A DNA stretch of 64,000 nt, taken from an uncultured Methanosarcinales archaeon (GTDB lineage Archaea > Nanobdellota > Nanobdellia > Woesearchaeales > GW2011-AR9). Under the pieces are notes generated by a model. The model did not search any database, was not told where the DNA came from, and was given only the letters and a program-made list of their open reading frames with translations. Numbering within the stretch: the first letter of the stretch is position 1; each line of letters begins with the position of its first letter. A program made the translations under genes and the position numbers. Location of the stretch: positions 34,079 to 98,078 of the forward strand of contig CAYJXA010000001.1 in assembly GCA_964373955.1 (NCBI GenBank), in the 5' to 3' direction. Below, piece by piece: positions 1 through 64,000 of the stretch.

Positions 1-910
1 GACCCCCTTGCATGAAATTAAAGAATTAAAACGACTACACATTAACCTCAGAAAAGTATTCCAAGATGGCTACGACATCTTTCTGCGGCACTTCTTCGTC
101 AATGGACTTTTTCACGCCGATCCCCACCCGGGAAATCTTCTCATCTTGAAAGGAGGAAGAATTGCCCTGATTGATTTTGGGATAGTAGGGCAATTTGACA
201 AGAAGCTTAAAGAGAATACCTTAGACTTACTAAGAACAATCGTGAATAGGGATTACGAAACCGCTACTACCGTTCTGCTGCGCATGAGTTCGGATGGAAC
301 AATCAACCGCTCTTCACTTGAAACAGAGGTGAGGGAAGTCTTTGAGCAATTACAGTATACTTCCATTAAAGATATCCAAGTCAGCCAAGGGTTACGGGAT
401 TTAGTTTCTCTTATTAACAAACACCACGTGCAAGTGCCCGTCGAATTCGTACTTTTTGTAAAGACAATCGTTACTATTGAGGGCCTGGCCCTTAAGTACC
501 AACCGGATTTTAATTTCATGAGCGAAACAAAAGCCAGCTTGCATAAATTCCTGGACCATGCCTATATGGTTAAGAATATTTTGCACAAAACCAAAACTAA
601 GATTTCAGAATATAAAGAGTTGGCGGAGGTCTTCCCTGAAACTGCCTTAGAATTACTTCAAAAAGCAAAACAATTCAAAGTGAACATAGAGATAGAAGAT
701 CGAGAGATTAGAGATTTAACCGTAGAGATTGAGCGCTCTTCCGGTAATTTAGCCCTGGGATTGATTTTAGCAGCGCTTATTGTGGCTTCAGCATTAATCA
801 TGCAAACAGCCGCTTCTACATATGTTTATATTTCAGGATTCATTTTAGCAGGAATATTGGGATTATGGCTAGTCCATCGTACCATATTTGTGAATATACT
901 AAAGAGGTGA
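1..910 (+). CDS. ABC1/UbiB-family atypical protein kinase, C-terminal part; the 5' end is outside the window
   Basis: The frame is open to the window edge. The FHADPHPGNLL motif is typical of ABC1/AarF kinases. There is a C-terminal hydrophobic helix. Confidence 0.75.
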   Translation, partial: TPLHEIKELKRLHINLRKVFQDGYDIFLRHFFVNGLFHADPHPGNLLILKGGRIALIDFGIVGQFDKKLKENTLDLLRTIVNRDYETATTVLLRMSSDGTINRSSLETEVREVFEQLQYTSIKDIQVSQGLRDLVSLINKHHVQVPVEFVLFVKTIVTIEGLALKYQPDFNFMSETKASLHKFLDHAYMVKNILHKTKTKISEYKELAEVFPETALELLQKAKQFKVNIEIEDREIRDLTVEIERSSGNLALGLILAALIVASALIMQTAASTYVYISGFILAGILGLWLVHRTIFVNILKR

Positions 911-914
911 AAGC

Positions 915-1169
915 ATGCAAAAAAAAGAACTCCTACGAAAAGGATTGCTCTTGGGAATTGGAGTAGCGGCGTATGCTGAAGAGAAAGCAGAACAGCTGGC
1001 AAGAGAGCTAGTCCATAAAGGACATTTGAATAAAGCAGAAGGAAAAAAGTTGGTGAAAGCAGTGTACAGAGAAGCACAACAGTCTGGAAAGAAGATTGCA
1101 AGCACTTTAGAAAAGGAAATGAAGATAGTCCTTCAAACAGTGAAGAAACCTGGAAAGAAGAAGAAATAA
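915..1169 (+). CDS. small Lys-rich hypothetical protein
   Basis: 84-aa ORF right after the ABC1 gene; it has helical, amphipathic character and I recognise no family motif. Confidence 0.4.
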   Translation: MQKKELLRKGLLLGIGVAAYAEEKAEQLARELVHKGHLNKAEGKKLVKAVYREAQQSGKKIASTLEKEMKIVLQTVKKPGKKKK

Positions 1170-1177
1170 GAAATTGT

Positions 1178-1363
1178 TTATTCTTTCTTTTTCAGGCGGG
1201 TCATGTAGCCAGCGATGATATTCCTAAGTTTTTTACTGGCAACCCCCACATACTGTGAGGTAATTACTTTATTCTGAGTAAAATCAGTGGTGAATTTATC
1301 TCCGTGAAGCTTGTAGAGATCTTTGGTCTTTCGCTTGATTAAGGTCGTTTTAATTCGTCCCAT
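1178..1363 (-). CDS. rps17e: 30S ribosomal protein S17e
   Basis: MGRIKT... N-terminus and the KKLRNxIAGY core match S17e; the length is 61 aa. Confidence 0.85.
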   Translation of the reverse strand: MGRIKTTLIKRKTKDLYKLHGDKFTTDFTQNKVITSQYVGVASKKLRNIIAGYMTRLKKKE

Positions 1364-1481
1364 TATTTTGTCAGAGGGTAATTTATTTATAAAGATTACG
1401 GTGGATTCTGCTTCAACACGCCTAGAGTAGCCAGTATACTTTTGAGTAATGTTTATATATTAACCTACTTTTTTCCTCAGG

Positions 1482-1901
1482 ATGGTTATTCTCTTCGATC
1501 AGTTTAACCTTCCCGAGGACATCTATAAAGTTATTTTTGCTACAGAGCAGCAGGAAGTAGTAGCCAAAATGCTTATCAAGTATATGTGGGAAAATGGAGG
1601 AGAGATTGGCAAGACTGAAATGAGCGTGTTTGCAACCCAACTGCATGAGGGCAATGCGGTCATTAAAGAGAAAGGGAAGTTACCATTTGATAAAGAAGTA
1701 AGAATTTCCTACAACAAGCGGCAATTCTACGATAGGATTTTAACACCTATGCGAGGGATGGGATTGATTGATTATGATTTATACAAGAAAACGTACAAAG
1801 TTTCTGATAAATTTAACAAATTAATGGTAAAAGTGGGATTAATGTGGATGCGGGAGATGGAAAAAGTAAAAAACGAAGTGAAAATGCTGCCAAAGCGGTA
1901 A
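1482..1901 (+). CDS. hypothetical protein
   Basis: 139-aa ORF with typical coding composition and no recognisable motif. Confidence 0.4.
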   Translation: MVILFDQFNLPEDIYKVIFATEQQEVVAKMLIKYMWENGGEIGKTEMSVFATQLHEGNAVIKEKGKLPFDKEVRISYNKRQFYDRILTPMRGMGLIDYDLYKKTYKVSDKFNKLMVKVGLMWMREMEKVKNEVKMLPKR

Positions 1902-1911
1902 GAGTTGAAGT

Positions 1912-3087
1912 CTATACGCTGCCTGCCTGCTGTTTCAACAAATCTGCTTTATCGGCCTTCTCCCAGGTAAAATCAGGATCATTTCTGCCAAAGTGCCCAT
2001 AGGCCGCAGTTTTCTTATAGATCGGTCTCCGTAGGTTTAATTGCTCAATGATTGCCTTAGGACGGAAATCAAAATTCTTGCGGATGATCTCTACAATTTT
2101 CTCTTCAGGTATTTTACTGGTGCCGAAGGTGTTTACTAAAATGCTTACTGGTTGAGCTACACCGATAGCATAGGCCACTTGTATCTCGCATTTCTCTGCT
2201 AATCCCGCAGCAACGATATTCTTAGCTACATAGCGAGCATAGTAGGCAGCGGAACGGTCTACTTTCGTCGGATCTTTGCCGCTAAAGGCCCCGCCGCCAT
2301 GCCTAGAATATCCACCATAAGTGTCAACGATAATTTTTCTTCCGGTACAGCCGGCATCTCCAACTGGACCCCCGATCACAAATTTTCCCGTGGGGTTGAT
2401 GAAATATTTTGTCTGGGCATCAATCCACTCATGGCAGATGGGTTTGACAATTTTCTCAATCATATCTCTGCGAATAGTTTCTAAATCAACATCAGGATGA
2501 TGCTGGGTGGAAATAACAACGGTATCCACTCTCTTTGGTTTTCCATTTTGATATTCTACCGTCACCTGTGATTTTCCATCTGGACGCAAATACCATACTT
2601 CACCCCGCTTTCGAGCACTCGCTAAACGTTGGGTTAACTTATGGGCGAGAATTATTGGCAAAGGCATGTATTCCGGGGTTTCATTGGTGGCAAATCCAAA
2701 CATTAAGCCTTGATCTCCAGCTCCCTGCTCTTTGAATAATCCCTCCCCTTCATTGACTCCCTGTGCAATATCGGGGGATTGCCCGGAAAGTGCAACTAAA
2801 ACTCCACAAGTGCTACCTTCAAACCCATATTCTGGTTTGTCATAGCCTATTTCTAAGATGGTGTCACGAGCGATTTTCTGCACATCGACATAGGTGTTCG
2901 TGGTTACTTCTCCTCCAACGACGACAAAGCCCGTTTTTGTTAAACATTCTATAGCCACACGAGCGTGGGGGTCATCTTTGTAAATTGCATCTAAGATGCC
3001 ATCACTAATCTGGTCACAAATTTTATCGGGGTGCCCTTCGGTCACACTCTCTGAAGTAAATAAAAAATTTTCTTTGTTATCTGACAT
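1912..3087 (-). CDS. metK: S-adenosylmethionine synthetase (bacterial/eukaryal MetK type)
   Basis: [13 protein letters not shown] and [19 protein letters not shown] match the MetK signatures. The likely start is the internal Met (MSDNK...), not the ORF-track start. Confidence 0.95.
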
Positions 3088-3170
3088 GGTATTCGCCTCC
3101 GAGTTGATTAATAGAAAGGCCACCTAAAAGCTATATAAAATCTTGTGACAAGAATATTCTAATTGGAATA

Positions 3171-3740
3171 TTAAAATCCTAAGCCGCCGTTTACAAAAAG
3201 ACCAACGCCTCGTTCTTTTCCAACATAAAAATCTGCGCCGACCTGCGCTTGAAATGGCCATAGATTATACCCTAACCCTGCTTGCGGAGTCCAATACGTT
3301 TGCCCTTCTGAGATACCCATCCGAGCCGGCCCTGCTAGAATTTCCAAATTATGATCATTATTCTCTCCTAGAATTCGAATGCCGTTAGTCAGGCCAAATT
3401 CATAAAGATTTCTTTCTTCTCCAAAAAGACCGCGGAAAGATACTTCCGTTGAGAAAGGGACACGAACGCGCTCTGATCTAATCGCTCCTGTTTCAGACAA
3501 ATTCAAATGATAGCGCTGAAGGCAGGATTCTGATCGTAAGCCAAATTTAAATCCATGGAGAGCGTTATTGAGAGAAGAATCTAGTGTCGTAGAGCCAGCG
3601 TATCCCACTACTGTGTTTACATTTGTGATGGTAGCCTCAACAAATCTCTCGACGTGCTCTTCAGAGACGACTGAACTAGAGGCAACAGCACAGCTAGACA
3701 AGTACAATGCTGCTAAAACTGAACGAAAATGCGAGATCAT
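3171..3740 (-). CDS. secreted beta-rich protein with signal peptide and C-terminal aromatic residue
   Basis: N-terminal hydrophobic signal peptide; Gly/aromatic-rich sequence ending in GGLGF; sits in the GC-rich island and overlaps the upstream gene (ATGA). Confidence 0.5.
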   Translation of the reverse strand: MISHFRSVLAALYLSSCAVASSSVVSEEHVERFVEATITNVNTVVGYAGSTTLDSSLNNALHGFKFGLRSESCLQRYHLNLSETGAIRSERVRVPFSTEVSFRGLFGEERNLYEFGLTNGIRILGENNDHNLEILAGPARMGISEGQTYWTPQAGLGYNLWPFQAQVGADFYVGKERGVGLFVNGGLGF

Positions 3741-4909
3741 TTTGTTCTGTCCCCCTTACGAAGAGCTGGTTTCGTTTCTTTATCTTGCAAAGAACAGGAA
3801 GGAGGAATACTATCCTCAAACTTTCGCCGCGCAGAAGCCTTCCCTTGTGCTAAATCCATCGCATCTTGGTAGGTAAATCGTGCATAGTGCGTTCTCCTGT
3901 CGGCGCTGCGAACTTTCAGGGCAAAAAAATATTTTAATATTTCAGCTCCTCGCACTCCTGGAAAATCATCTCCGGCGTGATAAAGTTCAATAAACGGCCC
4001 TGAACCTTCTTCCCCTAAACGACGTAGAGTAGTTGATGTATAGCCTTTGTGCTGGCGAAGGAAATTCTCAAATGCCCCCATAACAGCAAAGTAATCCCTT
4101 CCAGAAGCAGCTGCAGCTGAATTCATCCCTTGATAAATATTCGGTCCGAGTACAATTTCAAGCCGATTTACTGGTAAACACTCCCCTACACGATAGCGCT
4201 GTGGAGACTCTTGCTGCTCAGAAGGTATTTCTACTGCAGGTTCGCATGCAGGTGCAGGAGGGCAAACACAATCGCTATTCTTCACCGGTGGAGTAGCTGG
4301 TGCTGCCGGCACTCTTCCATCTATCAACGCTTCACACGAAGGAGGGATAGCCGCTTCAAGAGTTTGCCTGTTTACACCAAGATTTGTACCTTGACCAATT
4401 GAAGATTGCATTGCTACTGTGTCTTTTAAAACATCCCGTCCAGCAATATCGACAATACTCACATCAAATCCAGATTCGCCCCGGCGATCAATCCAGTCGA
4501 AAACTATTCTTGGAACTCTATTTTCACCTACCGAAACGGATGGTCTTCCTCCCCGATACTCCCAGAAAGATCTCCCCTCTACTCCTTGGTAGCCTTTCCT
4601 AGTCAACAGATCCCCTAGAAATCGTGAAAAATTTTCCCCTAGAACAGTAAGACTATAACTCCCCGCATTACTATCGTAATGAAACTGTAGTTCCTGAGCA
4701 TCCAAACACATTTGCCCCTGTTCAGCTCTGATTAACGGTGAGCGAGTATCCACCCAGGGTTCTGCCTTTGCAGTGCTCGCATAAAACATTCCTGCTGCTA
4801 ATACTCCTGCCACCAATCCTGTTCCAGTAATTTCAGTAGTGAACACTTTTCCAAGGTAAGGAACTCTGCTCACAGTTTCATTCAATTTTTCTCGTAGTGT
4901 TGATATCAT
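3737..4909 (-). CDS. membrane-anchored hypothetical protein with Pro/Cys-rich linker
   Basis: N-terminal TM segment; a PPAPACEP Cys/Pro-rich stretch; GC-rich codon usage; translationally coupled to the neighbouring genes. Confidence 0.5.
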   Translation of the reverse strand: MISTLREKLNETVSRVPYLGKVFTTEITGTGLVAGVLAAGMFYASTAKAEPWVDTRSPLIRAEQGQMCLDAQELQFHYDSNAGSYSLTVLGENFSRFLGDLLTRKGYQGVEGRSFWEYRGGRPSVSVGENRVPRIVFDWIDRRGESGFDVSIVDIAGRDVLKDTVAMQSSIGQGTNLGVNRQTLEAAIPPSCEALIDGRVPAAPATPPVKNSDCVCPPAPACEPAVEIPSEQQESPQRYRVGECLPVNRLEIVLGPNIYQGMNSAAAASGRDYFAVMGAFENFLRQHKGYTSTTLRRLGEEGSGPFIELYHAGDDFPGVRGAEILKYFFALKVRSADRRTHYARFTYQDAMDLAQGKASARRKFEDSIPPSCSLQDKETKPALRKGDRTK

Positions 4910-4921
4910 TTTTATTTCCTC

Positions 4922-6646
4922 CTATCGTGCTTGTTGATATATCGGTTCTAACAACTCGTCTGCTTCTTTCAACGTTCCAAAGAAACCAAATTCTTTTAGA
5001 GTTTCCAGCACATCGAGAGTTCTTTGATTAAATTTTCCCTGCAATAATTGTACCTCGATCCGGCCACCTTGTTGTAGAACATCTTCCGCATGTGTTGCAA
5101 CATACTCATTTACATTTGAACATCCATAAGGCCTGACACAAGAATAACGAGGTTCTTCCGAACCATCCCGCCAGGTTTTTCCCAATCTTTCTGCATCCCG
5201 AACGACATCAGTTTTAACTTCCTTATTCTCAATATGAGGAGAGAGTTTCCCCACCAACTGCTGCCGTTTTCGTGTTGGAAGATGATCCATCCAGGCATGG
5301 GCTAATTCGTGAGGCAAAGAATAGCCGTCATTTGCCTGCAATGCAATAATATTACTATCGTTGAGGTAACAGGCTGCAGACCGTTGGGATTTACACAGTT
5401 GCTTGAGCTGCGCTTCATCCGTGTACAAGTACAACCCTAACTTCGGAGCCAGCTCTTTGTAGTTAGAAGGAAGTTTTCCTACCGCTTGTTTAAGTTTCCC
5501 AAGCAGATCATTCAAATCCCGCGGATCAGTAACGGAGGTTTTGATTTTATCTACATTAAATAAAGGATCACGGAGATGAGGATATGCCTCAAAGAGGAGC
5601 GCATTTGCTGGATCTTTCAACAAAGCAGCATAACTGCTGGAGGCTTCAATTGATCTCTCAAATTTTTGTTCCAACGCAGATAACCGTTCACGCTGCTCCT
5701 GTCGCAAACGTTCCTGCCGCTGTGCTTCTGTTTGTTGCCGTTGCCATTCCTCCCTTCTTCGTCGTTGTAATTCTTCAACCTCGCTTCGCCGTTGTTCTTC
5801 CAATCGTTGCTGTTCTTCCAGACGTGCACGTGCTTCTGCAATTTCCGTACCTACCTGTGCTTGCTTAGCTTTAATTTCAGCCTGATGATCCTGCAACCAG
5901 ACGTCAACACCATATTTTCTCTTGGCAAGTTCTGCAATTTTGAATAATCTTATTAAATCAGAGAATTCAGCGGTAATGGCTTCCTTTGCTCCCGGTTTGA
6001 GATATTTTTCAAACGGAACGTCGAGCGTAAATTTATCTCCGGTTTGAGTGAGAGTAAGAACTTCATGTCGATAGTAGTAAGAAGGAAGAGTATCATTGTA
6101 CAAAGAAGCCTCTCTTTGGAAGGTGGTGGAAACGTCTATGCTATCTATTTGTAACACTGTTTGCGTATCATTCTTGACATAGTAAAATCTTGCCTGACTA
6201 TTATCACTTCGAGAGGAATATTCCATTCGTTCTTCTAACCCCGACACAGTACTTTTCAGAAAAAAACGAAAACCACTTCCCCTAAAATCCCACTCATCAG
6301 TTCTCCCGACGCATTGAGTCAAACAAAAGTTATCCGCATTTTGCTGTGTGAATTCAGGGATTACACAAGTTGCTCTGTTCTTAGGATCAGGCGTGTTTAA
6401 AGGAACAAGATACGCAGTTCGAATTACATCTACTATTTTCTGTTTCAATGATTTCGCTTTTTCCGGAAATAATTGTTGTGCTTCTTTCTGCTGTTGTTCA
6501 AGCACACTTCCGGACAATAATTCGTCTAACGTAGCTGTAGGTGAAACTACTTCTTGCTGCTCAGGATATTGTACATCGGTAGCTGGACGTATTGCGCATC
6601 CCTGTAAGAAAGCTGCGAGAGCAATTCCTCGAAGAAAAGATATCAT
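4922..6646 (-). CDS. putative lipoprotein with coiled-coil region and HExxH zinc-metallopeptidase-like motif
   Basis: Lipobox-like LQGC after an N-terminal hydrophobic segment. A long R/E/Q-rich coiled coil is present. The HELAHAWMDH motif is zincin-like. Confidence 0.55.
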   Translation of the reverse strand: MISFLRGIALAAFLQGCAIRPATDVQYPEQQEVVSPTATLDELLSGSVLEQQQKEAQQLFPEKAKSLKQKIVDVIRTAYLVPLNTPDPKNRATCVIPEFTQQNADNFCLTQCVGRTDEWDFRGSGFRFFLKSTVSGLEERMEYSSRSDNSQARFYYVKNDTQTVLQIDSIDVSTTFQREASLYNDTLPSYYYRHEVLTLTQTGDKFTLDVPFEKYLKPGAKEAITAEFSDLIRLFKIAELAKRKYGVDVWLQDHQAEIKAKQAQVGTEIAEARARLEEQQRLEEQRRSEVEELQRRRREEWQRQQTEAQRQERLRQEQRERLSALEQKFERSIEASSSYAALLKDPANALLFEAYPHLRDPLFNVDKIKTSVTDPRDLNDLLGKLKQAVGKLPSNYKELAPKLGLYLYTDEAQLKQLCKSQRSAACYLNDSNIIALQANDGYSLPHELAHAWMDHLPTRKRQQLVGKLSPHIENKEVKTDVVRDAERLGKTWRDGSEEPRYSCVRPYGCSNVNEYVATHAEDVLQQGGRIEVQLLQGKFNQRTLDVLETLKEFGFFGTLKEADELLEPIYQQAR

Positions 6647-8274
6647 GATCTCATCCCCTCAATTAATCCATCTGGGTCAAAGACCAAGTTATCATAGCCG
6701 GACTGGAGCGCAAACTCTTTCACGAATTTTTTTAATTCTCCCCGTAACGGAGCAAGATTTTCCTTCCTCATTTCATCATAGTAGGAACAGCGTCCAGCAG
6801 GGTGATCACCATGTATCCACACCGAACCTACTACCTCCATTTTTGTTCCGCTAGCAGCATACACTGAAACAAATTGGTGGTCAGCATCTGATAAAACTCT
6901 GGCAACGGCAGAAGACCCCTCTCGATACCAATCATTGATTTCTTTCTCTCTATCAATCAATGCGTTCATCACTTGAATCAAACTTCGTTCTACCGTAAAG
7001 AGATACCTTCTTCCCTCAATATCAACTTCTTTGCTCATTTCACCGGAAGTGTAGAATTTCCGCTGGGCATCACTTTGCACTGACTCTAAGACCGCTCCAG
7101 ATCGCTGCAATCTCTTCTCCAGGATCTCTTGTTTTAAAGCATCGAAGAGTAATTTATATCCACGCTGAGAAGCAAGTTCCTCCACGACTGCAGGCCAATA
7201 TTGTTCATCAATAAGATGAATTTTTCTTGCTCCCTCTTCTAAGACGGCGTTCGCAAATTGATCATACCCCTGAGTAGATCCTAAAACGGCATTAACGATT
7301 TTCCGAGAAAATTTTTTCTTTTCTTCAGCTGACCTTTCAACATAGCGTGCCTGTTCTATTGCCTGTAAATACCACCATTTTGGGGTTAGTTCAGGGCTGT
7401 GGCAGGGAATATATCTTTGCTCACCAGTTAACATCTGTGTTATCCAGTTAGCATCATGATTGTCATGTTCAATTGAGCGCGGAGTATAATACTCAAAAGC
7501 GTTAATAATCCCTGAATGCTCTGCTTGCACCAGGAATACCGCTAATCTTCGTGACTGCACTGACTCTGGTCCTTTGCGCATGGCTTCATGGAATAATTGG
7601 CGGACTCCCTCATCCTGAAATAATAATGCGTAGCGATCATCGTTTCTAACTAGGGTAAGAACTTCTTTATATTGAGCGGTAGATCTTACGACAAATGCAG
7701 GTGTTTTGTGTTGCAAGCGCTGTGCAGTAATTCTACGGATATTATCTGGATCTGCTTCAATCTTGACATCGTAGCCCAGAACAACGTCCAGCGTTTCATG
7801 TCTCCCCACCATGGTGCGAAAAACACGTTCCAAAAATGTTCGTCCATCTTCATCTCGGAAAAATTCCCGGATAAACCAATGCCGAAGTGTTGAACTTGCA
7901 TTGTAAAGCTGAGCTAGTTTTGAAATTTCGGTAATATAATCTTCGACCTCGGGAGCGTCCTCCAGGTCAAATTTGAGGCTGCCATCCAAGCGGAGTTCTG
8001 ACCCCTGCTCTTCTACTTCAAAGCAATGCTTAGGCCATAAATATTGATTTACAAAACCTCTCTTAAAATGGGAAGAAGTTACATATTCCCGCAAGACTTG
8101 TTGCGCGAGAGCTTTCACGGGAGAATGGTCAAAATGCTGCTTTCCTCGTCGAGGAAGACTATCTCCGATTCCCCAAGCCCAAGCAAAAGTATCGTGGGCA
8201 TGCAACCCTTCAAATAGGCGATGCACTCGGCGAGTCAAGCATTCCTGTTCTCTATCTTTCATGGCAGCCATCAT
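6643..8274 (-). CDS. large hypothetical protein (first gene of the GC-rich four-gene operon)
   Basis: 543-aa ORF that overlaps the downstream gene by 4 nt; I recognise no family motif. Confidence 0.5.
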   Translation of the reverse strand: MMAAMKDREQECLTRRVHRLFEGLHAHDTFAWAWGIGDSLPRRGKQHFDHSPVKALAQQVLREYVTSSHFKRGFVNQYLWPKHCFEVEEQGSELRLDGSLKFDLEDAPEVEDYITEISKLAQLYNASSTLRHWFIREFFRDEDGRTFLERVFRTMVGRHETLDVVLGYDVKIEADPDNIRRITAQRLQHKTPAFVVRSTAQYKEVLTLVRNDDRYALLFQDEGVRQLFHEAMRKGPESVQSRRLAVFLVQAEHSGIINAFEYYTPRSIEHDNHDANWITQMLTGEQRYIPCHSPELTPKWWYLQAIEQARYVERSAEEKKKFSRKIVNAVLGSTQGYDQFANAVLEEGARKIHLIDEQYWPAVVEELASQRGYKLLFDALKQEILEKRLQRSGAVLESVQSDAQRKFYTSGEMSKEVDIEGRRYLFTVERSLIQVMNALIDREKEINDWYREGSSAVARVLSDADHQFVSVYAASGTKMEVVGSVWIHGDHPAGRCSYYDEMRKENLAPLRGELKKFVKEFALQSGYDNLVFDPDGLIEGMRS

Positions 8275-8376
8275 TGTAGTTTATCGTAATTTTCCCCCGC
8301 CCCAATTATCACTTCTAAGTAATTCAAAACCAAAAGATTTATATTTAATGGATATATTTTATATTAAAAATATAAA

Positions 8377-9276
8377 ATGAAACGAAAACTCATCAAACAA
8401 GGAGTGGGAGGATTAACCCTCTGCGTCCCTAAACAATGGACTGAAAAGCATAATCTCAAAGCGGGAGATGAGATTATCTTAACAGAGGAACAAGAGAAAT
8501 TAATCCTCACTACTGAAAGCAAACCTGCCCGCGTGAGAAAAGAGCTGGTTATTGATGAGCATTCCTATGAATTCATGACGAGACTGCTTACGAATGCCTA
8601 CAAGAAGGGGGTTGATGAATTAAAGTTAAAATTCAAGAGAGATATACCCTTAGAAATCATTAACAAAGCGTTATCTACCTTAACCATAGGATACGAAATC
8701 ACGGAAGTGGGTAAGGATTATTGTATCATCCAAAGTTTCAGCGCAGAACAGGAAGAGAATATCGCTGTTTCCATTCGGAAATGTTTTTTCCTTATTAAAG
8801 AGATGCAAGAAGTTATTCAGGAAGAGATTGAATATAAAAAGGGAGAGGCAAGAGATAGAATAAAAGCGCTTAATGAAAATGTGCGTAAATTGACCAATTA
8901 TGCGATAAGGACCACTTCCAAAACCATACACGACAATAATATTGTCCAGTATAATACTCTCATTTTTTCTAATTTATATCTTTATTCTATTAAATTAACC
9001 TACATCTATCAAAAAGTGGGAGAAGACAAGAGAATAGGGATAAACACCCGTGAGATTATGAATAATCTTTTTGCGCTATTTGACCTTTTTTATGAGATGT
9101 ACTATAACCAACAATTGCCATCTGCTCACCAATTTCTCCAGCGAAAAGAACAGTTGGTAAAAAAAATCGATGCTGCTGTCGACAAAGGCAACGGAAAGAT
9201 TTTACTGCAAATATCCATGGCTCTGCGCTGCCTGCATGATTCTATCGGTGCAATGATTGGATTAATTATAAAGTAA
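8377..9276 (+). CDS. AbrB/SpoVT-domain plus PhoU-like transcriptional regulator
   Basis: The N-terminus MKRKLIKQGVGGLTLCVPKQW...GDEI is an AbrB/MazE swapped-hairpin motif. The remainder is helical and PhoU-like, an architecture common in archaea. Confidence 0.6.
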   Translation: MKRKLIKQGVGGLTLCVPKQWTEKHNLKAGDEIILTEEQEKLILTTESKPARVRKELVIDEHSYEFMTRLLTNAYKKGVDELKLKFKRDIPLEIINKALSTLTIGYEITEVGKDYCIIQSFSAEQEENIAVSIRKCFFLIKEMQEVIQEEIEYKKGEARDRIKALNENVRKLTNYAIRTTSKTIHDNNIVQYNTLIFSNLYLYSIKLTYIYQKVGEDKRIGINTREIMNNLFALFDLFYEMYYNQQLPSAHQFLQRKEQLVKKIDAAVDKGNGKILLQISMALRCLHDSIGAMIGLIIK

Positions 9277-11014
9277 GAGCATATTCTCGGCTAACTGCTT
9301 CTCTAAGCGCTGGAACTCCCTCCGGAGAGAGCTTCCCTGCATGCAGTTCAATAGTTTGGAGATCCAATCGCATTACGCGTTGAGCTTGCTCAGCCGTATA
9401 TCTACTGCCCGTCATATCAAAGACATATTTGAGATGAGCAAGGTGTTTATAGATAGCTGCGGCATGGTAACCAAGAATAAAGAAGCTGGTTGCATCAATT
9501 CTTGAATCAGCGTAGTGCTTAGGTAATTCTCTTTTTTCAAGGTAGTCTATAACCAACGCTTCCTGTTCCTCAAGAGTCAAGCCCAAAGAGTGATAGGAAT
9601 ATAATTTAGCTAAGTCTTCCTGTGGAGCACCAAACCCTACAAACTCATCTTCAAAGTCCGTTAAAATTATTTTTCCTTTTCGAGGATTGATTAGTACATT
9701 CCGTGGGCGAGGATCACCATGGATAAAAGAAGGAGCCAGCAGGGCCATTTGGGTAAGCAGAGCTGAGATAATGTACTGCTCATTGTACACGAAATTTAGG
9801 TCTCCATCCGCTCTAAATAGGGTATAGCTTTTCTGTTCATAATCGATGCCTTTTGGTTCACCATCGTCAGTATAAAACCGTGAGCGCAATACTTCTGCAT
9901 CTTTACGCATATCTCTAGTATCATCAAGAGAGAAAGAAAGTGATGAATCGGCATAGCGAAGATCTTGCTCTCCCTGTTCAGCCATATTTTGCAACACCCG
10001 TAACACACCAAGGTTAGGCAGACCTTGTAAATGCAACTGAAGTAGGGTGTCATTCATGCTTTGAAGGACGGCGCTTTTGTATTCAGGTGACTGTTGAATA
10101 AATTCATCCAACGTCTGCACTTCAGCAGCAAAGGGAGTCACTAGAGCATACTTGCAGCTAATCATCCTGTTTCCTTTTGGGAGGATGACTTCCGCAGCCA
10201 AATCAACACTTTGTGCCCTTCCTACTGATGCTAAAGGACTGGTTCCCCCGAGATAATGGTTTAAGCAAGCTTCAAAATCGCGTTGTTCTTTCTGCTCAGC
10301 GGAATAAAATTTGATAAAAGCATCCAAAGGCAATTTAGGAGATGTTGATGTAGAAAGATCACGCTGAAATAAGCGTACCCTCGCATTCACCTTTCTTGAA
10401 TCTTCATCAACTACCTCTTCTAGTATAATATGCCGGCAAAAATCACCTGTTCTTACCGAAGTAAGTAGTGGTTCTGCACGATCTCCCAACTGTTGCTTCA
10501 GCAAAAAGGGATTATCTAAGAGCTGTTGCATCAAGTCTGTATATTCAATTGCAGAGATATCTCGTTCCTCTTTTGTACGAGCACGTTTAAGAACATTTTT
10601 CCCATCAAGTTCGAGGAGAAGATTCTGCACTACCCCTTGAGAAGTTTCATCAAGTTCCAAAGGATCGATACCAAAAAATTCCTGAGCAGCTATTCTTACT
10701 TTATACTCATCGGGCAAAGCCCTCATCATCCCAATATATTCCCAGGTTCTTCGAGGATCGCTAAGGATGGAGGTAAATACTCTTACGGCTTCTTCATAAA
10801 TTCCTTGCTGGGGTTGATATAACCTTCCTGGAGTCAACCGGATCCAAGAAGCGTCGGGAGAAGAAGTTGGGCTAACCCAGGATGCTGGCGGAGGATCTGC
10901 TACTTTATCCATGGCCGCAAAGTATAACCGCATCCAGACGTGTTCTTGGGGAGTAAAATTACCAAAAAGCTTTTCTCGCAAGTGTTCCCGATTTGGATCA
11001 GAAGCGGAACTCAT
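9266..11014 (-). CDS. large protein with C-terminal protein-kinase-like (APH/choline-kinase fold) domain
   Basis: IHGDPRPRNVLI is an HGD catalytic-loop-like motif. ILTDFEDEF is DFG-like. The locus is GC-rich. Confidence 0.5.
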   Translation of the reverse strand: MSSASDPNREHLREKLFGNFTPQEHVWMRLYFAAMDKVADPPPASWVSPTSSPDASWIRLTPGRLYQPQQGIYEEAVRVFTSILSDPRRTWEYIGMMRALPDEYKVRIAAQEFFGIDPLELDETSQGVVQNLLLELDGKNVLKRARTKEERDISAIEYTDLMQQLLDNPFLLKQQLGDRAEPLLTSVRTGDFCRHIILEEVVDEDSRKVNARVRLFQRDLSTSTSPKLPLDAFIKFYSAEQKEQRDFEACLNHYLGGTSPLASVGRAQSVDLAAEVILPKGNRMISCKYALVTPFAAEVQTLDEFIQQSPEYKSAVLQSMNDTLLQLHLQGLPNLGVLRVLQNMAEQGEQDLRYADSSLSFSLDDTRDMRKDAEVLRSRFYTDDGEPKGIDYEQKSYTLFRADGDLNFVYNEQYIISALLTQMALLAPSFIHGDPRPRNVLINPRKGKIILTDFEDEFVGFGAPQEDLAKLYSYHSLGLTLEEQEALVIDYLEKRELPKHYADSRIDATSFFILGYHAAAIYKHLAHLKYVFDMTGSRYTAEQAQRVMRLDLQTIELHAGKLSPEGVPALREAVSREYALTL

Positions 11015-11291
11015 TTCCTTTCCTCCAAAAACGTCTTGATGGCTTCTTCAACCAGATGTGATTTATTCCGAAAGGAACTTTCTCTGGCGAAGGCTCTTAT
11101 CTTCTGTACTAATTCCTCGTCAATAGATATGGTAAAGACTTGTTTCATGCTGGGGTAACAAAAATTATTAGTACTATATAAACCTTTTCGTCAGTTACTA
11201 CTATTAAGAGGTATTTTTATTATTCTGCACGGAATAAATACCTTTTAATAATATTCTTTCATAGAAAATCTTATTAATAAGCCAAATTCTT

Positions 11292-11855
11292 ATGGTTCTT
11301 ATGACCGTCCGTACTTTGGAAGAGATCAAGAAACTCCGCAAGAAATTCCATCTGAATCAGAAAGAACTAGCAGAAAAAGCGAGTGTATCCCAAAGCCTTA
11401 TCGCTAAAATTGAGGCAGGAAAAATAGATCCTTCCTTTACCAAAGCCCAGCAAATCTTTGAAGCTTTAGATCAACTTCGAGAGCAGGAAGAAGTGAAAGC
11501 AAAACAATTGATGAATGATAAAGTCTTTTTTACCAAGCGGCATGAGCCAATTAAAGAGGTTATTAAAGCCATGAAAACTAAAGGAATTTCCCAAATGCCC
11601 GTATTGGAAAGAGAACGAGTCGTGGGAATCATTTCAGAGGGAACTATTCTTAACAAAATTGCCGAAAACCCGCATAAAGTAGCTTCATTGAAGGCAGACG
11701 AAGTGATGGAAGAAGCCCCCCCCATTGTTTCCCTGAATACCGGATTGAAAACATTATTAGAATTATTACGGGAGTATCCGATTGTACTAGTAGCAGAGAA
11801 AGGAGATATTAAAGGAATTATTTCCAAGAGTGATGTGCTGGAGAGGGTAGAATGA
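11292..11855 (+). CDS. XRE-type HTH plus tandem CBS domain regulator
   Basis: The N-terminus LNQKELAEKASVSQSLIAKIE is an XRE-type HTH. The C-terminal part has the CBS-pair pattern. Confidence 0.7.
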   Translation: MVLMTVRTLEEIKKLRKKFHLNQKELAEKASVSQSLIAKIEAGKIDPSFTKAQQIFEALDQLREQEEVKAKQLMNDKVFFTKRHEPIKEVIKAMKTKGISQMPVLERERVVGIISEGTILNKIAENPHKVASLKADEVMEEAPPIVSLNTGLKTLLELLREYPIVLVAEKGDIKGIISKSDVLERVE

Positions 11856-12496
11856 GAGAAATGGGATCAATCCTTCGTGATGATGTGGAATACGCAATTC
11901 ATTGTGATGAGAAAGGCAGAATTATAGGCCCTATTTCCAAGAAGCATGCGCATCTTCCGGGAGTTCGCCAAGCCCTAACCCATTACTCAACCTGGTCCAT
12001 GATTTTTCATGCAGAATCTGGAAAATATGGTCTTCAACGGAAGAATCCAAAGAAACACGATAAGTTTGGAGCAGGAAAATGGGATATGGGGGTGGCTGGT
12101 CATAATTGTTATATCAAAGATAAAGAAGAGTACCGGCCCATGAACTTTAAGGAAACGTTACTCAAAGAAGCGTCCGAAGAAATCGGATTACCTCTGGAAG
12201 TTATTGATTCGTTAGAAGAATTTACCAAACGATTAAAGGATAAAATAAAGAAGCCAATCGCAATTTTCATTGAAAAATTTCATTATCAAACGGAGCGAAA
12301 TAATGAATTTGTGGGGCTTGCCTTTATCGTGACCCCAACTACCAAGCTAAAATTCAAAGACAAAGAAGTCGTTGATTTTAGATGGCTAACCCCACAGGAG
12401 CTAGAGCACTATCTCAGGACTGAGAAAAATTATTGTGACCCATTGCCACTCGTTTTTGAGAAGGTTGAAAAGTTCAGAAAGAAATATCTTCATTAA
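11852..12496 (+). CDS. Nudix-family hydrolase
   Basis: ETLLKEASEEIGL resembles the Nudix box Gx5Ex7REUxEExGU. The start overlaps the upstream stop codon. Confidence 0.5.
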   Translation: MREMGSILRDDVEYAIHCDEKGRIIGPISKKHAHLPGVRQALTHYSTWSMIFHAESGKYGLQRKNPKKHDKFGAGKWDMGVAGHNCYIKDKEEYRPMNFKETLLKEASEEIGLPLEVIDSLEEFTKRLKDKIKKPIAIFIEKFHYQTERNNEFVGLAFIVTPTTKLKFKDKEVVDFRWLTPQELEHYLRTEKNYCDPLPLVFEKVEKFRKKYLH

Positions 12497-12526
12497 ATGC
12501 TTAAGAGAACTGGGGAAATTGCCTTA

Positions 12527-13396
12527 TCAATCCTTACTCGCCTGAAACGCTAAAATATCATCCATGCTTAATTTTTTCCCTTTCTTTAATTTCTCCTGAA
12601 CTTCAGCGGTTTTCTCTTTCACTTTGGTCTTAAAACTCTTCTCTTCTTCCGCCTGAAATAATTTGGAAAGTTCAGTATAGCGAGCTTGTATTTCATCAGC
12701 TTTTTTCTTCAATTCTTCCATCTGCGATCGAAGCTGCTGATGCTTTTCCGCTAAAGGTTTTTCAGATTCACGAAGCTTTTTAATCTCATCATACAAATGC
12801 CGGATTTCCTCATGCTTCGCCTGGGATTCATGGGCAAGCTGCTGCACATTTTGATGATGCTCGTTTGCCAATCGTCTAGTTTCCGAGAAATCAGCGGAGG
12901 CAGAATTAACTTCTTTCCATGCTGCACCCAACTCTTCCACTTTTTTATACAATGATTTTAATTCTTTGATTTTCTTGGTAAGCTGCTGCTCCTTCTCAAA
13001 GGGCATCACTTCGGTTTCTATTTTCTTTTCCAGAGCGGTAATCTGCGCTTTTATCTTTCGGGGATCTTCTTTAACATCTAATTTTTGAAGCAATTCTTCT
13101 TTCTTTTGTTCTACTTCTTTTCGTTCACTGGCTTTTTCTTTGACAGCTTGATTTAATTTATCCCGCTCTTCTTTAAGCGCTTTTACGGTAGACGTTTGCT
13201 GGTTACGCTCCTCCCGCAACTTTTTAACCCGGTCATTCCGGCCTTTAATCTGGCTGTGGATCTTCTTTAACTCCTGAAAAACGTTCTCCTTTTCAGTATG
13301 CAAAGAATGAAGCTGATTCTTCAAGAGGGACAATTCCTTCCTCTTTTCATAAAATTCTTTCCGTTGTTCAGATAAATCTTGGTCTAATTGCTCCAT
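12527..13396 (-). CDS. conserved archaeal coiled-coil protein (COG1340-like)
   Basis: 289 aa, almost entirely heptad-repeat E/K/Q-rich sequence; in archaea such a gene commonly lies next to the L12 operon. Confidence 0.6.
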   Translation of the reverse strand: MEQLDQDLSEQRKEFYEKRKELSLLKNQLHSLHTEKENVFQELKKIHSQIKGRNDRVKKLREERNQQTSTVKALKEERDKLNQAVKEKASERKEVEQKKEELLQKLDVKEDPRKIKAQITALEKKIETEVMPFEKEQQLTKKIKELKSLYKKVEELGAAWKEVNSASADFSETRRLANEHHQNVQQLAHESQAKHEEIRHLYDEIKKLRESEKPLAEKHQQLRSQMEELKKKADEIQARYTELSKLFQAEEEKSFKTKVKEKTAEVQEKLKKGKKLSMDDILAFQASKD

Positions 13397-13444
13397 ACAC
13401 TCTCACTTTGTAAAACGAAAATAAAAGAGAAGAATAAAAAAGAA

Positions 13445-13759
13445 TTATCCAAACAAAGCTCCTAGCCCTGCGGCCGCAGCTTCGTCAGCTTTCTTTTGTT
13501 CTTCTTCTTTCGATTTTTCGCTCTTCTTTGCTTCTTTTTGAGCAGGCGCTCCACCGGCAGCAGCAACTGCTACGGGCGCAGCCACGGCTGCTTTCTTAAT
13601 TGCTTCGTCAATATCAACACCTTGTAAAGCAGCTACTAACGCTTTTACTCTGGTTTCTTCGACATTGACACCGGCAGCTTTAAGCACGGATTTAACCGCG
13701 TCTTCGGTGATTTGTTTCCCTGCTTTATGAAGCAGCATTGCAGCATAGATGTATTCCAT
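13445..13759 (-). CDS. rpl12: 50S ribosomal protein L12 (P1 stalk protein)
   Basis: [12 protein letters not shown]-terminus, an Ala-rich hinge, and an acidic tail ending GLGALFG. Confidence 0.9.
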
Positions 13760-13808
13760 AATTCATCCCTCCAATCTTGTTCCATTAATTTTGTTTATCA
13801 ATGCCATT

Positions 13809-14651
13809 TTATTCTATGTTTCCCGCGTCTTTTACCGCCAAGGCCTGTTGCTCTGCTTTCGCCAATATTTCCCCGGCAGTAAGATCAGCAAGTATGTTTT
13901 GTTCGATGGATAAGCCCTTCGCATCAGTAAAAGCTTTCTGGATGAGTAGTTCTACTGTATCAGCGGCAGTGTATGCAGCTTCAACTGCCAAATTCATAGC
14001 CCATTGAGCTGCCTGAGTGATGTTCTGAGCATATTCTGCTTCATCAATATACAAATCTTTCGAGCTGAAAACCAGTCCTTTTTCCCACACAGCTACTAAA
14101 TCCAAACCAATCTCCATGGGTTTAATGTCCAGCCGCTTCAAGGTTTCCGCTACTTTCCCCGAGATGGTTCCGCCTTCTTTAACAACGGTGACATCATCAA
14201 TAATCGCTAATTTTCCAGCGTCAACTTTGGTTTTAATCCCCACTGAGGCAAGTTCAGAAATGATAGGGCCTGGAGCAAAATTAGTGGGTCCAGATTTTAC
14301 AATAATATCCCGAGGTGCAATCTGCCCTGCTTTCGCGGGAGCTTCCGATTTATTTTTTCGAATTAAGGAAGAGAGAGCAAAGGGATTGTTCTTGCTTAAG
14401 ATCAGTGCAGGCATGCCTTTAATAGTGTTCGTCAGTTGGTCAATATTTTCCTTCTTAGACTCCTGCAGGGCTAATTTTAATAATCGCTTCCGAGCCATAA
14501 CAATATCAACATCCTGGCTCTTTAACATTGCCCTCATCTTTTGAAGCTGGGGAGCAGGAAGATTCTGCATATTTACGACTCCAACAATCGGAGCCTGCTG
14601 GATAGAGGAAATTAATCCCTGTACAAATTTTTTCTTGGTTGCATTGACCAT
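13809..14651 (-). CDS. rpl10: 50S ribosomal protein L10 (acidic P0)
   Basis: 280 aa, located between L1 and L12, with a P0-like N-terminal domain. Confidence 0.85.
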   Translation of the reverse strand: MVNATKKKFVQGLISSIQQAPIVGVVNMQNLPAPQLQKMRAMLKSQDVDIVMARKRLLKLALQESKKENIDQLTNTIKGMPALILSKNNPFALSSLIRKNKSEAPAKAGQIAPRDIIVKSGPTNFAPGPIISELASVGIKTKVDAGKLAIIDDVTVVKEGGTISGKVAETLKRLDIKPMEIGLDLVAVWEKGLVFSSKDLYIDEAEYAQNITQAAQWAMNLAVEAAYTAADTVELLIQKAFTDAKGLSIEQNILADLTAGEILAKAEQQALAVKDAGNIE

Positions 14652-14652
14652 T

Positions 14653-15291
14653 TTATACTTTGACCGGTTTCCCCATGCTTGATTTTAAGAGGAGATTCTT
14701 GAGATTTTGCATTTCATTGGGAAGCTGCTTTACCACCGCGTGATATACTGCTAAAACATTGTCAATAATTTCTTCATCTTTCTGATCCTGTTTTCCCACG
14801 ACGCATTGTAAATTCAATCCTTTCTTTGCCTGCAGCCGCACCGTTTGGTTTAATTTTTTGACTAAGGGCTCTAAATTAGCGGAAGGAGGAACGACACAGC
14901 CTAATTTAGGATTGGGCATTTTCCCCCGCGTTCCCAGAATCTTACCAAAATTAGCCGCAATTTTAGGCATTAAGTTAGCTTGAGCAATAAAATAATCATA
15001 GTCTTCCGCTAATTTTTTAGCAGTTTTCTTGTCGGCGTACTTTGGAAAATCTAGTTCCCGAATGCTTAGATCGCAGAATTTTGCAGCTTGGGCAGATAAT
15101 TCTTGATCAACAAAGGCAGCAACTTTAACTTTTCTTCCTTTGGAATAAGGCAAGGTTACAAAGACATCGAGTGGATTAGATTTAATCTCCAAGTTTTTTA
15201 AGTTAAGAATTAAATCGTAAGACTGGTTAAATTTACGTGCAGGCTGCTTTTTGATTTCTTCTAATGCTTTTTGTACTTGTTCTTTCTGCAT
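14653..15291 (-). CDS. rpl1: 50S ribosomal protein L1
   Basis: 212 aa in operon position with L10 and L12; the KGRK...VAAF sequence is L1-like. Confidence 0.85.
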   Translation of the reverse strand: MQKEQVQKALEEIKKQPARKFNQSYDLILNLKNLEIKSNPLDVFVTLPYSKGRKVKVAAFVDQELSAQAAKFCDLSIRELDFPKYADKKTAKKLAEDYDYFIAQANLMPKIAANFGKILGTRGKMPNPKLGCVVPPSANLEPLVKKLNQTVRLQAKKGLNLQCVVGKQDQKDEEIIDNVLAVYHAVVKQLPNEMQNLKNLLLKSSMGKPVKV

Positions 15292-15300
15292 GGGAACCTC

Positions 15301-15315
15301 CTACTCGGAGAGTAG
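15301..15315 (-). promoter_or_regulatory. hairpin in the rpl1 5' leader next to the Shine-Dalgarno sequence; candidate L1 autoregulatory site
   Basis: Perfect 6-bp stem CTACTC/GAGTAG with a 3-nt loop, immediately 5' of the GGAGGT SD and the ATG. Confidence 0.35.
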
Positions 15316-15347
15316 TTCGAACGGTTTAAAGCTGAGGATAGCCGCTT

Positions 15348-15357
15348 CTTTATAAAG
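15348..15357 (-). promoter_or_regulatory. TATA box for the rpl1-rpl10-rpl12 operon
   Basis: Palindromic CTTTATAAAG located about 60 nt upstream of the rpl1 ATG. Confidence 0.5.
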
Positions 15358-15367
15358 ATTGCGAAAA

Positions 15368-15778
15368 TTATTTTTGAAGGGATTGTAATTCCTTTTCCAA
15401 CTTTTTTATTAAATCATTAAGGTCTCGGTAGAAAATCACTTTTCGTAAGGGAGGAAGCCCTAATACCATATTAGAGACTTTAACGCCTTCTTTAGCTAGG
15501 GCAATGATAGGAATACGATGATCATACGCCATTTGAAGTTCCATTCCCACCCCATGGGAAGGGCTAGAAACTTCTGCAATGAAGAGATCACTCCGAGTAA
15601 TGGTGTTTAGTGTTCTGGTGTAAAATGCTCGAGGAGTTTCTTTTGAATTCCAGAAATCAGGATAAGTGCCAATAACTTTATCAAAGAATTTTTCACAGAG
15701 TTTCATCAATTTCTTGTAAACGGGAAGATAACTTCGACCAAACAAATGAATGGGGCCAAAAACATACACTATTTTCAT
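15368..15778 (-). CDS. hypothetical protein, possibly nucleoside 2-deoxyribosyltransferase-like Rossmann fold
   Basis: 136 aa with a GVGMELQMAYDHRIPIIAL segment resembling that family. It occupies the position where L11 is usually found. Confidence 0.3.
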   Translation of the reverse strand: MKIVYVFGPIHLFGRSYLPVYKKLMKLCEKFFDKVIGTYPDFWNSKETPRAFYTRTLNTITRSDLFIAEVSSPSHGVGMELQMAYDHRIPIIALAKEGVKVSNMVLGLPPLRKVIFYRDLNDLIKKLEKELQSLQK

Positions 15779-18259
15779 CTACCGCTCCTTATTCCTTTCC
15801 AGAATTTGAATATTGATATCGATCTTCTCCAGCAATTGCCGATACGCCATTCTAATATCATCGCGGAAATGCTCTTTCTTCCGGAAGAATTCTTCAAGGT
15901 CCCGCTTCACTGCTTTATTATCCACATAGGAAAGATTATGCACAAACGTCGGCAGCATGTGGGTACCGCAATTATATTTCTGCAAAAGCATTTTCCAATG
16001 CCGTTTAGTCCAATTCCACAACAATCCCTGGCCAGCTGGATTGATGGATACCATCATCGGAATCATAAATGAATCTTGCAAGCGAACCGTTGCTGACTGC
16101 GACAACTCTAAGGCCCGCTGGAGTAAATTCTTATCCTGAAACAAACCCAATGAGCGCAGTAACTTTCGATTTTCTTCCGGGAGCTCTTCATGTGTATACC
16201 TATCTAGAAGGTAATGGAAAGTTTTTTCATTTCCCTGCCATGCCGCTAAGGCATAAATCGCTCCCCTCAAATTGGAATCAAGAGAAGTGTCTCCCTGTTT
16301 AATCTTATTGAAGAGCGCATTTGCTTTTTGTAAAGTTTCTTTATGTCCTAGCAATCCCAAACTCGCAATGGTAGCTGAACGTAACAGAGTGGTAGTATTT
16401 TTTTCATTTTTTGCCCTCTCCCAGCCAAGCCTGCGAAGCAGCTGCTGGTGGAAAAGCAAACTGGTCTTTTGGATGGAAGTGTATAAAGGCCGGCCATAAA
16501 ACAGCCGTAATAACATTCCCAAATGAGCAGAAATACTGGAATCCAAAGGATATGTTGCCTGCAAACAAGATTTCTCTACGAAAGAGAGATAGTCTTTCAC
16601 TGAACTCTTACCGGCGTGAGTTATAGCAAATAAATCGTTCTCAATTCCCACCGCATCCAGCGGGGATATTTTTTTTGATTTAATTGCCAGTCCTAAAGTG
16701 GAAAGCAAAGCAGCATCATACTTCACTCGATATAGCCCATTCTGACCGTGATTAAGTTTGATCCATTCGCTTTTCTCCGCTACAAGCAGGGATTTTGCCT
16801 GCATAAGTATCCGATGGGCTGATCCTTTCGCCGGGAGATAATGAAGAGGGATCAGCCATTCTCCTTTCAACTTTTTTCCCGTCAAGGTGAAACGCTGTTG
16901 CGTAAGCATAAACCCCTTTTCCGTTTTGGTTACTTCTACAATGGGATAACCCGGCTGAGTGATCCAGCGATTCATCAAACGAACGACATTCTGATCGCGA
17001 TGCGCTTGTTGAATTGCCTTCCAGAGGTCTTCTTTTGTAGCATTAGCGTAGGCATGCTTTTGCAGGTACCTGGTTAACCCTCGGCGAAATACGTCGGGAG
17101 CGACAAAATCTTCCAGCATATGCAGAACACTTCCTCCTTTGTCGTAACTAATGCGATCGAAAATCTCATCAATTTCCCCGGGAGTATTTACCACTACGCT
17201 AATGGGATGGGTTGATTCTAGTTGATCAGCAGAAAGAGCGTCAGCAATAGTGTCTTCATAATATTGCAACATCACATCCCATTCGGGGAAGGACTCATGC
17301 ACTGCCTTGTATCCCATGAAGGTGGCAAAGCTTTCATTCAGCCAGAGATCATCCCACCATTCCATCGTAACCAGATTGCCGAACCATTGGTGTGCTAATT
17401 CATGGGCAATAGTGATTGCAATTTGCTGCTTTACCGCTACACTAGTATGCTCATCGCCAAGCAAGGCAATTTCACGGAACGTAATTGCCCCCCAATTTTC
17501 CATTGCCCCCGAGGCAAAATCAGGAATTGCAATAACATCCAGTTTTGGAAGGGGATAATTAACCTGAAAGTATTTTTCAAAGAATCGCAGGAATGCAGAA
17601 GTATAATGTAACGCTAAGGATGCGTACTTAATCTTTTCCGGAACGGTGAAAACTCTAATTTCAATATCACGATAGCGTGTACTGATATATTTGAAATCTC
17701 CTACGCCCAAATAGAGCAGATACGTTGACATTTTTGGGGAGGTATGAAAGGATACTATTTTTCGATTATCGGGGAGGATTCGTTCCTGCTTAACGGGCAT
17801 GTTAGAGATAGTGAAAAGCTGCCGGGGAACGATCAAAGAAACATCGAACGTGGCTTTGAAAGCTGGCTCATCAAAGCACGGGAATGCCGCTCTGGCATTA
17901 GCGGATTCAAATTGGGTGGTGAGTAAATAGCCCTGGCTGTATTTACTGCGATAAAACCCATACATTCCATCGTTATGCACCCCAGTAAAGTCAAGAGTGA
18001 GTTCTACTTTTCCCTTCAAAGGTTTGGGGAAAGTGAGGATGACTTCCTGATCGGCAGATCGTACCGAAGCATGGAGCTGAGCTGCCTCCGCCTTTCGGAC
18101 CTGCAGCTCTTTCGCGTTGAGCGTAATTACTTTGGTTGGTTTTTTAATTGTAACCAGAATGGAAGCATGCCCCTGAAAATGAAAAGTTTGAAAATTAGGT
18201 TCAAAGCGAAGGGTGTAATGGGAAGGGATTACGTTCGTTCCCAGCGTCTTTCTGGCCAT
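15779..18259 (-). CDS. M1-family aminopeptidase (aminopeptidase N-like)
   Basis: GAMENWG exopeptidase motif plus the zinc-binding HELAHQWFGNLVTMEWW...WLNE motif; 826 aa. Confidence 0.95.
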   Translation of the reverse strand: MARKTLGTNVIPSHYTLRFEPNFQTFHFQGHASILVTIKKPTKVITLNAKELQVRKAEAAQLHASVRSADQEVILTFPKPLKGKVELTLDFTGVHNDGMYGFYRSKYSQGYLLTTQFESANARAAFPCFDEPAFKATFDVSLIVPRQLFTISNMPVKQERILPDNRKIVSFHTSPKMSTYLLYLGVGDFKYISTRYRDIEIRVFTVPEKIKYASLALHYTSAFLRFFEKYFQVNYPLPKLDVIAIPDFASGAMENWGAITFREIALLGDEHTSVAVKQQIAITIAHELAHQWFGNLVTMEWWDDLWLNESFATFMGYKAVHESFPEWDVMLQYYEDTIADALSADQLESTHPISVVVNTPGEIDEIFDRISYDKGGSVLHMLEDFVAPDVFRRGLTRYLQKHAYANATKEDLWKAIQQAHRDQNVVRLMNRWITQPGYPIVEVTKTEKGFMLTQQRFTLTGKKLKGEWLIPLHYLPAKGSAHRILMQAKSLLVAEKSEWIKLNHGQNGLYRVKYDAALLSTLGLAIKSKKISPLDAVGIENDLFAITHAGKSSVKDYLSFVEKSCLQATYPLDSSISAHLGMLLRLFYGRPLYTSIQKTSLLFHQQLLRRLGWERAKNEKNTTTLLRSATIASLGLLGHKETLQKANALFNKIKQGDTSLDSNLRGAIYALAAWQGNEKTFHYLLDRYTHEELPEENRKLLRSLGLFQDKNLLQRALELSQSATVRLQDSFMIPMMVSINPAGQGLLWNWTKRHWKMLLQKYNCGTHMLPTFVHNLSYVDNKAVKRDLEEFFRKKEHFRDDIRMAYRQLLEKIDINIQILERNKER

Positions 18260-18331
18260 GGGAAAAGGTTATCTGCGAGGTTAATAAAGGTTACGAAATG
18301 GTGTTTAGAACAGAGTATAGAAGCTTAAAAA

Positions 18332-18634
18332 TCATTCTTCTTTCTTCTTTTTGGGCTGTTTGAGGTCACCTACTGCCTTTTTAAAAGCCTCAATTTGCTT
18401 CTCCGTCAGCGACCCAAACTGAAGATAAGCGCGCTTAATATTCCGCAAGAACATCGATTTCTCATACAACTCCCGGGGAATATCCAACAATTTTTTATAT
18501 TCAGGATCGGTTACTGGTTCTTCAATTTGTTTCATGTGGCAATCCACACAGATGGGAAATTGCCGGCTGGAATACATAATAACCATGTTTTTCTTGCATA
18601 ATGCACAACGTTGCTTATATTTCGGTCGAGGCAT
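18332..18634 (-). CDS. small zinc-ribbon protein
   Basis: Two CxxC pairs (CALCKK...CVDC); 100 aa with a Lys-rich tail. Confidence 0.45.
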   Translation of the reverse strand: MPRPKYKQRCALCKKNMVIMYSSRQFPICVDCHMKQIEEPVTDPEYKKLLDIPRELYEKSMFLRNIKRAYLQFGSLTEKQIEAFKKAVGDLKQPKKKKEE

Positions 18635-18670
18635 AGCCGTAGAACAAGGGGCGAGGTTTATTAAGGTTTA

Positions 18671-18710
18671 GTAAATGACTTAAATATTGCATCAAAAATA
18701 AGTCATTTAC
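18671..18710. repeat. perfect 12-bp inverted repeat (hairpin) GTAAATGACTTA/TAAGTCATTTAC
   Basis: Read directly from the sequence; the arms are separated by a 16-nt loop. Confidence 0.8.
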
Positions 18711-18713
18711 TAT

Positions 18714-18759
18714 CTAGTAAGCGACAGTATTTTGGGGGGTTAATTTTGTCGCTTACTAG
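18714..18759. repeat. perfect 13-bp inverted repeat (hairpin) CTAGTAAGCGACA/TGTCGCTTACTAG
   Basis: Read directly from the sequence. The loop (about 20 nt) is T/G-rich. It lies immediately next to the first hairpin. Confidence 0.8.
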
Positions 18760-18770
18760 TTTGGGAAAGG

Positions 18771-19826
18771 CTATTCTCCCTGAGGCCGTAACCGGGCTCT
18801 TCGTAGTTCTCCCCTTAGGAATTTCTCCCGGTCATCATGCATGGTTTTGTTCCATGCAACATACAAATTCCACCACAGCAATATGTGCCTTTTCTTTATA
18901 CCTAACAGAATACAGCTCCGTTCATAGTGCTGAAGAAAATCCTCATCATTTTCCAATCTTATTGCTGCGATAGCCTGATGGAGAGTCGATGAAGGAAGGT
19001 TCTTAATCTCCGCGTTTTGACGAAAGAGGGAATTTATCTCCGAAATTGGAACTGCCTGGCCGCTCTTTAGATGTAAGCTGGGTTCACCCTGCTGGTGATA
19101 ATATGCTAGAGCAATGACAAATGCCATCAAGAATCCCATCGCATATGCTTCTTCTTGAAAATATTTACGGTATACCTCCCATAAAGCGGGTCTGTCCAAG
19201 TCAAAACTGTACACCAATCGCTGTAAATCTTTTCGGTATTTCGCAAGGGCTTTGCTGGACAGCTGGACTGTTTCACTTTCCCGCCGTCGAACTAACTCGG
19301 CAAACCCTTCCTGACGCAAAGTAAATAGTATCATTCGGAAACAATGCTTATTATCAATCATTTTTAATGCCCCGGCCTGTTTCAGTGCAGCAATAAAAGG
19401 GGATAGTTTTAGATAATCCACATAATGGCCGACTTCATGAGCCAGTGCCCCACGAAAAGCGGAATGATTTTCTCTGGTTATGCACTGAAGGCTAACGGCA
19501 ATGAAATCTCTTAGCGGGTAGGTAATAACGCACGTGAATTCATCGGAAAGATGGCCCTGAAAGTGAGGGTGATCTTCATTAACCAGAATTAAACTAAAAT
19601 TGATTGAATTGCTAAAATAAGACTCTAAAGATTGTATCATTTGGGCATAAGAATCCAAGAGACGTTTATAACTTTGAGCATGAGCTCCTTTAAACTGTGC
19701 AATTGAGACAGTAGTTTTTTTTAATTCTCCCGCAAGTATAGCTGCGTAAGTAGGACCGGGAACGGAATTATAGACACGAACGTCAAATTTCTTTCCCGCA
19801 CTGGAAAATGAAGTAGTAACGAGCAT
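18771..19826 (-). CDS. predicted zinc metalloprotease-like protein (HExxH)
   Basis: LAHEVGHYVDYL is a zincin motif; 351 aa. Confidence 0.45.
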   Translation of the reverse strand: MLVTTSFSSAGKKFDVRVYNSVPGPTYAAILAGELKKTTVSIAQFKGAHAQSYKRLLDSYAQMIQSLESYFSNSINFSLILVNEDHPHFQGHLSDEFTCVITYPLRDFIAVSLQCITRENHSAFRGALAHEVGHYVDYLKLSPFIAALKQAGALKMIDNKHCFRMILFTLRQEGFAELVRRRESETVQLSSKALAKYRKDLQRLVYSFDLDRPALWEVYRKYFQEEAYAMGFLMAFVIALAYYHQQGEPSLHLKSGQAVPISEINSLFRQNAEIKNLPSSTLHQAIAAIRLENDEDFLQHYERSCILLGIKKRHILLWWNLYVAWNKTMHDDREKFLRGELRRARLRPQGE

Positions 19827-19868
19827 GAAAGAGAATAACGAGAGAGGTTATATTAATATTTCGACAAA

Positions 19869-20981
19869 TTACCCAAACATCCTTTCCAAGAACCCTTTGC
19901 TAGGTTTTTCCTCATGCAACTGCTTAATTAATTCAATCTGCTTCTTGCTTAACTTCTTAGGCACTTCAATCTTTACTTTCACCATTTGATCTCCCTCTTC
20001 TCCATGATGAACATCAGGAAGGCCCATTCCTCCCATTCTAAAAACTGTTTCCGAAGCTGTTCCCGCGGGAATTTTCAAAGTCGCTTTTCCGGTGATAGTG
20101 GGAACTTCAATTTCATCTCCCAGCACTGCCTGCGTAAATGAGATAGGAATCGTAAGGTGCAAATCATTTCCTTTACGTTCAAAGAATTTGTGCGGTTGAA
20201 GATGGATCACCACATATAAATCGCCGTTTGAACCGTTATTTTCTCCCACTTCTCCTTCGCCTGCTACACGCAACTGCATGCCCCCATCTATGCCGGCGGG
20301 AATTTTAACTTCAATCTTCTTCTTCCGTCGTTGTAACCCTTCACCGCCACATTCTTTACAAGAATCTTGAGGTAATTCACCTCTTCCATGGCAGTAAGGA
20401 CAGGGCCCAGTTTGCTGGAAAATGCCGAAGGGTGTGCGCTGCGTTTTTTTCATGTAGCCTGAACCATGGCAATGGTGGCAATTTTCAAAAGAAAGTGCTC
20501 CTTTCCCATGACAAGCAGTGCAACGTTCCAGCTTGTTGAGCTGAATCGTCTTCTCAGCTCCTTTGGCTGCTTCTTCAAGCGTTATCTCTAACTCGTATGC
20601 TAGGTCTGATCCCCTTCTCCCCCGAGAAGATTTCCTGCCTTCCCCTCCAAAAAGGTGATCAAAGACATCATCAAAGTTGCCAAAGGTTCCCGAACGGAAC
20701 TGGGACATGATGTCAGAATAATCAAATCCTTCAAAGCCCCCAGCTCCTCCTTGAAAAGAAGAACTGCCAAATTGATCGTACTGCTGCCGCTTTTTATCAT
20801 CTCCTAACACGGAAACAGCTTCATTAATTTCTTTGAACTTTTCTTCGTATTCCTTCTTCTTATCCTCTGGCGCCCGGTCGGGATGATAAACGAGCGCTAA
20901 TTTCTTGAAAGCTTTCTTTATTTCATCCTTGCTTGCGTTCTTGCTGATTCCCAGGATTTTATAGTAATCTTTGTCGGCCAT
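19869..20981 (-). CDS. dnaJ: chaperone DnaJ
   Basis: J domain YYKILGI...YHPDR; a Gly/Phe-rich region; four CxxCxGxG zinc-finger repeats. Confidence 0.95.
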   Translation of the reverse strand: MADKDYYKILGISKNASKDEIKKAFKKLALVYHPDRAPEDKKKEYEEKFKEINEAVSVLGDDKKRQQYDQFGSSSFQGGAGGFEGFDYSDIMSQFRSGTFGNFDDVFDHLFGGEGRKSSRGRRGSDLAYELEITLEEAAKGAEKTIQLNKLERCTACHGKGALSFENCHHCHGSGYMKKTQRTPFGIFQQTGPCPYCHGRGELPQDSCKECGGEGLQRRKKKIEVKIPAGIDGGMQLRVAGEGEVGENNGSNGDLYVVIHLQPHKFFERKGNDLHLTIPISFTQAVLGDEIEVPTITGKATLKIPAGTASETVFRMGGMGLPDVHHGEEGDQMVKVKIEVPKKLSKKQIELIKQLHEEKPSKGFLERMFG

Positions 20982-20985
20982 GTAG

Positions 20986-21612
20986 TTAGTTAAGATTTAT
21001 TTTTTCTCCTAATTCTTCTGCTGTAAAAAGGAGGTGATTAAATAGTTTGCGTTCATAATCATATTGTTCCTGTTGTACGTCTTCCCAATTAATGTTTCTT
21101 TTCCGGATCCAATGCCCGTAGCGTTCATAAATGTAGTTCATGCGCTGAGCTAAAGGAACGACTTTATTTCCCAAGACTCGCCAATCAACATAATGGATAA
21201 ATCTGGTTTCTTCACTTACTTCCGCTTTAGGGTTTCTAGTTAATCCATCTAATTCCAGGAATAAGTGCGCAAATTCAGGGAATTCTTCTTTGAGCAGCAG
21301 GTAGGTAACGTATGTTTCGGAATGTCCTTTATATTGTTCCCGTAGTTTCTGATGCATTTGAACTTCGTCGGGGGTTGGTTGGTAATTGTAAGGGGGATCA
21401 GTGAGCCGTTCCAAGACCACCGCTTTCATGAAGTCGTGCAAGAGCGAGAAAGGAGCAATAACTTCTACTTTAATTGGATATCCTTCTCGTTGCAATTCTC
21501 CTGCGAGAAAGATCGCTACTTTGTGAACAGTTTTGCAATGTTCTTTGACTGTGCCTGGAACTTTATACTGCTCGAAGAGTTCCTGGCAATGCTGAAGGGT
21601 GGGGAGATTCAT
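20986..21612 (-). CDS. HD-domain phosphohydrolase
   Basis: H...H...LLHDFMK arrangement typical of HD metal-binding residues. Confidence 0.55.
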   Translation of the reverse strand: MNLPTLQHCQELFEQYKVPGTVKEHCKTVHKVAIFLAGELQREGYPIKVEVIAPFSLLHDFMKAVVLERLTDPPYNYQPTPDEVQMHQKLREQYKGHSETYVTYLLLKEEFPEFAHLFLELDGLTRNPKAEVSEETRFIHYVDWRVLGNKVVPLAQRMNYIYERYGHWIRKRNINWEDVQQEQYDYERKLFNHLLFTAEELGEKINLN

Positions 21613-22250
21613 GACAATAATTCCCTCCTAGCCCTTTCAATACTCTTAGGAACCATTTCTATTAATACATCTCTCAGACGTTGATAAGCTGGAAAAAGTT
21701 CACAGAAAGCTATTGGAAGTTTATTCATGCCGGCATACACGGGTAATACTTCTATCAGGGGCGTAGACGCTGCATCTTGGTACAGTTCCCGAACTAAAAG
21801 TTCCGGTCTTTTGGCTACTGGCAAGATTAAATGGACATCCTCTCTAACTCGCGTCGGCTGAAAACAAGGTCCCGCTATTCTTAATCCAATTTCTTCCAGA
21901 GCTTGATTTCGAGATTGTTCTTCAAAACTAGCCAGAGCATAGAAGCAGCTATTAACAGAGTCTACTCCCGCATGGACACCGAACAAGGCAATTTCTCCTG
22001 CTAAATGAAGAAGTTCTGGAATGGAATGTGCATACACGCCATTTTCAAGAGCGGAAGCGACAAAAGCAGCTTTAGTTTCTGGGGTGGCTTTTACTGTTCC
22101 ATCTGGAAATAATCCACACCCACTAGAAGAAACAGTAATTCTATCGGCTAGGCCTTGCTTGCGGATATAATCACTCGCAATTGCTTCGGCCATAGGGCTC
22201 CGTCCATTATTGCCGTAACAGACATATTCTATGTTAATATGTTGATTCAT
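21609..22250 (-). CDS. LMW protein-tyrosine-phosphatase / ArsC-like protein (paralog 1)
   Basis: CYGNNGRSPMAEAIA is a CX5R(S) P-loop, as in LMW-PTP and ArsC. The likely start is the internal Met; its ATG overlaps the upstream stop codon. Confidence 0.65.
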   Translation of the reverse strand: MNQHINIEYVCYGNNGRSPMAEAIASDYIRKQGLADRITVSSSGCGLFPDGTVKATPETKAAFVASALENGVYAHSIPELLHLAGEIALFGVHAGVDSVNSCFYALASFEEQSRNQALEEIGLRIAGPCFQPTRVREDVHLILPVAKRPELLVRELYQDAASTPLIEVLPVYAGMNKLPIAFCELFPAYQRLRDVLIEMVPKSIERARRELLS

Positions 22251-23554
22251 GATAATTTTCTCACTACTCCTTTCTCCGCATCTACCTCGACTTCCTCCCC
22301 TTCCTGTAACACTTTCGTGGCAATTTTTGTGCCAATAACACAAGGCTTTTTCATCTCCCGGCAGACAATCGCTGCATGAGACGTAACTCCCCCCAAATCT
22401 GTAACTACTGCGCCTGCTAATTTCATCACCGGAACATAATCCGGGGTGGTTTCAGAAACAACCAAGATGTCTCCAGGGTTCATTCGGTGAAAATCGTGAA
22501 CAGACTTAAGCAGCTTTACTTTTCCTTTGGCTTTGCCCAGTGAAGCCGGCATGCCTTTGATATGGTCTATTCCCGTTACTTTTACAGCTATATTTTCTTT
22601 TTCTCCCGCTAGTTCGTTCCCCACAAAAATATGTTCCTCGCCATCAATTACGATAATGCCAAACCCCTTCATTCGTTCTCGCAAGGTAGTTTGAGCTTGG
22701 AATTGTTTGTCTCTGATTTCTGTAAGAGTATGCTGCACCATCTCCTCAAAAGTTAATCCTTGCTGGCGAGCAAGCGTCTCAAACCAAGGCCAGAAGTGGA
22801 AGGCAATTTTGTTCAGGCTTTCGATGAAGTGAAAACGGAGAAATGCTAATCCCTCAGCCACTTTTAATTCCGGCCAGTGTAAATCTAGAGGTTTTATGTC
22901 CGCGTGCAAAGGAGGTTCAAAAGTGCGTAGTTCTTCTCTTACTTTTTCTTTGGAGAGCGGCGTTCCCCACATGACATTAATGGTGGTCCAGCTGTATTTT
23001 TGTAGGAAGGTTGAAATATCCTGTTCGGTGAGCTTGCCTTGTTGATGGAGCGAAGCAAGTTTGGCGAATTGCGCGTCTCGTTCCATGAATTCAAGCCCTT
23101 CATGTTTTATCTGTCCCAAAACAGGGTACAATTCAATACCTTCCTGGGCGCATTTTTCACGTAAAGCTTTGGTAATCCCTTCATCAATTTGGTGAATTAT
23201 TAACCAGTAACACATCATGAGGCGTAAGTTCTCTAAGAAGAGATGGAATGAACCTAGGGAAGAATAATCATATCGTGCGGTAAGAAATTCTTGCGCTGAT
23301 TTTTTTGCGTCGGAAATAAAGGTAAATAAGTATTCAAAATCTTTCTCTTTCATCTTTGCATAAAAAAATTGTTCTAAGGCATCCCAGCCTTCTTTATCCA
23401 TGAATACTTCTCCATCAACGACTTTATATCCTTCTTTTATCGCCGGGAGATTATGTTTTTTGAAGACATGCTGAGAGTAGTAATGAGCGAAGAGGGAGCT
23501 GGTTAAAGGGACTGATTCCCAATGTCCTAGATATCGCCAGGTTGTTTCTTTCAT
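22247..23554 (-). CDS. uncharacterized helical domain fused to C-terminal PEP-utilizing-enzyme mobile (phosphohistidine swivel) domain, paralog A
   Basis: The C-terminus GDILVVSETTPDYVPVMKLAGAVVTDLGGVTSHAAIVCREMKKPCVIG matches the swivel domain. The N-terminal part has no ATP-grasp (PPDK_N) motifs. Confidence 0.7.
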   Translation of the reverse strand: MKETTWRYLGHWESVPLTSSLFAHYYSQHVFKKHNLPAIKEGYKVVDGEVFMDKEGWDALEQFFYAKMKEKDFEYLFTFISDAKKSAQEFLTARYDYSSLGSFHLFLENLRLMMCYWLIIHQIDEGITKALREKCAQEGIELYPVLGQIKHEGLEFMERDAQFAKLASLHQQGKLTEQDISTFLQKYSWTTINVMWGTPLSKEKVREELRTFEPPLHADIKPLDLHWPELKVAEGLAFLRFHFIESLNKIAFHFWPWFETLARQQGLTFEEMVQHTLTEIRDKQFQAQTTLRERMKGFGIIVIDGEEHIFVGNELAGEKENIAVKVTGIDHIKGMPASLGKAKGKVKLLKSVHDFHRMNPGDILVVSETTPDYVPVMKLAGAVVTDLGGVTSHAAIVCREMKKPCVIGTKIATKVLQEGEEVEVDAEKGVVRKLS

Positions 23555-24636
23555 GGTATTTTTCGTACTGTTCCTTTTTCTGCGTCTACTTCGACAAGGT
23601 CGCCGTCTTTGAATATCTTCGTTCCATAATTAGTTCCTACAATACAGGGAATGCCTAGTTCTCTACTTACGACAGCCGCATGCGACATCAATCCACCCTG
23701 ATCGGCAACAATAGCCTTTGCTCTACTGCATAACGCCATCAATTCCGGACTCGTGGTTTGTGCTATCAAAATTGCACCATCTTCCATCCTGTCAAAAACT
23801 TTTTGAACCAGAGACATATCATTAAACATTGGCGCAATAACTACTTTCCCGGTTACTTTTCCCTTATTAGCGATCGTTCCGGTAACCGAATCCTGCATTT
23901 TCGTTGGTAGTAAAGACTGTACCAGTATTCCAGCTTCTCTTTCTGGAATTTCAGAAATCTCTCCCTCCTGAGACAAGAGAGCAATGCATTCTTTTCTCTT
24001 CAGTATATTTTCCATATTTGGCTTTTCACCATCAAACAAATCCAAGATTTCTTGGTACGAGAGATATCGAGCGCTATCATCATCATGGAAATATTTTCGC
24101 GAGAAATAACACACGATATTAGGGATAACTCCATTGAGGAAAAAGAACTGACTCATTACTTTTCTCCCTTCCACTTTTGCTTCATAAAGATCATGTAAAT
24201 GAGGTGTAATGACTGGATTTTCCTCTTTCTTTTGGAAGGCAAGATTATGATGAGGAAATTCCGTGAACCCATACCAATACCAGTAGTTTTCAAGGAATTG
24301 AACTACGGAAACGAATTCTTCTTTAGTCATTTTTTCTGGAATCTGGCTATATTTGGAGAGAATATGCTTTTGTGCATGATCAATATGATGTCGCAATGCT
24401 GTTGATACCTTTTGATACTCCTGCGGATTGCTGAAGATTCGTACACCTTCCTGGAGGCATTTTTCTTCTCCTTCTCTATCAATAAAAGTACTCCAAAGCC
24501 CATTAGTGTATAAAATCACGATCTTATTTCTAGCGAGAGATGTTCTCCCGAAGATTTCACAATTTAGAAAAGAAGCAGTGATGATTCCATGGAACAATGG
24601 TTTAAAGTCTTGAGGATTTAGATTCATTTTAATCAT
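23551..24636 (-). CDS. helical domain plus PEP-utilizing swivel domain protein, paralog B
   Basis: C-terminus IVADQGGLMSHAAVVSRELGIPCIVGTNYG; overlaps the neighbouring genes by 4 nt. Confidence 0.7.
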   Translation of the reverse strand: MIKMNLNPQDFKPLFHGIITASFLNCEIFGRTSLARNKIVILYTNGLWSTFIDREGEEKCLQEGVRIFSNPQEYQKVSTALRHHIDHAQKHILSKYSQIPEKMTKEEFVSVVQFLENYWYWYGFTEFPHHNLAFQKKEENPVITPHLHDLYEAKVEGRKVMSQFFFLNGVIPNIVCYFSRKYFHDDDSARYLSYQEILDLFDGEKPNMENILKRKECIALLSQEGEISEIPEREAGILVQSLLPTKMQDSVTGTIANKGKVTGKVVIAPMFNDMSLVQKVFDRMEDGAILIAQTTSPELMALCSRAKAIVADQGGLMSHAAVVSRELGIPCIVGTNYGTKIFKDGDLVEVDAEKGTVRKIP

Positions 24637-26045
24637 AAAGAGGAAGTGTTAGATAACTTACGTACGGTGCCTGTTTCAGCGTCCACTTCCACTATATCTC
24701 CATCTTTAAATGCGGTCGTAGCAATATGCGTTCCCACAAGGCAAGGGATTTTAAATTCTCTGCTGATAATCGCAGCATGTGATAACATTCCGCCTTCTTC
24801 TGTCACGATCGCTCCAGCCCTGCTGGCAATATCAACGATATTCGGTTGAGTCATTTGGGTTATAAGAATATCTCCTTTCTTAAACGTCATGCGCAGTTCA
24901 TTATTTTGTTGAATGTTATTTGACTGTAAAATTCTAGCTATTCCTCTACATTTCCCGGAATTAGCGACCATCCCCTTCACTTCATCATTTTCTTTTATTT
25001 CATAAAGATTTCCTAATTCTTTCTTAGCTACATCCTCGGCTTCATTACCGGAGATTAGAATCACTTTTCCCGCTTTTAAAAGTCCCACTACGCATTTCTT
25101 TCGGTTGTTTTTTTCTTCCGAGGACAGAAATTCATGTTTCAACAATAGCTTTTCTATCTCTGGTGAGAAGTAATATTTAGTAAGATCAGATATATTTTCT
25201 CCCGTCCTGCGGGCAATTTCCGCAAATAAAGGAATAGTATAAAATTCAGTGCCTGCCCAGCAAGACTTAACTTCCATTCTGGACATCGCCAATTGCTGTG
25301 CGCGATGCACCAAAATCTGTAATTCCGGCTTGGAGGAAAGGATTGCTTCCTGCTTTTGCTGCAATTCCTCTTTTTCCCGACGTATATCCTTCCATTTTTG
25401 GTGCACAGAATCATGAGCATATCGTTGAGAAAGCGTGCCTAGAACATCATTCATGGTGAAATGGCAGGCCACCAGCCAAGGGTATTTTTCCACGTGGGTT
25501 ATCATTCTTGATTCGGAATAGGGTTGTGGTAGTATTTCCTGCCATTCCAGCTGTTCTTGGTTTAATACATCCACGCCGACAGGAGTAAGTAACACGGAAA
25601 CGTCTTTATCCGTACAATGTTTTCGTATGGCTTCGAGCAAATAATGCATTCCCTCTACTTGAGTTGGCCGGAAATAACTAATGGTTAATTGCCATTGCTT
25701 CCTAGCCTCAAGAACAAGATCCATTAATTCCTGATCAGAAATGTTTTGCCAAGGAATATTCTTTAATGACGTAAAAAAAGCGCGATGTTCTGTGCAGCGC
25801 TGCTTCAAGTCCTGTAAGAATCTAGCAGAAAGATTCTCATCGAGGAAAATTTTTCCTCTTTCTTGGTCTTCCTGCAGATCCTCGCTGGAGTGAAAGGTAG
25901 AAATGCGATTATCTCGAGAGATTTGGATGATATTTTTAGCTTGGTTCCAAGGAAAAAAATGGGGAAATTCCAGAAAACAAAATAGATTCAGCTCAATAGT
26001 CCAATGGGCTTGATAATTTCCCCATAAATATTGATAGTGTGGCAT
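24633..26045 (-). CDS. helical domain plus PEP-utilizing swivel domain protein, paralog C
   Basis: C-terminus GDILITQMTQPNIVDIASRAGAIVTEEGGMLSHAAIISREFKIPCLVG. Confidence 0.7.
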   Translation of the reverse strand: MPHYQYLWGNYQAHWTIELNLFCFLEFPHFFPWNQAKNIIQISRDNRISTFHSSEDLQEDQERGKIFLDENLSARFLQDLKQRCTEHRAFFTSLKNIPWQNISDQELMDLVLEARKQWQLTISYFRPTQVEGMHYLLEAIRKHCTDKDVSVLLTPVGVDVLNQEQLEWQEILPQPYSESRMITHVEKYPWLVACHFTMNDVLGTLSQRYAHDSVHQKWKDIRREKEELQQKQEAILSSKPELQILVHRAQQLAMSRMEVKSCWAGTEFYTIPLFAEIARRTGENISDLTKYYFSPEIEKLLLKHEFLSSEEKNNRKKCVVGLLKAGKVILISGNEAEDVAKKELGNLYEIKENDEVKGMVANSGKCRGIARILQSNNIQQNNELRMTFKKGDILITQMTQPNIVDIASRAGAIVTEEGGMLSHAAIISREFKIPCLVGTHIATTAFKDGDIVEVDAETGTVRKLSNTSSL

Positions 26046-26051
26046 ACGTCC

Positions 26052-26711
26052 TTAACCTAGTAATTCTCTGACAGCTCTATCTACCGTTCTTGGAACTGCA
26101 ATCCGCAAATGATCTCGTGCAGCTCGATATTCCGGAAGCAATCTGCAGAAAGGATTTGGTACATCTCCTTCCATCCCAGCGTATTCATTGAGAAGGGCAA
26201 TAGTTGGAGTATACCCAGAACCAGCGTATATTTGTCGAACTTGGTCTAGATTAGCTTTTGCCATAGCTAAGACGACATGTTGATCATCACTTCCATGAAG
26301 CATTGTAGGCCGATGATATTCGCGAGTAGCAACCAAACCTGCTTCCATCAATACTTGATCTCGAAATATTGCCTCTGCGCGAACCACATAATCAAATAAT
26401 TCTTGCACTAACTCTGGATCAGTTCCATGGCCCTGACCCTCCGCTAAGACTGCGGCAGCCTGATCTCTTCTCCACGATTCTTGATACACTCCGTTTGCAG
26501 CCGCCATTCGTACTATTTGCAGTTGTGCTTGAGTTTTCTCAGCTCCTTCTCTGAGGAACATTGGATGTAATCCGCTTCCACTCGAACGAACTCGCACTCT
26601 GTCCGCTAAGCCTTGTCGATGAACGTAGTCAGTAGCGATTGCCTCTGCTTGAGGACTTCTGCCATTATTCCCGGTACATACATATTCTAACGTCAAAAAA
26701 TTTTCAGTCAT
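26052..26711 (-). CDS. LMW-PTP / ArsC-like protein (paralog 2)
   Basis: CTGNNGRSPQAEAIA is a CX5R P-loop. It is clearly paralogous to the ORF at 21609-22250. Confidence 0.65.
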   Translation of the reverse strand: MTENFLTLEYVCTGNNGRSPQAEAIATDYVHRQGLADRVRVRSSGSGLHPMFLREGAEKTQAQLQIVRMAAANGVYQESWRRDQAAAVLAEGQGHGTDPELVQELFDYVVRAEAIFRDQVLMEAGLVATREYHRPTMLHGSDDQHVVLAMAKANLDQVRQIYAGSGYTPTIALLNEYAGMEGDVPNPFCRLLPEYRAARDHLRIAVPRTVDRAVRELLG

Positions 26712-26713
26712 TT

Positions 26714-27505
26714 TTATTTTCCTCCTTGTTGCATTCTTTCCATCATCCTCTGCACTGCCTGATCATGCAAATAACCTGCTTGCGTTTCCGTTAATCTTTC
26801 CCTTCCCATCATCGCTGCGCTAACTGCAAGCATAAAGTTATTCATTGACTCTTGCATTTGCATATTGCGAACATGATTTGGAAGGGCCATTTCCGTGCAT
26901 GCTTTCTCTCCACATACCAATATCCCCGGGCTAAACCCTATAAATGTGGGCTCAGGATAGGTGAAATGTTTTCTCTCAACATCACCGCCAAGCTTATACG
27001 GAGGAACTTTCCCGCAAAAACCACACAATTCACCACGCTCATTATCATCTCCATCCAGTATAAACCTTTGGTTAACGATTACTAATCCCCCCCGTTGCCC
27101 TGGCGATAATCGAGCAATATCTTCCAGGGGAATTGTGCCAACTGTTCCTTTAGTAGTTTCATACTTGACACGACACCCATCTATTGGGGAGCCTTCTCCT
27201 CCAATCTCCGGAAGGTGATAGATTGGTCGAGGGGTAACTCCGTGCCTTTCTCTGTACTCTCGCAAAGATTGATTAAATTCTGGAAGCGCTCTACGAAGTT
27301 GAGCGATGATATATTCATCAGCCCATCTCTGTAGCCTATGTAGACCCCGCCCAGAGTAGCGTCTGGTGTCCCAACGATTATTCAAGTTGAGGACTCTTTT
27401 TCGCTTATCCAACACCATTTTATATTCAGGACTACACCAGAGAGCTGCATTTCGAGCCATCATCGCATCCAAAGTAGCATTCCCGGTAGGTTCGTCTTTA
27501 AACAT
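26714..27505 (-). CDS. hypothetical protein (first gene of cluster 1)
   Basis: 263 aa in the same orientation and tightly packed with the cluster; includes CGFCGK and CGEKAC Cys pairs. Confidence 0.45.
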   Translation of the reverse strand: MFKDEPTGNATLDAMMARNAALWCSPEYKMVLDKRKRVLNLNNRWDTRRYSGRGLHRLQRWADEYIIAQLRRALPEFNQSLREYRERHGVTPRPIYHLPEIGGEGSPIDGCRVKYETTKGTVGTIPLEDIARLSPGQRGGLVIVNQRFILDGDDNERGELCGFCGKVPPYKLGGDVERKHFTYPEPTFIGFSPGILVCGEKACTEMALPNHVRNMQMQESMNNFMLAVSAAMMGRERLTETQAGYLHDQAVQRMMERMQQGGK

Positions 27506-27566
27506 AGAGTGATTTAATCATCCCTACTTTATAAACCTTTCCTTATTTACTACTTACTAGTTACAT

Positions 27567-29405
27567 CTACTTCTCCTTAAACTCCGCATCGACAACATTG
27601 TCGTCGTCAGAGGAAGGTTTGCTATCATGCGCACCTTTCTCAGCACCCTGCTTAGCAGCAGCTTCTTGATACATCTTGGCGCCAATCTCCTGCACAATCT
27701 TATTCAACTCTTCGATCTTCTTGGTAATCGTGGCAGGTTCGCCTTCCTTCCGGGCATCTTCCACTGCTTTAATCTTCTCTTCAATTTTTGTTTTCAGGGC
27801 GGCATCAACCTTATCGCCAAACTCCTCGAGTACCTTACGGGTTTGGTATACGACAGCATCAGCATTATTTTCTGCTTCAATCTTGTCCCGCAACTTCTTA
27901 TCATCAGCTTCATGCTCCTGTGCTTCTTTCTTCATGCGCTCGACTTCATCTTTACTCAAAGCACTGGAACCAGTAATTTTAATCCGTTGTTCTTTTGCGG
28001 TTCCTAAATCCTTAGCAGACACGTGCATGATTCCATTGGCGTCAATATCAAAGGTAACTTCAATCTGCGGCACTCCCCGAGGAGCTGGTGGAATTCCCAC
28101 TAAGTCAAATTGCCCCAGTACTTTATTATCTGCAAACATGGGGCGTTCCCCTTGCGCTACTCGAATGGTAACCGCAGGCTGGTTATCCGCTGCCGTTGAA
28201 AAGATCTGCGATTTCTTGGTAGGAATGGTCGTATTTCGTTCAATTAATTTAGTAAACACTCCTCCCAGAGTTTCAATGCCCAAACTCAGAGGAGTAACAT
28301 CCAAAAGCAATACATCCTTAACATCCCCGGCTAATACTCCTGCTTGAATGGCTGCTCCTACCGCAACCGCTTCGTCAGGATTGACGGATTTATCTCCTTC
28401 TTTTCCAGTCAATCGTTTGACTAATTCCTGCACCGCAGGGATTCTGGTGGATCCACCTACAAAAATAACCTTGTTGATTTTATCCAATGATAATCCAGCA
28501 TCTTTCAGGGCATTCTTGGTAGGCACTTCCAATCGTTTTAAGATAGAGGCAATTAATTCTTCAAATTTAGCTCTACTCAACTCTTCCTTAAGATGTTTTG
28601 GCCCGGTGCTATCAGCGGTAATGAAAGGAAGGCTAATTTCTACTTTCATTTTACTGGAAAGTTCAATTTTTGCTTTCTCGGCAGCTTCTTTTAAACGCTG
28701 CACAGCAGTAGCATCATTCCGTAAATTTATGCCGGTGGATTTCTTGAAATTATCCATCAAGAAATTCATGATAATTTCGTCAACATCATCCCCACCAAGA
28801 TAATTATCACCATTGGTGGCTTTCACTTCAAAGACTCCCCCGCCTAATTCCAGGATAGAAACGTCAAAGGTTCCCCCGCCAAAATCAAAAACTAAAATGG
28901 TGTGATCTTTCTCTTGCTTATCTAATCCGTACGCAAGTGCAGCAGCAGTGGGTTCATTAATAATGCGCAAGACATTCAATCCGGCAATTTCTCCCGCATT
29001 TTTCGTTGCTTGCCGTTGTGCATCGTTAAAATATGCCGGAACAGTAATAACCGCATTCTTCACCGGCTGGCCAAGATAGGCTTCGGCATCCCGTTTTAAT
29101 TTCTGTAGAATCATCGCCGATATCTGCTCGGGAGTGTATTCCTTGCGATCGATCTCCACTTTCTCATTTGATCCCATTTTCCGTTTAATGGAACGTACCG
29201 TATGGGAAGGATCAACAATCGCCTGATTTCGGGCAATCTGCCCCACAATTATTTCTTCATCTTTAATATGCACCACGCTGGGGGTGGTTCTGGTTCCTTC
29301 TGCATTGCTAATAATTGCCGGTTTTCCTGCTTCCATTACCGCTACCGCTGAAAAAGTCGTTCCTAAGTCTATTCCAATAGTTGCTCCTGATGTTTTAGTT
29401 GCCAT
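27567..29405 (-). CDS. dnaK: chaperone DnaK (Hsp70)
   Basis: [22 protein letters not shown] and the overall 612-aa organisation are classic Hsp70. Confidence 0.97.
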
Positions 29406-29967
29406 TTTTGTTTTGTTCCTCCATATGAGTTTGATTTTGTTGGCCGGCGCTTATTTTTACTCGAGCATGCCGGAGCACTTGACCATGTAAAGTAAATCCT
29501 TTCTGGAACACTTCTAAAATAGTGTTCGCTGGCTGGGATGATTCTACTTTCAGCAAGGCTTCATGACGATAAGGATCAAAACTGGTTTTTTCTGTGGTGA
29601 TGGGTTGAACCCCTAACCGTTGCAAGACGTCAAAGAGTTGAGAATAAATTAATTCTACTCCTTTCACGAATTCTTCGGGATGAGCGCGGGCATTCTTTAA
29701 GGCTAATTCAAAATTATCAATGAGCGGCAAGAGTTGGATGATAACATCTTTCGCTGCTACTTGTTTTAGGTCTTCAATCCTCTTCTCAGTCTGCTTGCGA
29801 TAATTTTCAAAGTTGGCTTGGGTGCGCTGGAGTAATTCGGTGAGTTCTTGAACTTGATTTTCGATAATAGGTGTTACATTTATCTCCTCACGTTGAGAGA
29901 TGGGATGAGCCCCGTCTGAATCGTTTTTGTCTGCTACGATGTTATCGTGTATCTTTTCTTTAGCCAT
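29395..29967 (-). CDS. grpE: nucleotide exchange factor GrpE
   Basis: Coiled-coil N-terminus and GrpE-like C-terminus. It overlaps the dnaK start. The start is taken at the internal Met (MAKEK). Confidence 0.8.
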
Positions 29968-30076
29968 ACTTTTCACCTTATTTGTTGAGTTTAAGTCAAC
30001 TAGAACTATCCAAAATAAGCCTTCTATATAAATCTTGTGGAAAAAGTTTAAAAGAAGAGCCGTATTAAGGGAAACA

Positions 30077-30472
30077 ATGGCGTATCGTGTTACACTTGTC
30101 CGGATTCGAAAAACCCAGGGAGGAAACCTCAATCAGGAATTACAATGGCTAGGAAATTCATTGGGATTATTTAATCTGAGGGATAGGGATAGCAGTTGTT
30201 TCCGAGTATTTATTACCTTAGTCCGAGCAGCAAACCAGGATAAGCCGCTTACCTCCGATGAAATTGCGGAGCGATTGCACTTAAGCCGAGGAACTGTTGT
30301 GCATCACCTGCATCGCTTGATGGAATCAGGAATAGTCGTGAAAGAAAAAGAGGGATATTTATTGAGAGAGAGTTCCATTGAGCGATTGATTAAAGATATT
30401 CACCAAGATATGGAAATGATGTTTTCTGAACTATCGGATGCGGCAAGGCAGATTGACGAGAGCTTGAGATAG
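30077..30472 (+). CDS. winged-helix transcriptional regulator divergent from grpE-dnaK (candidate heat-shock regulator)
   Basis: LTSDEIAERLHLSRGTVVHHLHRLMESGIV is an HTH. Its position is divergent from the chaperone operon. Confidence 0.45.
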   Translation: MAYRVTLVRIRKTQGGNLNQELQWLGNSLGLFNLRDRDSSCFRVFITLVRAANQDKPLTSDEIAERLHLSRGTVVHHLHRLMESGIVVKEKEGYLLRESSIERLIKDIHQDMEMMFSELSDAARQIDESLR

Positions 30473-30536
30473 TGTTGTCTTTGATAAGTAGTTATTTTAG
30501 GAAAATTTTATAAATAGGCTCTACTCTAAACACCGG

Positions 30537-31070
30537 ATGGACAGATTACGCTTTGATCAAATAATCGGACCGACTCAAGAATGGGTTGTCACTGCATTCC
30601 AAGAATGGCAGAAAGATAGTGCGGGATTTGACGGCAGAGTTTCTGCAGGGTGGGGAAAGGAGATTATGGGAACATTTCTCCGTGAATTTCCCGATGATTT
30701 TGAAGGAGGACTTAACTACAGACGAAATGGGGGAGACTGTTACTTACTCCTTGAAGGACAGGAAGATCGAGGCACTTTAATGGGTCAAACGCAAGGATGC
30801 TATCTAGAACTGGAAGGAGAATTGCGTAGAGGTCGACCAAATCCTGGCTTCTTTAGGATCACAGCAGGGTACAGTGGGCTTTGCTCAGCTATTCAAGAAA
30901 TAGAAAAGGATCCCCACCAACTAGATCAACTTTTATTAGATGTATGTGGTTGGGGAATTAGGCAGCCCGAGCATGCCAATTTATTTGCTGGCATGGGCAG
31001 ATTATATGTTAGCACTCCCGAGAGTACAAGAAAATATTCGTTTACTCCTAGTGCGAGATTGTGTTATTAA
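30537..31070 (+). CDS. hypothetical protein
   Basis: 177-aa ORF with GC-richer codon usage; no recognised motif. Confidence 0.4.
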   Translation: MDRLRFDQIIGPTQEWVVTAFQEWQKDSAGFDGRVSAGWGKEIMGTFLREFPDDFEGGLNYRRNGGDCYLLLEGQEDRGTLMGQTQGCYLELEGELRRGRPNPGFFRITAGYSGLCSAIQEIEKDPHQLDQLLLDVCGWGIRQPEHANLFAGMGRLYVSTPESTRKYSFTPSARLCY

Positions 31071-32206
31071 TCAAGAAGCAAGATAAAATCAAAATGACCA
31101 TCGTCTACGCCCAGTCCGGAAAAGGAAATCAAAATCTAGTGGAAACACTCCAAGCGCAACTCGATGCTGTTCCCATTCGTGGAAAAGATTTTCTTCTCAA
31201 GCCCAACATGGTTGATCCCCATATTCCTAAAGCCTGTTCTGATCCAAAAAGAATGCAAGCAGTAGTCAATCTCTTACGGGAGTATGGCGCTGCAAGAGTT
31301 CTCATTGGCGATGAACCCGCTCATTACGTGTTTGGATTGGCGGAACGTCAGGGAAGTCCATTTGATATACAACAAGCATATCAACAGGTAGGATATGCGA
31401 GAATCAAAGGCGCTGAGTTGATAGATTTGAGTTCCCTGCCTGTAACCTCCTACCAAGCCATTCGTGTTAGTCCGATAACTGCGCAAGAAGAAACTATTAC
31501 GGTTCCAATTAGAAATACGACTGGGCTGGTGGTTGTTTCTTTCACCTTGCCCAAACATCATGGAAATTACAATTACAGCGGTGTTACTAAAAATCTGATG
31601 GGCTTAGTGCCAGAAGCAGCAAGAAAAGAGCCTTTTCATTATTTCTTTGCAGATGCAGCAAGGCAATCTTTACGAGAGGAAGGAAAAGATTCTCCCCGCC
31701 GTCAGGAATTAGAACAAAGGGTGGTTGATCTTACCTTAGGGTTTGTAGATAGATATACAGAACTCCACGGGGAAAACGAATTGATGATTTCCGCGTATCA
31801 TGCTTGGCTCGATGAACAACTCGACTTTCAATCTTTCCAAACACACCTAGAACACTTTGTCAACGCTGGTTCTTTAGTAGGACTAGCAAGTAAAGTGAGA
31901 CAAATGAGCCCAGAGAGTTTTTGTATCCTTGATGGAACCTATCTTTTAACCCAGCAAGAACATGATGGAATACCGGTGCAAACGAATTTCGCTCTTGTTG
32001 GAGCAGACCCTGCGAGTGTGGATAAAGTAGCGATGGAAAGATTAGGAATGTACGACAGCGAAGTTCCCTACCTTAACCAGCTGTTGAAAGCAACATCAAC
32101 GGTGGAAGTGCGGGGGAAGATAGGAAGAAAACTATCTAAAAGATCTCTACTCGCAAAAGAAATACGCCGAGATTCGCATGGATTACCCTTCTCTTTCGTT
32201 GCATAA
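31061..32206 (+). CDS. DUF362-family protein
   Basis: LLKPNMVDP...AVVNLLREYGAARVLIGDEP matches the DUF362 N-terminal signature; the start may be the internal Met (MTIVY). Confidence 0.6.
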   Translation: MLLIKKQDKIKMTIVYAQSGKGNQNLVETLQAQLDAVPIRGKDFLLKPNMVDPHIPKACSDPKRMQAVVNLLREYGAARVLIGDEPAHYVFGLAERQGSPFDIQQAYQQVGYARIKGAELIDLSSLPVTSYQAIRVSPITAQEETITVPIRNTTGLVVVSFTLPKHHGNYNYSGVTKNLMGLVPEAARKEPFHYFFADAARQSLREEGKDSPRRQELEQRVVDLTLGFVDRYTELHGENELMISAYHAWLDEQLDFQSFQTHLEHFVNAGSLVGLASKVRQMSPESFCILDGTYLLTQQEHDGIPVQTNFALVGADPASVDKVAMERLGMYDSEVPYLNQLLKATSTVEVRGKIGRKLSKRSLLAKEIRRDSHGLPFSFVA

Positions 32207-32218
32207 TAAAAATCCCAA

Positions 32219-32314
32219 CCGCAACAAGCTGCGGGGTATTCAATTAGTTAGGATTTTTAATCTTAACTGGGTGATTGGAAGCCGTAGCAAGCTACGGGGT
32301 ATGACCCAGTTAAG
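32219..32314. repeat. two related short hairpins (CCGCAAC-AA-GCTGCGG and CCGTAGC-AA-GCTACGG, each followed by GGTAT) plus an outer 11-bp inverted repeat CTTAACTGGGT/ACCCAGTTAAG
   Basis: Read directly from the sequence. The two copies differ by compensatory substitutions that keep the pairing. They lie in a convergent intergenic region. Confidence 0.6.
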
Positions 32315-32517
32315 AAATCAAATCTTCACTTTCAACCGGCAATAGTGGCAATAGACACTGGTTAATCCCGGGAACAAAAATGCAACAAATTTATTTTTGC
32401 AAGAAGGACAATCAAAATTTCTGGAATTCACTTCATTCACCTTTTTTAGCTAAAAAATATTCTCCTTTATAAAAATTATTGAAAAGAAAAAAAATCCCGC
32501 TGCTCGTGACTCTCTTC

Positions 32518-32898
32518 CTAATCGGAGGCGAGTTTCCAAATCGTTTTCAATCCCAGCAGAATTGCACCGGGAACGACGAAGACAACGATGTTGCTCAGGA
32601 TGCTTCGCAAGTATAATCCCACTCCCGGAATCAAGCCGAGATTAACAATTCCCGCTAACATCAAAGCAATTGCAGCAACTAAGAAGGGGATTGTTTCTTC
32701 AGCCGTCAAGTTGAACAGGCCAACCAAAAACCCTAAGATAACTAAAGTAGTTACTAACACTTCCGGACTTATTACGGTACGGAACAATCCCGCCACAATC
32801 GCTACCAATAATCCTACAAAGAATGCATAATGAGCCACTCTATGAATTTCGATTCGCTCTTTGGGAGCAGAAACGCCATTGCCTCTTTTTTTTGCCAT
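32518..32898 (-). CDS. small integral membrane protein
   Basis: Three to four hydrophobic helices; 126 aa. Confidence 0.5.
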   Translation of the reverse strand: MAKKRGNGVSAPKERIEIHRVAHYAFFVGLLVAIVAGLFRTVISPEVLVTTLVILGFLVGLFNLTAEETIPFLVAAIALMLAGIVNLGLIPGVGLYLRSILSNIVVFVVPGAILLGLKTIWKLASD

Positions 32899-32988
32899 TT
32901 TTAACTATCACCTCGAAAGGATAGTCCAATAAAACGATTTTAGTATATAAATCATTCGGTTGTTACAGAGGATTACTTTTATAAAAAA

Positions 32989-33276
32989 ATGCTCTTTTTA
33001 GCAGTCATGACCATTGATTTCACCTTCGGCAAATGCAAAACTCGGGCAGGATATTCTGCTAAGCTGAAAAAGCAAGGCAAATTAGATTTAAAGAAAATCA
33101 AAGAACATTTTGAAACTATTTTAGAAACCCCCATCTTGCTCGTGATTAGAGAGCAAGGCTTGGAAATAATTGTTCACGGATATGGAGAATTATTGTTTAA
33201 GAATGGAACTGATGAACAAATAGGGTTGATGGAAAGAATTGCAGAGAATATTTATCAGAAAGGATTAGGAAAATGA
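32989..33276 (+). CDS. hypothetical small protein
   Basis: 95-aa ORF; weak evidence. Confidence 0.3.
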   Translation: MLFLAVMTIDFTFGKCKTRAGYSAKLKKQGKLDLKKIKEHFETILETPILLVIREQGLEIIVHGYGELLFKNGTDEQIGLMERIAENIYQKGLGK

Positions 33277-33280
33277 AAAG

Positions 33281-33368
33281 CGCCCCGGACCAGATTTGAA
33301 CTGGTGACCTGATGGTTAACAGCCATCCGCTTTGGTTGATTATTCTCTAACCGCTGAGCCACCGGGGC
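33281..33368 (-). tRNA. tRNA-Asn (anticodon GTT) with a roughly 15-nt non-canonical insertion (putative intron) between the D-arm and the anticodon stem
   Basis: Hand-folded. Acceptor stem GCCCCGG/CCGGGGC. D-arm GCTC-AGCGGTTA-GAG(C). Anticodon arm GATGG-CTGTTAA-CCATC. T-arm ACCAG-TTCAAAT-CTGGT. Discriminator G. The extra AATAATCAACCAAAG interrupts the 3' side of the D-stem. Confidence 0.8.
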
Positions 33369-33391
33369 ATACCTGTACTCTCAATCCAAAT

Positions 33392-33402
33392 CATTTATAA
33401 AG
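33392..33402 (-). promoter_or_regulatory. TATA box for tRNA-Asn
   Basis: TTTATAAAG centred about 30 nt upstream of the tRNA 5' end. Confidence 0.5.
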
Positions 33403-33423
33403 ATTTCGAGGCCTAAACTAAGA

Positions 33424-34125
33424 ATGCAGATTAGCACTGGAATTGAAATTATAAATACGGCCCTGTGGTTGTCAAGAGAAAAAACGCTCATTATCAATGA
33501 CCTACACCTCGGATATGAGGAAGCTTTGCATCGAAAGGGAGTTCTCGTGCCTAAATTTCAATTACAGGAAATTCTCAAGGAGATGGAATCTATCTTCCGC
33601 AAAATAGAACCAGAGAGAATAATAATTAATGGTGATTTGAAACATGAATTTGGCACGGTATTGAGACAGGAGTGGAGTGAAGTACTGCGATTCTTGGATT
33701 TCTGCTTACAGCATTGTACGGAAATAGTTATTATCAGAGGGAACCATGATCCCGTTATTACGCCAATTGCAAATAAAAGGGGGATCAAGGTCCTCCAAAA
33801 ATATGAGATAGGAAATACAATCATTGTCCACGGAGACCAGTTAATAGAAACCAAAGCCCAGCGCATTATTATCGGGCATGAACATCCTGCCATTACCATC
33901 CGGGAAGGCAGCAAACGAGAGAAATACAAATGTTTTCTCAAGGGGAAGTGGAAAGGGAAGGAATTAATTGCCGTGCCTAGCTTTAACCCTTTATTGGAAG
34001 GAACGGATATTCTGAAAGAAGAGTTGTTAAGTCCTTTTTTAGGGCATATTCAGAATTTTGCGGTGTATATTGTAAGCAAAGGAGAAGTGTTTGAGTTTGG
34101 GAAGGTGAAAAACATTCCGAAATGA
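33424..34125 (+). CDS. calcineurin-like metallophosphoesterase
   Basis: DLHLG, GDLKHE, GNHD and GHEH motifs in the canonical order. Confidence 0.7.
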   Translation: MQISTGIEIINTALWLSREKTLIINDLHLGYEEALHRKGVLVPKFQLQEILKEMESIFRKIEPERIIINGDLKHEFGTVLRQEWSEVLRFLDFCLQHCTEIVIIRGNHDPVITPIANKRGIKVLQKYEIGNTIIVHGDQLIETKAQRIIIGHEHPAITIREGSKREKYKCFLKGKWKGKELIAVPSFNPLLEGTDILKEELLSPFLGHIQNFAVYIVSKGEVFEFGKVKNIPK

Positions 34126-34154
34126 TTAAATAAACAAAGAGTGTTAGTCCCACC

Positions 34155-34730
34155 ATGAAAGTTATTCTGTATATGGCCACAACCGCCAATGGTATGATTG
34201 CCAGAGCAAATGATGATACTGATTGGGTTTCTCCAAACGAATGGAAGCAGTACAGTCAAATAATCAAAAAAGCAGGCAATGTGATCATTGGCAGAAGAAC
34301 GTATGAAGTGATGCGAAGGAATAACGAATTCAAGAGATTAGGAGACGTTAAGGTTGTCGTAGTAAGCAAGACTTTGAAAGCAAGCAAAGGGATTACAATC
34401 GCTAAATCTCCCCGGGAAGCGATTACTTTTTTGCAAATGCGGGGTTTCACGAAGATCATGGTTTGCGGCGGAAGCCAGTTGAATTCAAGCTTCTTGAAAG
34501 ATAAATTGATTGATGAGATTTATCTGGATGTAGAGCCTATTTTTCTAGGAAGAGGAATACTATTGTTCGCCAATGCCAACGTTGAAGCAAAGCTAAAGTT
34601 AGTGGGGGTGAAGAGGGCAGCACAGGGAATACAACTGCAATATAAAGTGAAGAGATTATCAAAGGGGCATAATTCTATAAAGAGTTTATACCGACAGCGC
34701 CTAACTTCTCCAACTGTAATTATTGGGTAG
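34155..34730 (+). CDS. RibD C-terminal / dihydrofolate-reductase-like domain protein
   Basis: The N-terminus MKVILYMATTANGMIA...DW is typical of the RibD_C/DHFR-like family. Confidence 0.55.
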   Translation: MKVILYMATTANGMIARANDDTDWVSPNEWKQYSQIIKKAGNVIIGRRTYEVMRRNNEFKRLGDVKVVVVSKTLKASKGITIAKSPREAITFLQMRGFTKIMVCGGSQLNSSFLKDKLIDEIYLDVEPIFLGRGILLFANANVEAKLKLVGVKRAAQGIQLQYKVKRLSKGHNSIKSLYRQRLTSPTVIIG

Positions 34731-34790
34731 TGGTTACAATGCAAACATTTATATAGTGGGGCCACTTTTAGCAAGTAAAAGGAGGAAAAA

Positions 34791-35210
34791 ATGACCACCG
34801 ATTTTCGTAACATTGCAGAAGAATATATACGAACATATGATCCTACTAGAGCCACTCCCAGTAGAATATTCGAATTAAGCGAGAGTGAGCGGGATCAGGT
34901 AGGCGATATAGCAAAAGAGTTAGCTCAGCCCACGATAGATGGAATTATTGCACAACTTCAAGCTGGGCGCAGTGGACCGGTACGAGTCTTTCACGGCGAC
35001 TGGGTACTTCAAGAGATATTGAAACCAACACCTACATTACCTGGCCATGTTAAAGATAAGCTTTCAGAACCCTATTATCGACATTTACGTGAATTGGCAA
35101 TGCAATACAGAATGCTGATAGAATTATCCGATCCCTATCTTCTGGATGAGCAATTAGATAGCTGCGTTGAAGCCCGATTACTCACCCAATTCCCAGAAGA
35201 TGCTAATTAA
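34791..35210 (+). CDS. hypothetical protein
   Basis: 139-aa ORF, GC-richer. Confidence 0.35.
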   Translation: MTTDFRNIAEEYIRTYDPTRATPSRIFELSESERDQVGDIAKELAQPTIDGIIAQLQAGRSGPVRVFHGDWVLQEILKPTPTLPGHVKDKLSEPYYRHLRELAMQYRMLIELSDPYLLDEQLDSCVEARLLTQFPEDAN

Positions 35211-35556
35211 AATGAGATCTGTCCCTCGCCCGTTGATAAATCAAGAACAACGTGCAAATAGACTTGAAGATGTAATTGGACTAATGAATTCATTTTATAT
35301 GAGTGCGGTTGTAGGAGCTGCGACAGGAGGATTGCCGGACTTAATTGATGGTCGCATGGATCCAGCGGTTCTAGCTATTTTTTCAGTAAGTGCACTTTAT
35401 GGAGCAGTAAGAGGATGGAAGGGAGCGGAAGGGAGTTATAAAGCTAGTTCGCTGACAGCCCCGGTTGCTGCAATCGCTGGTTCTTTTGCCCACGTTTGTT
35501 ATAGTTTAGTCGGATTTGGAATTGGCAGTGTGGCCAGAAAAGCTTTAGGCGAGTAA
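35200..35556 (+). CDS. hypothetical Gly/Ala-rich protein
   Basis: Overlaps the previous ORF; the start is uncertain (MLIKMR...). Confidence 0.3.
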   Translation: MLIKMRSVPRPLINQEQRANRLEDVIGLMNSFYMSAVVGAATGGLPDLIDGRMDPAVLAIFSVSALYGAVRGWKGAEGSYKASSLTAPVAAIAGSFAHVCYSLVGFGIGSVARKALGE

Positions 35557-35687
35557 GAATTTGAATTACTCCTTCCATGATTCTTCTTTTGTATATTTCT
35601 CATGAACCGGATAATCTGAACCTACATCTATCTCCCAGTCGTCCCCTTTCTTCTTTTTGAGCTTCTTTCTCTTCTTCATTAATTCAG

Positions 35688-36491
35688 TTATTTCTGGCAT
35701 TTTCCACAATAATACGTCCCTCTCCCTCCCAGATACGTTTTCTTGATCGCATGCCCTTTTGGACATTTTTCTTTTTCGTACACCGCTAAATATTTCTGAA
35801 ACCCGCCTGCCCCTTCAATATGCACATAATTTTCTACTGTAGTGCCATTATGGGCAATAGATTGCTGTAACACTCTTTGAATAGAATGATGCAACTTTAT
35901 GACCTCTTTCTCAGTTAAAGAATTAATTTTTCGCTGAGGAAGTATTCCCGCATGGTAGAGCGCTTCTTGAGCATAGATATTTCCTATTCCGGCAATGAAA
36001 TGTTGATCCATCAGGGTCGTTTTAATGTTCGCCTTCCTCCGTTTGTTTAATAATTCTTTAAATAATTGAAGAGTGAACTCCTTCCCCAACGGTTCCGGGC
36101 CAAACTCGGCCAATTTACGCTGTAATTTCAATTCGTCCAACAACCGCACTGAGCCAAATTTTCGAATGTCAGTATAACTTAGAATAGAACCATCCTGAAG
36201 AAAGAACTTAACAATGGCAAATTTCTCATCTTTTCCTAAACCCTCCCCCTTGGCGGCAAAATGAAAATGCCCAGTCATGCCCAAACGAATGAGAAGATAT
36301 TTTTTCCCCTCCAATTCAAGGATAATCGCTTTGGCCCTGCGCCAGGCTTTGGCGATCTTCCGAGGCATGATTCGTTCAAGGGCTACGTCCGCTCTTTTTT
36401 TCTCAAACACTTGTGCAGACATAACCCGCTTTCCAACCACATGCTTTTTTAATTGAGTGACGATAGTTTCAGCTTCGGGTAATTCAGGCAT
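35688..36491 (-). CDS. fpg: formamidopyrimidine-DNA glycosylase (Fpg/Nei family)
   Basis: N-terminal MPELPEAE with catalytic Pro2/Glu3; C-terminal CPKC...GRGTYYCGKCQ zinc finger. Confidence 0.85.
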   Translation of the reverse strand: MPELPEAETIVTQLKKHVVGKRVMSAQVFEKKRADVALERIMPRKIAKAWRRAKAIILELEGKKYLLIRLGMTGHFHFAAKGEGLGKDEKFAIVKFFLQDGSILSYTDIRKFGSVRLLDELKLQRKLAEFGPEPLGKEFTLQLFKELLNKRRKANIKTTLMDQHFIAGIGNIYAQEALYHAGILPQRKINSLTEKEVIKLHHSIQRVLQQSIAHNGTTVENYVHIEGAGGFQKYLAVYEKEKCPKGHAIKKTYLGGRGTYYCGKCQK

Positions 36492-36542
36492 TTTCTCACG
36501 AGCGACAACAAAATATATAAACATTTAGGATTTAAACAGATT

Positions 36543-37016
36543 ATGAAAACGAGAGAGGACGAAACAATCATTACCACCTTACGCCGTTCTCGCAAATCTT
36601 TTATCATTGAGTACGCCTGTGCATTAATCTTGGTAGGATTGCTGATAGCAGCTTTCTTCAAGGGAATTCCTGTTCATCGCTATATTGTCTATTTCATCGT
36701 AGGATTAGCAGCTCTCGCGGTCTTATCTGCCGAATGGTCCCGAGCCATGGTGAAGTATATCGTAACCTATCCTAAGGTGATCATTATTAAAGGAATCATA
36801 AAACAGAGCAAAAAGAATGTTCATTTTCTCCCCCTCGGTTTCGTGCCAGAGATTAATCTGAAACAAACCCGATTGCAGCGGTTGTTGAATTACGGCACTA
36901 TTTTCGTACATGGTTCCGGGGAGAATTCATTCGAGATTAAAGAAGTTGACCAACCACAGGAAATGTTAGCCCTCATTGAAGACCTCATCGAGAAGAATAG
37001 AGCCAAGCAGCGATGA
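36543..37016 (+). CDS. membrane protein with bacterial PH-like domain
   Basis: Two TM helices followed by a domain resembling bPH_2/YdbT. Confidence 0.4.
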   Translation: MKTREDETIITTLRRSRKSFIIEYACALILVGLLIAAFFKGIPVHRYIVYFIVGLAALAVLSAEWSRAMVKYIVTYPKVIIIKGIIKQSKKNVHFLPLGFVPEINLKQTRLQRLLNYGTIFVHGSGENSFEIKEVDQPQEMLALIEDLIEKNRAKQR

Positions 37017-37096
37017 AATGTTCCCTGCCGAACCAAAAAGTTTATTAAGCTCCCTCCCCTCTCCTGGTTCACCCGATAAAAGAGGTTTACCTGATT

Positions 37097-37888
37097 ATGT
37101 ATAATCAACAAGGCGGAGGACAGCATTCTCAGCACAATTTACGCTTTTACATCCTCTTAATCACCTTAGTAGTGGGGGGAATCTTTTTCCTCTTGTTCCT
37201 CAACGATTCTGACGGGTTTAGTCTCACCAATGCCATTGTAAGCGTAGCTAAAAATGATTCTGGAGAGACTGCAGAAGTAACCGCTCAGGACGTTCCCTGG
37301 GTCGAAGAAGAAAGAACCATTGACGAAGTTTTCAGCAGTAAAATTCAGAAGAACGCTAATGAAGTTGATTTAGCCCTCTCTTTTGATGAAATTCCCAGCG
37401 TGAAAAAGAAGGTGAAAGTGAGGGGAATAGAATTACAATTTAATGATTTAGCTACCAAGATTTTAGTAAATGATGACCTTTTAGAGCTTAATAATTTAGA
37501 AGAAGTAGATTTAAAAATTGAAGGATTTGTGGGAAATCTTAGATTTGATCGGAGCAGTTTTTCTTTGGATGGAACCGCAAAAAGCATTAAAGTGAACGAT
37601 ATTTCCCTTTCCTCAAAAGGGCAGATAAAAATCGCTTTCGATCATTTGGATTATGATTATCTCTCCCTCGAGGACATTGAATTGGATCAGCTGGAACTGC
37701 CCATAGGAAGCGGACAAATGACCGTGGGAGAAAAATTAACCTACACGTTAGAACAAGATCAAGTGAAAATGTATTATTTCAATGGGAAGGTAGTTATTGA
37801 CCGAAACGCCGTGACGCTGCTAACCCTAGAAGGCATAGCGAAAGGAATCAGTGCCGGTGGGGCCCTCTTAAACCTCAACTTACGATAA
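37097..37888 (+). CDS. membrane-anchored hypothetical protein
   Basis: N-terminal TM helix followed by an extracellular acidic domain. Confidence 0.4.
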   Translation: MYNQQGGGQHSQHNLRFYILLITLVVGGIFFLLFLNDSDGFSLTNAIVSVAKNDSGETAEVTAQDVPWVEEERTIDEVFSSKIQKNANEVDLALSFDEIPSVKKKVKVRGIELQFNDLATKILVNDDLLELNNLEEVDLKIEGFVGNLRFDRSSFSLDGTAKSIKVNDISLSSKGQIKIAFDHLDYDYLSLEDIELDQLELPIGSGQMTVGEKLTYTLEQDQVKMYYFNGKVVIDRNAVTLLTLEGIAKGISAGGALLNLNLR

Positions 37889-37894
37889 AAAAAT

Positions 37895-38176
37895 TCAAAA
37901 TAAGAATTCTTCAGTTATGCCATGGCATTTCTTAAGGACGTCAAGGTGAGTAGCTTTATCCCTAACCAATTTAACAACGGCTGGGCCACCACGTTTATTT
38001 TCCTCTAGCCACTTTTCAGCGAGCTTTATTTCTTGCTTTAGAAATGAACGTAAGTGCTCTTTATTTTCAAGTTTATGTTTCTTAATATGATCTAAAAGAG
38101 CGAGAAAATGAGGCTCTTTTTGCATTTCTTTAGGAACTACTTTCAGAAGTTCTTGCTTGAGTACCATTCCAATCAC
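37895..38176 (-). CDS. hypothetical protein
   Basis: 93-aa ORF. Confidence 0.35.
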   Translation of the reverse strand: MIGMVLKQELLKVVPKEMQKEPHFLALLDHIKKHKLENKEHLRSFLKQEIKLAEKWLEENKRGGPAVVKLVRDKATHLDVLKKCHGITEEFLF

Positions 38177-38279
38177 CTCAATGCTTACAAAATCTTTAAA
38201 TTAATAAAGGTTGTGAAGCTTCTTAATAAAAGCCTCTCGATTGCAACTCGCTCTTTTTAGTTTTCCGGCGTAATTCAGC

Positions 38280-38402
38280 GTACTTATCTTCTAAAGAAAA
38301 TTTAGGTGGACGGGGAAGGATCGTGGCGGAGGAACATTGAAGACACTTTTGCTGCAGGGTGTAACCACCGCAGGAAGAACATTTATGGATGTGCTCTGCC
38401 AT
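38280..38402 (-). CDS. nop10: Nop10-like H/ACA RNP protein (short, 40 aa; not in the ORF track)
   Basis: Hand-translated as MAEHIHKCSSCGGYTLQQKCLQCSSATILPRPPKFSLEDK. The zinc-ribbon CxxC...CxxC and PPRFS-like motif fit Nop10. Its ATG immediately follows the aIF2-alpha stop, as in the conserved archaeal gene order. Confidence 0.55.
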
Positions 38403-38403
38403 G

Positions 38404-39183
38404 TTATTCTACTTTTTCCCGTTCAAGTGAGGCAACAGAGAGTTTATCATTAAATTGTTCAAGTAACTGCCCTATCCTTTCCATATTTTTTTCTGCTGGT
38501 TTGTAATCTACATCTTCAATGACTACTTTATAACGCCCCGCTCCAAGATAAATTACCTTAACGGTAGGAGAAACTTTTTCGATCGCGAGCAGCGTGGTTC
38601 TTATTTTCTCTACCCCTTCAGCAGCATAGGTTTGCAGTTTTATTTCTCCTTTAAGGGCAATTTTAGGAGGTTTGAACTTCTCTATAACTGCGGTGGTAAT
38701 TTCTTTAGCTAGCGCTGCTTCCACACCAATCCTCTCCAAATTGGCAGTCCCTTCTACCAGATCTTTAAAGCAAAGATAGAAGTGGGAGTATTCTTTGAAA
38801 ATCTTAGCGGCAAGGTGAGCATATAATTCTGGAGCGGGCTTATTCAATTTTTTGGCGAGGTTCTTAATGAGACTTTCTGCTTTCAATTCTTGTTTAATCT
38901 CATCAATTTTCTCCATTCGCTGGGTAGAATTAACTCGGCGCAGGGAGAGATCAATATGCCCCCTCTCCCGATCAATCCGCAATACTTTACAGACGATCTC
39001 TCTTCCAATAGTTACATAATCACGTAAATTGCGAATTCTTCCTGCAGCAACCTCAGAGATGTGCACCATTCCCTGTTTTCCGTACTCTAAGAGTTCCACG
39101 AAGACGGAGTTAGGAAAAAGCTGGGTTACTTTACACAGTACTATCTCGTCTTCTTCCGGGTAGCCTTGGCGTTTGTAGAACAT
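38404..39183 (-). CDS. eif2a: translation initiation factor 2 alpha subunit (aIF2-alpha)
   Basis: N-terminal S1 domain (GMVHISEVAAGRIRNLRDYV...); 259 aa. Confidence 0.85.
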   Translation of the reverse strand: MFYKRQGYPEEDEIVLCKVTQLFPNSVFVELLEYGKQGMVHISEVAAGRIRNLRDYVTIGREIVCKVLRIDRERGHIDLSLRRVNSTQRMEKIDEIKQELKAESLIKNLAKKLNKPAPELYAHLAAKIFKEYSHFYLCFKDLVEGTANLERIGVEAALAKEITTAVIEKFKPPKIALKGEIKLQTYAAEGVEKIRTTLLAIEKVSPTVKVIYLGAGRYKVVIEDVDYKPAEKNMERIGQLLEQFNDKLSVASLEREKVE

Positions 39184-39226
39184 TTTACTGGGAGAATGAA
39201 CGCTATTTATAAAGATTTTTCGGGGA

Positions 39227-40060
39227 TTATTCTAATTGCAATAATTGATCAATAAACGGTGCCGTAAACTGGCCTTCCGCAACGCTGGAAACTTCTCCAG
39301 TCATAATCATCTGAAGCCCTTCCTGAATACGAATTTCCAAATTTCCGCCAGGCATGTGAACGGTTATTTCGTTATCGCATAATCCTTTTTCATAGCAAAC
39401 CCCTGCTGCCGCGCAGCTGCTGCTACCCGATGCTAAAGTGTAACCTGCACCCCGCTCCCAGATTTCGATTTGAATATTGCTCCGATCAAGAACTTTAACT
39501 AATTGGACGTTGGTACGCTCGGGAAAAAGAGGATGGCGTTCCACGATAGGGCCCAATTGCCGCACCATTTTTTCGGAAAGCTCATCGAAAGGTTGTAACA
39601 TCACGACGGCATGGGGATTGCCAACAGAAGCAGCATACACCCAACGTCGGGTAATACCTCCAATTTCCAAGTGCTCTTTCCACAATAAAGATAATGCCCC
39701 CATAGCAACAGTAAGATTCGTTGCTTCAGGATTGTTTCGAAGAACGCTAACCTTTCCTCCTTTTGTCATAATATCCAAAGAATCCGAAGTCGCTAGTCCA
39801 TGGTCCCATACATATTTTGCAAAAATGCGGATGCCATTTCCACTTTTTTCAGCTTCGCTTCCATCGGGATTGTAAATTTTAACCCTCGGAATCCCCTCTA
39901 CTTCAATCGGCCCATACAAAATACCGTCAGAACCCAAGCCAAAATTTCGATGACAAATCCTCTTCACTCTTTCAACATTCAGTGGAAGAGAAAAACGAGC
40001 TGGGTCAAGAACAATATAATCATTTCCTAAGGCATGATACTTAGAATAACACTCACTCAT
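39227..40060 (-). CDS. dapF: diaminopimelate epimerase
   Basis: YHALGNDYIVLD and NPDGSEAEKSGNGIRIF match the DapF signatures. Confidence 0.9.
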   Translation of the reverse strand: MSECYSKYHALGNDYIVLDPARFSLPLNVERVKRICHRNFGLGSDGILYGPIEVEGIPRVKIYNPDGSEAEKSGNGIRIFAKYVWDHGLATSDSLDIMTKGGKVSVLRNNPEATNLTVAMGALSLLWKEHLEIGGITRRWVYAASVGNPHAVVMLQPFDELSEKMVRQLGPIVERHPLFPERTNVQLVKVLDRSNIQIEIWERGAGYTLASGSSSCAAAGVCYEKGLCDNEITVHMPGGNLEIRIQEGLQMIMTGEVSSVAEGQFTAPFIDQLLQLE

Positions 40061-40062
40061 TC

Positions 40063-40242
40063 CTACTCCAACACTTCTAACACTCGTGCAGAAATCTTAG
40101 ATTTTCCACCAGTAGGATACGCTACCTCTTTATTGCAGACTAAACAATGAACCGTAGTGCTGGAATTGCCAAATATAATTTGTTCATTTTTGCATTTGGA
40201 ACAGCGCACTTTAATGAATTTGCTTTTGGTTGCGGCAATCAT
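40063..40242 (-). CDS. rps27e: 30S ribosomal protein S27e (not in the ORF track)
   Basis: Hand-translated as MIAATKSKFIKVRCSKCKNEQIIFGNSSTTVHCLVCNKEVAYPTGGKSKISARVLEVLE, with the C4 zinc ribbon of S27e. Confidence 0.85.
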   Translation of the reverse strand: MIAATKSKFIKVRCSKCKNEQIIFGNSSTTVHCLVCNKEVAYPTGGKSKISARVLEVLE

Positions 40243-40244
40243 CT

Positions 40245-40553
40245 TTAGACAAACTCCACCCGTTTAGCCCTAATACCATGGGACTGTGAACTGGATTTAT
40301 TGCAAATAGTACAAGTATATCTCAAATCAGTTTTCTTGGTGTTCTTAGCTCCCGTACGTTTGAATTTGGTAACTGCCGGCTTAGAATAGCGACCCCAACT
40401 GCCCACACCCCGAGCAACACCTCTCTTCCGGGCTCGATATTTTGATCCTCTGCTCAGGGAACTAGCGGCCCTCTTCTTATTCTGAGCCACTTTTTGTTCC
40501 GTGTGTTTCTTACAGGTCTTGCAGTACCGCTTTACCGTCTTGGGAATCTTCAT
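40245..40553 (-). CDS. rpl44e: 50S ribosomal protein L44e
   Basis: MKIPKTVKRYCKTCKKHTEQKV... with a second CxxC; Lys/Arg-rich. Confidence 0.9.
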   Translation of the reverse strand: MKIPKTVKRYCKTCKKHTEQKVAQNKKRAASSLSRGSKYRARKRGVARGVGSWGRYSKPAVTKFKRTGAKNTKKTDLRYTCTICNKSSSQSHGIRAKRVEFV

Positions 40554-40939
40554 GCTTAGCTTAAGAAAGCGGGTTATTTATAAAGTTTTGCAAAAAAGAA
40601 AAAGGGGGGAGGAAGGTATTTAAAGAAGGGCATCTAGGAAGGTTCATGACTCTCGACCAAGAAATAAATCAGGAAGAAGAAAGTAGGATATTAGATCGTC
40701 CCTTTCTATGGTTAATAACGGCAGCAAGTGTTATTCCAATGGATTACGCTATCCGAACGTATGTAGTACCACTCTTTGATTGGATCTATAAATAATTATG
40801 CACAAAATTTCGCCGGGTGTAAAACCAACCTTTTAGGGCAAAATTTTGGCACAAGAAAATCAACGTAATTTTCTGTGCAGAAATTAAGTAGTTTCTTAAT
40901 TTCTTGCATGCTAAAAATGGGGGGATTACCCCATTTTTA

Positions 40940-41284
40940 TCATAACAATCCAAGTTTCCCCGTGATTGCATCAACCTCACTCTCTCTCGCCGGACCAATA
41001 CCCACACAAGTTTTCGTGCCGGGAGCAATGACCGTTCTGCCCGCGTCGGTGATAAGCGCTGCAATGAGCCCTGCTTCTTTCGCTTGCTGAAAATAGGAAA
41101 GAAGTTCTTTTTCATCTTTCACTTTAAGAACTATTTTGGCCATGCCCTGGCTTCGCCACGCTTCCACCACTTTCTTATCCGATTTCAGAACTGCCTCTAC
41201 GGAAGCATGGGCGGCTTGAGCTGCTAATTTTCCCTTGGGTAGCTTTAAGTCCTGCCTTACGAGGATGATTTGTTTGTAGTCCAT
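40940..41284 (-). CDS. pth2: peptidyl-tRNA hydrolase (archaeal Pth2)
   Basis: KQIILVRQDLKLPKGKLAAQAAHASVEA matches the Pth2 core; the start is taken at the internal Met. Confidence 0.85.
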   Translation of the reverse strand: MDYKQIILVRQDLKLPKGKLAAQAAHASVEAVLKSDKKVVEAWRSQGMAKIVLKVKDEKELLSYFQQAKEAGLIAALITDAGRTVIAPGTKTCVGIGPARESEVDAITGKLGLL

Positions 41285-41955
41285 AATAAGTGCGCCGGGA
41301 GCGGGAATTCCGTTAAGGAAATTCGAACCCACATACTTTCGGGCGAGGGTGTGCTTGATTGAGCAACCCGCTCTTTTTCTTTTTATTAGTCAAAAAGGAA
41401 ATCGGCTACCACCGATCACAGACCGGTGGCATGCTCACTCACTTCATTTGCTCGAGTCGATTCCCTTTTGACTCCCAAAATTTTTCACTCTAACTGATGG
41501 GGTAGTGTTCTACGCCACCAGTCCTAGACTGGGTGGAAAATTTTGAGGATTCTGAGAAGAGATATAAAGCTTTCTTTTACAAATTGAGCGTGTCTTTTTT
41601 TAATAATAAGTGTATTTTAGAAAAAAGGTCGATGTTTTGAAAAATTATTCAAAAAAATCAAGTTTACTTTCAATTAATTTCCTGCTGACTTTAGAGAGAA
41701 TCACACCAAGAAACAATTCTTCTTTCAAGCTCAAGGAGCTTTAGGAATTGGCCTTTGCTTGGCTCAGATAGTGCATCAGGATGTTGGTTTCCTGGGTTAA
41801 GAGAAGCTTTCATAAAAACAAAATTATCTTTAATTTTAGCGCAGGTATCAGTAGAACCATTCTGATATCCTCAATCATATGCTTCTTGGCTACTAGAACA
41901 AGCTAAAGCTAAACCAACTCCAGCGTATCTTGCAAGTTGGTAAAAACCTCGCATT

Positions 41956-42744
41956 TTACTTCCCAGCTCTCCATTCTTTCTCAAATAAGGAGGCAAAATA
42001 ATCCACAAACTGAGGAGCTTCTATCCATACTGCGCAATCATAACTCTTGTGGACTTTCTCATCGTCAGTTAAGAACAGAAGCATTTCTTTGTTGTCAACG
42101 ATGCAAAATCGGGCATTCTCTTTATGCTGGCGCACTTTTCCAAGTTTAGAAAAGTTTTCAACAACGTCCTTGCTCGCATTCATGGGAACTGAAACGCGGA
42201 CATCTACGCCACTTTTGGCAGCCCGTTTTAAATAACCAGCAAGTAATTCGTATTTTCGCTCCGCTCCGGTCTTAGAAGCCATGATAGTAATGCTTTTTTT
42301 CGCATTCTTAACCATATAGACTAAATGTTCTTGAGCTTTTTCCTGGCCGCGGAACGCGCCGGATTTATCGGTGGGATCAATTAACTTAACTCCTTCGGTA
42401 TGTAAGGTGTTTAATTCTTCTAATACCGTGCTATCTTTGAGGTTAGATAATACTTTATTTCGTTGCTCGGCATCCTCTACAATTTTCTTCTTAACTCTCT
42501 CCACGACTTCAGCAGGAGGAACCGCTAAATATTTAATCGGTTTTCCTACTTTAACGATAATAAACCCTTTCTTCTCCAGAGATTCAAGAACATCATAAGC
42601 TCTGCTTCGAGGAACATTAGAGATGTCGGATAATTCTCCGGCGGTAGATACTCCTCGAGATAGAAGCGCAATCCATAGCTTGCTTTCGTACGAGTTGAGA
42701 CCGAAGTCTTTTAATTTGTTTAAAAACTCCTTTTGAACTATCAT
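41956..42744 (-). CDS. TrmB-family transcriptional regulator
   Basis: N-terminal wHTH (YESKLWIALLSRGVSTAGELSDISNVPRSRAYDVLESLEKKGFI) plus a TrmB-type C-terminal domain. Confidence 0.7.
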   Translation of the reverse strand: MIVQKEFLNKLKDFGLNSYESKLWIALLSRGVSTAGELSDISNVPRSRAYDVLESLEKKGFIIVKVGKPIKYLAVPPAEVVERVKKKIVEDAEQRNKVLSNLKDSTVLEELNTLHTEGVKLIDPTDKSGAFRGQEKAQEHLVYMVKNAKKSITIMASKTGAERKYELLAGYLKRAAKSGVDVRVSVPMNASKDVVENFSKLGKVRQHKENARFCIVDNKEMLLFLTDDEKVHKSYDCAVWIEAPQFVDYFASLFEKEWRAGK

Positions 42745-42886
42745 CTTGCGTTCCTCCGACGGTTTTATGATTATTTATACACTATCAACTTTTAACAAAC
42801 CTAGAACCCCTTTCACTGGAATAAGAGGTAGAAACCGCACTTATTTATAAATCTTTCGGATTATTTAGTACTTTTTAGTAGTTATA

Positions 42887-43186
42887 TTAACTATATGCTT
42901 CCCCGTCTACGGTAAAAAGATGGTTATCGTTGACGTGGAACAGGCCGATTCTTGCTCCCGCATCCAGCCAGCCATGGGCATAATTGAGAGCAGCAAACGC
43001 TAATACTGCATCATCTTTTTTCTCTAGGAAATAATGGGCATCGTCGTAATACCGCTGAGCCATGTCTAAGAAGTCCTTTGCTTCTTTCACGCGAGACGGA
43101 TCTAAAGCAACTTTGGCTTTTTCGAGCGCTTGTTTGGTTATAGAAAAATATTTTTCCAGTTTTTCTGTGGAGATATAGTTAGACAT
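42887..43186 (-). CDS. small conserved hypothetical protein
   Basis: 99-aa helical protein lying downstream of rpoK in the superoperon. Confidence 0.4.
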   Translation of the reverse strand: MSNYISTEKLEKYFSITKQALEKAKVALDPSRVKEAKDFLDMAQRYYDDAHYFLEKKDDAVLAFAALNYAHGWLDAGARIGLFHVNDNHLFTVDGEAYS

Positions 43187-43210
43187 AGATAGAAGGAATT
43201 TCTACAAAAT

Positions 43211-43447
43211 TTACTTCGCCTTTGCTCCCGGCCTCTTAACCGTGATGGGAAGAACATTCTCTTCAAATTCCATCAAGGCAATAGCAATGGGATCATACTT
43301 AATTTTCTGGAGATCGGTATCAGATAATTTCACTAAAAATGGCGCTCCCATGGATAACTGTAAAGCACGGGAACCAATCATGCGTGCTTTTTCATACTTA
43401 GTGTACTCCATTTCCCCTTCGAGATGAGCAGTTTTGGCATGTTTCAT
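43211..43447 (-). CDS. rpoK: DNA-directed RNA polymerase subunit K (Rpo6/Rpb6)
   Basis: [19 protein letters not shown] is the Rpb6/RpoK signature. Confidence 0.8.
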
Positions 43448-43457
43448 AGTAATATCC

Positions 43458-44252
43458 TCACACCTTCAGAGCTCTGTGCAGCTCCGACCTTAAAAACTTT
43501 GCCTTTTCCAAAGCGACATCCACCATCTGTGATACTTCTGCAATAGCCAAAGGAGCCGCACCGCCTTTCTGCAACGCGGAGATAGTTCCTTTCGCATCAG
43601 ATGCAATAGTTAAGCGGGCATCATAGGCTTTTTCTTCTTCAGAAGTTGGATCGACTAACAAATTCCCATTGATTTTATAGACTGTAACGGGTAAGGGGTC
43701 TTTTAACAAGGGCAGACTTTTATCCGTCTTTGTTTTGTAATCAATTGCTCCCGTTTCGGGATCAACTACCGGGAATTTAGCTGATTTAAGAGCGGCTAGG
43801 GCTGCTAATCCAGCTGCATCTAAAAGGTTTCCGGCATCGTTAATACTAACAATGTCAATGCTAACAAACCAAGCTTTTTCACCCGGCTCAATACACAATT
43901 TCTTCATGTCGATAGCTTTGGCTTCTCGAATGCCTCGATCAACTACCCGAGCTAGTTCAATGGCTTTTGCTTGAGGCGGACCTGGTTCATATTCCGGACT
44001 GGATAAGGGCAGGAGTTCAGCGTTTACCATAATACCTCCTTCCTCGGCAGTATCATTGTATGGCTTTTCAATGGCCATTTTAACTCCGGCCATGACAATG
44101 GTTTCCCCAATCTGTACTTTCGCTGATCCTTCAGCAGTCCAGGAGATACCTGTTTCTATCTGAATTGGCTGGCGGTAATCCAATAATTGCCTCCCATCCA
44201 ATCTTTTGTTTTGAGCAGCAAGCTGAGCAATAGTTTCCTTGTTGATGATCAT
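43458..44252 (-). CDS. rrp42: exosome complex subunit Rrp42 (RNase PH-like, non-catalytic)
   Basis: RNase PH fold; paired with Rrp41 immediately upstream. Confidence 0.85.
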
Positions 44253-44253
44253 C

Positions 44254-44958
44254 TTAATTCTCTCCGTAAAACTTTTCTTTTAAAGCTTTTTTTTGCAGTT
44301 CGTACACTTTTTCGGTTGCTACTTTTGCTAATTCTAAAGCTTTCAGTAAATCTTCTTTGGATATTTCTCCATCCATTTGCAACAAACTTATTTCTTTCTT
44401 ATTATGAGTCATGGCTACGGGAATGTCAGAAACAATGGCATCATATGCCTCTTCATTATAATTTAAATCCGCCAGCACTGCGCCATCAACTTGGCCCACG
44501 GCAACAGAACTAACCATATCTTTCATCGGAATTCCCGCATCCGCTAAGGCTATTGCTGCTGCAGAAATCGCGGCGCACCGTGTTCCAGCGTCAGTTTGAG
44601 GAAGATCAACAAAAACATCGACAACGGCATTTGGAAAAGCAGATAAATCTACCATCGGTTCAAGCGCGGTAGTCATAACCATGGAAATTTCTTGCGCTCT
44701 CCTATTTGCTCCCGGTCGGATACGTTCTCCAGATCCTGAAAAAGGCATCATACTGTAAAAACAGCGCACTATCCCCTTCTGCGGATTTTGCAGGAACTTT
44801 GGGAAAAGTTCTCGAGGACCATACACGGCGGCATAGGCAAAGGTTTTCCCGATTTTGAAATAGGCTGAACCATCAGCATTGGGAATAACTCCTGCTTTGG
44901 CTTCCATCGGACGCAATTCATCAACTGCACGTCCATCCAATCTTTTCTTATAGGCCAT
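44254..44958 (-). CDS. rrp41: exosome complex exonuclease Rrp41 (RNase PH)
   Basis: RLDGRAVDELRP...NADGSAYFKIGKT...AAVYGPRE...RPGANRRAQEISM matches Rrp41. Confidence 0.9.
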   Translation of the reverse strand: MAYKKRLDGRAVDELRPMEAKAGVIPNADGSAYFKIGKTFAYAAVYGPRELFPKFLQNPQKGIVRCFYSMMPFSGSGERIRPGANRRAQEISMVMTTALEPMVDLSAFPNAVVDVFVDLPQTDAGTRCAAISAAAIALADAGIPMKDMVSSVAVGQVDGAVLADLNYNEEAYDAIVSDIPVAMTHNKKEISLLQMDGEISKEDLLKALELAKVATEKVYELQKKALKEKFYGEN

Positions 44959-45643
44959 TTTGTTTGTTCTCCTCTAGAAATTTCTGCACACGGTCAGTTA
45001 ACCCTTCTTGATGGGATTTACTTTCAATCAGGCGGATAGCTCTCTCGGCAAGTAATTCTCCTTCTGGTGATCCTTTCACCCAGACTAAGCCATTCTGGCC
45101 AACAGTGATCTCACAGCCTGTTTTTTCTTTGATCAGCGAAATCATGCTCCCTTGTTTTCCGATAACCCGAGGCACTTTTTGGCTGTTAATTCTAATTATC
45201 CGTCCGCCAGAGATTTTATGCAAACCTGGCTCACGCATCACTAAATCAATTAAGTTTTGAGAGGTTACATTGACAATTTTTGCGACAATGTATTCGCCGA
45301 TAGCAATGATTTGACTTAAGTCTTCTTCTTTCTTGACGAAACGGGAAGTCGCATCTTTAACATTTAACATTGCTGAATATGCCGTTCCGGTATCTACTCG
45401 CCAGCCGCTAAACGCAATATCAGTGACTCTTCCAATGATCTTATCTCCTGGTCGAGGAATATATGGGCCAGATAGAGGAGTAATCCTTAAGACTCTTCCC
45501 TGCAAGGACACTAATCCCAGCACTTTAGAATAAATATTCTCATTTTCCCGGTAAGTGTTATCTCCGGGAAGATAATCCATTCCTTCCGCAAGAACTTCTC
45601 CTGGAATGACCACGTCCCTTTCCTTAACAACAATAGTACTCAT
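44948..45643 (-). CDS. rrp4: exosome complex RNA-binding subunit Rrp4 (S1 + KH)
   Basis: S1 domain followed by a KH domain (IGKQGSMISLIKEKTGCEITVGQNGLVWV). Confidence 0.85.
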   Translation of the reverse strand: MSTIVVKERDVVIPGEVLAEGMDYLPGDNTYRENENIYSKVLGLVSLQGRVLRITPLSGPYIPRPGDKIIGRVTDIAFSGWRVDTGTAYSAMLNVKDATSRFVKKEEDLSQIIAIGEYIVAKIVNVTSQNLIDLVMREPGLHKISGGRIIRINSQKVPRVIGKQGSMISLIKEKTGCEITVGQNGLVWVKGSPEGELLAERAIRLIESKSHQEGLTDRVQKFLEENKQNGL

Positions 45644-45870
45644 TTTTTATTACCCGCACCGTGTATATATGATCGTGAAAGCGTGCGGATATACTCTCCT
45701 TTTCACTCTCTGTGCTACGTAAATATGCGGTTTATTTAAAAGGTTTGCGGTGGGAAATGGGGAGATCATCTTTAAAATTGATTACGCATCACCGTAGAGA
45801 ACACCAAGTGAAGATAGTACTAAGAATTACCTTCGATACCTTTTTATATTTCTCCCTCCCCCATAAGGAT

Positions 45871-46230
45871 ATGAAAAAAGAGCTGGAACTAGTGAAAGAA
45901 TTTCATCTGAAATTTAAAGCGCCAGTGTTAGAAAAGCCTTCCCTTATTCCGGCAGACAGATCTGCGTTGCGGCATAATTTAATGAAAGATGAGGTTGCTG
46001 AATACAACGAGGGAGTGCAACAGCAAGATTTGGAAAATGTCGCCAAAGAATTAGCCGATATTTTATATGCTGTTTATGGAACCATTCTTGAGCACGGGTT
46101 GCAGGACAAGATGGAAGACGTTTTTGAAGAAGTGCATCGTTCCAATATGAGCAAAGATTACCACCAATATAAAATGGTCAAAGGCGCAGGATATTTTAAA
46201 GCGGATGTTAAGAAAGTGTTGGAGAAATAA
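45871..46230 (+). CDS. MazG-like nucleotide pyrophosphohydrolase
   Basis: EVAEYNEG...ENVAKELADILYAVYG is the MazG/HisE-type EExxE helix pair. Start taken at MKKELE; the start coordinate is within ±1 nt. Confidence 0.55.
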   Translation: MKKELELVKEFHLKFKAPVLEKPSLIPADRSALRHNLMKDEVAEYNEGVQQQDLENVAKELADILYAVYGTILEHGLQDKMEDVFEEVHRSNMSKDYHQYKMVKGAGYFKADVKKVLEK

Positions 46231-46347
46231 TGGTTGCATATCATCCGCTGACAAAAGGGGAACATCCATTTAGAGGCTATTTATTCAACACTTAATAGTA
46301 GTGAAATTATAGAAAGAATTATAAAGTTAGCCTCTCTCCTCGCTTCT

Positions 46348-46818
46348 ATGAACATCCGACTTCCCGATCGATACCAATTAAGAGATTATGCTACAGCTAT
46401 TATACCGCTAAGCTTACTTGGTTCCATGGCCTTTCTCATTGCTCAACTCGGATTAGCTTATATCCCTTCAACATTCTCAGAAGAGATCACCACTCAAAAT
46501 CGACTAGAACAAGTAGTGAGAGAAGAAGCAGAAGAATTGGGATTAGATTCTAATGATATTAAAGCGGAGTTTGGAAGTTGTCCGCAAGGAAGAGCCTGTT
46601 CCACCTCTTATATGGTTCGATTAGATGGAGATAGAACAAGGAATGCAGTGCAACATGAACTTTATCACATTTACAAAGATCATCACGATATGAAAGATCC
46701 GTTAGACTTAGAGGGATTCTTGAATCATCCCGTAGATCAAGCAGGATTATTTCTAAAAGGATTAGTTGTATGTGAAACCCAAGCTAATGTGTATGCTGCT
46801 TTCGGGATAAAATTATAA
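46348..46818 (+). CDS. small membrane-anchored protein with HExxH motif
   Basis: N-terminal TM helix; HELYHIYKDHHD motif. Confidence 0.4.
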   Translation: MNIRLPDRYQLRDYATAIIPLSLLGSMAFLIAQLGLAYIPSTFSEEITTQNRLEQVVREEAEELGLDSNDIKAEFGSCPQGRACSTSYMVRLDGDRTRNAVQHELYHIYKDHHDMKDPLDLEGFLNHPVDQAGLFLKGLVVCETQANVYAAFGIKL

Positions 46819-46824
46819 TGAGAG

Positions 46825-47298
46825 TTACACCCTAACTAATCTCTTCAAGTCTTCTAACACTTCCTTCGCATGTTCTGCCGGGTTAACGTGTTCATAGATT
46901 TTTACTATTTTTCCTTTCGGATTAACCAGAAAGGATGTCCTAAATGTTCCCAGATATTCTTTTCCCATAAACTTCTTTTTGCCCCATACTCCGTAGAGCT
47001 TTACTACTTTTTTGTCCTGATCAGATAGGAGAGTAAATGGAAGAGCGTATTTCTTCTTAAATTTCTGGTGGCTCTTGACGGAATCAACACTCACTCCTAG
47101 CACCATAGCATTACAGTTGGAAAATTCTTTCCAAGAATCACGCAAAGCACAGGCTTCAGCAGTGCAGCCGGGAGTATCATCTTTTGGATAAAAGTAAAGT
47201 AAAACCCATTTACTCTTATACTGAGAGAGTGCATGTTTCTTCCCAGATTGATCTGGAACGATAAAATCCGGAGCTTGCTGCTTTAGTTTTAATTTCAT
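46825..47298 (-). CDS. bcp: peroxiredoxin (Bcp/thiol peroxidase family)
   Basis: FYPKDDTPGCT is the peroxidatic cysteine motif. Confidence 0.9.
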   Translation of the reverse strand: MKLKLKQQAPDFIVPDQSGKKHALSQYKSKWVLLYFYPKDDTPGCTAEACALRDSWKEFSNCNAMVLGVSVDSVKSHQKFKKKYALPFTLLSDQDKKVVKLYGVWGKKKFMGKEYLGTFRTSFLVNPKGKIVKIYEHVNPAEHAKEVLEDLKRLVRV

Positions 47299-47306
47299 GT
47301 ATCCCC

Positions 47307-47990
47307 TTACAATATTTTTATGATCGCCTGCCCATGCGTTACCGCATTTACCTTGTCAATAAACTCCTGCAACAATCCTGCCGGCACTTCTATAATTACT
47401 TCCCAGCTACCGTCAGACTTCCAATCCTCTTTTTGTATTCCCACTGCTCGTAAGGTGCTTTGCGCTTTTCCTGCATGGATCGCAGGAATGAGGATACTCA
47501 ATCGTTTCTGCTCTATTTTAATAGGGAGAATGGGCCTGAGCTTCGTGATAATAGTATCAAACTGTTCTTCTACCGTTTTATGGTCATCCAAATGCACTTT
47601 TGCCTGCTCTAAGGCTGCCTCAATTCTTTCCGAAGGAATTGGAAATCCCGTTCTGGCATCAATTGCTTGTTTGTGAATGAGATAGATTAATTTCTTTCTT
47701 TTCTCTTCCCGTTCTTGCTGGCGGTGATCAGCGGTAAATTGAATTTCACCCTCTTTAATAATCACATCAGCTATTTTATTGGCATCACTGGTTTTGAAGG
47801 CCTGCTCTAAATCACTGTGCGATGCAACTAAACCCTTCTTCGCATCCAGAAAAATTCTGTCTGCATGTAAAACCTCGCCAAGATCATGAAGTTCGCCTTT
47901 TTTATATCGCAAGGCTTGTTCAGGGTCAATGCTAATCTCAAAGGTTTTGCCGAATTTCTTCAGGCGGGCGATGGTTATTTTAGGGGGCAT
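47307..47990 (-). CDS. sdo1: SBDS-family ribosome maturation protein (Sdo1)
   Basis: The N-terminus ARLKKFGKTFEISIDPEQALRYKKGEL matches the SBDS N-domain. It lies in the usual superoperon position upstream of the exosome genes. Confidence 0.85.
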   Translation of the reverse strand: MPPKITIARLKKFGKTFEISIDPEQALRYKKGELHDLGEVLHADRIFLDAKKGLVASHSDLEQAFKTSDANKIADVIIKEGEIQFTADHRQQEREEKRKKLIYLIHKQAIDARTGFPIPSERIEAALEQAKVHLDDHKTVEEQFDTIITKLRPILPIKIEQKRLSILIPAIHAGKAQSTLRAVGIQKEDWKSDGSWEVIIEVPAGLLQEFIDKVNAVTHGQAIIKIL

Positions 47991-48023
47991 AACTAGGATA
48001 ATAAAAATGAAGTATATATATCT

Positions 48024-49154
48024 TTACTTTGCCATATTCCAAAGCAATTCAAAGTATTTTCGAAATGAGTGAGCTATCTCTTTGTTTTTAATAACAAAGG
48101 CCTGCGGATTTTTCGACCAAAGAATAAGTGCTACTTTTTCTCCATAAATACTTACCTCCGCCGGGCTCATGTAATCCGAACTTAAAGTTTTAATTTTAAT
48201 AGTGCTATATCGCTGGCAGGCTTTAATCTGGCGTACTGCCCTCTCATCAAAAATAACTCGCGTCTTCACTTTATTTTTCTGAAAGGGGATCATCACTTCC
48301 GCTTCAAAAAAATCCGTCCATTTATCCGAAGCAGGGGGAACCCCAAAGGCAAGATATTCCTGCCCTCCTTTCATCGTTCGAGCTATTTCAGAAAAAATTG
48401 CCTTAACATCATCAATACCCCTAAAAATAAGCGATTCCTGTTGCCAGAGAATATTAAAATGTTTGCGAAATGCTTCTGCCAATTTTCTATTTTCGATGAG
48501 GAGCGTCGTCAAACTTGGTTCCCAAATGACAATTTGAACTTTATCACCATAAGTCAAAGTAGAAGTAGGACTAAATAGTTCAGTAGGAAGAGGTTTGTAC
48601 TCTGTCTGTTGCGGATCAAAATAATATTCAGCATTTATCTTCGTCAGAATTCTCTCATGAATATTCTTTTCTTTCAAAAGACGCTGATATTGTTCGATAA
48701 AAACGGGCAACGCTTTTTTCCAGAGTCCGTCATCAATTCCAATTCCGAATATTTCTTTATTACCCTGTCCAGAAGTTCGGATACAATCAAGCATTACGGT
48801 CTTTAATCCTTCTTTCCCTTTGTATACTTCCACTTTTACTTCTTCCTTTCTGAAGGTAGTCAGGGCAGTTAATTCTGGAAGTATTTGTTGCAAATGCTCC
48901 TGTTTCTCTTGTAGGAATTCTACCAATTTTTGCGGTTCAGTGGCATTATAATATTTGACATTATTACGAACTACATAATTGATTAAGCCTTTATTGAGAA
49001 GCTTTTCTACGAAATCATAGATAGTAGTTCGGTGCAGATTAGTTTCTTCTTTAATGGCGCTTACGGGGCTTGAACCAAGTTTGAGTAGGGCTACATACAC
49101 CGCTATCTCTCCTTCAGATAAGCCTAATTCTGCTAAAACCGTACGTACGTCCAT
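48024..49154 (-). CDS. TrmB-family transcriptional regulator with extended C-terminal domain
   Basis: N-terminal wHTH (GEIAVYVALLKLGSSPVSAIKEETNLHRTTIYDFVEKLLNKGLI); transcribed divergently from cluster 2. Confidence 0.65.
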   Translation of the reverse strand: MDVRTVLAELGLSEGEIAVYVALLKLGSSPVSAIKEETNLHRTTIYDFVEKLLNKGLINYVVRNNVKYYNATEPQKLVEFLQEKQEHLQQILPELTALTTFRKEEVKVEVYKGKEGLKTVMLDCIRTSGQGNKEIFGIGIDDGLWKKALPVFIEQYQRLLKEKNIHERILTKINAEYYFDPQQTEYKPLPTELFSPTSTLTYGDKVQIVIWEPSLTTLLIENRKLAEAFRKHFNILWQQESLIFRGIDDVKAIFSEIARTMKGGQEYLAFGVPPASDKWTDFFEAEVMIPFQKNKVKTRVIFDERAVRQIKACQRYSTIKIKTLSSDYMSPAEVSIYGEKVALILWSKNPQAFVIKNKEIAHSFRKYFELLWNMAK

Positions 49155-49270
49155 GGTGGTAATGGTAGCAAAAGGGTATATAAAAGTTGCTGTCGTAAAA
49201 ACGACAACAAGAATTTAAGTACTAGCTATTGCTTGTCACTTTGTAGTGAGCAAATTATAATAGAGGTAAC

Positions 49271-50380
49271 ATGGCAGATACAAACGTAACAATTACACTA
49301 CGAGAATTGGACTTAGACCAAGAGATTGGCTTTGCTAAAGGTGGATGGTACTCCCCCACAGAGATTCTGCAGCGAGTTCAAGAGTTAGGAGTAGAAGAAG
49401 TTACCGCCGCGGCGGTAGATCGTGCAGCCCGGTATTATGATCTGGCAAGAGTTCATGAATTGCTCCACTGCCTTGATGTTGGTTTTGGAAGCGCAGAGTT
49501 AGTGCGGCAATTAGCCCATGATCCGCAAGCCCAACAAAAGATAGGCTACACCTTTCCACATCAAGAAGATAGCCTCCCTGAACAACAAGTTGCATTTCTC
49601 TCAGGCTTATTTCATGATATTATAGTAGGATATCAAGGGAATACCATTACTAAAACTAGCCCGGAAAGAGAAATTATTGGTTTTATTGCTCCAGCAGAAG
49701 AGAAAAAGGTGAAAGGTAAACCCCAGTATATCAAAGATGCTATTGGCGATGATTTACGGGGGGCAATACAATTATATTGGTGCGGACAAAGAATTCCTGC
49801 GTGGTTAGCAGTTCGGGCTGGTGACGAATTACTCGCCGGTTCTGATCTCAAAGTCCTTGGGGAACCAAAGAAATTACTCGGCCAATTCAGCCCCTACAAA
49901 ATTCTGGATGCAATTTGGTATCACGATGGAAACTACCCCCTTCGAGGATTTGCAGAAGCTGATGCAATTCTAGGAGACAGAGTACGACTCTACGAGCAGC
50001 AGCAAGTTCCATTAGAAGTAATTGGAGCAGGGATTCAAAAATTGTTAGGATACACTGAAGTTGATCCGCAATGGGAAGAACGAAGTACAAAACCTGATGC
50101 TGCTTATCTTGAGAAAATGGTTACTAAAAAAGCTGGCCCTTTCTTACAAGCAATCGCGGGAACTTCGACGTACGACTTTGTCAGAGAAGATCTTTCTTCT
50201 CGTGGACGGGGAAAAAGAACCCTTGTTAGTCCCGCATTTTGGAGAGGGGTAGATTTAATGCCAGTGGCCTTAGAACAAGCTCGAGCTGACAACGAGGTTA
50301 ATAATGCGTTCAGTCATGAATTAGCTACACTGCAACAAAGACTACAACACCTTGAACAATACCGAGGTAGCTCAGCATGA
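49271..50380 (+). CDS. hypothetical protein, first gene of cluster 2
   Basis: 369 aa; its stop overlaps the start of the following standalone swivel-domain ORF (ATGA). Confidence 0.5.
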   Translation: MADTNVTITLRELDLDQEIGFAKGGWYSPTEILQRVQELGVEEVTAAAVDRAARYYDLARVHELLHCLDVGFGSAELVRQLAHDPQAQQKIGYTFPHQEDSLPEQQVAFLSGLFHDIIVGYQGNTITKTSPEREIIGFIAPAEEKKVKGKPQYIKDAIGDDLRGAIQLYWCGQRIPAWLAVRAGDELLAGSDLKVLGEPKKLLGQFSPYKILDAIWYHDGNYPLRGFAEADAILGDRVRLYEQQQVPLEVIGAGIQKLLGYTEVDPQWEERSTKPDAAYLEKMVTKKAGPFLQAIAGTSTYDFVREDLSSRGRGKRTLVSPAFWRGVDLMPVALEQARADNEVNNAFSHELATLQQRLQHLEQYRGSSA

Positions 50381-50679
50381 TAACAGGAATATGTGTTTCA
50401 CCGGGAACAGCAGAAGGAATTATTCGCATCCATCAAGAAGGGAGAACGTACACGAAGGAAGATATTATTGTCTTACAACGATGGTTAACTCATGAAGTAC
50501 TCAGCCTCAAAAATGCCGGTGCTTTAATTTCGGCAGGGGGAGGCATTACCTGCCATGCTTCGATTATTGCGAGAGAATTAAAAATTCCCGCATTAGTTAG
50601 TGCAGACGTTTCCTCGTTACGCGAAGGACAGTGTGTTTTCATAAACACCATCGAAGAAAGTATCGAGGTACGAGCATGA
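50377..50679 (+). CDS. standalone PEP-utilizing-enzyme mobile (phosphohistidine swivel) domain protein
   Basis: GTAEGIIRI...EDIIVLQ...GALISAGGGITCHASIIARELKIPALV. The gene encodes only the 100-aa domain. Confidence 0.7.
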   Translation: MITGICVSPGTAEGIIRIHQEGRTYTKEDIIVLQRWLTHEVLSLKNAGALISAGGGITCHASIIARELKIPALVSADVSSLREGQCVFINTIEESIEVRA

Positions 50680-51644
50680 AGAAGTACGCCACCTTAGCTC
50701 GGCCTGCACCCAAGAATGAGATTTGGGAGCAAGAGATTGATGGACAAACGTACCTTTGCGAAAGACCACATTATACTTTAAAAAAATTAGAAGTAGAACT
50801 ACTAAAAGAATGCTTTGAAAGAGAATCACTAATGCTGTTCGGGAAAAAACTTCCCCTCTTCTTTGAAGGGAACGGGCGATGGTGGGCAGATCCAGAGATA
50901 TGCAGTGCAAAGCTAATGGAACGATGCATCAAGAACCCGCAGCTCTACATTAAAACCATGGCTCAGAAAGTTCAGGATGTTAAAGAAGTAATCCAAATTC
51001 TCCACGAGATTAATCAAAAGATAGAAGAAAAGAATCCAGCAATCCTGAGAGAACAATTTACAAAATTAGTTGAAGCCTACTTCCTTTTTTATTCGTATCA
51101 TTTCATCACGTTTGTCCTTTTTGATGAAATGGCGTTGAAGTTCAAGAACATCTTACAACAATTTCTAAGCAGAGGGGACGCTAACCAATATTTCACGGAG
51201 TTCCTTCAAGCAGAAATGACTGCTGAAGCAATACGAAGGGGAGCGGTTCAAGATGACACCGCCCAACAAAGTAGAGATTTATTTTATTCCGCATGCAAAC
51301 CAACTATTTTCTACAAAGAGCCAAAATTCTTTACGGAATATGCATATGATAATGAAATTATTGCTAAATTGTATGATTCTACTCCCTCCCCGTTAATAGT
51401 GCAAGAGTTTTTTGCCCTTCGTCTTCTCGTTCCGCTCGGATTCCAAATAAATGAAGAAGCGCAGTACATTGAGAGTAAAATGCTCTGCCCCATCATGAAA
51501 ATAATTCTGGAAAAAATCAGAATATTTTTGGTACAGCAAGGGTTGTTTGAGAAGGAAAAAGATATTCGAGAGCTGGGTGTAGAAGAAATCATCTCCAAAT
51601 TACAACAGAGTAAAAGAAAGCAGGAGGAATACCATGACCATTGA
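50676..51644 (+). CDS. helical domain protein homologous to the N-terminal domains of the swivel-fusion paralogs
   Basis: Start at MKKYATL, where the ATG overlaps the preceding stop. It has an aromatic/hydrophobic block followed by FDE (FYSYHFITFVLFDEMALKF), similar to paralogs A and D. Confidence 0.55.
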   Translation: MKKYATLARPAPKNEIWEQEIDGQTYLCERPHYTLKKLEVELLKECFERESLMLFGKKLPLFFEGNGRWWADPEICSAKLMERCIKNPQLYIKTMAQKVQDVKEVIQILHEINQKIEEKNPAILREQFTKLVEAYFLFYSYHFITFVLFDEMALKFKNILQQFLSRGDANQYFTEFLQAEMTAEAIRRGAVQDDTAQQSRDLFYSACKPTIFYKEPKFFTEYAYDNEIIAKLYDSTPSPLIVQEFFALRLLVPLGFQINEEAQYIESKMLCPIMKIILEKIRIFLVQQGLFEKEKDIRELGVEEIISKLQQSKRKQEEYHDH

Positions 51645-52272
51645 AAAAATTGCAGTTTTTGACGTTTTAGGTCCCATGTACCATTACGATGCCCGGGGAT
51701 GGATTGATGGAGCGATAGAACCACTCATAGAAAGGCTTCATCAACATGGATATACGGGAAAAAACATGGCTGAGGAGGCCCGAGATGAAGAAGATTTACA
51801 GCGAACGCAAAAAGAGCCAATCTTAATTATGCCGGGATTTGCAGAAACAGTGTTGTATCTTCGCCATCACCAAGTCCTCCCAGTGGTAGTATCCGCAGGA
51901 ACTCCCTGGGTGTTAGAAAATACGTTGAAATTAGCTGCCCGAGATTACCAGACGAGGACAGGAGACGACTGTAGGGCAGAGCAATTAGTTGCCTCTTCCG
52001 ATTTAATTAGCACTATTCCCTTTGGCAGTAAAAGAGATCCTGAAACTTGGAGGAAAGCAGTACAGCAATACGTAGGAGCAGAAGTGATAGCGATATATGA
52101 AGATACTTTTGCAAATCTTACTGCTGCCGCGGAAGGGTTAACTCCGCAAGTAGGCTATCATGTAACTTCTACACGGCATGGGCTTGCACGGCTTTGTCGG
52201 GATCAGAGAATTTACCGCGGCCATATGCTTGAAGCTTTAGAACATCTACAAAGAGAGGTAATATCAAAATAA
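51634..52272 (+). CDS. hypothetical protein
   Basis: 212 aa; overlaps the upstream gene. An IAVFDVLG segment resembles a degenerate HAD motif I. Confidence 0.4.
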   Translation: MTIEKIAVFDVLGPMYHYDARGWIDGAIEPLIERLHQHGYTGKNMAEEARDEEDLQRTQKEPILIMPGFAETVLYLRHHQVLPVVVSAGTPWVLENTLKLAARDYQTRTGDDCRAEQLVASSDLISTIPFGSKRDPETWRKAVQQYVGAEVIAIYEDTFANLTAAAEGLTPQVGYHVTSTRHGLARLCRDQRIYRGHMLEALEHLQREVISK

Positions 52273-52275
52273 ACT

Positions 52276-52632
52276 ATGAAAAAAATACTTCAAGGGTTGG
52301 GAGTAAGTAAGGGAAAAGCCAGAGGCATTGTTCGCATTATCACAAATGGACAGGATTATTCTCACTTTCAAGCTGGAGACATCCTTGTAACGAGGCTCAC
52401 GGATCCAACGATGGTGCCGGTGATGGGAAAAGCTGCTGGGATTATTTGTGAAATCGGTGGAATGACATCACACCCTTCTATTGTTAGTAGGGAACTTGGA
52501 ATTCCCTGTATTGTTGCTGTTGATAACGCTACAGAAATTCTCAAAGAAGGTGATCTGATTGAAATATGCGGGGAGACAGGAGAAATTAACCTCCTGGAAA
52601 ATAAATCGACATGGAGGCTACGATGGGGATAA
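52276..52632 (+). CDS. standalone PEP-utilizing swivel domain protein (second copy)
   Basis: GKARGIVRI...GDILVTRLTDPTMVPVMGKAAGIICEIGGMTSHPSIVSRELGIPCIVA. Confidence 0.7.
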   Translation: MKKILQGLGVSKGKARGIVRIITNGQDYSHFQAGDILVTRLTDPTMVPVMGKAAGIICEIGGMTSHPSIVSRELGIPCIVAVDNATEILKEGDLIEICGETGEINLLENKSTWRLRWG

Positions 52633-53654
52633 ATCATTTTATTGACACCATGCTAGAAGCTTTAGGGAGCATGGACCTCAGCACTCTTGAACCAATGAGT
52701 AATTTCATCTTTCACCCCCTTTTCGATAGGGAATGGATAGAAAGAATAGAAGAAGTGATGAGAAAAGTAGAAGAATACAACCTCCCCTTAGAACAAGCGG
52801 CCAAGCATATCAAAGGAATTGCACATCTTCGATGTCAACTATTCTTCTTACTCTTAGATTTAAAATCGGCAAACATCTCTATAGGGAGAAGGATGAAACT
52901 AGCCTCTTTCTTCCATGAACTACTCGAACTCAAAGCACAGGGAGATGTGTACGGTAAACAAAGTAATATTGCTCATAGTCCTGAAGAAGTAGAACTTATT
53001 TTACGAAAGCCATTTCAGCCGGCAACGGAAGAAATTGCCAGATTATTAGGAAGATTATACGCTGCAAGTTATCATTTGGTGAACGGGTTGTACACTGACT
53101 TCTATACTGATTATAGCGCTGAAAACATGGGAGCATATCCTTTGAGTGATGGCAGGATATTAGTTATAAAACATTTCGAAGATGTAAGACCTTCCCTGTT
53201 GTGGGATACGAAAACCCCCTGCAAGAGATTGACCATTTACTGTATTTATGAGCAAGTGAGATTCACCTGCGATGCCGTCTCCTGCCATAGCCGGTACGAA
53301 GGGGATCCCATTCGGGGATTAAAGAGTTATCTCGTTGAAGCAGATGAAATACCGATTAAGGACCTTCAGCAAATAGAAAAGATCAAAGGGGCAATAGAAT
53401 CCCTCGCTGTTGAGCAGTGGAAGAAACTCGTACAGCAAAATAAAGAAGAATTGAAACAAAAAGGGGTGTTCATGCGTTGTTATGTGTTTAAAGATTTATT
53501 TGAATTAGTGGGGATGGACTGGAGGCCTACTTCAGCTATGCTTGAAGCAGTCAAGGGAAAAGAATTAGCGATTAATTTCTGGAATCCACCTGTAGAGAAC
53601 CAACAGGAATACTGGAGAAGAATTCTTGATCCGGCAGAGGAAGTGTATAGGTAA
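52611..53654 (+). CDS. hypothetical protein
   Basis: 347 aa; overlaps the swivel ORF. Confidence 0.45.
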   Translation: MEATMGINHFIDTMLEALGSMDLSTLEPMSNFIFHPLFDREWIERIEEVMRKVEEYNLPLEQAAKHIKGIAHLRCQLFFLLLDLKSANISIGRRMKLASFFHELLELKAQGDVYGKQSNIAHSPEEVELILRKPFQPATEEIARLLGRLYAASYHLVNGLYTDFYTDYSAENMGAYPLSDGRILVIKHFEDVRPSLLWDTKTPCKRLTIYCIYEQVRFTCDAVSCHSRYEGDPIRGLKSYLVEADEIPIKDLQQIEKIKGAIESLAVEQWKKLVQQNKEELKQKGVFMRCYVFKDLFELVGMDWRPTSAMLEAVKGKELAINFWNPPVENQQEYWRRILDPAEEVYR

Positions 53655-53658
53655 GGAA

Positions 53659-54432
53659 ATGAGAGAACCATTACTAGAGGTAAGAGTGGATCAAAAAAGT
53701 TTTGGGAAATTACCCATCCTCCAGGAGGTTTATTTCACCATAGAAGAAGGGGAGTATGTTTCTCTCGTTGGGCCAAGCGGTTGTGGGAAAACCACCTTAC
53801 TCCGCTTAATTGCAGGATTAGAGAATGACTTTCAAGGAGAAATTACGGTCAATGGCCATCCCCCCATAGTGGGCTACGACACGAGAATGATGTTTCAAGA
53901 ATCAAGATTATTTCCCTGGCTTTCCGCACGGGAAAACATTGAGCTTGGACTTCAGAAACACCCGTTACCGGTGTATCAAAGGGGGTTAGGAAAGAAATCA
54001 TTATCAGATCCACGAGTAGATGCTTTATTGAAGAAGAGTGGATTGGAACCATTTGCGGGTTACATGCCCGGGCAACTCTCCGGAGGAATGCAGCAGAGGA
54101 TAGCTCTTTTAAGAGCGTTAATAAGTACACCAAAATTACTCCTTCTGGATGAGCCTTTCAGCAAGTTGGATTATCTTACTGCCCTGCCTTTACAAGAAGA
54201 AGTAAGCGATTTGGTGCGAGGAGTGGGAGTAACTGCATTTATGATTACGCATAACATTGAAGAGGCGGTATATCTTAGTGATAGGATACTCTTGCTTTCT
54301 TCAAGGCCAGCAACAATAGTAAGAGCATACGATATTAAACTTCCACAGCCACGAGAAAGAATGAGCGATGAAATACAAACATATGTAAGAGAAATCTTGC
54401 GACAGGTACAGGGAGAGATGAGAACTTCATAA
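53659..54432 (+). CDS. ABC transporter ATP-binding protein (NitT/TauT-type, SsuB/TauB-like) with no adjacent permease
   Basis: Walker A GPSGCGKTT, signature LSGGMQQR, Walker B LLLLDEPFS, and H-loop ITHN. Confidence 0.85.
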   Translation: MREPLLEVRVDQKSFGKLPILQEVYFTIEEGEYVSLVGPSGCGKTTLLRLIAGLENDFQGEITVNGHPPIVGYDTRMMFQESRLFPWLSARENIELGLQKHPLPVYQRGLGKKSLSDPRVDALLKKSGLEPFAGYMPGQLSGGMQQRIALLRALISTPKLLLLDEPFSKLDYLTALPLQEEVSDLVRGVGVTAFMITHNIEEAVYLSDRILLLSSRPATIVRAYDIKLPQPRERMSDEIQTYVREILRQVQGEMRTS

Positions 54433-54434
54433 AC

Positions 54435-55178
54435 CTACTTTTTCGCTTTATTCCAAATAATCTGAAAGAATTTTGCATAAGAATTTGCAGTTGATTTCTC
54501 TTCGATCAGAAATCCATACGGTTTATCTAACCAAATAATAATAGCAACTTTACTCCCACAAATAATAGTTTCAGTTAATTCCTCAAACTTCTCCGGCGTA
54601 TATCGTACTTCTGTCAACTTCTTTCTACTTAACTCTTTTCCCCAGTATTGAAGCTGGGGATGAAACAATAGTTTTCCTCTAATACCTTTGTTAATTCTAT
54701 GATTGTGAAAACTCTCCCAAAAATAGTCCCCCAGTAATTCATTTGCTTTTTTAGGGCCTCCATAGGCACAATAATTTTTAGAGGAAGTATCAAGCATCAG
54801 ACGAAGAAGTTCTTTTATTCCCCGAATCCCTTGAAAAAGTATTGCTTTGGGCTTTTCCTGGGCAAATTTCTGCTTTGCTTCTAATTCCGGGATGATCTTT
54901 TGAAGACGTTCTTTCTTTTCTTCGATAAACCCTAGCAATTGCCGGGGAGAAACCCCTTGATATGTTCTCATTTTCCCTTCCAGAACCGAGGTAACCAGCC
55001 CTTTTTCAGCTAAAGAATGAAAAGCCCGATGGACCACTGCATTTTGCAAGCCTGATTTTTCTACCACTTTACCAGCAGCAGAAGAGCCAAGTTCTAAAAG
55101 AGTAAGAAATACTTTAATTTCCGCACCGGTAAGTCCTAAATCTTCAAGGATGGAAGTGTCCATAGGATATGGGTACAT
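54435..55178 (-). CDS. TrmB-family transcriptional regulator
   Basis: wHTH GAEIKVFLTLLELGSSAAGKVVEKSGLQNAVVHRAFHSLAEKGLV. Confidence 0.65.
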   Translation of the reverse strand: MYPYPMDTSILEDLGLTGAEIKVFLTLLELGSSAAGKVVEKSGLQNAVVHRAFHSLAEKGLVTSVLEGKMRTYQGVSPRQLLGFIEEKKERLQKIIPELEAKQKFAQEKPKAILFQGIRGIKELLRLMLDTSSKNYCAYGGPKKANELLGDYFWESFHNHRINKGIRGKLLFHPQLQYWGKELSRKKLTEVRYTPEKFEELTETIICGSKVAIIIWLDKPYGFLIEEKSTANSYAKFFQIIWNKAKK

Positions 55179-55318
55179 ATCATTAGGTCCATTTAAATCT
55201 TTCTAGTATAGTCACAATTGTGATTACAAAGTATTAAATAGCCACCCCCTCCCCATAAAAGGCATTTTCAGAAAAAAAGCTAATTTAAAGCGAGAGAGGG
55301 TATGGAATTAAAAAAATC

Positions 55319-56815
55319 ATGAAAACCAAAGAAATTGTCCAGCATCTGCAAGGCAAAAAATGGCGCAAGCGGGGAACATGGCCGCATTACATTATTAGCA
55401 GCGAAATATTCGGGGAAGGGGAAACCGCATCCTACTGCCAACGATTAGGATATCCGTTCAAGCGCACCTTAGGAATTTGGTACAAAGAAGACTGGTTTGA
55501 CCCGGAAGAAGAATGGGAGGCTATTGGTGCCATCGTTACCTCAGAATACAAAAAAGATCCTGCCTATTTATGGAAATATGGACAACATTGCCTTCAACTT
55601 GGAGAAGAGACTATCCGAAGAACAAAAGAATTAGGGGAGATTGATCCTGCAACGATATCAAATGAGGAGTTAGGGCATAGATACAGGGAGGCAATTACGG
55701 AAATCAAGGGATACATGCCCTTCATGTTTAGCCTGCATCTTTTTGACAAATTCCTCACGGAAAAGTTTGAAGAATTGTTGAGTGCATTTATTCGAGAAGA
55801 GAAGCTTCCAAAAGAAGACTATTTCAAGTATCAAACGGCTTTAACACTCCCAAATAGGAAAATCTTTGTCTTACAGGAGAAAGTTGATCTAATGAAAATA
55901 GCTCTCCTTGCCAAAAAGAAGAAGGAAGGGATTAAGGATAAAGCCATCCAGAAAAAAATGGAAGAGCATACGGCACAATATGGTTGGATCAATATGGCTT
56001 ACTTAGAAGCACTTCCTCATGATAAAACTTATTTCCACCAAAAAGTACAGGCATTGTTAGAAACAGATGTAGAAAATGAGTACAATCAAATCGCAAGTTA
56101 TGAGAAAAAGCTCATTCGAGAAAGAGAAGAGTACATGAACAAGATACAGAGAGGGGAATTACATACCATTTGCAAGGCTATCCAATTATTTGGATTTCTG
56201 CGATCATTCCGCTTGGATACAGCATACATTGCATATTATAACTGCTGGAAAGTTATCCAAGAAATTGAGAAGAGGCTTCACCTGCCCGTGTTTGACATTC
56301 GGTACCTCGATTCAAAAGAAGTTTCTTTTGCTCTCCAAAACCCTAAAGAAAAAGGATACTTACACCTAATTCAGGAACGAAAAAGAGGAGTACTGTCCAT
56401 AATGATCGAGGACACGCGTCTTGAAATTACAGGAGAGGAGATAGAAGCTATTACACGAGAGATTACCTTTCCAAAGGAAATTCTTTCAGCAGCCATTAAA
56501 GGGACTACTGCTTACCCCGGGAGGATCATAGGACCATGCAAAGTGCTTCATCGTCTGGAGGATATGCAAAAAATGTGCGTAGGAGATATCCTCGTGATTG
56601 CGATGACTGACCCCAATTATATTCCGGCGATGGAAAAAGCAGCAGCTTTTGTGACGGATCAAGGAGGGATTCTCTGCCATGCTGCTATTGTCAGCAGGGA
56701 AATGAAAAAGCCCTGTATTATTGGAACAAAATCAGCAACTAAATCATTCAAAGACAAGGATATACTAGAAGTAAACGCTGATGAAGGGATAGTAAGAAAA
56801 ATCGATGAGAAATAA
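55319..56815 (+). CDS. helical domain plus C-terminal PEP-utilizing swivel domain protein, paralog D
   Basis: C-terminus GDILVIAMTDPNYIPAMEKAAAFVTDQGGILCHAAIVSREMKKPCIIG. Confidence 0.7.
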   Translation: MKTKEIVQHLQGKKWRKRGTWPHYIISSEIFGEGETASYCQRLGYPFKRTLGIWYKEDWFDPEEEWEAIGAIVTSEYKKDPAYLWKYGQHCLQLGEETIRRTKELGEIDPATISNEELGHRYREAITEIKGYMPFMFSLHLFDKFLTEKFEELLSAFIREEKLPKEDYFKYQTALTLPNRKIFVLQEKVDLMKIALLAKKKKEGIKDKAIQKKMEEHTAQYGWINMAYLEALPHDKTYFHQKVQALLETDVENEYNQIASYEKKLIREREEYMNKIQRGELHTICKAIQLFGFLRSFRLDTAYIAYYNCWKVIQEIEKRLHLPVFDIRYLDSKEVSFALQNPKEKGYLHLIQERKRGVLSIMIEDTRLEITGEEIEAITREITFPKEILSAAIKGTTAYPGRIIGPCKVLHRLEDMQKMCVGDILVIAMTDPNYIPAMEKAAAFVTDQGGILCHAAIVSREMKKPCIIGTKSATKSFKDKDILEVNADEGIVRKIDEK

Positions 56816-56824
56816 AAAAAAATT

Positions 56825-57574
56825 CTACTTCATCAACTTAGCCATTTCGGCATTACTAAGGAGAGTAAACCTTTTCTTCTCCGTATCAATGTAGGCAGCA
56901 TCAACTCGATCAAAGTTGAATTCATCTTTCAAGAAGTCTTTCAAAGCTCTAAGCCCTAATTTTATTCCTTCCTCAATGGAGAGATTTGGCTTCCAGTTCT
57001 TTTGTAGGAACGCTTCCACTTCCGCATCTCCCTCCCCGATGGCTACCGCTTTATATTGAAAGTATAATCCGTATGGTTCAGTAAGGTATAATTTAATCTC
57101 GCCATCCTCTTCTACCCCGCCAACGAGCATGGAAACTCCAAAAGGCCGCAGTCCGGCAGATTGTGTGCATACTTGCATTAAATCACAAACCTCTTTCACA
57201 ATAGACAGAATATCAATTTTCGAATCGTAGGTTACAAAATGCTGTTGTGCCCGTAATTGGGATCTATCCACTAATACCCGAGCATCGGCAATCAAGCCAG
57301 CCGCAGCCGCTCCAATATGGTCATCGATGCGAAACATTTTTTCAATTGCTTCCGGAACCATCAGTTTAGAGGTGATACGCTTGTCCGTTAACAAGACTAC
57401 CCCATCTTTACATATCAAACCCAAAGTAGTGCTACCTTGTTTCACCGTTTTCTTGGCATACTCTACCTGCAGCAGTCTTCCATCGGGAGAAAACATGGTA
57501 ATAGAACGATCATACCCCATCTTATCAATCATTTGCTTTTGACTATTCATAATAAACACCTCATTCTTTATCAT
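56825..57574 (-). CDS. psmA: proteasome alpha subunit
   Basis: GYDRSITMFSPDGRLLQVEYA is the alpha-subunit signature. Confidence 0.9.
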   Translation of the reverse strand: MIKNEVFIMNSQKQMIDKMGYDRSITMFSPDGRLLQVEYAKKTVKQGSTTLGLICKDGVVLLTDKRITSKLMVPEAIEKMFRIDDHIGAAAAGLIADARVLVDRSQLRAQQHFVTYDSKIDILSIVKEVCDLMQVCTQSAGLRPFGVSMLVGGVEEDGEIKLYLTEPYGLYFQYKAVAIGEGDAEVEAFLQKNWKPNLSIEEGIKLGLRALKDFLKDEFNFDRVDAAYIDTEKKRFTLLSNAEMAKLMK

Positions 57575-57905
57575 CTAGATACGAACCGGCCTTTTTAAGT
57601 GTTCCGGATACGGTAACAGAGCGGATAATTACCGCACTATTTTTAATCTTTTTGCTTATGGCGAGCGCTGCTTTCAACTCATCAACGTACGCATTATTCA
57701 CTTTAAGTATAAATCGCTGCTTCTGGGTATTAAAACGCTCTTTGACTATCAACGGGCCTGCTCGAGAAAGTCCTAACTGCCCCCAAAAAGAAGTGAGAGC
57801 TTGCTGTACCCCTTCCTGAATATCAGCAAAAGAAAAGCGAGCATCACTGATAATCTCGAAAACCACGTATCTCTTTTTTTGGCGTAGAGAGGGAAGCAAA
57901 TGCAT
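57561..57905 (-). CDS. pop5: RNase P protein subunit Pop5 (Rpp14 family)
   Basis: LPSLRQKKRYVVFEI N-terminus; adjacent to psmA as in the archaeal superoperon. Confidence 0.7.
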   Translation of the reverse strand: MHLLPSLRQKKRYVVFEIISDARFSFADIQEGVQQALTSFWGQLGLSRAGPLIVKERFNTQKQRFILKVNNAYVDELKAALAISKKIKNSAVIIRSVTVSGTLKKAGSYLDDKE

Positions 57906-57950
57906 AGATAGGTATGATGGATGGATCTTTATAAAACTTTGGTGTGCTTC

Positions 57951-58388
57951 TTATTCCACAAATTCTTCTTCTCCTACCTGTTCTTCTTCACCATCATCAT
58001 TATCATCATCGTCCCCATCATCGCCTCCTCCAGCTTTTCCAGCCAGCATTTGAGGATCATTAGTGAAAACGGTTTTTTCTGCTCCACTCACTATGTCAAT
58101 CTTTCCGAATTTTCCTGCGGAGAGCTGTTTTTCTCCTTTGTATTCAGAGCACCAGCCATTTTGCACATGCAATTTATCCCCTATACTTACTTTATCCGCA
58201 TCATCGTTCCATAAAGTTAAGGTAATCTCTCCGGAATCGTCTTTAACTTTGGCGTTGCATACTTTCCCCTTTTTGCCAAACTTTTCAAAAGTGCGCGGTG
58301 TTTCTTTAGTAACAACTTCTACTACTAAATCTATATTTCCTTTATTTGGCTGTACATCTTTGATTTCCATAGCAGAACAACCCCCCAC
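57951..58388 (-). CDS. single-OB-fold ssDNA-binding protein (SSB/RPA-like) with acidic C-terminal tail
   Basis: OB-fold core followed by a GGGDDGDDDDNDDGEEE tail, as in crenarchaeal-type SSB. Confidence 0.55.
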   Translation of the reverse strand: MGGCSAMEIKDVQPNKGNIDLVVEVVTKETPRTFEKFGKKGKVCNAKVKDDSGEITLTLWNDDADKVSIGDKLHVQNGWCSEYKGEKQLSAGKFGKIDIVSGAEKTVFTNDPQMLAGKAGGGDDGDDDDNDDGEEEQVGEEEFVE

Positions 58389-58416
58389 TTTATTTATATA
58401 ATTTTCTATAGTCTAA

Positions 58417-59439
58417 CTATCTCAACAATCTATCTACTTCCTTAGCTTTCCATCCCTGCCCCACTAATCTGGTACGAATCTGCTCATCGGAAAAGCCGCG
58501 GCCCCTGCTTTCCTCAATATATTCTTTAGCAGGAGCATATTTTTTCTTATGGATTAAAGAAACGCCAATTAAGATAATGAGTGCTAGTAATACTAGAATT
58601 CCACCCAAATAATAAATCCAGCTCGGGAATGGTTTCTGCACTTGCGGAGGAGGAGTGGTTTCCTGTAGTTTGCAGAGCAAAGTAATAGAATCGCAACTTT
58701 GTGGGCACGCTTCTAAAGTCCGCCACTGTGTTCCGTCATCAGAACATTGCTGAAGTAATTGCCCTAAGCAGCGTTTCGAGGCAGGAGAACATTGTTGTGC
58801 TCCTGATGTTGAAATCGCACCAGTGGTACAAGACTGCTGCTCTGCCGGTTTAGGAGTTACGATGATTGGGCTTCTATTTGTTGGAGGTTCACCACAGGTA
58901 TCAATCCGGAAACAAATTCTGGCTTGCTGTCCATTGCGGCATAAGCTCCAGCCACCGCATTCCCAATTATAGAGGCAAGGACCAGGAGTAACATTCTGGG
59001 GAGTAGAAGTTTGATTTCTTCTGGGCCTGGGAATGAATGACGTTTCATTCTCTTCTTCTTCGGGAGTTGGAGGGGGTGGTTGGGCTGCAGGATATGCCAA
59101 TCCAAGATTCGTAACTGCACCGCTTTGGTACGTTGCAGTCCCAACCATGGACTGGGCGCCAAGTGAATTAACAGCGCTAAATGAGATCGTAGTCCCATCA
59201 ATCCCCGTTACTTTAAAGACAGAAGAATATCCATACTGGCCAGATGCATTGATGGGTGTTGTAAAAATAGTTCCACTGACATTAGCTCTCAACGTAAAGG
59301 TACCATTGGGAAGATTATTTACTTGCCCGTAAAATTGGTGGAAATTAGTTAAGGAAGGGGGATTTTCATTTTGAGCATGTACTCCCACTACTACCAAGAA
59401 AAGAAATACCAGAGAAATAAAAAGCAGTAGTGGTTTCAT
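58417..59439 (-). CDS. secreted cell-surface protein with Cys-rich region, C-terminal TM anchor and cytoplasmic tail
   Basis: Signal peptide; many NxS/T sequons; Cys-rich module; PT-rich linker; C-terminal TM; GC-rich. Confidence 0.55.
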   Translation of the reverse strand: MKPLLLFISLVFLFLVVVGVHAQNENPPSLTNFHQFYGQVNNLPNGTFTLRANVSGTIFTTPINASGQYGYSSVFKVTGIDGTTISFSAVNSLGAQSMVGTATYQSGAVTNLGLAYPAAQPPPPTPEEEENETSFIPRPRRNQTSTPQNVTPGPCLYNWECGGWSLCRNGQQARICFRIDTCGEPPTNRSPIIVTPKPAEQQSCTTGAISTSGAQQCSPASKRCLGQLLQQCSDDGTQWRTLEACPQSCDSITLLCKLQETTPPPQVQKPFPSWIYYLGGILVLLALIILIGVSLIHKKKYAPAKEYIEESRGRGFSDEQIRTRLVGQGWKAKEVDRLLR

Positions 59440-60884
59440 TGTAAAGTGTAGGGAATGGTAACGGGACTTTCAACCCATACCCAGTATGGTTTTCCTGGGC
59501 TTAGAGGTGTAGTAGCGGGGACGGATGTACATTGATAATTCTGCTGGCATTGGAAGATAACAAAAGTATTTGCGGAAGTGGTAAAATCCGCTAAAGGCCT
59601 GGGAACTATTCCTGGAAGCGAAATGAGATTCCAACCAGTGCGTAAAGACAGCATTGACGGCGCAGCGCCAACACCGGGTGGAATTGCTGCTGCCGATTGC
59701 AGAGATTGGACTTGGCAAGTAGTGACGATACTCGTGGAATCACTATCCGCAAGGGCTCTCAGGCGTACAAAATATCCTCTAAAAAGGGAAAGCGTGGTAA
59801 ACTCATCTGGTGCAGCGCCTTGCGTCCACACTTGCGCTTGCCCAGATTGAGCGTCATAGGTATGAATTCTCTCAACAACGCTATTTCCAAACACAGCATC
59901 AAGAGTGGTAGATGTAGGCAGACAGGGAAGCGCAAAAGCTTGCAATTCCTGCGTTCGGCTGAAAGTGACGTTGAGTTGAGCAGTGTTGTCTTCTAACAAC
60001 GTTACAGTCATTTGTGGAAAGTTTGATTCTTGTAAGGCATAGGCAATGTCTCCTACTGCAAAGGTATAATATTGGTTAGTTGCCTGACCTAAAACGTTAG
60101 CGGTAATATCTAAAATAACGGCACTGGACATCGCTGGAGCAGTGTACACAAAATTAGCCAATGTTACATTGAGCGTCGGATTAGGACTTACCGAAGAGAG
60201 TGTTCCTAGGTTCACTTGAATCGTAGGCGGAGAGGAACTATTGGCAATGATTTGCCCAGAAAATGATTGGGAAGTGTTTAATCTAATTACTGGGGGATAA
60301 GGAGTTCCGCTCGCATCAAGCAACTGAATGCGGGCACTGTCGGGAGGAACGAAATGGAGATTACGCACTGTTACTTGGCCATTCTGGTAGCGTACTTCTA
60401 CATCGGGAGTAGTATCATCAAGGTTAAGGTAAACAATCGAGTTATCTTCAGCGCCAGTGGTAGAGAGTACATCTACCGCAAGAGGAGTGCCTTGAGGCTG
60501 CTCTAACCTGAAGCCATACGTTAAGTTTCCTAACCGCACCAGCTGGAACCAATATTCCTGTGGATTAGAATCAAAAGCAGAAAGCCCTGTTTGAAAAGTA
60601 ACGTTTCTCTGCGTGGCGGGAAGAGTCGTGAAGGTAAACGATTCTTCTCGGACTAAATCAATCGTCCCACCGGCCCAGGGAGTTTCACCAATAAAGATTG
60701 CTTGTCCCACACCAACCCTGGAATTAAGATACACGCTCACAAAAGTTACTAAGACGATTAGAGCTATACCTAACATAATCCAAACTTGCTTTTGCGCTGG
60801 TTCAGGAATTGTTTTTGCGGTTGCTCTTTTCACATTACACTCTCCGTATTGAAATAGTGGCAGTGATGGTAGGAGTGTCCTCAT
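59436..60884 (-). CDS. secreted/anchored surface protein
   Basis: N-terminal TM/signal anchor; Thr/Ser/Asn-rich with many sequons; overlaps the neighbouring genes. Confidence 0.5.
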   Translation of the reverse strand: MRTLLPSLPLFQYGECNVKRATAKTIPEPAQKQVWIMLGIALIVLVTFVSVYLNSRVGVGQAIFIGETPWAGGTIDLVREESFTFTTLPATQRNVTFQTGLSAFDSNPQEYWFQLVRLGNLTYGFRLEQPQGTPLAVDVLSTTGAEDNSIVYLNLDDTTPDVEVRYQNGQVTVRNLHFVPPDSARIQLLDASGTPYPPVIRLNTSQSFSGQIIANSSSPPTIQVNLGTLSSVSPNPTLNVTLANFVYTAPAMSSAVILDITANVLGQATNQYYTFAVGDIAYALQESNFPQMTVTLLEDNTAQLNVTFSRTQELQAFALPCLPTSTTLDAVFGNSVVERIHTYDAQSGQAQVWTQGAAPDEFTTLSLFRGYFVRLRALADSDSTSIVTTCQVQSLQSAAAIPPGVGAAPSMLSLRTGWNLISLPGIVPRPLADFTTSANTFVIFQCQQNYQCTSVPATTPLSPGKPYWVWVESPVTIPYTLQ

Positions 60885-63591
60885 CGGCTTCTAAGTCTAG
60901 GACAGTAAGTTGTACGGGTACTCCACCCAGAAGTATGGTTCTGCTATCACCTTCGGCAAAATAACGGTCAAGGAAATTATCCATACGTAGTCTGAGGAGG
61001 TTGCTATCTGCAATATCAACGATTTGAAGCGTATGAATTGGTCCATCGACGGCACTAACGAAGAGAAGCGTTGAGCCTTCTACTCCTACAAGAGTTACAG
61101 GATCGCCATTATCGGGGAGATAATTATATGCTGGAACACTAAACTGAACTTCAATAGGTATAGTTTCCACTCCAGTTTCCTGCTGATCTATAAACACGGT
61201 TCTATTTCCTAGCACGACCGTTCCGTTATATGCAATAGGAGTATGAGCATGCAAGTTTCTAACTGGTTGTATTGAACCCGCTGGATATGCACCAAAGCCA
61301 AAACTCTGCAGACGGTTATCAGAAGCGTACGGCAAGTACAACTTCCCGCTAATGTTAAAGACTGGTTTTCTATCAGCAATAATTTCATTGATGAATGCAA
61401 ACCAATCTGGATTGTCATACTGAACAGCACTTAGGGGGATAAGTCGCCTGATGAACACCTTTTTCGCATTTCCTGTTTGCTGATTTGATTCCAAGATGTA
61501 CTGCTGGTCATTCGTGCCATCGTTGATAGTAACTGCCGTAAATGGATCCACCAATATTGATTCTGTAAGAATAGCGTTATCATCGCAAACCCTAGCGGAA
61601 GTGAAACCACTATATGCAGTTAAGAAGCACATACGCAGCAGGGATGTTCCTACTCTTACCCGAATGGAAGGGGTTAATTCAGTCATGAGACCAGCAAATT
61701 CAATTTGTGCTAATTCTTCAGCGGTAGTGCCAGTAAAGGTAATTTGTCCAGCGGTGATGTCCACAACCACATCAATTCTTCCCGCAGGAGTATTAAACGT
61801 GGCCACATCTCCCAATACACTCACTGGGAAAGTCTGACTCCCATTAAGTGTACGCAAGGTTAGTTGGGAAGGATTATAAAAACGAACTTCTCCTGGGTTC
61901 CCTTGATGACCAAGACGATAAAAAGAATTATTTAAACCTAATACTAATTCATTCCCCCCTGTGAAAGTACTAATAAATTGGTCATTGAATGGGTGAGATC
62001 GGGGTGCGGCAGTAATATTATAAAATTGGTAGATTGAAGCAGTTTTAACTGGAGTAGCTCCAGAAATTTGAGCAGAGTGGTAATAATACAGTGTCGTATT
62101 CCTATTTTGCTCAACAAATGGTGTGCGGTAAAGCAGTGTTCTTGGACCTAATGCGGTGGTAATCATAAATGTCGGTTGATATAATTCAGTATCGAGAGGG
62201 GAAGCTGAAACTGTTCCTACATTCGGTAGGGGGGTGATGAGCGTAACTCCCCCTAGTGAAGAAAATGAAGCAAATAATTCTTGTGGTAATGTAACCGGCA
62301 TAAGTTGATCAGAACGGAGTGCAGTTAAATTAAATGGCGGAGGAGGAGCCCCATAAAAACGTTGCAGGAATATTTTTCCCCCCTCTAAAGTTGGAAACTC
62401 TACTTTATCCTCGCTTCCTGATGCGGATAAGTCCGTCGTTCCCCCCTCCTGATATGCTGTAAGTGTTAACAACGGTAAAGAGAGAGTCGGTTGAATAGGA
62501 TGACCTAGCAAGTAAAGGTTATCTTCAAACTCAAGTGCAATTCTCTTCCCTGCAATAATGGAATTAATGAAGTTATTGTACTGAAGATTAGTTCTCATAG
62601 CGGAAGGTTCTTTAAGATCAAAGACGGAAACTTGTTTTACCCCGTCAACGTATTCGTAGAGGAAGCCGACTGAGCGTGAGGGGGGTATTGGCCCGGGTAG
62701 AACTGGAATTCCCCCTACTCGAGTAACAATAGTTCGATTTGTTAATTCTCCCTCCCTTAAGGTAAATCTATCGGCATCATTCACACAGACTAATGCTTGC
62801 TGTACATCTGCAGGATTATCATCACGGCAGATCGTGAATTGGCCTATCGCTGGGTCAGTAATCTCCACCGGAGTAGTAAGCGTAAACGTGACTTCAAACT
62901 GTTCGGTGAGATTTTGAGGGACGACATACGCTGCAGGCGCTTCTCCTGGTTCAAATGAGCGGATAACGACTTGCGCGCCAAAAATCCCCACAGCAATTTT
63001 TCTTCCTCCAAGGACATCAAAAGTATACCATTCCGTCCCGGCAAAATTTGCAATAGTATATTGTTCTCTGGTGGGAATGTGGGTTAACTGTAACAATTCA
63101 GTATCAAATAATTCCTGATCTTCTGGATACTCCAAAAGATAAAATTCATTTTCTAACAGAAGCATAAGGGGATTTCCGGAGACCATATTGAGTGAGAATG
63201 CTCCTAGGGGAAGAAGGTGCTGTCGACGAGTAATATTTCCCGTCAAGATAAGATCGACGGCCTTTACTTCCCCTTCAAGAGGTTCATCGTATAGAAAAGT
63301 GACTCCCTCCGTAAAATAAGGTCGTTCATTGGTTAAGGCAAGAACTTCAGTAGAATTGAGAACAACGAGAACATCATCAAGAAGAACATCAGCATCCGAC
63401 CCATCATTACAAATGGTTACTCTGTTTTGTACTAACATCGTTCCCCCAAGATCATCGCAAATACGAACTCCGGCGAATAGATGATCTGCAGTGGTGGTTA
63501 GGCTAAGCAAAAGTAATAGTAGTATACCTATCACCCATTGCGTATTGGTTTTGATCATATTATTCTCACCGCTAATCCCGCTCCGGGACAA
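60835..63591 (-). CDS. very large (about 900 aa) extracellular protein
   Basis: Signal peptide (IGILLLLLLSLTTTA); T/N/G-rich beta-like repeats; GC-rich. Confidence 0.55.
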   Translation of the reverse strand: MSRSGISGENNMIKTNTQWVIGILLLLLLSLTTTADHLFAGVRICDDLGGTMLVQNRVTICNDGSDADVLLDDVLVVLNSTEVLALTNERPYFTEGVTFLYDEPLEGEVKAVDLILTGNITRRQHLLPLGAFSLNMVSGNPLMLLLENEFYLLEYPEDQELFDTELLQLTHIPTREQYTIANFAGTEWYTFDVLGGRKIAVGIFGAQVVIRSFEPGEAPAAYVVPQNLTEQFEVTFTLTTPVEITDPAIGQFTICRDDNPADVQQALVCVNDADRFTLREGELTNRTIVTRVGGIPVLPGPIPPSRSVGFLYEYVDGVKQVSVFDLKEPSAMRTNLQYNNFINSIIAGKRIALEFEDNLYLLGHPIQPTLSLPLLTLTAYQEGGTTDLSASGSEDKVEFPTLEGGKIFLQRFYGAPPPPFNLTALRSDQLMPVTLPQELFASFSSLGGVTLITPLPNVGTVSASPLDTELYQPTFMITTALGPRTLLYRTPFVEQNRNTTLYYYHSAQISGATPVKTASIYQFYNITAAPRSHPFNDQFISTFTGGNELVLGLNNSFYRLGHQGNPGEVRFYNPSQLTLRTLNGSQTFPVSVLGDVATFNTPAGRIDVVVDITAGQITFTGTTAEELAQIEFAGLMTELTPSIRVRVGTSLLRMCFLTAYSGFTSARVCDDNAILTESILVDPFTAVTINDGTNDQQYILESNQQTGNAKKVFIRRLIPLSAVQYDNPDWFAFINEIIADRKPVFNISGKLYLPYASDNRLQSFGFGAYPAGSIQPVRNLHAHTPIAYNGTVVLGNRTVFIDQQETGVETIPIEVQFSVPAYNYLPDNGDPVTLVGVEGSTLLFVSAVDGPIHTLQIVDIADSNLLRLRMDNFLDRYFAEGDSRTILLGGVPVQLTVLDLEADEDTPTITATISIRRV

Positions 63592-64000
63592 TCGTCAGAG
63601 CGAAGCGTTGCAGCGTATTCTCGGCTGCCATTCAGAGTGACTGATCTGGGAGCTCGGCAATCTGCATCATCACAATCGACATCTCCGTCATTATCGTTAT
63701 CTATATCATCATAACAACTATTCCCGGTTTCCGTGACGCATTTGCCAAAGCTGTCTGCTTCGTAGATGGATATGATTTCTTCTTCGGTTAAATCGCGGGT
63801 GTAGAGAGATAATTCATCAATCATGCCTTGGAAAGGATACGAAGCGGCAAGAGCTGGAGGCACGGCCGACCCTTTCTTCCCAATGACAAAGTCCATTCCA
63901 GCAGGAGAAAGTGGAGCAAGACTTTCAACAGGGATGCTACCTTTGTTCTCTCCATTGACATAAAAAATCACATTGGCGCCAGAATGAACAACTGCAATGT
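63555..64000 (-). CDS. surface protein with LamG/ConA-like lectin segment and Asp-rich TSP3-like calcium-binding motif; 5' end outside the window
   Basis: FYVNGENKG...FQGMIDELSLYTRDLTEEEI is LamG-like. DIDNDNDGDVDCDDADC is TSP type-3-like. The frame is open to the window edge. Confidence 0.5.
   Translation of the reverse strand, partial: IAVVHSGANVIFYVNGENKGSIPVESLAPLSPAGMDFVIGKKGSAVPPALAASYPFQGMIDELSLYTRDLTEEEIISIYEADSFGKCVTETGNSCYDDIDNDNDGDVDCDDADCRAPRSVTLNGSREYAATLRSDDCPGAGLAVRII

Follow-up and report, generated by a model that had tools for sequence, protein, structure and literature searches.

Gene content and organization of the locus

The window (the whole stretch of DNA analysed, 64,000 nucleotides) contains between positions 3171 and 8274 all four of the minus-strand open reading frames that a first-pass annotation had placed there (Table 1). 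The 4-nt overlaps noted at two of their junctions are ATGA start/stop sequences (6643-6646 and 3737-3740); the p574-p390 spacer is 12 nt, and each downstream start is preceded, 8-11 nt upstream, by a GGAGG/GGGG-type motif. The overlaps and the gene order p543, p574, p390, p189 bear out a translationally coupled operon. The AT-rich region between p543 and the divergently transcribed p299 is taken to hold the promoters of both the operon and p299, and this divergent layout is repeated in L001, L086, L094, and L144 (L-numbers denote related loci that were compared with the window: L001, L002, L005-L009, L086, L088-L091, L094, and L144). Signal peptides and lipoboxes were called by rule, and these calls place export or anchor signals on three of the four operon products, in agreement with the secreted partners proposed earlier. 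The original limits of the module hold for the operon but omit p299, p582, and a ribbon-helix-helix (RHH) gene (8377-11148), which are its companions in other genomes.

Table 1. Coordinates of the operon, its companions, and the bordering genes in the window
Feature	Position	Strand	Description
metK, bacterial-type	1912..3123	-	left island border; TIGR01034 E 1e-179
p189	3171..3740	-	189 aa; small beta-rich predicted lipoprotein, LSSC lipobox (Cys17), C-terminal Phe
p390	3737..4909	-	390 aa; predicted exported, membrane-anchored
p574	4922..6646	-	574 aa; predicted exported, lipobox-like
p543	6643..8274	-	543 aa; operon gene 1, predicted cytoplasmic
p543/p299 divergent intergenic region	8275..8376	.	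102 bp, AT-rich
p299	8377..9276	+	AbrB/SpoVT (MazE-like) N-terminal domain, then helical domain of ~250 aa
p582	9266..11014	-	APH/choline-kinase-like phosphotransferase fold
RHH gene, 45 aa	11011..11148	-	ribbon-helix-helix; ATGA-coupled to p582 start
HTH-CBS gene	11292..11855	+	right island border; Pfam HTH_3 and CBS

Base composition and synteny

The operon had been described as GC-rich (about 50% versus about 40%) and as markedly above its flanking genes, but measurement gave 43.8% G+C for 3171-8274 and 41.6% for the remainder of the window. The four genes range from 42.5 to 45.6%, with z-scores of 0.3-1.7 against the 50 other ORFs (mean 41.7%, sd 2.4%); 12 of these 50, including the adjoining metK (44.6%), have G+C contents at or above those of the operon genes. 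Because GC3 is lower in the operon genes than in their neighbours (0.31-0.38, against a mean of 0.38), the small G+C excess stems from amino acid composition, the encoded proteins having few Lys and Ile residues and more Arg, Ala, and Gly. Synonymous codon usage, measured as codon log-likelihood, is typical in three of the four genes. The composition of the operon is thus ordinary.

Synteny, and not composition, identifies the block as an insertion when it is compared with related genomes. In the window, an accessory island of ~8.1 kb (3124-11291) separates metK from the HTH-CBS gene and contains the four-gene operon, the divergent AbrB-type regulator p299, and the pair formed by the RHH gene and the APH-like kinase gene. 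The metK gene directly adjoins a homologue of the HTH-CBS gene in L006, L008, and L009, and one extra gene lies between the two in L005 and L007; L005-L009 lack a homologue of any island protein, and p299 is absent next to their metK. Of the proposed island, therefore, the insertion stands and the compositional anomaly does not: a GC island judged by eye vanished once it was measured, and synteny still showed a real accessory island.

The closest metK relatives, 78-85% identical, are those of L006 (Woesearchaeota), L008 (Nanoarchaeota), and L005, L007, and L009. The window carries the archaeal markers S17e and an L10P insert domain, and by these sequence features the host is a DPANN archaeon of the Woesearchaeota/Nanoarchaeota type. 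L005, L007, and L009 are titled 'uncultured Methanosarcinales archaeon', and these titles were taken as automatic binning labels.

A few related uncultured genomes (L001, L002, L086, and L088-L091) carry these families at this site and in an unchanged order, and the island adjoins metK in the window, L002, L088/L089, and L090. The set of genes in the island changes from one genome to another. Relative to L088, metK is 94% identical and both S17e and a 139-aa protein are 92% identical, whereas p189 reaches 64% and the C-terminal half of p390 71%; relative to L002, metK is 87% identical, against 30-35% for p390, p543, and the N-terminal domain of p574. The island proteins (30-71% identical) diverge far faster than the flanking metK (87-94%).

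Database searches

The operon defines at least four protein families that lack an entry in Pfam, NCBIfam, PHROGs, PADLOC, or the PDB: searches of these collections (sequences in the case of the PDB) returned no matches to p543, p574, p390, or p189. Among billions of proteins, no relatives were found for p574, three for p189, and five for p543, the last in an exhaustive HMMER scan covering 1.84 billion representatives. The relatives of p189 and p543 that have informative flanks adjoin archaeal metK, S17e, or AbrB-type genes, and the searches turned up no homologue of any of the operon's products in bacteria, plasmids, or phages, contrary to the bacterial acquisition that had been suggested.

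Exported proteins

The p189 protein (N-terminus MISHFRSVLAALYLSSC) has the signal peptide, beta-rich sequence, and final Phe attributed to it, the signal ending in LSSC. Its three relatives are 54-63% identical. Across the family of four, the Cys is invariant within the lipoboxes LSSC, VSGC, LSGC, and MSGC, and so is the terminal Phe; the family carries a lipobox as defined here, a signal peptide closing with [LVI][ASTVI][GAS]C whose Cys is conserved. The ~10 period-2 hydrophobic segments of p189 are like those of an OmpX control, a pattern shared by membrane barrels and soluble beta proteins alike. The suggested kinship to bacterial outer-membrane barrels found no backing: none of the four family members matched Pfam at E <= 10, a profile search of the PDB with p189 found no outer-membrane protein (OMP), and hhalign of p189 with E. 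coli OmpX gave a probability of 0.2%.

In p390, a single hydrophobic segment (27-45) and a CVCPPAPAC linker account for the membrane anchor and the Pro/Cys-rich linker reported initially. A conserved N-terminal cytoplasmic motif precedes this transmembrane or signal-anchor segment, and two domains follow, each bracketed by Cys residues (C...IPPSC). The family is present in L001, L002, L089, L090, L091, and L144, and its alignment conserves the CPPxPxC and IPPxC motifs.

The N-terminus of p574 is MISFLRGIALAAFLQGC. The lipobox-like LQGC described behind its signal is present (Cys17), but Gln at position -2 lies outside the canonical set. One L086 island protein has L-Q-A-C, likewise Gln-bearing. 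The protein consists of a beta-rich N-terminal domain (~35-250) homologous to a 245-aa ORF in L002 (E 1.6e-27, 35% identity), an 82-residue helix rich in Glu, Arg, and Gln (252-333), and an orphan alpha/beta C-terminal domain. The helix corresponds to a segment that had been called an 80-aa coiled coil; its charged character stands (46% charged residues), but the occupancy of heptad positions a and d is just 0.35, and for these two reasons it looks more like a charged single-helix stalk than a coiled coil. Only the helix is modelled with confidence (mean pLDDT of 80-89 over 10-residue blocks in its core), and the C-terminal domain has pLDDT < 50.

The sequence HELAHAWMDH, also noticed at first reading, is present in the C-terminal domain of p574 (residues 446-455; HELAH 446-450), in a predicted helix that follows predicted strand-helix-strand-strand elements. 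HExxH arises by chance in ~0.9% of shuffles and occurs in five of the 57 long ORFs of the window. No relatives of the C-terminal domain were found, so the HExxH domain is a single orphan sequence, and it gave no Pfam match at E <= 10, whether to a peptidase family or to another; protease activity of p574 is unsupported.

These features bear on the initial reading of the operon as a secreted protease or effector module of recent bacterial origin, in which p574 would be a lipoprotein zincin, p189 an outer-membrane-type barrel, and the other proteins their partners. The HExxH motif in its predicted strand-helix-strand-strand setting is as that reading would have it, as are a lipobox protein with HELGHHIDESIP in the L086 island variant, the many amphipathic strands and retained C-terminal Phe of p189, a local alignment of its first hairpin with a hairpin of OmpX, and the bacterial type of the adjoining metK. 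Against these stand the ordinary composition of the operon, the lack of bacterial, plasmid, or phage homologues for all four proteins, the archaeal-lineage metK, S17e, or AbrB-type neighbours of the informative relatives, the failure of peptidase and OMP profiles to match at E <= 10, the hhalign result, and the chance frequency of HExxH. A lipobox and a transmembrane barrel in one protein would be atypical, and we know of no outer membrane in Woesearchaeota and no BAM machinery in the host archaeon. The one DPANN envelope imaged by cryo-electron tomography in PMC11329633, that of Microcaldus ARM-1, consists of a cytoplasmic membrane and an S-layer. A recently acquired bacterial protease or effector module is very improbable.

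Exported products are also numerous in the L086 island variant, where 14 of the 18 co-directional genes encode a signal or transmembrane N-terminus and five encode a lipobox (N-termini read by eye).

Cytoplasmic protein, regulator, and kinase

The p543 protein has no hydrophobic 19-mer. A helical N-terminal and middle region is followed by a conserved C-terminal domain of ~110 aa. An AlphaFold model of residues 197-543, made from a six-sequence alignment (pLDDT 68.7, pTM 0.69), gives the C-terminal domain the order b-b-a-a-b-b-b-a-b, and the top 50 Foldseek matches of the model in the PDB are all GNAT acetyltransferases, each of them weak (E 5e-3 to 9e-2, TM-score 0.4-0.5). From this medium-confidence model and these weak E-values, the domain is predicted to be GNAT-like. 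Its invariant residues are F468, G483, D500, E501, R511, and G526. The acetyl-CoA pyrophosphate loop Q/R-x-x-G-x-G/A is not conserved in p543, where only R511 is invariant: the Gly positions of the loop vary over seven family members (PLRGEL, PLRTEL, PLRASL, DVREAV, and others). Pfam and NCBIfam acetyltransferase models gave no match to p543 at E <= 1, and the GNAT-like domain may be non-catalytic.

The p299 protein matches Pfam MazE_antitoxin (E 9e-06, 26.0 bits, cutoff 24.7) and, under the cutoff, TIGR01439 (AbrB; E 4e-04). It is 84% identical to its counterpart in L001 and 46% identical to that in L086. In all variants of the island its gene points away from the operon, of which it is the likely regulator. 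In the wider p299 family (70 metagenome loci), exported proteins are not enriched in divergent operons (22% versus 19%, p = 0.39), and the link between regulator and envelope is therefore confined to close relatives. The p582 gene is convergent with p299 (11-nt 3' overlap), and its homologues adjoin p299 in L001, L086, and L094; the product matches Pfam APH (E 9.6e-09), with HGDPRPRN and DFE motifs in the translation. The 45-aa RHH protein matches Pfam RHH_3 (E 8.6e-07) and RHH_1 (E 3.6e-06).

Folds of the RHH, MazE-like, and GNAT-like kinds are common in type II toxin-antitoxin systems, and their presence in a block of variable gene content, inserted where relatives have two adjoining genes and with its RHH gene ATGA-coupled to the kinase gene p582, raises the alternative of a mobile or defence/toxin-antitoxin island, in which p299, the RHH/kinase pair, and p543 would serve addiction or defence and the exported proteins would be cargo. 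Yet integrase, transposase, flanking direct repeats, and a border tRNA are all absent, neither PADLOC nor PHROGs gave a match, and no relatives were found on IMG/VR viral contigs, plasmids, or phages. Moreover, p299 (299 aa) and p543 (543 aa) are far larger than antitoxins or GNAT toxins, no RHH gene is adjacent to p543, and the constant chromosomal position of the island beside metK across several diverged genomes indicates vertical descent accompanied by divergence. This alternative is rather improbable.

Proposed role

The locus is interpreted, with somewhat better than even confidence, as a cell-envelope module of a DPANN archaeon, specific to its lineage and diversifying rapidly, that is carried in the ~8.1-kb accessory island. 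The p189 and p574 proteins would be exported by Sec and lipid-anchored through Cys17, and the N-terminal segment of p390 would keep that protein in the membrane; extracytoplasmic disulfides at its C...IPPxC brackets and hinge-like CPPxPxC motif may stabilise or dimerise it. The 82-residue helix of p574, ~12 nm long if fully helical, could hold the C-terminal domain off the membrane and thereby direct it towards or through the S-layer. From inside the cell, p543, with its degenerate acetyl-CoA loop, may act on or with the exported proteins as a modifier or adaptor.

Contact with the outside, probably in the form of host attachment or recognition, is taken as the likeliest role of the module. 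Its strong divergence and gene turnover point to a varying partner, such as host-cell surfaces or viruses, and divergence several-fold above that of neighbouring genes at one fixed chromosomal site is the pattern expected of surface molecules that face a changing partner; the fast divergence of the island could reflect relaxed constraint instead of diversifying selection. DPANN archaea live attached to other cells, and to our knowledge the proteins that mediate this contact are almost entirely unknown. The locus offers a compact group of candidates, comprising three proteins with export or anchor signals, a cytoplasmic partner with a predicted GNAT fold, and a likely dedicated regulator.

A bolder version, decidedly unlikely, sees a DPANN episymbiont equipped with an apparatus dedicated to host contact, in which p574 would present a metalloprotease-like head beyond the S-layer on a rigid ~12-nm helix, p390 would be a disulfide-linked anchor, p189 would be a lipid-anchored OmpX-like barrel extending into or onto the partner envelope, and p543 and the AbrB-type switch would exert control. 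Should p189 prove to be a genuine membrane beta-barrel, it would give an archaeon a protein with the architecture of a bacterial OMP but without detectable homology to any.

The conservation of p189 allows another role, envelope scavenging or maintenance, in which p189 would be a small beta-barrel ligand binder and p390 and p574 a scaffold, capturing host-derived lipids or metabolites for a biosynthesis-reduced archaeon. The p189 protein is the best conserved of the operon products (54-64%), and numerous polar positions are invariant in it, which suits a binding or structural role and not that of a variable antigen; it is also predicted to be lipid-anchored. DPANN cells rely on their hosts for metabolites (PMC11329633). 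However, the operon has no transporter or permease gene, p189 is unlike lipocalin-, YceI-, or substrate-binding families, and a conserved uptake route is at odds with the rapid divergence of the other members. Scavenging is unlikely, though it deserves some weight. As a conserved predicted lipoprotein, p189 lends itself to structure determination and localisation.

Comparison with known systems

According to predictions, lipobox lipoproteins are widespread in DPANN archaea, in which the candidate lipidation enzyme AliA occurs (PMC12462473). With the AliA/AliB-dependent lipoproteins of Haloferax volcanii (PMC12462473), p189 shares a positive residue, a hydrophobic core, and [LVM]-S-[SG]-C, but the mature domains of p189 and p574 match no described lipoprotein family, and p574 has L-Q-G-C. 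Eight-stranded barrels (OmpX/Ail/OmpA-N; Pfam OMP_b-brl) resemble p189 in size and in their amphipathic strands rich in Gly and aromatic residues, and OmpX-type barrels have a C-terminal Phe like the invariant one of p189, whose first and last hairpins resemble OmpX locally; unlike them, p189 carries a lipobox and not a signal-peptidase-I signal. Minimal zincin metallopeptidases share with the exported p574, by prediction, the HELAH helix and the preceding strand-helix-strand-strand elements, whereas its C-terminal domain is an orphan with no peptidase-family match at E <= 10 and a model pLDDT below 50. The C-terminal domain of p543 has in its model the strand and helix order of GNATs such as PatZ, YycN, PaiA, and GCN5, but only one Arg of the loop stays invariant (L-x-P-L-R-x-x-L), and the domain is fused to a helical region of ~400 aa that has no known relative. 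Like AbrB/SpoVT-type regulators that are divergent from their target operons, p299 combines an N-terminal swapped-hairpin domain with divergent placement; it differs from them in a C-terminal domain of ~250 aa that belongs to no annotated family.

Operon architecture and base composition

Four minus-strand open reading frames (ORFs), named by the length of their products and transcribed in the order p543, p574, p390, p189, were all recovered by ORF calling where the first-pass annotation had placed them, and they form a coupled operon encoding one cytoplasmic protein and three proteins with export signals. Start and stop codons overlap as ATGA at the p543/p574 and p390/p189 junctions, as read from the junction sequences, and the p574-p390 spacer is 12 nt. 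GGAGG/GGGG-type motifs lie 8-11 nt on the 5' side of every downstream start in the operon, and ATG-AT(A/C)-TC (Met-Ile-Ser) opens all three downstream genes. Scanning for sigma-70 promoters and terminators gave counts not above those of shuffled sequence; the sigma-70 model is not applicable to an archaeon.

The GC-rich anomaly first reported for the operon disappears on measurement: the region has 43.8% G+C versus 41.6% in the remaining window, z-scores run from 0.3 to 1.7 for the four genes when 50 other ORFs serve as the reference, and 12 of those 50, neighbouring metK (44.6%) among them, are as GC-rich or richer. GC3 of the operon genes is below that of the other ORFs; the small excess comes from the first two codon positions, as a consequence of encoded proteins with few Lys and Ile and more Arg, Ala and Gly. 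A codon-usage anomaly was measured and dropped alongside the GC anomaly. The low-Lys, high-Arg, low-GC3 signature is common to about one quarter of the long ORFs of the window, unrelated to the island (some are tabulated; two of these are paralogues that have a CxGNxGRS motif like that of low-molecular-weight phosphatases).

Coordinates of the island and of other features of the window
Feature	Position	Strand	Description
metK	1912-3123	-	
Island	3124-11291		accessory block
p189	3171-3740	-	ORF, 189 aa
p390	3737-4909	-	ORF, 390 aa
p574	4922-6646	-	ORF, 574 aa
p543	6643-8274	-	ORF, 543 aa
p299	8377-9276	+	AbrB/SpoVT-type regulator
p582	9266-11014	-	APH-like kinase
RHH gene	11011-11148	-	45 aa
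HTH-CBS gene	11292-11855		
ORF	21609-22343		island-like composition; CxGNxGRS
ORF	26052-26711		island-like composition; CxGNxGRS
ORF	26714-27505		island-like composition
ORF	30537-32206		island-like composition
tRNA	33280-33368		Leu-AAG
ORF	46348-46818	+	156 aa, HELYH
ORF	49271-50380		island-like composition
ORF	51634-52272		island-like composition
Three ORFs	58417-63591	-	340, 482 and 918 aa

Host organism and the accessory island

Ribosomal proteins encoded in the window include S17e, L1 and an L10 that carries the P0 insert of archaea and eukaryotes. The metK gene belongs to the bacterial/eukaryotic rather than the archaeal type (TIGR01034, E 1e-179), and its closest relatives (78-85% identity) are in archaeal metagenome-assembled genomes labelled Candidatus Woesearchaeota (L006), Nanoarchaeota (L008) or 'uncultured Methanosarcinales archaeon' (L005, L007, L009), the last of which we take to be automatic binning labels. 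On these ribosomal proteins and metK relatives the host is judged to be a DPANN archaeon, in agreement with the archaeal host assumed at first pass. After the archaeal relatives, metK of Paenibacillus and Cohnella comes next (65-67% identity), which points to this gene having passed long ago from a bacterium to DPANN. In L005 (4713-5915) metK has an extra, very divergent metK-like gene directly upstream. Across the 64 kb there is a single tRNA, and nothing matches Rfam at its gathering thresholds.

Because in the nearest other Woesearchaeota (L005-L009) the HTH-CBS gene adjoins metK, and a search of these loci for homologues of any island protein found none, the window is concluded to carry an accessory block of ~8.1 kb, consisting of the operon, the divergent p299, p582 and the RHH gene. 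p299 matches the AbrB/SpoVT type above the Pfam threshold (E 9e-06), p582 is APH-like (E 9.6e-09) with HGDPRPRN and DFE motifs kept, and an ATGA is shared between the RHH gene (RHH_3, E 8.6e-07) and the start of the p582 gene. In L001, L086 and L094 a p582-like kinase is likewise found with the AbrB-type gene; that of L094 has 959 aa. The RHH-p582 pair could be regulatory or toxin-antitoxin-like, and a mobile, toxin-antitoxin or defence island is one reading of the whole block; we consider it unlikely. The block lacks an integrase, flanking repeats and a tRNA next to it, and no att-like flanking repeats or diversity-generating-retroelement template/variable repeat pairs longer than 27 nt were found. 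A virus, plasmid or phage origin was rejected, there being no relatives on viral contigs, plasmids or phages.

Related loci and uneven divergence

Gene order at related loci in uncultured or metagenome-assembled genomes
Locus	Gene order
L001	p582-like, p299 (84% identical, opposite strand), p543 family, p390 family, 353-aa family
L002	two p543-family genes, p574-N family, p390 family, 139-aa ORF, 353/391-aa family, metK
L088/L089	p390 family, p189 family, 373-aa family, metK, 139-aa gene, S17e (matches window flank)
L090	p543 family, two small ORFs, p390 family, p189 family, metK
L086	p582-like, p299-like, run of at least 18 unannotated genes in one direction with a p543-family gene mid-run

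The partnership of the operon with a divergent AbrB-type gene and with a kinase-like gene is conserved and its chromosomal site is fixed, with rapid divergence and gene turnover. Divergence is strongly uneven, island proteins falling far below the flanking genes: compared with L088, metK, the 139-aa protein and S17e are 94, 92 and 92% identical, versus 64% for p189 and 71% for the C-terminal half of p390; compared with L002, metK is 87% identical, versus 30% for p390, 30% for p543 and 35% for the p574 N-domain. L086 holds a greatly enlarged form of the island, in which 14 of the at least 18 genes open with a signal or transmembrane segment and five have a lipobox (N-termini read by eye). This run (2226-13544; near-identical in L087) lies downstream of the p299-like regulator and includes a 442-aa lipoprotein, described below with p574, and the internal paralogue pairs 2226/3008 and 5536/10400.

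The close relatives L094 and L144 repeat the pattern of a p299-type gene with an exported-protein operon. As a general rule this association was not supported and was dropped: at 70 metagenome loci with p299-like genes, divergent operons show no enrichment in exported proteins (22% vs 19%, p = 0.39). L094 (1-13779) carries two paralogous p299-like genes on a single 108-kb contig, with a separate unannotated operon divergent from each: one of eight genes, membrane proteins included, and one of three small proteins, two with a lipobox-like Cys. Elsewhere in the window, three consecutive Lys-poor proteins with N-terminal signal or transmembrane segments (58417-63591) are candidate S-layer or other large surface proteins; a Pfam search of the 340- and 918-aa products gave no match.

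The four protein families

The four families are new and undescribed. Neither single sequences nor family profiles matched Pfam, NCBIfam, PHROGs, PADLOC or PDB sequences, and at 90% identity the proteins are singleton clusters, all from one 298 kb NCBI contig. An exhaustive HMMER pass over 1.84 billion representatives found five relatives of p543; p189 has three (54-63% identity). A search of 5.8 billion proteins with p574 returned only itself among the 8,000 scored candidates sharing most words with the query, many of which, we suspect, were supplied by its repetitive charged helix. A p543-family pattern scan of GTDB species representatives found none, and also missed the window's own genome.

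No hydrophobic segment occurs in p543. In a model built for residues 197-543 from a six-sequence alignment (pLDDT 68.7, pTM 0.69), a helical part precedes a b-b-a-a-b-b-b-a-b domain. The best 50 PDB structure matches are all GNAT acetyltransferases, weakly so (E 5e-3 to 9e-2, TM-score 0.4-0.5); viral structure library matches are also mostly GNATs. The acetyl-CoA loop Q/R-x-x-G-x-G/A is reduced in the family to one invariant Arg. Because of these weak matches and the reduced loop, p543 is called GNAT-like in predicted fold, its catalysis uncertain.

p574, with the N-terminus MISFLRGIALAAFLQGC, is a three-part mosaic of N-domain, charged helix and HExxH-bearing C-domain. For the N-domain a homologue exists in L002, a 245-aa ORF (E 1.6e-27); an N run in the public assembly (L002 ~1700-1950) breaks the 5' end of that gene, and its true N-terminus (signal peptide or lipobox) is therefore unreadable. 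Homology of the N-domain to the 353-391-aa family (L001, L002, L088) through a common AKRKYGVD motif was rejected (hhalign probability 0.8%). The first-pass coiled coil is indeed a helix (252-333), but with 46% charged residues and heptad a/d occupancy of only 0.35 it resembles a canonical coiled coil less than it does a single charged helix. Apart from this central helix the single-sequence model (pLDDT 43) is unusable.

The HELAHAWMDH motif is present in p574 (residues 446-455). HExxH arises by chance in ~0.9% of p574 shuffles and occurs in 5 of 57 long window ORFs, and no relative of the C-domain was found anywhere searched; a word-indexed search with the C-domain alone also gave no match, a weak negative since the parent protein was missed too. 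No bacterial source was found for the operon; that it is a protease or effector module acquired from bacteria, as first proposed, is very improbable. In the distant L086 variant a 442-aa lipoprotein carries HELGHHIDESIP; its likeness to p574 does not go beyond the motif (BLASTP E 2.2), and homology was rejected. A separate 156-aa protein (46348-46818), with an N-terminal membrane segment, a HELYH motif and no Pfam match, could be a small membrane-bound zincin.

p189 begins with MISHFRSVLAALYLSSC and has ~10 amphipathic strand-like segments; the lipobox [LVM]-S-[SG]-C and a terminal Phe are kept in all four family sequences. This Phe, part of what had prompted comparison with outer-membrane barrels, is real; for the family, no significant similarity to bacterial outer-membrane barrels was found (E. 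coli OmpX, hhalign probability 0.2%, the locally aligned part being the first hairpin). For zincins, outer-membrane barrels and catalytic GNATs alike, the operon proteins are unproven members or fail at least one defining test.

p390 has the expected single hydrophobic segment (27-45) and a CVCPPAPAC linker. Aligned family members have in common a cytoplasmic N-terminal motif followed by the membrane segment, a C...IPPxC-bracketed domain, of which the window protein has two, and a CPPxPxC motif. In p390 (residues 212-222) and its relatives in L090, L091 and L002 the CPPCPPC/CVCPPAPAC motif resembles an immunoglobulin hinge, and single-domain members end directly after it. Through such a motif, chains might be linked by disulfides into dimers outside the cell.

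Proposed role and comparison with known systems

The most likely role, held with modest confidence, is that of a variable envelope module facing outside, probably in host contact or recognition; an envelope scavenging or binding module is a less probable alternative. In the host-contact module, p189 and p574 would be exported by Sec and lipid-anchored at Cys17; lipobox proteins and a candidate lipidation enzyme, AliA, have been reported in DPANN (PMC12462473). p390 would be membrane-anchored and stabilised or dimerised by disulfides, p543 may be a cytoplasmic modifier or adaptor, and p299 may control the operon. The p574 helix may act as a spacer, its predicted length of ~12 nm being comparable to the 11-16 nm S-layer-to-S-layer gap measured for one DPANN cell and its host (PMC11329633).

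The first-pass description captured a real operon and erred on its GC content and bacterial source; its protease and barrel remain unverified. What the locus probably encodes is an envelope module of DPANN archaea, narrow in distribution and fast in evolution, whose four protein families are new. It would work much as other accessory clusters of surface proteins do in symbionts; its families, however, are undescribed, and lipobox proteins occur in it together with a cytoplasmic GNAT-like partner and a regulator of the AbrB type.

What the first reader, a model, noticed from the sequence alone, without database searches (positions are those of the whole stretch)
21609..27505. Array of three paralogous 'helical domain + PEP-utilizing swivel (phosphohistidine) domain' proteins flanked by two LMW-PTP/ArsC-like paralogs, inserted between dnaK and dnaJ
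Three consecutive translationally coupled genes (435, 361 and 470 aa) end in a well-conserved PEP-utilizing-enzyme mobile domain (GDILV...T.P......A.AIVT..GG..SHAAI.SRE..IPC.VG). Their 250-370-aa N-terminal regions lack the PPDK_N ATP-grasp hallmarks, with no GGK P-loop and no RSS..ED..SFAG motif. They also lack the PEP-binding TIM barrel of PEP synthase, PPDK or Enzyme I. This architecture is closest to the substrate-binding-plus-His-domain part of rifampin-phosphotransferase-like enzymes. It suggests a family of phosphotransfer enzymes acting on unknown substrates. Two paralogous CX5R-type phosphatase/arsenate-reductase-fold proteins bracket the array, and a 263-aa Cys-pair protein leads it. 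The block separates grpE-dnaK from dnaJ, which are normally contiguous, so it is probably an accessory insertion.
Basis: partly seen in the sequence, partly recalled or inferred. Interest (0 to 1): 0.85.

Follow-up and report, generated by a model that had tools for sequence, protein, structure and literature searches.

The report
Split dikinase modules inside Hsp70 operon
Three related genes in the heat-shock (Hsp70) operon of a small DPANN-type archaeon encode the substrate-binding, phosphate-carrying half of a split ATP-driven kinase with an unknown target, flanked by two unusual phosphatase-like proteins; the enzyme type is known, but its repeated placement in the chaperone operon has not been described.

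Summary
Three translationally coupled genes (470, 361 and 435 aa) end in a PF00391 phosphohistidine swivel domain with the catalytic His intact. They have no PPDK_N ATP-grasp domain and no PEP-binding barrel. Their helical N-domains resemble only the rifampin-binding domain of rifampin phosphotransferase, and only by fold.

The same N-domain occurs in other organisms fused to PPDK_N, with one, two or three helical+swivel modules, or encoded next to a stand-alone PPDK_N gene. The window proteins are therefore best read as acceptor subunits of a split RPH/PpsA/HpeH-type dikinase. No ATP-grasp partner lies in the 64 kb.

The bracketing "LMW-PTP" proteins belong to a small archaeal family closest to the arginine phosphatase YwlE, with the catalytic Asp replaced by Asn. 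They almost always sit beside swivel genes.

The "accessory insertion" reading is only half right. In this clade an HD-type hydrolase always separates dnaK from dnaJ (31 of 31 evaluable loci). Swivel genes, with or without the YwlE-like gene, occupy the dnaK–HD slot in about a quarter of loci and are twice fused to the HD protein. The same slot also collects mobile genes.

Substrate and link to Hsp70 remain unknown. I rate it a new variant of a known kind.

The parts
30035..30472 (+). Divergently transcribed winged-helix regulator (ArsR/MarR-like HTH) upstream of grpE
   Evidence: Pfam HTH_5, HTH_20 and MarR_2. An ortholog is found in the same divergent position in nearly all related loci, at 54-74% identity.
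29395..30132 (-). grpE. The true start is probably the internal ATG, 'MAKEKIHD...'
   Evidence: ORF. 49-69% identical to the GrpE of related loci.
27567..29405 (-). dnaK (Hsp70), 612 aa
   Evidence: ORF. 76-90% identical to the DnaK of related loci.
26714..27505 (-). 263-aa protein with a four-Cys motif (CGFCG...CGEKAC). Function unknown; a rare accessory gene.
   Evidence: No Pfam, NCBIfam or PADLOC match. Only itself was found among 5.8 billion proteins. One ortholog sits in the same position in L013, 33% identical with all four Cys conserved.
26052..26711 (-). YwlE-like LMWPc variant 1 (219 aa). It has a CTGNNGRS P-loop. Asn186 stands where LMW-PTPs have the catalytic Asp, and Cys189 follows it.
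   Evidence: Pfam LMWPc 52.8 bits. Family alignment A5. The closest solved homolog is YwlE, E 3.6e-17, with 'GDVPNPFC' aligned to 'GDVLDPFG'. The gene lies immediately upstream of a swivel gene in the related loci.
24633..26045 (-). Swivel protein 'sw470': helical N-domain (about 350 aa) plus PF00391 His domain (His423)
   Evidence: PF00391 E 3.7e-23. Conserved N-domain residues W190, R256, E296, R315. Orthologs at 49-63% identity lie directly after the LMW variant in L013, L014, L016 and L017.
23551..24636 (-). Swivel protein 'sw361': shorter helical N-domain (about 250 aa) plus PF00391 His domain (His319)
   Evidence: PF00391 E 1.1e-23. AF2 model pLDDT 71.5, with a poor N-terminus; the Foldseek top hit is again RPH, E 4e-11. 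Fused to the sw470 ortholog in L014 as an 838-aa protein.
22247..23554 (-). Swivel protein 'sw435': helical N-domain (about 330 aa) plus PF00391 His domain (His393, with Thr391 at the -2 position)
   Evidence: PF00391 E 1e-25. AF2 pLDDT 94.6. RPH is the best structural match. Conserved W189, R240, E279, R294.
21609..22250 (-). YwlE-like LMWPc variant 2 (213 aa from the ATG at 22250). It has a CYGNNGRS P-loop, and its acid-loop position reads 'PIAFC'.
   Evidence: Pfam LMWPc 39.6 bits. 42% identical to variant 1. Aligned in A5.
20986..21612 (-). HD-type metal-dependent phosphohydrolase (208 aa). It is a core gene of this clade's Hsp70 operon and is fused to swivel proteins elsewhere.
   Evidence: H25, H59-D60 and D143 are invariant in 20 orthologs. 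Profile hits in the PDB: 1xx7 at E 1.5e-8 and the YfbR 5'-deoxynucleotidase at E 8.6e-5. 30% identical (E 1e-27) to the C-terminus of the swivel-HD fusion P0034. Present before dnaJ in 31 of 31 evaluable loci.
19869..20981 (-). dnaJ (370 aa), the last chaperone gene of the operon
   Evidence: Pfam DnaJ, DnaJ_CXXCXGXG and DnaJ_C.

Best explanation
The three genes encode acceptor subunits of a split, RPH/PpsA/HpeH-type dikinase.

Proposed mechanism:
1. An ATP-grasp (PPDK_N) protein encoded elsewhere in the genome pyrophosphorylates or phosphorylates the conserved histidine of each C-terminal swivel domain.
2. The swivel domain then swings onto its own helical N-domain.
3. There a conserved Trp/Arg/Glu/Arg set forms the second active site, and the phosphate passes to a bound acceptor. 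The overall reaction is ATP + X + H2O -> AMP + X-P + Pi.

The three paralogs differ in the N-domain, so they probably take different acceptors or different sites on one acceptor.

The two YwlE-like proteins, which have a Cys-X5-Arg loop but Asn in place of the catalytic Asp, and the HD hydrolase act on the phosphorylated product or on the phospho-enzyme. This gives a phosphorylation/dephosphorylation cycle.

The whole set is co-transcribed with grpE-dnaK-dnaJ and is therefore expressed with the heat-shock response.

Shown here: the domain content, the intact catalytic residues, the fold relationship, the fusions and adjacency to PPDK_N in relatives, and the recurrent linkage to the LMW variant, the HD gene and the dnaK operon.

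Inferred: loading in trans, the direction of transfer, the identity of the acceptor, and any functional tie to Hsp70.
For: (1) PF00391 is present with the invariant GGxxSH...RE motif in all three proteins.

(3) NCBIfam alignments of the 361-aa and 435-aa proteins to RPH-, PRK06241- and RedH-type models extend 70-100 residues upstream of the swivel domain.

(4) Domain-fusion evidence. A profile of the N-domain alone finds 1595 cluster representatives. Among them are:
- PPDK_N + helical + swivel proteins of about 750 aa (P0171, P0190, P0198, P0256)
- PPDK_N with two modules (P0196) and with three (P0213)
- a permuted helical + swivel + PPDK_N protein (P0149)
- the 1145-aa L008 protein and the 1246-aa L024 protein

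(5) Gene-adjacency evidence.
- A stand-alone PPDK_N gene is translationally coupled inside an array of five swivel paralogs in L025.
- One lies 3.7 kb downstream of an array of four paralogs in the bacterial locus L011.
- L025 and L027 come from one MAG. It holds both a PPDK_N-containing array and a separate LMW-like + sw361 pair without PPDK_N.

(6) Precedent: HpeHI, CreHI and PpsAB are two-component dikinases built exactly this way. HpeH alone catalyses phosphotransfer between substrates (PMC12167813).

(7) The LMW variant lies within 2 kb of a swivel gene in 11 of 12 evaluable loci. The HD protein is fused to swivel proteins twice.
Against: No PPDK_N is detectable in the 64-kb window (tblastn) or within 10 kb of any dnaK-type locus. 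The donor for these particular proteins is therefore unobserved.

The similarity of the N-domain to RPH is by fold only and is partial, about 140 residues beyond the swivel domain. A profile of the N-domain finds nothing in PDB sequences.

All NCBIfam family scores are far below their cut-offs, so these are not members of any curated dikinase family.

sw361 lacks one of the conserved Arg residues in the alignment, and the N-terminal part of its model is of low confidence.

Two or three hydrolase-like genes in the same operon would undo a simple kinase product.

The dnaK-HD slot also accumulates mobile genes, so co-transcription with Hsp70 may be incidental.
Confidence: 0.55

Rival explanations
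1. A protein-directed N-phosphorylation system working with Hsp70, analogous to McsA/McsB/YwlE with ClpC in Firmicutes. The swivel proteins would phosphorylate client or regulator proteins bound on the helical domain, much as Enzyme I phosphorylates HPr. The YwlE-like proteins would remove or read the mark.
For: The closest solved relative of the LMW variant is the protein arginine phosphatase YwlE: E 3.6e-17 over two stretches, against 4e-11 or weaker and P-loop only for phosphotyrosine phosphatases. The P-loop has a polar residue (Asn) where YwlE has its specificity-determining Thr and pTyr enzymes have Ile; this comes from the sequences plus my own knowledge of Fuhrmann et al. 2013. The genes sit in a heat-shock operon with a four-Cys protein in front, reminiscent of McsA. 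McsB/McsA/YwlE act as a chaperone-linked system (PMC8370763; bioRxiv 10.1101/2022.09.15.508104). Enzyme I's N-terminal domain, helical subdomain plus swivel, gives weaker Foldseek hits (E about 1e-3). A PPDK-derived regulatory histidine kinase, VadK, exists (PMC13400623).
Against: Every characterised relative with this N-domain fold acts on small molecules. The catalytic Asp needed by YwlE is Asn here. The four-Cys protein is present in only two known loci. No substrate is indicated. The family is also widespread in Patescibacteria outside chaperone operons.
Confidence: 0.15
2. A His-to-Cys phosphorelay of the PTS kind. The LMW variant is not a hydrolase but a phosphocysteine carrier. It would accept phosphate from the swivel His and pass it on. 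Asp-to-Asn stabilises the Cys-phosphate intermediate.
For: The invariant Cys-X5-Arg-Ser loop combined with near-invariant loss of the Asp, which acts as general acid and base, argues for a conserved function that is not ordinary hydrolysis. Gene adjacency to swivel genes is tight and often coupled. From established knowledge: PTS IIB(cellobiose) has an LMW-PTP-like fold and carries phosphate on Cys, and Asp-to-Asn mutants of LMW-PTPs are very slow in hydrolysing the intermediate.
Against: There is no experimental precedent for an LMWPc-family phosphocarrier. A conserved Cys189 next to the Asn could instead indicate a redox or ArsC-like mechanism. No downstream acceptor is evident. Many swivel arrays lack the LMW gene.
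Confidence: 0.1
3. The enzymology is as in the best explanation, but the position in the Hsp70 operon means nothing functionally. The dnaK-HD junction is simply a tolerated insertion site where accessory cargo lands, and the swivel/LMW block is such cargo. On this reading the first reader's 'accessory insertion' is correct. This rival overlaps the best explanation and disputes only the link to Hsp70.
For: Only 8 of 33 related operons carry swivel genes in the slot, and the paralog types differ. The slot holds AbiEi/AbiEii and YhcG-like nuclease genes in L013, L014, L016, L018, L038 and L093. In L018 the swivel gene is truncated by such an insert. The closest homologs of the 435-aa protein (43-46% identical) sit elsewhere, next to NucS and SHMT genes.
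Against: Swivel proteins are fused to the operon's core HD protein in two lineages (P0034/L009 and L063) and translationally coupled to it in L067. The block is retained with tight coupling across lineages whose LMW proteins are only 51-59% identical. In L020 the LMW + sw361 pair still lies 1.5 kb from the operon.
Confidence: 0.35
4. Conventional but truncated or degenerate PEP synthase or PPDK genes, that is, pseudogene fragments or mis-called ORFs.
For: The best NCBIfam hits by E-value are PEP synthase models.
Against: Those hits cover only the swivel segment, at 86-117 bits against cut-offs of 598-740. There is no PPDK_N and no PEP barrel. The N-domain is a well-folded, conserved family of its own with 1595 cluster representatives. 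The ORFs are intact and translationally coupled.
Confidence: 0.02

Closest known systems
Substrate-binding plus swivel subunits of two-component small-molecule dikinases: HpeH, CreH, and PpsA of phenylphosphate synthase
   Same: One polypeptide carries a helical acceptor-binding domain followed by a C-terminal PF00391 His domain. The ATP-grasp domain is on a separate polypeptide. Both are related by fold to RPH (PMC12167813).
   Different: The N-domain is much smaller: 250-350 aa, whereas HpeH aligns to RPH over 473 residues. Scores against the PRK08296-type models are 70-100 bits against cut-offs of 578-730. No partner gene lies in the same operon. Three to four paralogs occur in tandem. The genomic context is a chaperone operon with phosphatase-like genes, not aromatic catabolism.
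Rifampin phosphotransferase (RPH-Lm; PDB 5fbu, 5hv1)
   Same: The only solved structure that aligns beyond the swivel domain. The helical domain then His domain order is the same. Relatives of the window proteins have the full RPH order, ATP-grasp, helical, His.
   Different: No ATP-grasp in cis. Only about 140 residues of the rifampin-binding domain superpose. The NF041857 score is 50-58 bits against a cut-off of 999. The N-domain has no sequence-level similarity to it.
YwlE, the protein arginine phosphatase of Bacillus and Geobacillus (PDB 1zgg, 4kk3, 4pic)
   Same: Best sequence match of the LMW variant family. The P-loop VCTGNxxRSPMAEA and the 'GDVxxPF' loop align. YwlE belongs to a heat-shock protein quality-control circuit.
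   Different: The catalytic Asp118 is Asn. The P-loop is N-G instead of T-C. There is an insert of about 70 aa. A conserved Cys follows the Asn. The family is restricted to about 27 archaeal proteins.
YfbR/OxsA-type HD-domain nucleotide phosphohydrolases (PDB 2paq, 1xx7, 2cqz)
   Same: The H...HD...D metal site is conserved. These are the best PDB profile hits of the operon's HD protein.
   Different: Low similarity: E 1.5e-8 to 1e-4 over the N-terminal half only. The C-terminal half is unmatched. Activity is untested. The fixed position between dnaK and dnaJ is not a known feature of that family.
N-terminal domain of PTS Enzyme I (a swivel His domain with an inserted helical HPr-binding subdomain)
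   Same: A swivel His domain paired with a helical partner-binding domain. The phosphate goes to a second molecule bound on the helical part.
   Different: Only weak structural hits (Foldseek E about 1e-3). The domain order differs. There is no PEP-binding barrel and no HPr.

Membership tests
PEP-utilising enzyme mobile (swivel) domain, PF00391 | Profile match above the Pfam gathering score | tested here: met
   81.4, 83.0 and 89.6 bits against a cut-off of 23.1, full-length domain matches.
PEP-utilising enzyme mobile (swivel) domain, PF00391 | Catalytic phospho-accepting His in the GGxx(S/C)H motif | tested here: met
   His423, His319 and His393 are invariant in 61 aligned sequences.
PEP synthase / pyruvate phosphate dikinase | N-terminal PPDK_N ATP-grasp domain (PF01326) in the same polypeptide | tested here: not met
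   No PF01326 match at E<0.1. PDB hits are confined to the swivel domain.
PEP synthase / pyruvate phosphate dikinase | C-terminal PEP/pyruvate-binding TIM barrel (PF02896) | tested here: not met
   No match. The proteins end about 5 residues after the swivel domain.
PEP synthase / pyruvate phosphate dikinase | Score above the curated NCBIfam cut-off (PRK06464, TIGR01418) | tested here: not met
   78-117 bits against cut-offs of 598 and 740.
Rifampin phosphotransferase (RPH) | Three domains in one chain: ATP-grasp, rifampin-binding, His swivel | tested here: not met
   The ATP-grasp is absent. The other two domains are present by fold.
Rifampin phosphotransferase (RPH) | Score above the NF041857 / NF000283 cut-offs | tested here: not met
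   50-58 bits against 999, and 36-37 bits against 1700.
Rifampin phosphotransferase (RPH) | Helical substrate-binding domain with the RPH fold | tested here: inconclusive
Two-component small-molecule dikinases (PpsAB, CreHI, HpeHI), acceptor subunit | Acceptor-binding helical domain plus C-terminal swivel His domain on one polypeptide, without an ATP-grasp | tested here: met
   The architecture of HpeH is as described in PMC12167813.
Two-component small-molecule dikinases (PpsAB, CreHI, HpeHI), acceptor subunit | Partner ATP-grasp (PPDK_N-type) subunit encoded with it | tested here: not met
   None in the 64-kb window. It is met in relatives: L025, L011, and fused in L008, L024 and P0171 among others. 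The rest of the genome could not be read.
Two-component small-molecule dikinases (PpsAB, CreHI, HpeHI), acceptor subunit | Sequence membership (PRK08296-type NCBIfam models) | tested here: not met
   47-100 bits against cut-offs of 578-730, covering the swivel region only.
Two-component small-molecule dikinases (PpsAB, CreHI, HpeHI), acceptor subunit | ATP-dependent phosphorylation of a hydroxyl-bearing small molecule via phospho-His | not testable with these tools
   Needs biochemistry.
Low-molecular-weight phosphatase family (LMWPc; YwlE subgroup) | Pfam LMWPc match and the Cys-X5-Arg-Ser/Thr P-loop | tested here: met
   52.8 and 39.6 bits against 23.2. VCTGNNGRSP is invariant in 26 sequences.
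Low-molecular-weight phosphatase family (LMWPc; YwlE subgroup) | General acid/base Asp in the D-P-(F/Y) loop | tested here: not met
   Asn186 in variant 1 is near-invariant in the family, and the position reads 'IAF' in variant 2. It aligns to Asp118 of YwlE.
Thioredoxin-coupled arsenate reductase (ArsC, LMWPc fold) | Cys triad (Cys10/Cys82/Cys89 type) and a score above the PRK13530 cut-off | tested here: not met
   13.5 and 14.8 bits against 215. Only Cys12 and Cys189 are conserved.
HD-domain metal-dependent phosphohydrolases | H...HD...D metal-binding residues | tested here: met
   H25, H59, D60 and D143 are invariant in 20 orthologs. The Pfam HD model does not reach E<0.1 for the window protein but annotates the L013 ortholog. 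HDIG matches 17 of 20 orthologs at E<=0.01.
PTS Enzyme I | PEP-binding C-terminal domain and an HPr partner | tested here: not met
   No PF02896. TIGR01417 scores 34-36 bits against 342.

The most novel reading that the evidence does not exclude
In a clade of DPANN archaea the Hsp70 machine is coupled to a phosphohistidine-based modification system. ATP-grasp-loaded swivel proteins would phosphorylate chaperone clients, co-chaperones or a nucleotide-like effector. An Asp-less YwlE-type protein would read, carry or remove the phosphate, and the operon's obligatory HD hydrolase would reset it. This would be an archaeal counterpart of the McsB/YwlE/ClpC arginine-phosphorylation circuit, built from dikinase parts.
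Probability: 0.12. Interest if true: 0.85.

Novelty: new variant of a known kind. Interest (0 to 1): 0.6.

Why it matters
Swivel proteins with this helical N-domain form a sizeable family. A profile of the N-domain alone finds about 1600 clusters at 50% identity. The members that carry source names are mostly from Patescibacteria and DPANN archaea, and they are annotated only as 'PEP-utilizing enzyme'. These organisms have minimal metabolism and depend on hosts.

Recognising the proteins as acceptor halves of split ATP-to-AMP dikinases gives a concrete, testable biochemical role. One possibility is high-driving-force phosphorylation to trap or activate scavenged molecules.

Two further observations appear to be undescribed. 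An HD hydrolase is always wedged between dnaK and dnaJ in this clade. Dikinase modules and an Asp-less YwlE-like protein are repeatedly recruited beside it, and the modules are sometimes fused to the HD protein. If the linkage is functional, it points to phosphorylation-based control or assistance of Hsp70 in archaea. If it is not, it documents an insertion hot spot inside a core stress operon.

Tried and rejected
- **Ordinary truncated PEP synthase/PPDK.** Rejected: no PPDK_N and no PEP barrel, and the family scores are far below their cut-offs.
- **ATP-grasp partner in the window.** tblastn with a stand-alone PPDK_N (L011) and with the fused 1145-aa protein (L008) found none. It did reveal three extra swivel genes.
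- **Sequence-level link of the N-domain to any solved structure.** None found.
- **Are the 337-, 347- and 369-aa proteins of the second swivel locus free-standing helical domains?** hhalign probability is below 1%. A single sequence against a profile is a weak test.
- **The 263-aa protein as a missing ATP-binding partner.** It has no family match, only itself in the large database and one ortholog, and it is absent from most swivel-bearing operons. It cannot be the general donor.
- **Known anti-phage defence system.** No PADLOC hits. PHROGs matches only the swivel domain, in a family labelled 'kinase'.
- **ArsC-type arsenate reductase for the LMW proteins.** Rejected on score and on the Cys pattern.
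- **Collection scan with an N-domain-only alignment.** It failed because no stretch was conserved enough. The LMW-variant and GrpE alignments were used instead.
- **AFDB fold search.** Unavailable.
- **Literature.** Three searches found nothing on this family in Patescibacteria or DPANN, or on extra genes in archaeal dnaK operons. Castelle et al. 2021 note only that DPANN carry DnaK-DnaJ-GrpE.
- **Lookup of the window's own contig.** It failed, so the organism is inferred only from the names that sources give to homologs: Woesearchaeota and Nanoarchaeota.

Full report
**What is there**

On the minus strand the window carries one tightly packed operon. In transcription order it reads:
- grpE (30132-29395)
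- dnaK (29405-27567)
- a 263-aa four-Cys protein (27505-26714)
- an LMWPc-like 219-aa protein (26711-26052)
- three PF00391 proteins of 470, 361 and 435 aa (26045-24633, 24636-23551, 23554-22247)
- a second LMWPc-like protein (22250-21609, 213 aa from the ATG)
- an HD-like 208-aa protein (21612-20986)
- dnaJ (20981-19869)

Four successive junctions from the 470-aa gene to the HD gene are 4-nt overlaps, and the remaining junctions are gaps of 2-6 nt. The only larger gap is 61 nt, after dnaK. A winged-helix regulator is transcribed divergently (30035-30472). G+C content shows no break across the block.

The organism is an archaeon of the Woesearchaeota/Nanoarchaeota type. This is judged from the names that sources give to the closest homologs.

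**Check of the observation**

PF00391 matches the C-termini of all three proteins at 81-90 bits against a cut-off of 23.1. The phospho-accepting His and the surrounding GGxxSHAA...RE...PC motif are intact. Nothing matches PPDK_N or the PEP barrel.

NCBIfam hits to PEP synthase, PPDK, RPH, RedH/PigC and PRK08296 cover the swivel region, and for two proteins 70-100 residues before it. They lie far below every curated cut-off. PDB sequence hits cover residues 331-433 only.

The two bracketing proteins match LMWPc and are 42% identical to each other. It omits the HD gene. It also omits a fourth full-length paralog (55319-56815, 498 aa) and two stand-alone swivel domains (50377-50679 and 52276-52632) elsewhere in the window. 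That makes six PF00391 domains in 64 kb.

**The N-terminal domain**

A 57-sequence alignment gave a confident AlphaFold model of the 435-aa protein: pLDDT 94.6, pTM 0.91. It shows a short beta element, a bundle of long helices, and then the swivel domain.

The 361-aa protein gave a poorer model (pLDDT 71.5, with the N-terminal 140 residues low), but RPH is again the best hit at E 4e-11. A profile of the N-domain alone finds no PDB sequence. The relationship is by fold, not by detectable sequence.

Within the N-domain a Trp, two Arg and a Glu are conserved across the family. In the 435-aa protein they are W189, R240, E279 and R294. All four are present in three of the four window paralogs; sw361 shows Phe at the first Arg position in the alignment. 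I infer that these residues form the second phosphotransfer site. That inference is not shown here.

**Split dikinase: the main argument**

The N-domain profile finds 1595 cluster representatives among 1.84 billion, 766 of them at E<=1e-10. Most are stand-alone proteins of 420-480 aa. The members that carry source names are mostly from Patescibacteria and DPANN archaea.

Some members are fused to PPDK_N:
- ATP-grasp + helical + swivel, about 750 aa: P0171, P0190, P0198, P0256
- ATP-grasp with two modules: P0196
- ATP-grasp with three modules: P0213
- a permuted helical + swivel + ATP-grasp form: P0149

The same holds for the 1145-aa protein of L008 and the 1246-aa protein of L024.

Elsewhere a stand-alone PPDK_N gene sits inside or beside arrays of four or five swivel paralogs. 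In L025 it is translationally coupled within the array, and in L011 it lies 3.7 kb downstream of the array. One MAG (L025 and L027) has both a PPDK_N-containing array and a separate swivel pair without PPDK_N.

Many homologs of 670-840 aa are fusions of two modules.

This is the logic of the two-component dikinases PpsAB, CreHI and HpeHI. There an ATP-grasp subunit loads the His of a substrate-binding-plus-swivel subunit, and the latter alone can pass phosphate between substrates (PMC12167813).

The window proteins are best read as such acceptor subunits. No PPDK_N lies in the window or within 10 kb of any dnaK-type locus. The donor is therefore inferred to be encoded elsewhere.

**The LMWPc-like proteins**

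Only 27 relatives exist among 5.8 billion proteins. Those that carry source names are from Woesearchaeota or Nanoarchaeota MAGs. The family keeps an invariant VCTGNNGRSP loop and has an insert of about 70 aa. Where LMW phosphatases have D-P-F/Y, it reads '(D/E)V-x-N-P-F-C'.

Its profile matches the arginine phosphatase YwlE best: E 3.6e-17 over two stretches. Phosphotyrosine enzymes match only in the P-loop, at E 4e-11 or weaker. The alignment places Asn186 on the catalytic Asp118 of YwlE. ArsC models score 13-15 bits against a cut-off of 215.

In 11 of 12 evaluable loci the gene lies within 2 kb of a swivel gene, usually immediately upstream of a sw470- or sw361-type gene.

Loss of the general acid/base in a conserved family with an otherwise intact active site has three possible readings:
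- a substrate with a good leaving group, such as phosphohistidine
- a long-lived Cys-phosphate, making the protein a carrier
- a binding role without catalysis

I cannot tell which applies.

**The HD protein and the operon context**

The 208-aa protein keeps H...HD...D in all 20 orthologs examined. Its profile hits the Pyrococcus 'oxetanocin-like' HD proteins (1xx7, E 1.5e-8) and the YfbR 5'-deoxynucleotidase (E 8.6e-5). The NCBIfam matches are the HD part of DVU_1551, TIGR00295 and HDIG.

It is 30% identical (E 1e-27) to the C-terminus of P0034. P0034 is a 615-aa swivel-HD fusion that sits exactly between dnaK and dnaJ in another archaeon. A second fusion, 682 aa, occurs in L063. In L067 a swivel gene is translationally coupled to the HD gene and to dnaJ.

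To remove selection bias I sampled loci by GrpE and mapped them with the window proteins.
- 33 loci extend at least 700 nt beyond a complete dnaK.
- 31 of these show the HD gene. The other two end inside a swivel block.
- None has dnaK directly followed by dnaJ.
- 8 carry swivel genes between dnaK and HD, with or without the LMW variant. Some of these may be duplicates of one organism.

Loci found through the LMW variant show the same layout (L013, L014, L016, L017, L018). In L020 the operon is dnaK-HD-dnaJ, with the LMW + sw361 pair 1.5 kb away.

The ancestral operon is therefore HTH | grpE-dnaK-HD-dnaJ. The swivel/LMW block is a variable but recurrent occupant of the dnaK-HD junction.

The same junction holds YhcG/DUF1016-type nuclease genes and AbiEi/AbiEii pairs in six loci. 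In L018 such an insert has truncated the swivel gene. This is the strongest argument that the position may be opportunistic. The fusions to the HD protein are the strongest argument that it is not.

**The 263-aa protein**

It has no family match. It has one ortholog, in L013 in the same position, 33% identical with the four Cys conserved. It is absent from the other loci. It is a lineage-specific accessory whose function is not addressed here.

**Mechanism and confidence**

I put 0.55 on the split-dikinase reading. That reading is loading in trans by an ATP-grasp protein, swivelling of the phospho-His onto the helical domain, and transfer to an unknown acceptor, with the YwlE-like and HD proteins acting on the product or on the phospho-enzyme.

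The acceptor is unknown. Known relatives phosphorylate hydroxyl groups of small, mostly aromatic molecules. The HD relatives act on nucleotides. The YwlE relationship and the operon suggest proteins.

Rival readings are a protein-directed system working with Hsp70 (0.15), a His-to-Cys relay (0.10), and an operon position that is incidental (0.35). The last overlaps the main reading on enzymology. 'Truncated PEP synthase' is refuted.

**Novelty**

The enzyme class is known, so this is not a new category. Four things appear to be new, as far as three literature searches show (for the one DPANN paper that discusses DnaK):
- the compact N-domain family
- its expansion into multi-copy arrays
- the Asp-less YwlE-like partner
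- the obligatory HD gene inside the archaeal Hsp70 operon, with repeated recruitment of dikinase modules next to it

Noticed in passing
window 49271-53654 (+): A second swivel locus. In order it holds a 369-aa unknown, a 100-aa stand-alone PF00391 domain (50377-50679, GGITCH), a 337-aa unknown, a 212-aa weak HAD-like hydrolase, a 118-aa stand-alone PF00391 domain (52276-52632, 91 bits), a 347-aa unknown, and then an ABC ATPase. TrmB-family regulators flank it (48024-49154 and 54435-55178). The unknowns show no hhalign similarity to the helical N-domain.
   Followed up: partly
window 55319-56815 (+): A fourth full-length family member (498 aa; PF00391 81 bits; W223, R295, E334, R354, His454). 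It lies next to a TrmB regulator and a probable proteasome alpha subunit gene.
   Followed up: partly
L013, L014, L016, L018, L038, L093 (dnaK-HD junction): The junction between dnaK and the HD gene repeatedly carries YhcG/DUF1016-like nuclease genes or AbiEi/AbiEii toxin-antitoxin pairs. In L018 the insert truncates the swivel gene to 214 aa. This is an insertion hot spot inside a core stress operon.
   Followed up: yes
L004 9593-10213; L008 9442-10089: A histidine-phosphatase-superfamily gene (His_Phos_1) lies directly beside single swivel genes in a Patescibacteria genome and a Diapherotrites genome. With the LMWPc, HD and HAD examples, that makes four different phosphatase-type families found next to swivel genes.
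   Followed up: no
L011 3510-14055: A bacterial locus (Logan assembly SRR25508717; bacterial-type ribosomal protein genes nearby). It holds four tandem swivel paralogs, then two NAPRTase-like genes, a methyltransferase and a stand-alone PPDK_N gene. This may be a hint about the acceptor, such as nicotinate-related salvage, or it may be coincidence.
   Followed up: no
window 18771-19826 (-): A 351-aa ORF just downstream of dnaJ has no family match. It contains an 'AHEVGH' (HExxH) motif that suggests a zinc metalloprotease. No homolog was found in the related loci.
   Followed up: no
window 9266-11014 (-): A 582-aa protein with a weak APH-type phosphotransferase (kinase) domain (PF01636, E 1e-8). 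It sits among several large ORFs (390, 574 and 543 aa) that have no family match.
   Followed up: no
window 33280-33368 (-): ARAGORN calls an 89-nt tRNA-Leu (anticodon AAG). The Rfam scan of the whole window reported no match at gathering score, not even to the tRNA model.
   Followed up: no
window 1912-3123 (-): S-adenosylmethionine synthetase of the three-domain MetK type (PF00438, PF02772, PF02773). From my own knowledge, most archaea use a different MAT family, so this may be another bacterial-type gene in this archaeon, like the DnaK system.
   Followed up: no

What the first reader, a model, noticed from the sequence alone, without database searches (positions are those of the whole stretch)
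21609..22250. Paired LMW-PTP/ArsC-fold paralogs with CX5R P-loop bracketing the swivel-domain array
The ORFs at 21609-22250 and 26052-26711 are clear paralogs, with motifs EYVCYGNNGRSPMAEAIASDY and EYVCTGNNGRSPQAEAIATDY. Each is placed at one end of the three-gene swivel array. A cysteine-phosphatase fold next to His-phosphocarrier domains suggests a kinase/phosphatase toggle or a phospho-Cys relay. It does not look like arsenic resistance, since no arsB/arsR is nearby.
Basis: partly seen in the sequence, partly recalled or inferred. Interest (0 to 1): 0.55.

Follow-up and report, generated by a model that had tools for sequence, protein, structure and literature searches.

The report
Acid-less LMW-PTP paralogs partnering phosphohistidine modules
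Two related cysteine-phosphatase-like genes that lack the usual catalytic acid flank three phosphohistidine-carrier genes inside the Hsp70 (grpE-dnaK-dnaJ) operon of a DPANN archaeon, and this pairing recurs in dozens of related genomes and appears undescribed.

Summary
Minus-strand ORFs 21609-22250 (PTP-A, 213 aa) and 26052-26711 (PTP-B, 219 aa) are paralogs (41% identity, E=1e-43). Both have an intact C-x-G-N-N-G-R-S P-loop, and they flank three PF00391 swivel genes.

They are not ArsC. By sequence profile and predicted fold they are closest to the YwlE branch of LMW-PTPs. They belong to an uncharacterised "long" branch of about 210 aa with a three-helix insertion. The second P-loop Cys is Gly. 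The D-loop general acid Asp is Asn in PTP-B and Ile in PTP-A.

The swivel genes resemble rifampin-phosphotransferase/HpeH modules: an acceptor-binding domain plus a His swivel, with no ATP-grasp domain.

In 35 distinct related loci, 27 have a swivel gene within 3 kb of the PTP gene. One bacterial protein fuses a swivel, an ATP-grasp and five LMW-PTP domains. In Woesearchaeota the cassette sits in a translationally coupled operon: grpE-dnaK-(ORF263)-PTP-swivels-PTP-HD-dnaJ.

My preferred mechanism is that Cys12 takes the phosphoryl carried by the swivel histidine, acting as a reset phosphatase or a phospho-Cys carrier. This is inferred, not shown. A product phosphatase is the main rival. This is a new variant of a known kind, of moderate interest.

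The parts
26052..26711 (-). PTP-B: long LMW-PTP-like protein, 219 aa. P-loop C12-T-G-N-N-G-R18-S19. D-loop N186-P-F-C189 (Asn in place of the general-acid Asp).
21609..22250 (-). PTP-A: divergent paralog, 213 aa. P-loop C11-Y-G-N-N-G-R-S. D-loop I180-A-F-C (no Asp or Asn). Belongs to a subclade (with P0294 and P0166) that always lies directly upstream of HD-dnaJ.
26655..26678 (-). Codons of the PTP-B P-loop CTGNNGRS
26145..26156 (-). Codons of the PTP-B D-loop NPFC (Asn186 replaces the general acid; Cys189 is conserved in the Woesearchaeota clade)
22197..22220 (-). Codons of the PTP-A P-loop CYGNNGRS
24633..26045 (-). sw470: RPH/HpeH-like module made of a helical acceptor-binding domain plus a C-terminal His swivel (S422-H423-A-A). 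No ATP-grasp domain.
23551..24636 (-). sw361: second swivel module with a different N-domain type and a catalytic-His motif SHAA at residues 318-321. This is the type most often paired with PTP-B orthologs elsewhere.
22247..23554 (-). sw435: third swivel module with a third N-domain type; motif TSHAA, with SHAA at residues 392-395.
20986..21612 (-). HD-domain phosphohydrolase-like protein (208 aa). It is the constant dnaK/dnaJ companion in relatives and is fused to sw470-type proteins in P0042 and P0052.
26714..27505 (-). ORF263: unknown protein between dnaK and PTP-B. Homolog found only in L001/L002. Not a core part.
27567..29405 (-). dnaK (Hsp70), upstream in the same gene row
29395..29967 (-). 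grpE, first gene of the row; TTTATATA box upstream
19869..20981 (-). dnaJ, last conserved gene of the row
30035..30472 (+). Divergent wHTH regulator (ArsR/MarR/Lrs14-like), conserved next to grpE in all dnaK-linked relatives

Best explanation
PTP-A and PTP-B are members of an uncharacterised 'long' branch of the LMW-PTP superfamily, related to YwlE, that serves as the cysteine-based partner of RPH/HpeH-type phosphohistidine swivel modules. The proposed mechanism has three parts. (1) The swivel domains of the three neighbouring proteins carry a phosphoryl group on their conserved His. The donor is an ATP-grasp component encoded elsewhere, or another phospho-compound. This follows by homology to RPH/HpeH. 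(2) The PTP P-loop (C-x-G-N-N-G-R-S) binds that phosphoryl, and Cys12 attacks it, giving Cys~P. This step is inferred. A P-N donor such as pHis needs little leaving-group protonation, which would explain why the D-loop Asp can be Asn, Ile, Val or Thr. (3) Cys~P is then hydrolysed, resetting or limiting the charged modules, or is held as a carrier. In the Asn/Ile forms present in this window, hydrolysis is predicted to be slow. The cassette is co-transcribed and translationally coupled with grpE-dnaK...HD-dnaJ, so it would operate under the same (stress) regime. Shown here: the fold, the motifs, the paralogy, the conserved adjacency, the fusions and the operon structure. Inferred: the identity of the phosphoryl donor, the His-to-Cys step, and the fate of Cys~P.
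For: The AF2 model of PTP-B is confident (pLDDT 93.5). Its best Foldseek PDB hits are YwlE, YfkJ and canonical LMW-PTPs, with TM-score on the target 0.73-0.80. The family profile scores YwlE at 87 bits (E=1e-23) against 18-30 bits for ArsC. C12, G14, N15, R18 and S19 are invariant. Among 163 long family members, the acid column is Asn in 91, Asp in 38 and other residues in the rest, so the acid is dispensable. The sw470 AF2 model (pLDDT 93.6) matches rifampin phosphotransferase over 470-580 columns at E=1e-13, without an ATP-grasp domain. HpeH-type components lacking an ATP-grasp domain are known, and HpeH alone catalyses phosphotransfer (PMC12167813). Adjacency: 24 of 32 distinct PTP loci have a swivel gene within 3 kb, 19 of them within 200 nt, and 16 of the 18 loci with at least 1.5 kb of sequence on both sides do. 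Three further Asp-type members were also swivel-adjacent. PTP-B orthologs pair with different N-domain types (sw470-type, sw361-type, sw498-type), while the swivel domain is the constant element. That points to the swivel domain rather than a specific product as the partner. The fusion protein P0159 combines a swivel, a PPDK_N ATP-grasp and 5 LMWPc domains with 'ENP' D-loops, with no RIF-BD-like domain detected. Gene overlaps of 4 nt run through the cassette.
Against: There is no biochemical or docking evidence for a His-to-Cys step. Asp-type long members are equally swivel-adjacent, so loss of the acid is not what defines the partnership, and ordinary phosphatase chemistry on a product remains possible. 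Some genomes keep the PTP in the dnaK-HD-dnaJ operon with no swivel gene nearby (L035, L049), and L018 has none either. The PTP-A subclade is coupled to the HD gene, not obviously to swivel genes. No ATP-grasp domain was found in the window, so it is unknown whether the modules are ever charged.
Confidence: 0.4

Rival explanations
1. Product phosphatase (toggle). The swivel modules, together with an ATP-grasp partner, phosphorylate a small molecule or glycan, and the PTP-like enzymes remove that phosphate. This would resemble glucan-water-dikinase with the Cys-based phosphatases SEX4/LSF2, or the kinase-then-dephosphorylation logic of phenol and hydroxyphenylethanone pathways.
For: Conserved adjacency and operon coupling. 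Asp-type members with a canonical DPF D-loop are also swivel-adjacent. HAD hydrolases and divergent TrmB (sugar-type) regulators recur beside the pair. RPH-family enzymes phosphorylate hydroxyl groups of small molecules (PMC4844700, PMC12167813). The GWD/SEX4 analogy rests on my own knowledge.
Against: O-phosphomonoester hydrolysis normally needs the D-loop acid, which is Asn in PTP-B and Ile in PTP-A. One PTP type pairs with several different acceptor-domain types, which is unexpected for a product-specific phosphatase. No substrate is identifiable.
Confidence: 0.25
2. Stress-linked protein phosphatase. This would be a YwlE-like enzyme that dephosphorylates pArg, pTyr or pHis on chaperone clients, on the wHTH regulator, or on DnaK, DnaJ or the HD protein. 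The swivel genes would then be mere neighbours.
For: The best sequence and fold matches are YwlE arginine phosphatases. The PTP stays in the dnaK-HD-dnaJ operon even without swivel genes (L035, L049). At least 10 distinct loci place it within 5 kb of Hsp70-system genes. YwlE/McsB control heat-shock proteostasis in Firmicutes (abstracts listed).
Against: Both residues reported to recognise the pArg guanidinium in YwlE, Thr11 and Asp118, are replaced: Asn16, and Asn186 or Ile180. The polar P-loop position 5 and the missing acid argue against pTyr. No McsB-like kinase was seen in the 45 window ORFs scanned. Many PTP-swivel pairs lie far from any Hsp70 gene.
Confidence: 0.12
3. Catalytically impaired pseudo-phosphatase that binds phosphate or a phospho-ligand. 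It would act as a regulatory or docking subunit for the swivel or HD proteins. This applies especially to PTP-A.
For: The PTP-A clade has Ile, Val or Thr at the acid column and lacks the acidic residue three positions upstream. One of the five LMWPc domains in P0159 has lost the Cys. PTP-A evolves faster: it is 40% identical to all PTP-B-type proteins.
Against: Cys, Arg, Ser and Asn of the P-loop are strictly conserved in both paralogs and across about 165 family members. That conservation implies chemistry at the Cys rather than mere binding.
Confidence: 0.12
4. Thioredoxin-coupled arsenate reductase (pI258 / B. subtilis ArsC type).
For: The superfamily and P-loop are shared, and there is a weak profile match to ArsC structures (18-30 bits). 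A wHTH gene with ArsR-family similarity lies 3.3 kb away.
Against: PTP-B has only C12 and C189, with no conserved Cys pair equivalent to Cys82/Cys89. The YwlE score is about 60 bits higher than the ArsC score. No NCBIfam ArsC model matches. No arsB or ACR3 was found among the scanned window ORFs. The wHTH gene is the conserved grpE neighbour.
Confidence: 0.02

Closest known systems
YwlE / PtpB / DARP protein arginine phosphatases (LMW-PTP family, PDB 4KK3, 4ETN, 4PIC, 7BTG)
   Same: They are the best sequence-profile match (87 bits) and among the best fold matches. They share the CTGN..RSPMAE P-loop context and the same core topology. Position 5 of the P-loop is polar rather than Ile. Both have a stress-operon context.
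   Different: The window proteins are about 65 residues longer, with a three-helix insertion between beta2 and beta3. P-loop Thr11 is Asn, and the second Cys is Gly. D-loop Asp118 is Asn or Ile. No McsB kinase was found. The partner genes are swivel-domain modules.
Two-component small-molecule dikinases HpeHI, PpsAB and CreHI, and the single-chain rifampin phosphotransferase RPH (for the neighbouring swivel genes)
   Same: sw470 has the RIF-binding-like helical domain plus the C-terminal His swivel with a GG..SHAA motif, like HpeH. The ATP-grasp domain is encoded separately. In relatives it appears fused or as a stand-alone 308-aa gene.
   Different: No ATP-grasp domain lies in this 64-kb window. 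There are three different modules in tandem. They are associated with an LMW-PTP-like gene, an HD gene and the Hsp70 operon. The substrate is unknown. The lineage is archaeal DPANN.
Glucan-water dikinase with the Cys-based phosphoglucan phosphatases SEX4/LSF2
   Same: A His-swivel dikinase paired with a CX5R cysteine phosphatase, forming a phosphorylation/dephosphorylation cycle.
   Different: The phosphatase fold differs (DSP versus LMW-PTP). SEX4 keeps its general acid. No carbohydrate-binding modules were detected here. This is an analogy from my own knowledge and was not tested.
PTS phosphorelay, EI (swivel His) to EIIB-Cel/Lac (phospho-Cys on an LMW-PTP-like fold)
   Same: A pHis carrier of the PF00391 family sits next to a small Rossmann-like protein with an N-terminal nucleophilic Cys loop. 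There is no general acid, as in EIIB.
   Different: There is no meaningful PF02302 match (1 of 27 members at E=0.0076). The full CX5RS phosphatase loop is retained. No HPr, EIIA or EIIC is present. Fold similarity to EIIB was not tested here.

Membership tests
LMW-PTP superfamily (Pfam PF01451) | Four-stranded Rossmann-like alpha/beta fold with the phosphate-binding loop after beta1 | tested here: met
   AF2 model pLDDT 93.5. Foldseek finds 61 PDB hits at E<=1e-3, and all 50 listed are YwlE or other LMW-PTP-fold structures, TMt 0.69-0.80.
LMW-PTP superfamily (Pfam PF01451) | C-x-G-N-x-x-R-S/T P-loop with nucleophilic Cys, Arg and Ser | tested here: met
   CTGNNGRS in PTP-B and CYGNNGRS in PTP-A. 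C, N, R and S are invariant in the family.
LMW-PTP superfamily (Pfam PF01451) | D-loop general acid/base Asp (D-P-Y/F) | tested here: not met
   N186-P-F in PTP-B and I180-A-F in PTP-A. Among long family members the column is Asn 91, Asp 38, other 34; 8 of the 9 canonical short homologs (the ninth has no 2nd-Cys column) have Asp together with a second P-loop Cys.
LMW-PTP superfamily (Pfam PF01451) | Size of about 150 aa and a full-length Pfam match | tested here: not met
   213 and 219 aa. Pfam aligns mainly residues 8-55 or 10-47. A three-helix insertion spans H56-72, H79-91 and H99-123.
YwlE-type protein arginine phosphatase | Thr at P-loop position 5 (Thr11) recognising the guanidinium | tested here: not met
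   Asn16 in PTP-B and Asn15 in PTP-A. The role of Thr11 is taken from PMC7772506.
YwlE-type protein arginine phosphatase | Asp118 in the D-loop (guanidinium recognition and acid catalysis) | tested here: not met
   Asn or Ile at the aligned column. The role of Asp118 is taken from bioRxiv 10.64898/2026.01.13.697720.
YwlE-type protein arginine phosphatase | Closest overall sequence relationship | tested here: met
   Profile A1 against the PDB: YwlE 87 bits, next YfkJ 58 bits, canonical LMW-PTPs 40-50 bits.
YwlE-type protein arginine phosphatase | Cognate McsB-type arginine kinase in the genome | not tested
   None seen among 45 window ORFs scanned in Pfam. The rest of the genome was not available.
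Thioredoxin-coupled ArsC (pI258 / B. subtilis type) | Cys10-Cys82-Cys89 disulfide cascade | tested here: not met
   PTP-B has only C12 and C189. No conserved Cys pair lies in the middle region of alignment A1.
Thioredoxin-coupled ArsC (pI258 / B. subtilis type) | ars operon neighbours (arsB/ACR3, arsR) | tested here: not met
   No arsenic transporter among the scanned ORFs. The wHTH gene is the conserved grpE neighbour. No NCBIfam ArsC hit.
PTS EIIB (Lac/Cel type, PF02302) phospho-Cys carrier | Sequence membership in PF02302 | tested here: not met
   1 of 27 members at E=0.0076, below the curated cutoff. There is a faint hit in fusion protein P0159.
PTS EIIB (Lac/Cel type, PF02302) phospho-Cys carrier | Receives phosphoryl from a pHis donor onto Cys | not testable with these tools
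   Only adjacency to PF00391 genes and the fusion protein bear on this. It needs biochemistry.
RPH/HpeH-type dikinase (neighbouring swivel genes) | C-terminal His swivel domain with a GG-x-x-S-H-A-A motif | tested here: met
   PF00391 at E=1e-23 to 1e-25. The SHAA motif is present in all three proteins.
RPH/HpeH-type dikinase (neighbouring swivel genes) | RIF-binding-like acceptor domain | tested here: met
   Foldseek hits to 5FBU, 5FBT and 5HV1 at E=1e-13, 468-581 aligned columns, TMq 0.51-0.57. This was tested for sw470 only.
RPH/HpeH-type dikinase (neighbouring swivel genes) | ATP-grasp (PPDK_N) nucleotide-binding domain, in cis or as a partner gene | tested here: not met
   No PPDK_N homolog in any of 432 window ORFs. 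It is present in relatives L020, L021, L037 and L042, and in P0041, P0043 and P0110.

The most novel reading that the evidence does not exclude
The long, acid-less LMW-PTP-like proteins are true phospho-Cys carriers. They would exchange phosphoryl with the swivel histidines of ATP-grasp-less dikinase modules, giving a PTS-like His-to-Cys phosphorelay assembled from RPH-type parts. In DPANN archaea this relay would be wired into the Hsp70 operon together with an HD hydrolase, as a stress-coupled phosphotransfer or marking system, possibly protein-directed and analogous to McsB/YwlE.
Probability: 0.18. Interest if true: 0.8.

Novelty: new variant of a known kind. Interest (0 to 1): 0.55.

Why it matters
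If the coupling is real, it defines a previously unannotated partnership between two large and well-studied enzyme superfamilies: LMW-PTPs and swivel-histidine dikinases. It would also give a function-guiding context to hundreds of 'hypothetical' DPANN and CPR proteins. The natural Asp-to-Asn/Ile variants offer a test of how a PTP scaffold can be retuned from hydrolase to phosphoryl acceptor or carrier. The embedding in the grpE-dnaK-HD-dnaJ operon suggests an unexplored phosphotransfer layer in the stress response of ultra-small archaea. If these are merely product phosphatases, the finding is a useful annotation but not a surprise.

Tried and rejected
(1) ArsC assignment. Rejected on the Cys pattern, the profile scores and the gene context.

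(2) Loss of the D-loop Asp as a marker of the swivel partnership. In the first 34 loci, Asn-type genes were swivel-adjacent while the two informative swivel-less loci (L018, L035) were Asp-type. I then tested three further Asp-type long members (P0153, P0162, P0168), and all three are immediately followed by swivel genes. The correlation is therefore rejected.

(3) Anti-phage defence system. The idea came from TA and AbiEii neighbours in relatives. No PADLOC match was found for any cassette protein.

(4) An ATP-grasp domain hidden in the window, possibly ORF263. phmmer and jackhmmer with four PPDK_N domains found nothing in 432 window ORFs.

(5) The 822-838-aa relatives as complete RPH-like enzymes. 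They are in fact fusions of two swivel modules, sw361-type plus sw470-type.

(6) EIIB membership. There is no credible PF02302 match.

(7) Literature. Six successful full-text searches found no paper on an LMW-PTP/PEP-utilizer association or on a Woesearchaeota dnaK operon. One search call failed on term length.

(8) I could not inspect model coordinates, so the distances from N186, C189 and E113 to C12 remain unchecked.
Full report
OBSERVATION

The minus strand of the window carries a tight gene row. Numbers between genes are intergenic gaps in nt; negative values are overlaps.

grpE (29395-29967) -11 dnaK (27567-29405) +61 ORF263 (26714-27505) +2 PTP-B (26052-26711) +6 sw470 (24633-26045) -4 sw361 (23551-24636) -4 sw435 (22247-23554) -4 PTP-A (21609-22250) -4 HD (20986-21612) +4 dnaJ (19869-20981).

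The two flagged ORFs are real paralogs with 41% identity over 216 residues, E=1e-43. Both match Pfam LMWPc, mostly through the N-terminal P-loop region. The ATG start of PTP-A at 22250 is supported by the 4-nt overlap with sw435 and by the N-termini of homologs P0294 and P0166. The three genes between the paralogs all end in a PF00391 'PEP-utilizers' swivel domain, at E=1e-23 to 1e-25.

WHAT THE TWO PROTEINS ARE

An AlphaFold2 model of PTP-B, built on 27 homologs, is confident (pLDDT 93.5, pTM 0.90).
- It shows the LMW-PTP core in the order beta1, P-loop, alpha1, beta2 ... beta3, alpha, beta4, D-loop, alpha.
- It also shows a three-helix insertion (H56-72, H79-91, H99-123) between beta2 and beta3. 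This accounts for the extra ~65 residues.
- Foldseek against the PDB returns only YwlE and other LMW-PTP-fold proteins at the top, including YfkJ, TT1001, Primo-1/DARP and the mammalian enzymes, with TM-score on the target of 0.73-0.80.

A profile of the family scores as follows against PDB sequences:
- B. subtilis YwlE: 87 bits, E=1e-23, with both halves aligned.
- YfkJ: 58 bits.
- Canonical LMW-PTPs: 40-50 bits.
- ArsC: only 18-30 bits.

PTP-B contains just two cysteines, C12 and C189. Nothing corresponds to the Cys82/Cys89 pair of thioredoxin-coupled ArsC. No NCBIfam ArsC model matches. None of the 45 window ORFs scanned in Pfam is an arsenic gene. The nearby ArsR/MarR-like wHTH gene (30035-30472) is the conserved divergent neighbour of grpE in every dnaK-linked relative. 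The proteins are therefore YwlE-related LMW-PTP-fold proteins and not ArsC.

HOW THEY DEPART FROM KNOWN LMW-PTPs

In a profile search of 1.84 billion representative proteins, 64 score below E=1e-30. The best 150 hits are dominated by a 'long' class of 185-260 aa with the signature E-[FYM]-V-C-T-G-N-x-G-R-S-P.
- C12, N15, R18 and S19 are essentially invariant.
- The second P-loop Cys of canonical enzymes is Gly in 146 of 172 aligned sequences.
- P-loop position 5 is polar, mostly Asn.
- The D-loop general-acid column is Asn in 91, Asp in 38 and another residue in 34 of the 163 long members. By contrast, 8 of the 9 canonical short hits (the ninth has no 2nd-Cys column) have Asp together with the second P-loop Cys.

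PTP-B reads N186-P-F-C189. PTP-A reads I180-A-F-C and has also lost the acidic residue three positions upstream.

In YwlE, Thr11 (P-loop position 5) and Asp118 recognise the phosphoarginine guanidinium, and the D-loop Asp is the general acid/base of LMW-PTPs (PMC7772506; bioRxiv 10.64898/2026.01.13.697720). Both positions are replaced here. The proteins therefore fail the defining tests for a pArg phosphatase and for a canonical pTyr phosphatase, while keeping everything needed to bind a phosphoryl group and attack it with Cys.

PTP-A belongs to its own small subclade (P0150 = itself, P0294 and P0166, at 45% identity). This subclade has P-loop C[FY]GNNGRS and Val, Thr or Ile at the acid column.

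THE NEIGHBOURS

An AF2 model of sw470 (pLDDT 93.6) matches Listeria rifampin phosphotransferase (5FBU, 5FBT, 5HV1) at E=1e-13 over 468-581 columns, with TMq 0.51-0.57. The match covers the helical rifampin-binding-type acceptor domain and the C-terminal His swivel. There is no ATP-grasp domain.

This is the architecture of HpeH, the swivel-plus-acceptor component of the two-component dikinase HpeHI. Its ATP-grasp component is a separate protein, and HpeH alone can pass phosphate between phospho-compounds (PMC12167813).

All three window proteins keep the catalytic-His motif. sw470 also has an invariant R256-x-x-x-K260. This recalls RPH Arg666/Glu667/Lys670 (PMC4844700), but the resemblance is in sequence pattern only and was not checked by structural superposition.

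The three N-domains are of different types. No PPDK_N ATP-grasp homolog exists in any of the 432 window ORFs.

Homologs of sw470 occur in several fusions:
- with PPDK_N (P0041, P0043, P0110);
- with a second swivel module (P0031);
- with the HD protein of this very operon (P0042, P0052).

CONSERVATION OF THE ARRANGEMENT

I fetched 55 related loci and mapped cassette genes with phmmer.
- Among 32 distinct PTP genes, clustered at 90% identity, 24 have a swivel gene within 3 kb and 19 have one within 200 nt.
- Of the 18 loci with at least 1.5 kb of sequence on both sides, 16 have a swivel gene within 3 kb.
- Three further Asp-type members were all swivel-adjacent. The total is 27 of 35.
- Ten loci lie within 5 kb of Hsp70-system genes.
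- The recurrent Woesearchaeota layout is: wHTH (divergent), grpE, dnaK, (ORF263), PTP, swivel(s), a variable insert (DUF1016/YhcG or AbiEii), HD, dnaJ.
- Elsewhere the PTP-swivel pair sits beside a divergent TrmB regulator, sometimes with a HAD hydrolase or TA genes.
- PTP-B orthologs pair with sw470-type, sw361-type or sw498-type modules. The swivel domain is the constant partner element.
- PTP-A-type genes always lie directly upstream of HD-dnaJ. L026 has swivel, PTP-A, HD, dnaJ. L049 has dnaK, DUF1016/YhcG, PTP-A, HD, dnaJ, with no swivel.
- L035, on a 1.2-Mb contig, has grpE-dnaK-PTP-HD-dnaJ with no swivel.

The 'bracketing' is therefore better read as two units: [PTP-B + swivel modules] and [PTP-A + HD], both inserted between dnaK and dnaJ.

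A bacterial MAG encodes P0159 (1679 aa). It has an N-terminal region, a swivel domain (205-298), a PPDK_N ATP-grasp domain (524-850) and five tandem LMWPc domains. Three of the five have 'ENP' D-loops and one has lost the Cys. This is a Rosetta-stone link between the two families.

MECHANISM

Shown:
- The fold, an intact nucleophile and P-loop, a missing acid, and the paralogy.
- Conserved adjacency and fusion with swivel-His dikinase parts.
- Translational coupling within the Hsp70 operon.

Inferred: the PTP-like proteins act on the phosphoryl group handled by the swivel modules.

I favour direct His-to-Cys12 transfer, as a reset phosphatase or a carrier, with confidence 0.4. There are three reasons:
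- The acid is evolutionarily dispensable in the family, as expected for a P-N donor.
- The partner's acceptor domain varies while the swivel domain is constant.
- P0159 joins a swivel, an ATP-grasp and LMWPc domains without a detected RIF-BD-like acceptor domain.

With Asn or Ile in the D-loop, hydrolysis of Cys~P should be slow, so a carrier role cannot be excluded.

The rivals are:
- Product phosphatase in a dikinase/phosphatase cycle (0.25). Asp-type members are equally swivel-linked, and HAD and TrmB neighbours hint at small-molecule or sugar chemistry.
- Stress-linked protein phosphatase tied to DnaK/HD (0.12).
- Pseudo-phosphatase or regulatory subunit, especially PTP-A (0.12).
- ArsC (0.02).

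A TTTATATA box precedes grpE, and a TTTATAAA lies in the 61-nt dnaK-ORF263 gap with no oligo-T run. Both read-through from dnaK and an internal promoter are therefore possible. These short motifs could occur by chance.

A TESTED AND FAILED IDEA

In the first locus set, Asn-type PTPs were swivel-adjacent, and the two swivel-less informative loci were Asp-type. I predicted that Asp-type long members would lack swivel neighbours. Three of three tested (P0153, P0162, P0168) have them. The partnership therefore belongs to the whole long family, irrespective of the acid.

NOVELTY AND VERDICT

No PADLOC family matches any cassette protein. No NCBIfam model names the PTPs. Full-text searches found nothing on an LMWPc/PEP-utilizer partnership or a Woesearchaeota dnaK operon of this kind.

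The components belong to known superfamilies. What appears new is the combination of four things:
- the long, acid-variable LMW-PTP branch;
- its dedicated pairing with ATP-grasp-less RPH/HpeH modules;
- its residence in the Hsp70 operon of DPANN archaea;
- its association with an HD protein.

I rate it a new variant of a known kind, interest 0.55. The function is inferred, and the decisive experiments are simple.

Noticed in passing
window 49271-56815 (+): A second cluster of swivel-domain genes. It holds two stand-alone swivel domains (50377-50679, 100 aa; 52276-52632, 118 aa), each followed by an unknown ~340-aa ORF (50631-51644; 52611-53654). It also holds a 212-aa ORF with no Pfam hit (51634-52272), an ORF that by eye looks like an ABC ATPase (53626-54432, not scanned in Pfam) and a 498-aa N-domain-plus-swivel protein (55319-56815). 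By eye, TrmB-like HTH genes flank it (48024-49154; 54435-55178). The window therefore holds six PF00391-type domains and no ATP-grasp domain.
   Followed up: partly
L027 18-5057 (protein P0159, bacterial MAG GCA_044450935.1): A 1679-aa fusion of an N-terminal region, a swivel, a PPDK_N ATP-grasp and five tandem LMWPc domains. Three have 'ENP' D-loops and one lacks the catalytic Cys. It is followed by a 250-aa ORF and a 2040-aa protein with PPDK_N and swivel domains.
   Followed up: partly
window 20986-21612 (-); proteins P0042, P0052: The HD-domain protein between PTP-A and dnaJ is the constant dnaK/dnaJ companion in all related loci. It is fused to the C-terminus of sw470-type proteins in P0042 (698 aa) and P0052 (668 aa). 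Its weak NCBIfam similarities are to TIGR00295 and to the HD part of DVU_1551-family NTP transferases.
   Followed up: partly
L001 12048-13070; L003 13224-14572; L049 332-1339: In relatives, the slot between the swivel genes (or dnaK) and HD-dnaJ carries variable insertions. These are a DUF1016_N/YhcG_C nuclease-like gene, or a 161-aa ORF plus an AbiEii toxin. The interior of this dnaK operon seems to tolerate or attract accessory genes.
   Followed up: no
window 26714-27505 (-): ORF263 between dnaK and PTP-B has no Pfam, NCBIfam or PADLOC match. It has Cys-rich stretches (CGFCGK ... VCGEKAC) and a homolog only in L001/L002. A TTTATAAA box lies about 25 nt upstream of its ATG, in the 61-nt gap after dnaK.
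   Followed up: partly
L007 2770-5691; L021 1-8652; L020 2889-6659; L037 8767-12831: Relatives carry striking swivel arrays. One is a 973-aa protein with three PF00391 domains. Another is five consecutive swivel genes plus a stand-alone 308-aa ATP-grasp gene upstream of a PTP-like gene. There are also 1257-1355-aa proteins with an N-terminal ATP-grasp domain and, in the 1257-aa protein, two swivel domains (the 1355-aa L037 protein was matched only on its ATP-grasp domain).
   Followed up: partly
L005, L011, L052, L053, L054 (gene upstream of the PTP): A divergently transcribed TrmB-family regulator repeatedly precedes the PTP-swivel pair when the pair is not inside the dnaK operon. A HAD hydrolase follows or precedes the pair in L054/L055 and L010.
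   Followed up: no
window 9266-11014 (-) and 15779-18259 (-): A 582-aa protein has an APH-family phosphotransferase domain (E=1e-8). An 826-aa protein carries an HELAHQWFGNLVTMEWW gluzincin motif, which looks like an M1 aminopeptidase by eye and was not scanned. The rest of the window is ordinary archaeal housekeeping: SAM synthetase, L1/L10, exosome Rrp4/41/42, aIF2-alpha, DAP epimerase, Fpg and, read by eye only, a proteasome alpha subunit.
   Followed up: no
L012, L013, L017, L021-L025 (record titles): Several TPA MAG records that carry this Woesearchaeota-type dnaK/PTP/swivel cassette are titled 'uncultured Methanosarcinales archaeon'. This looks like a taxonomic mislabel of DPANN bins.
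   Followed up: no
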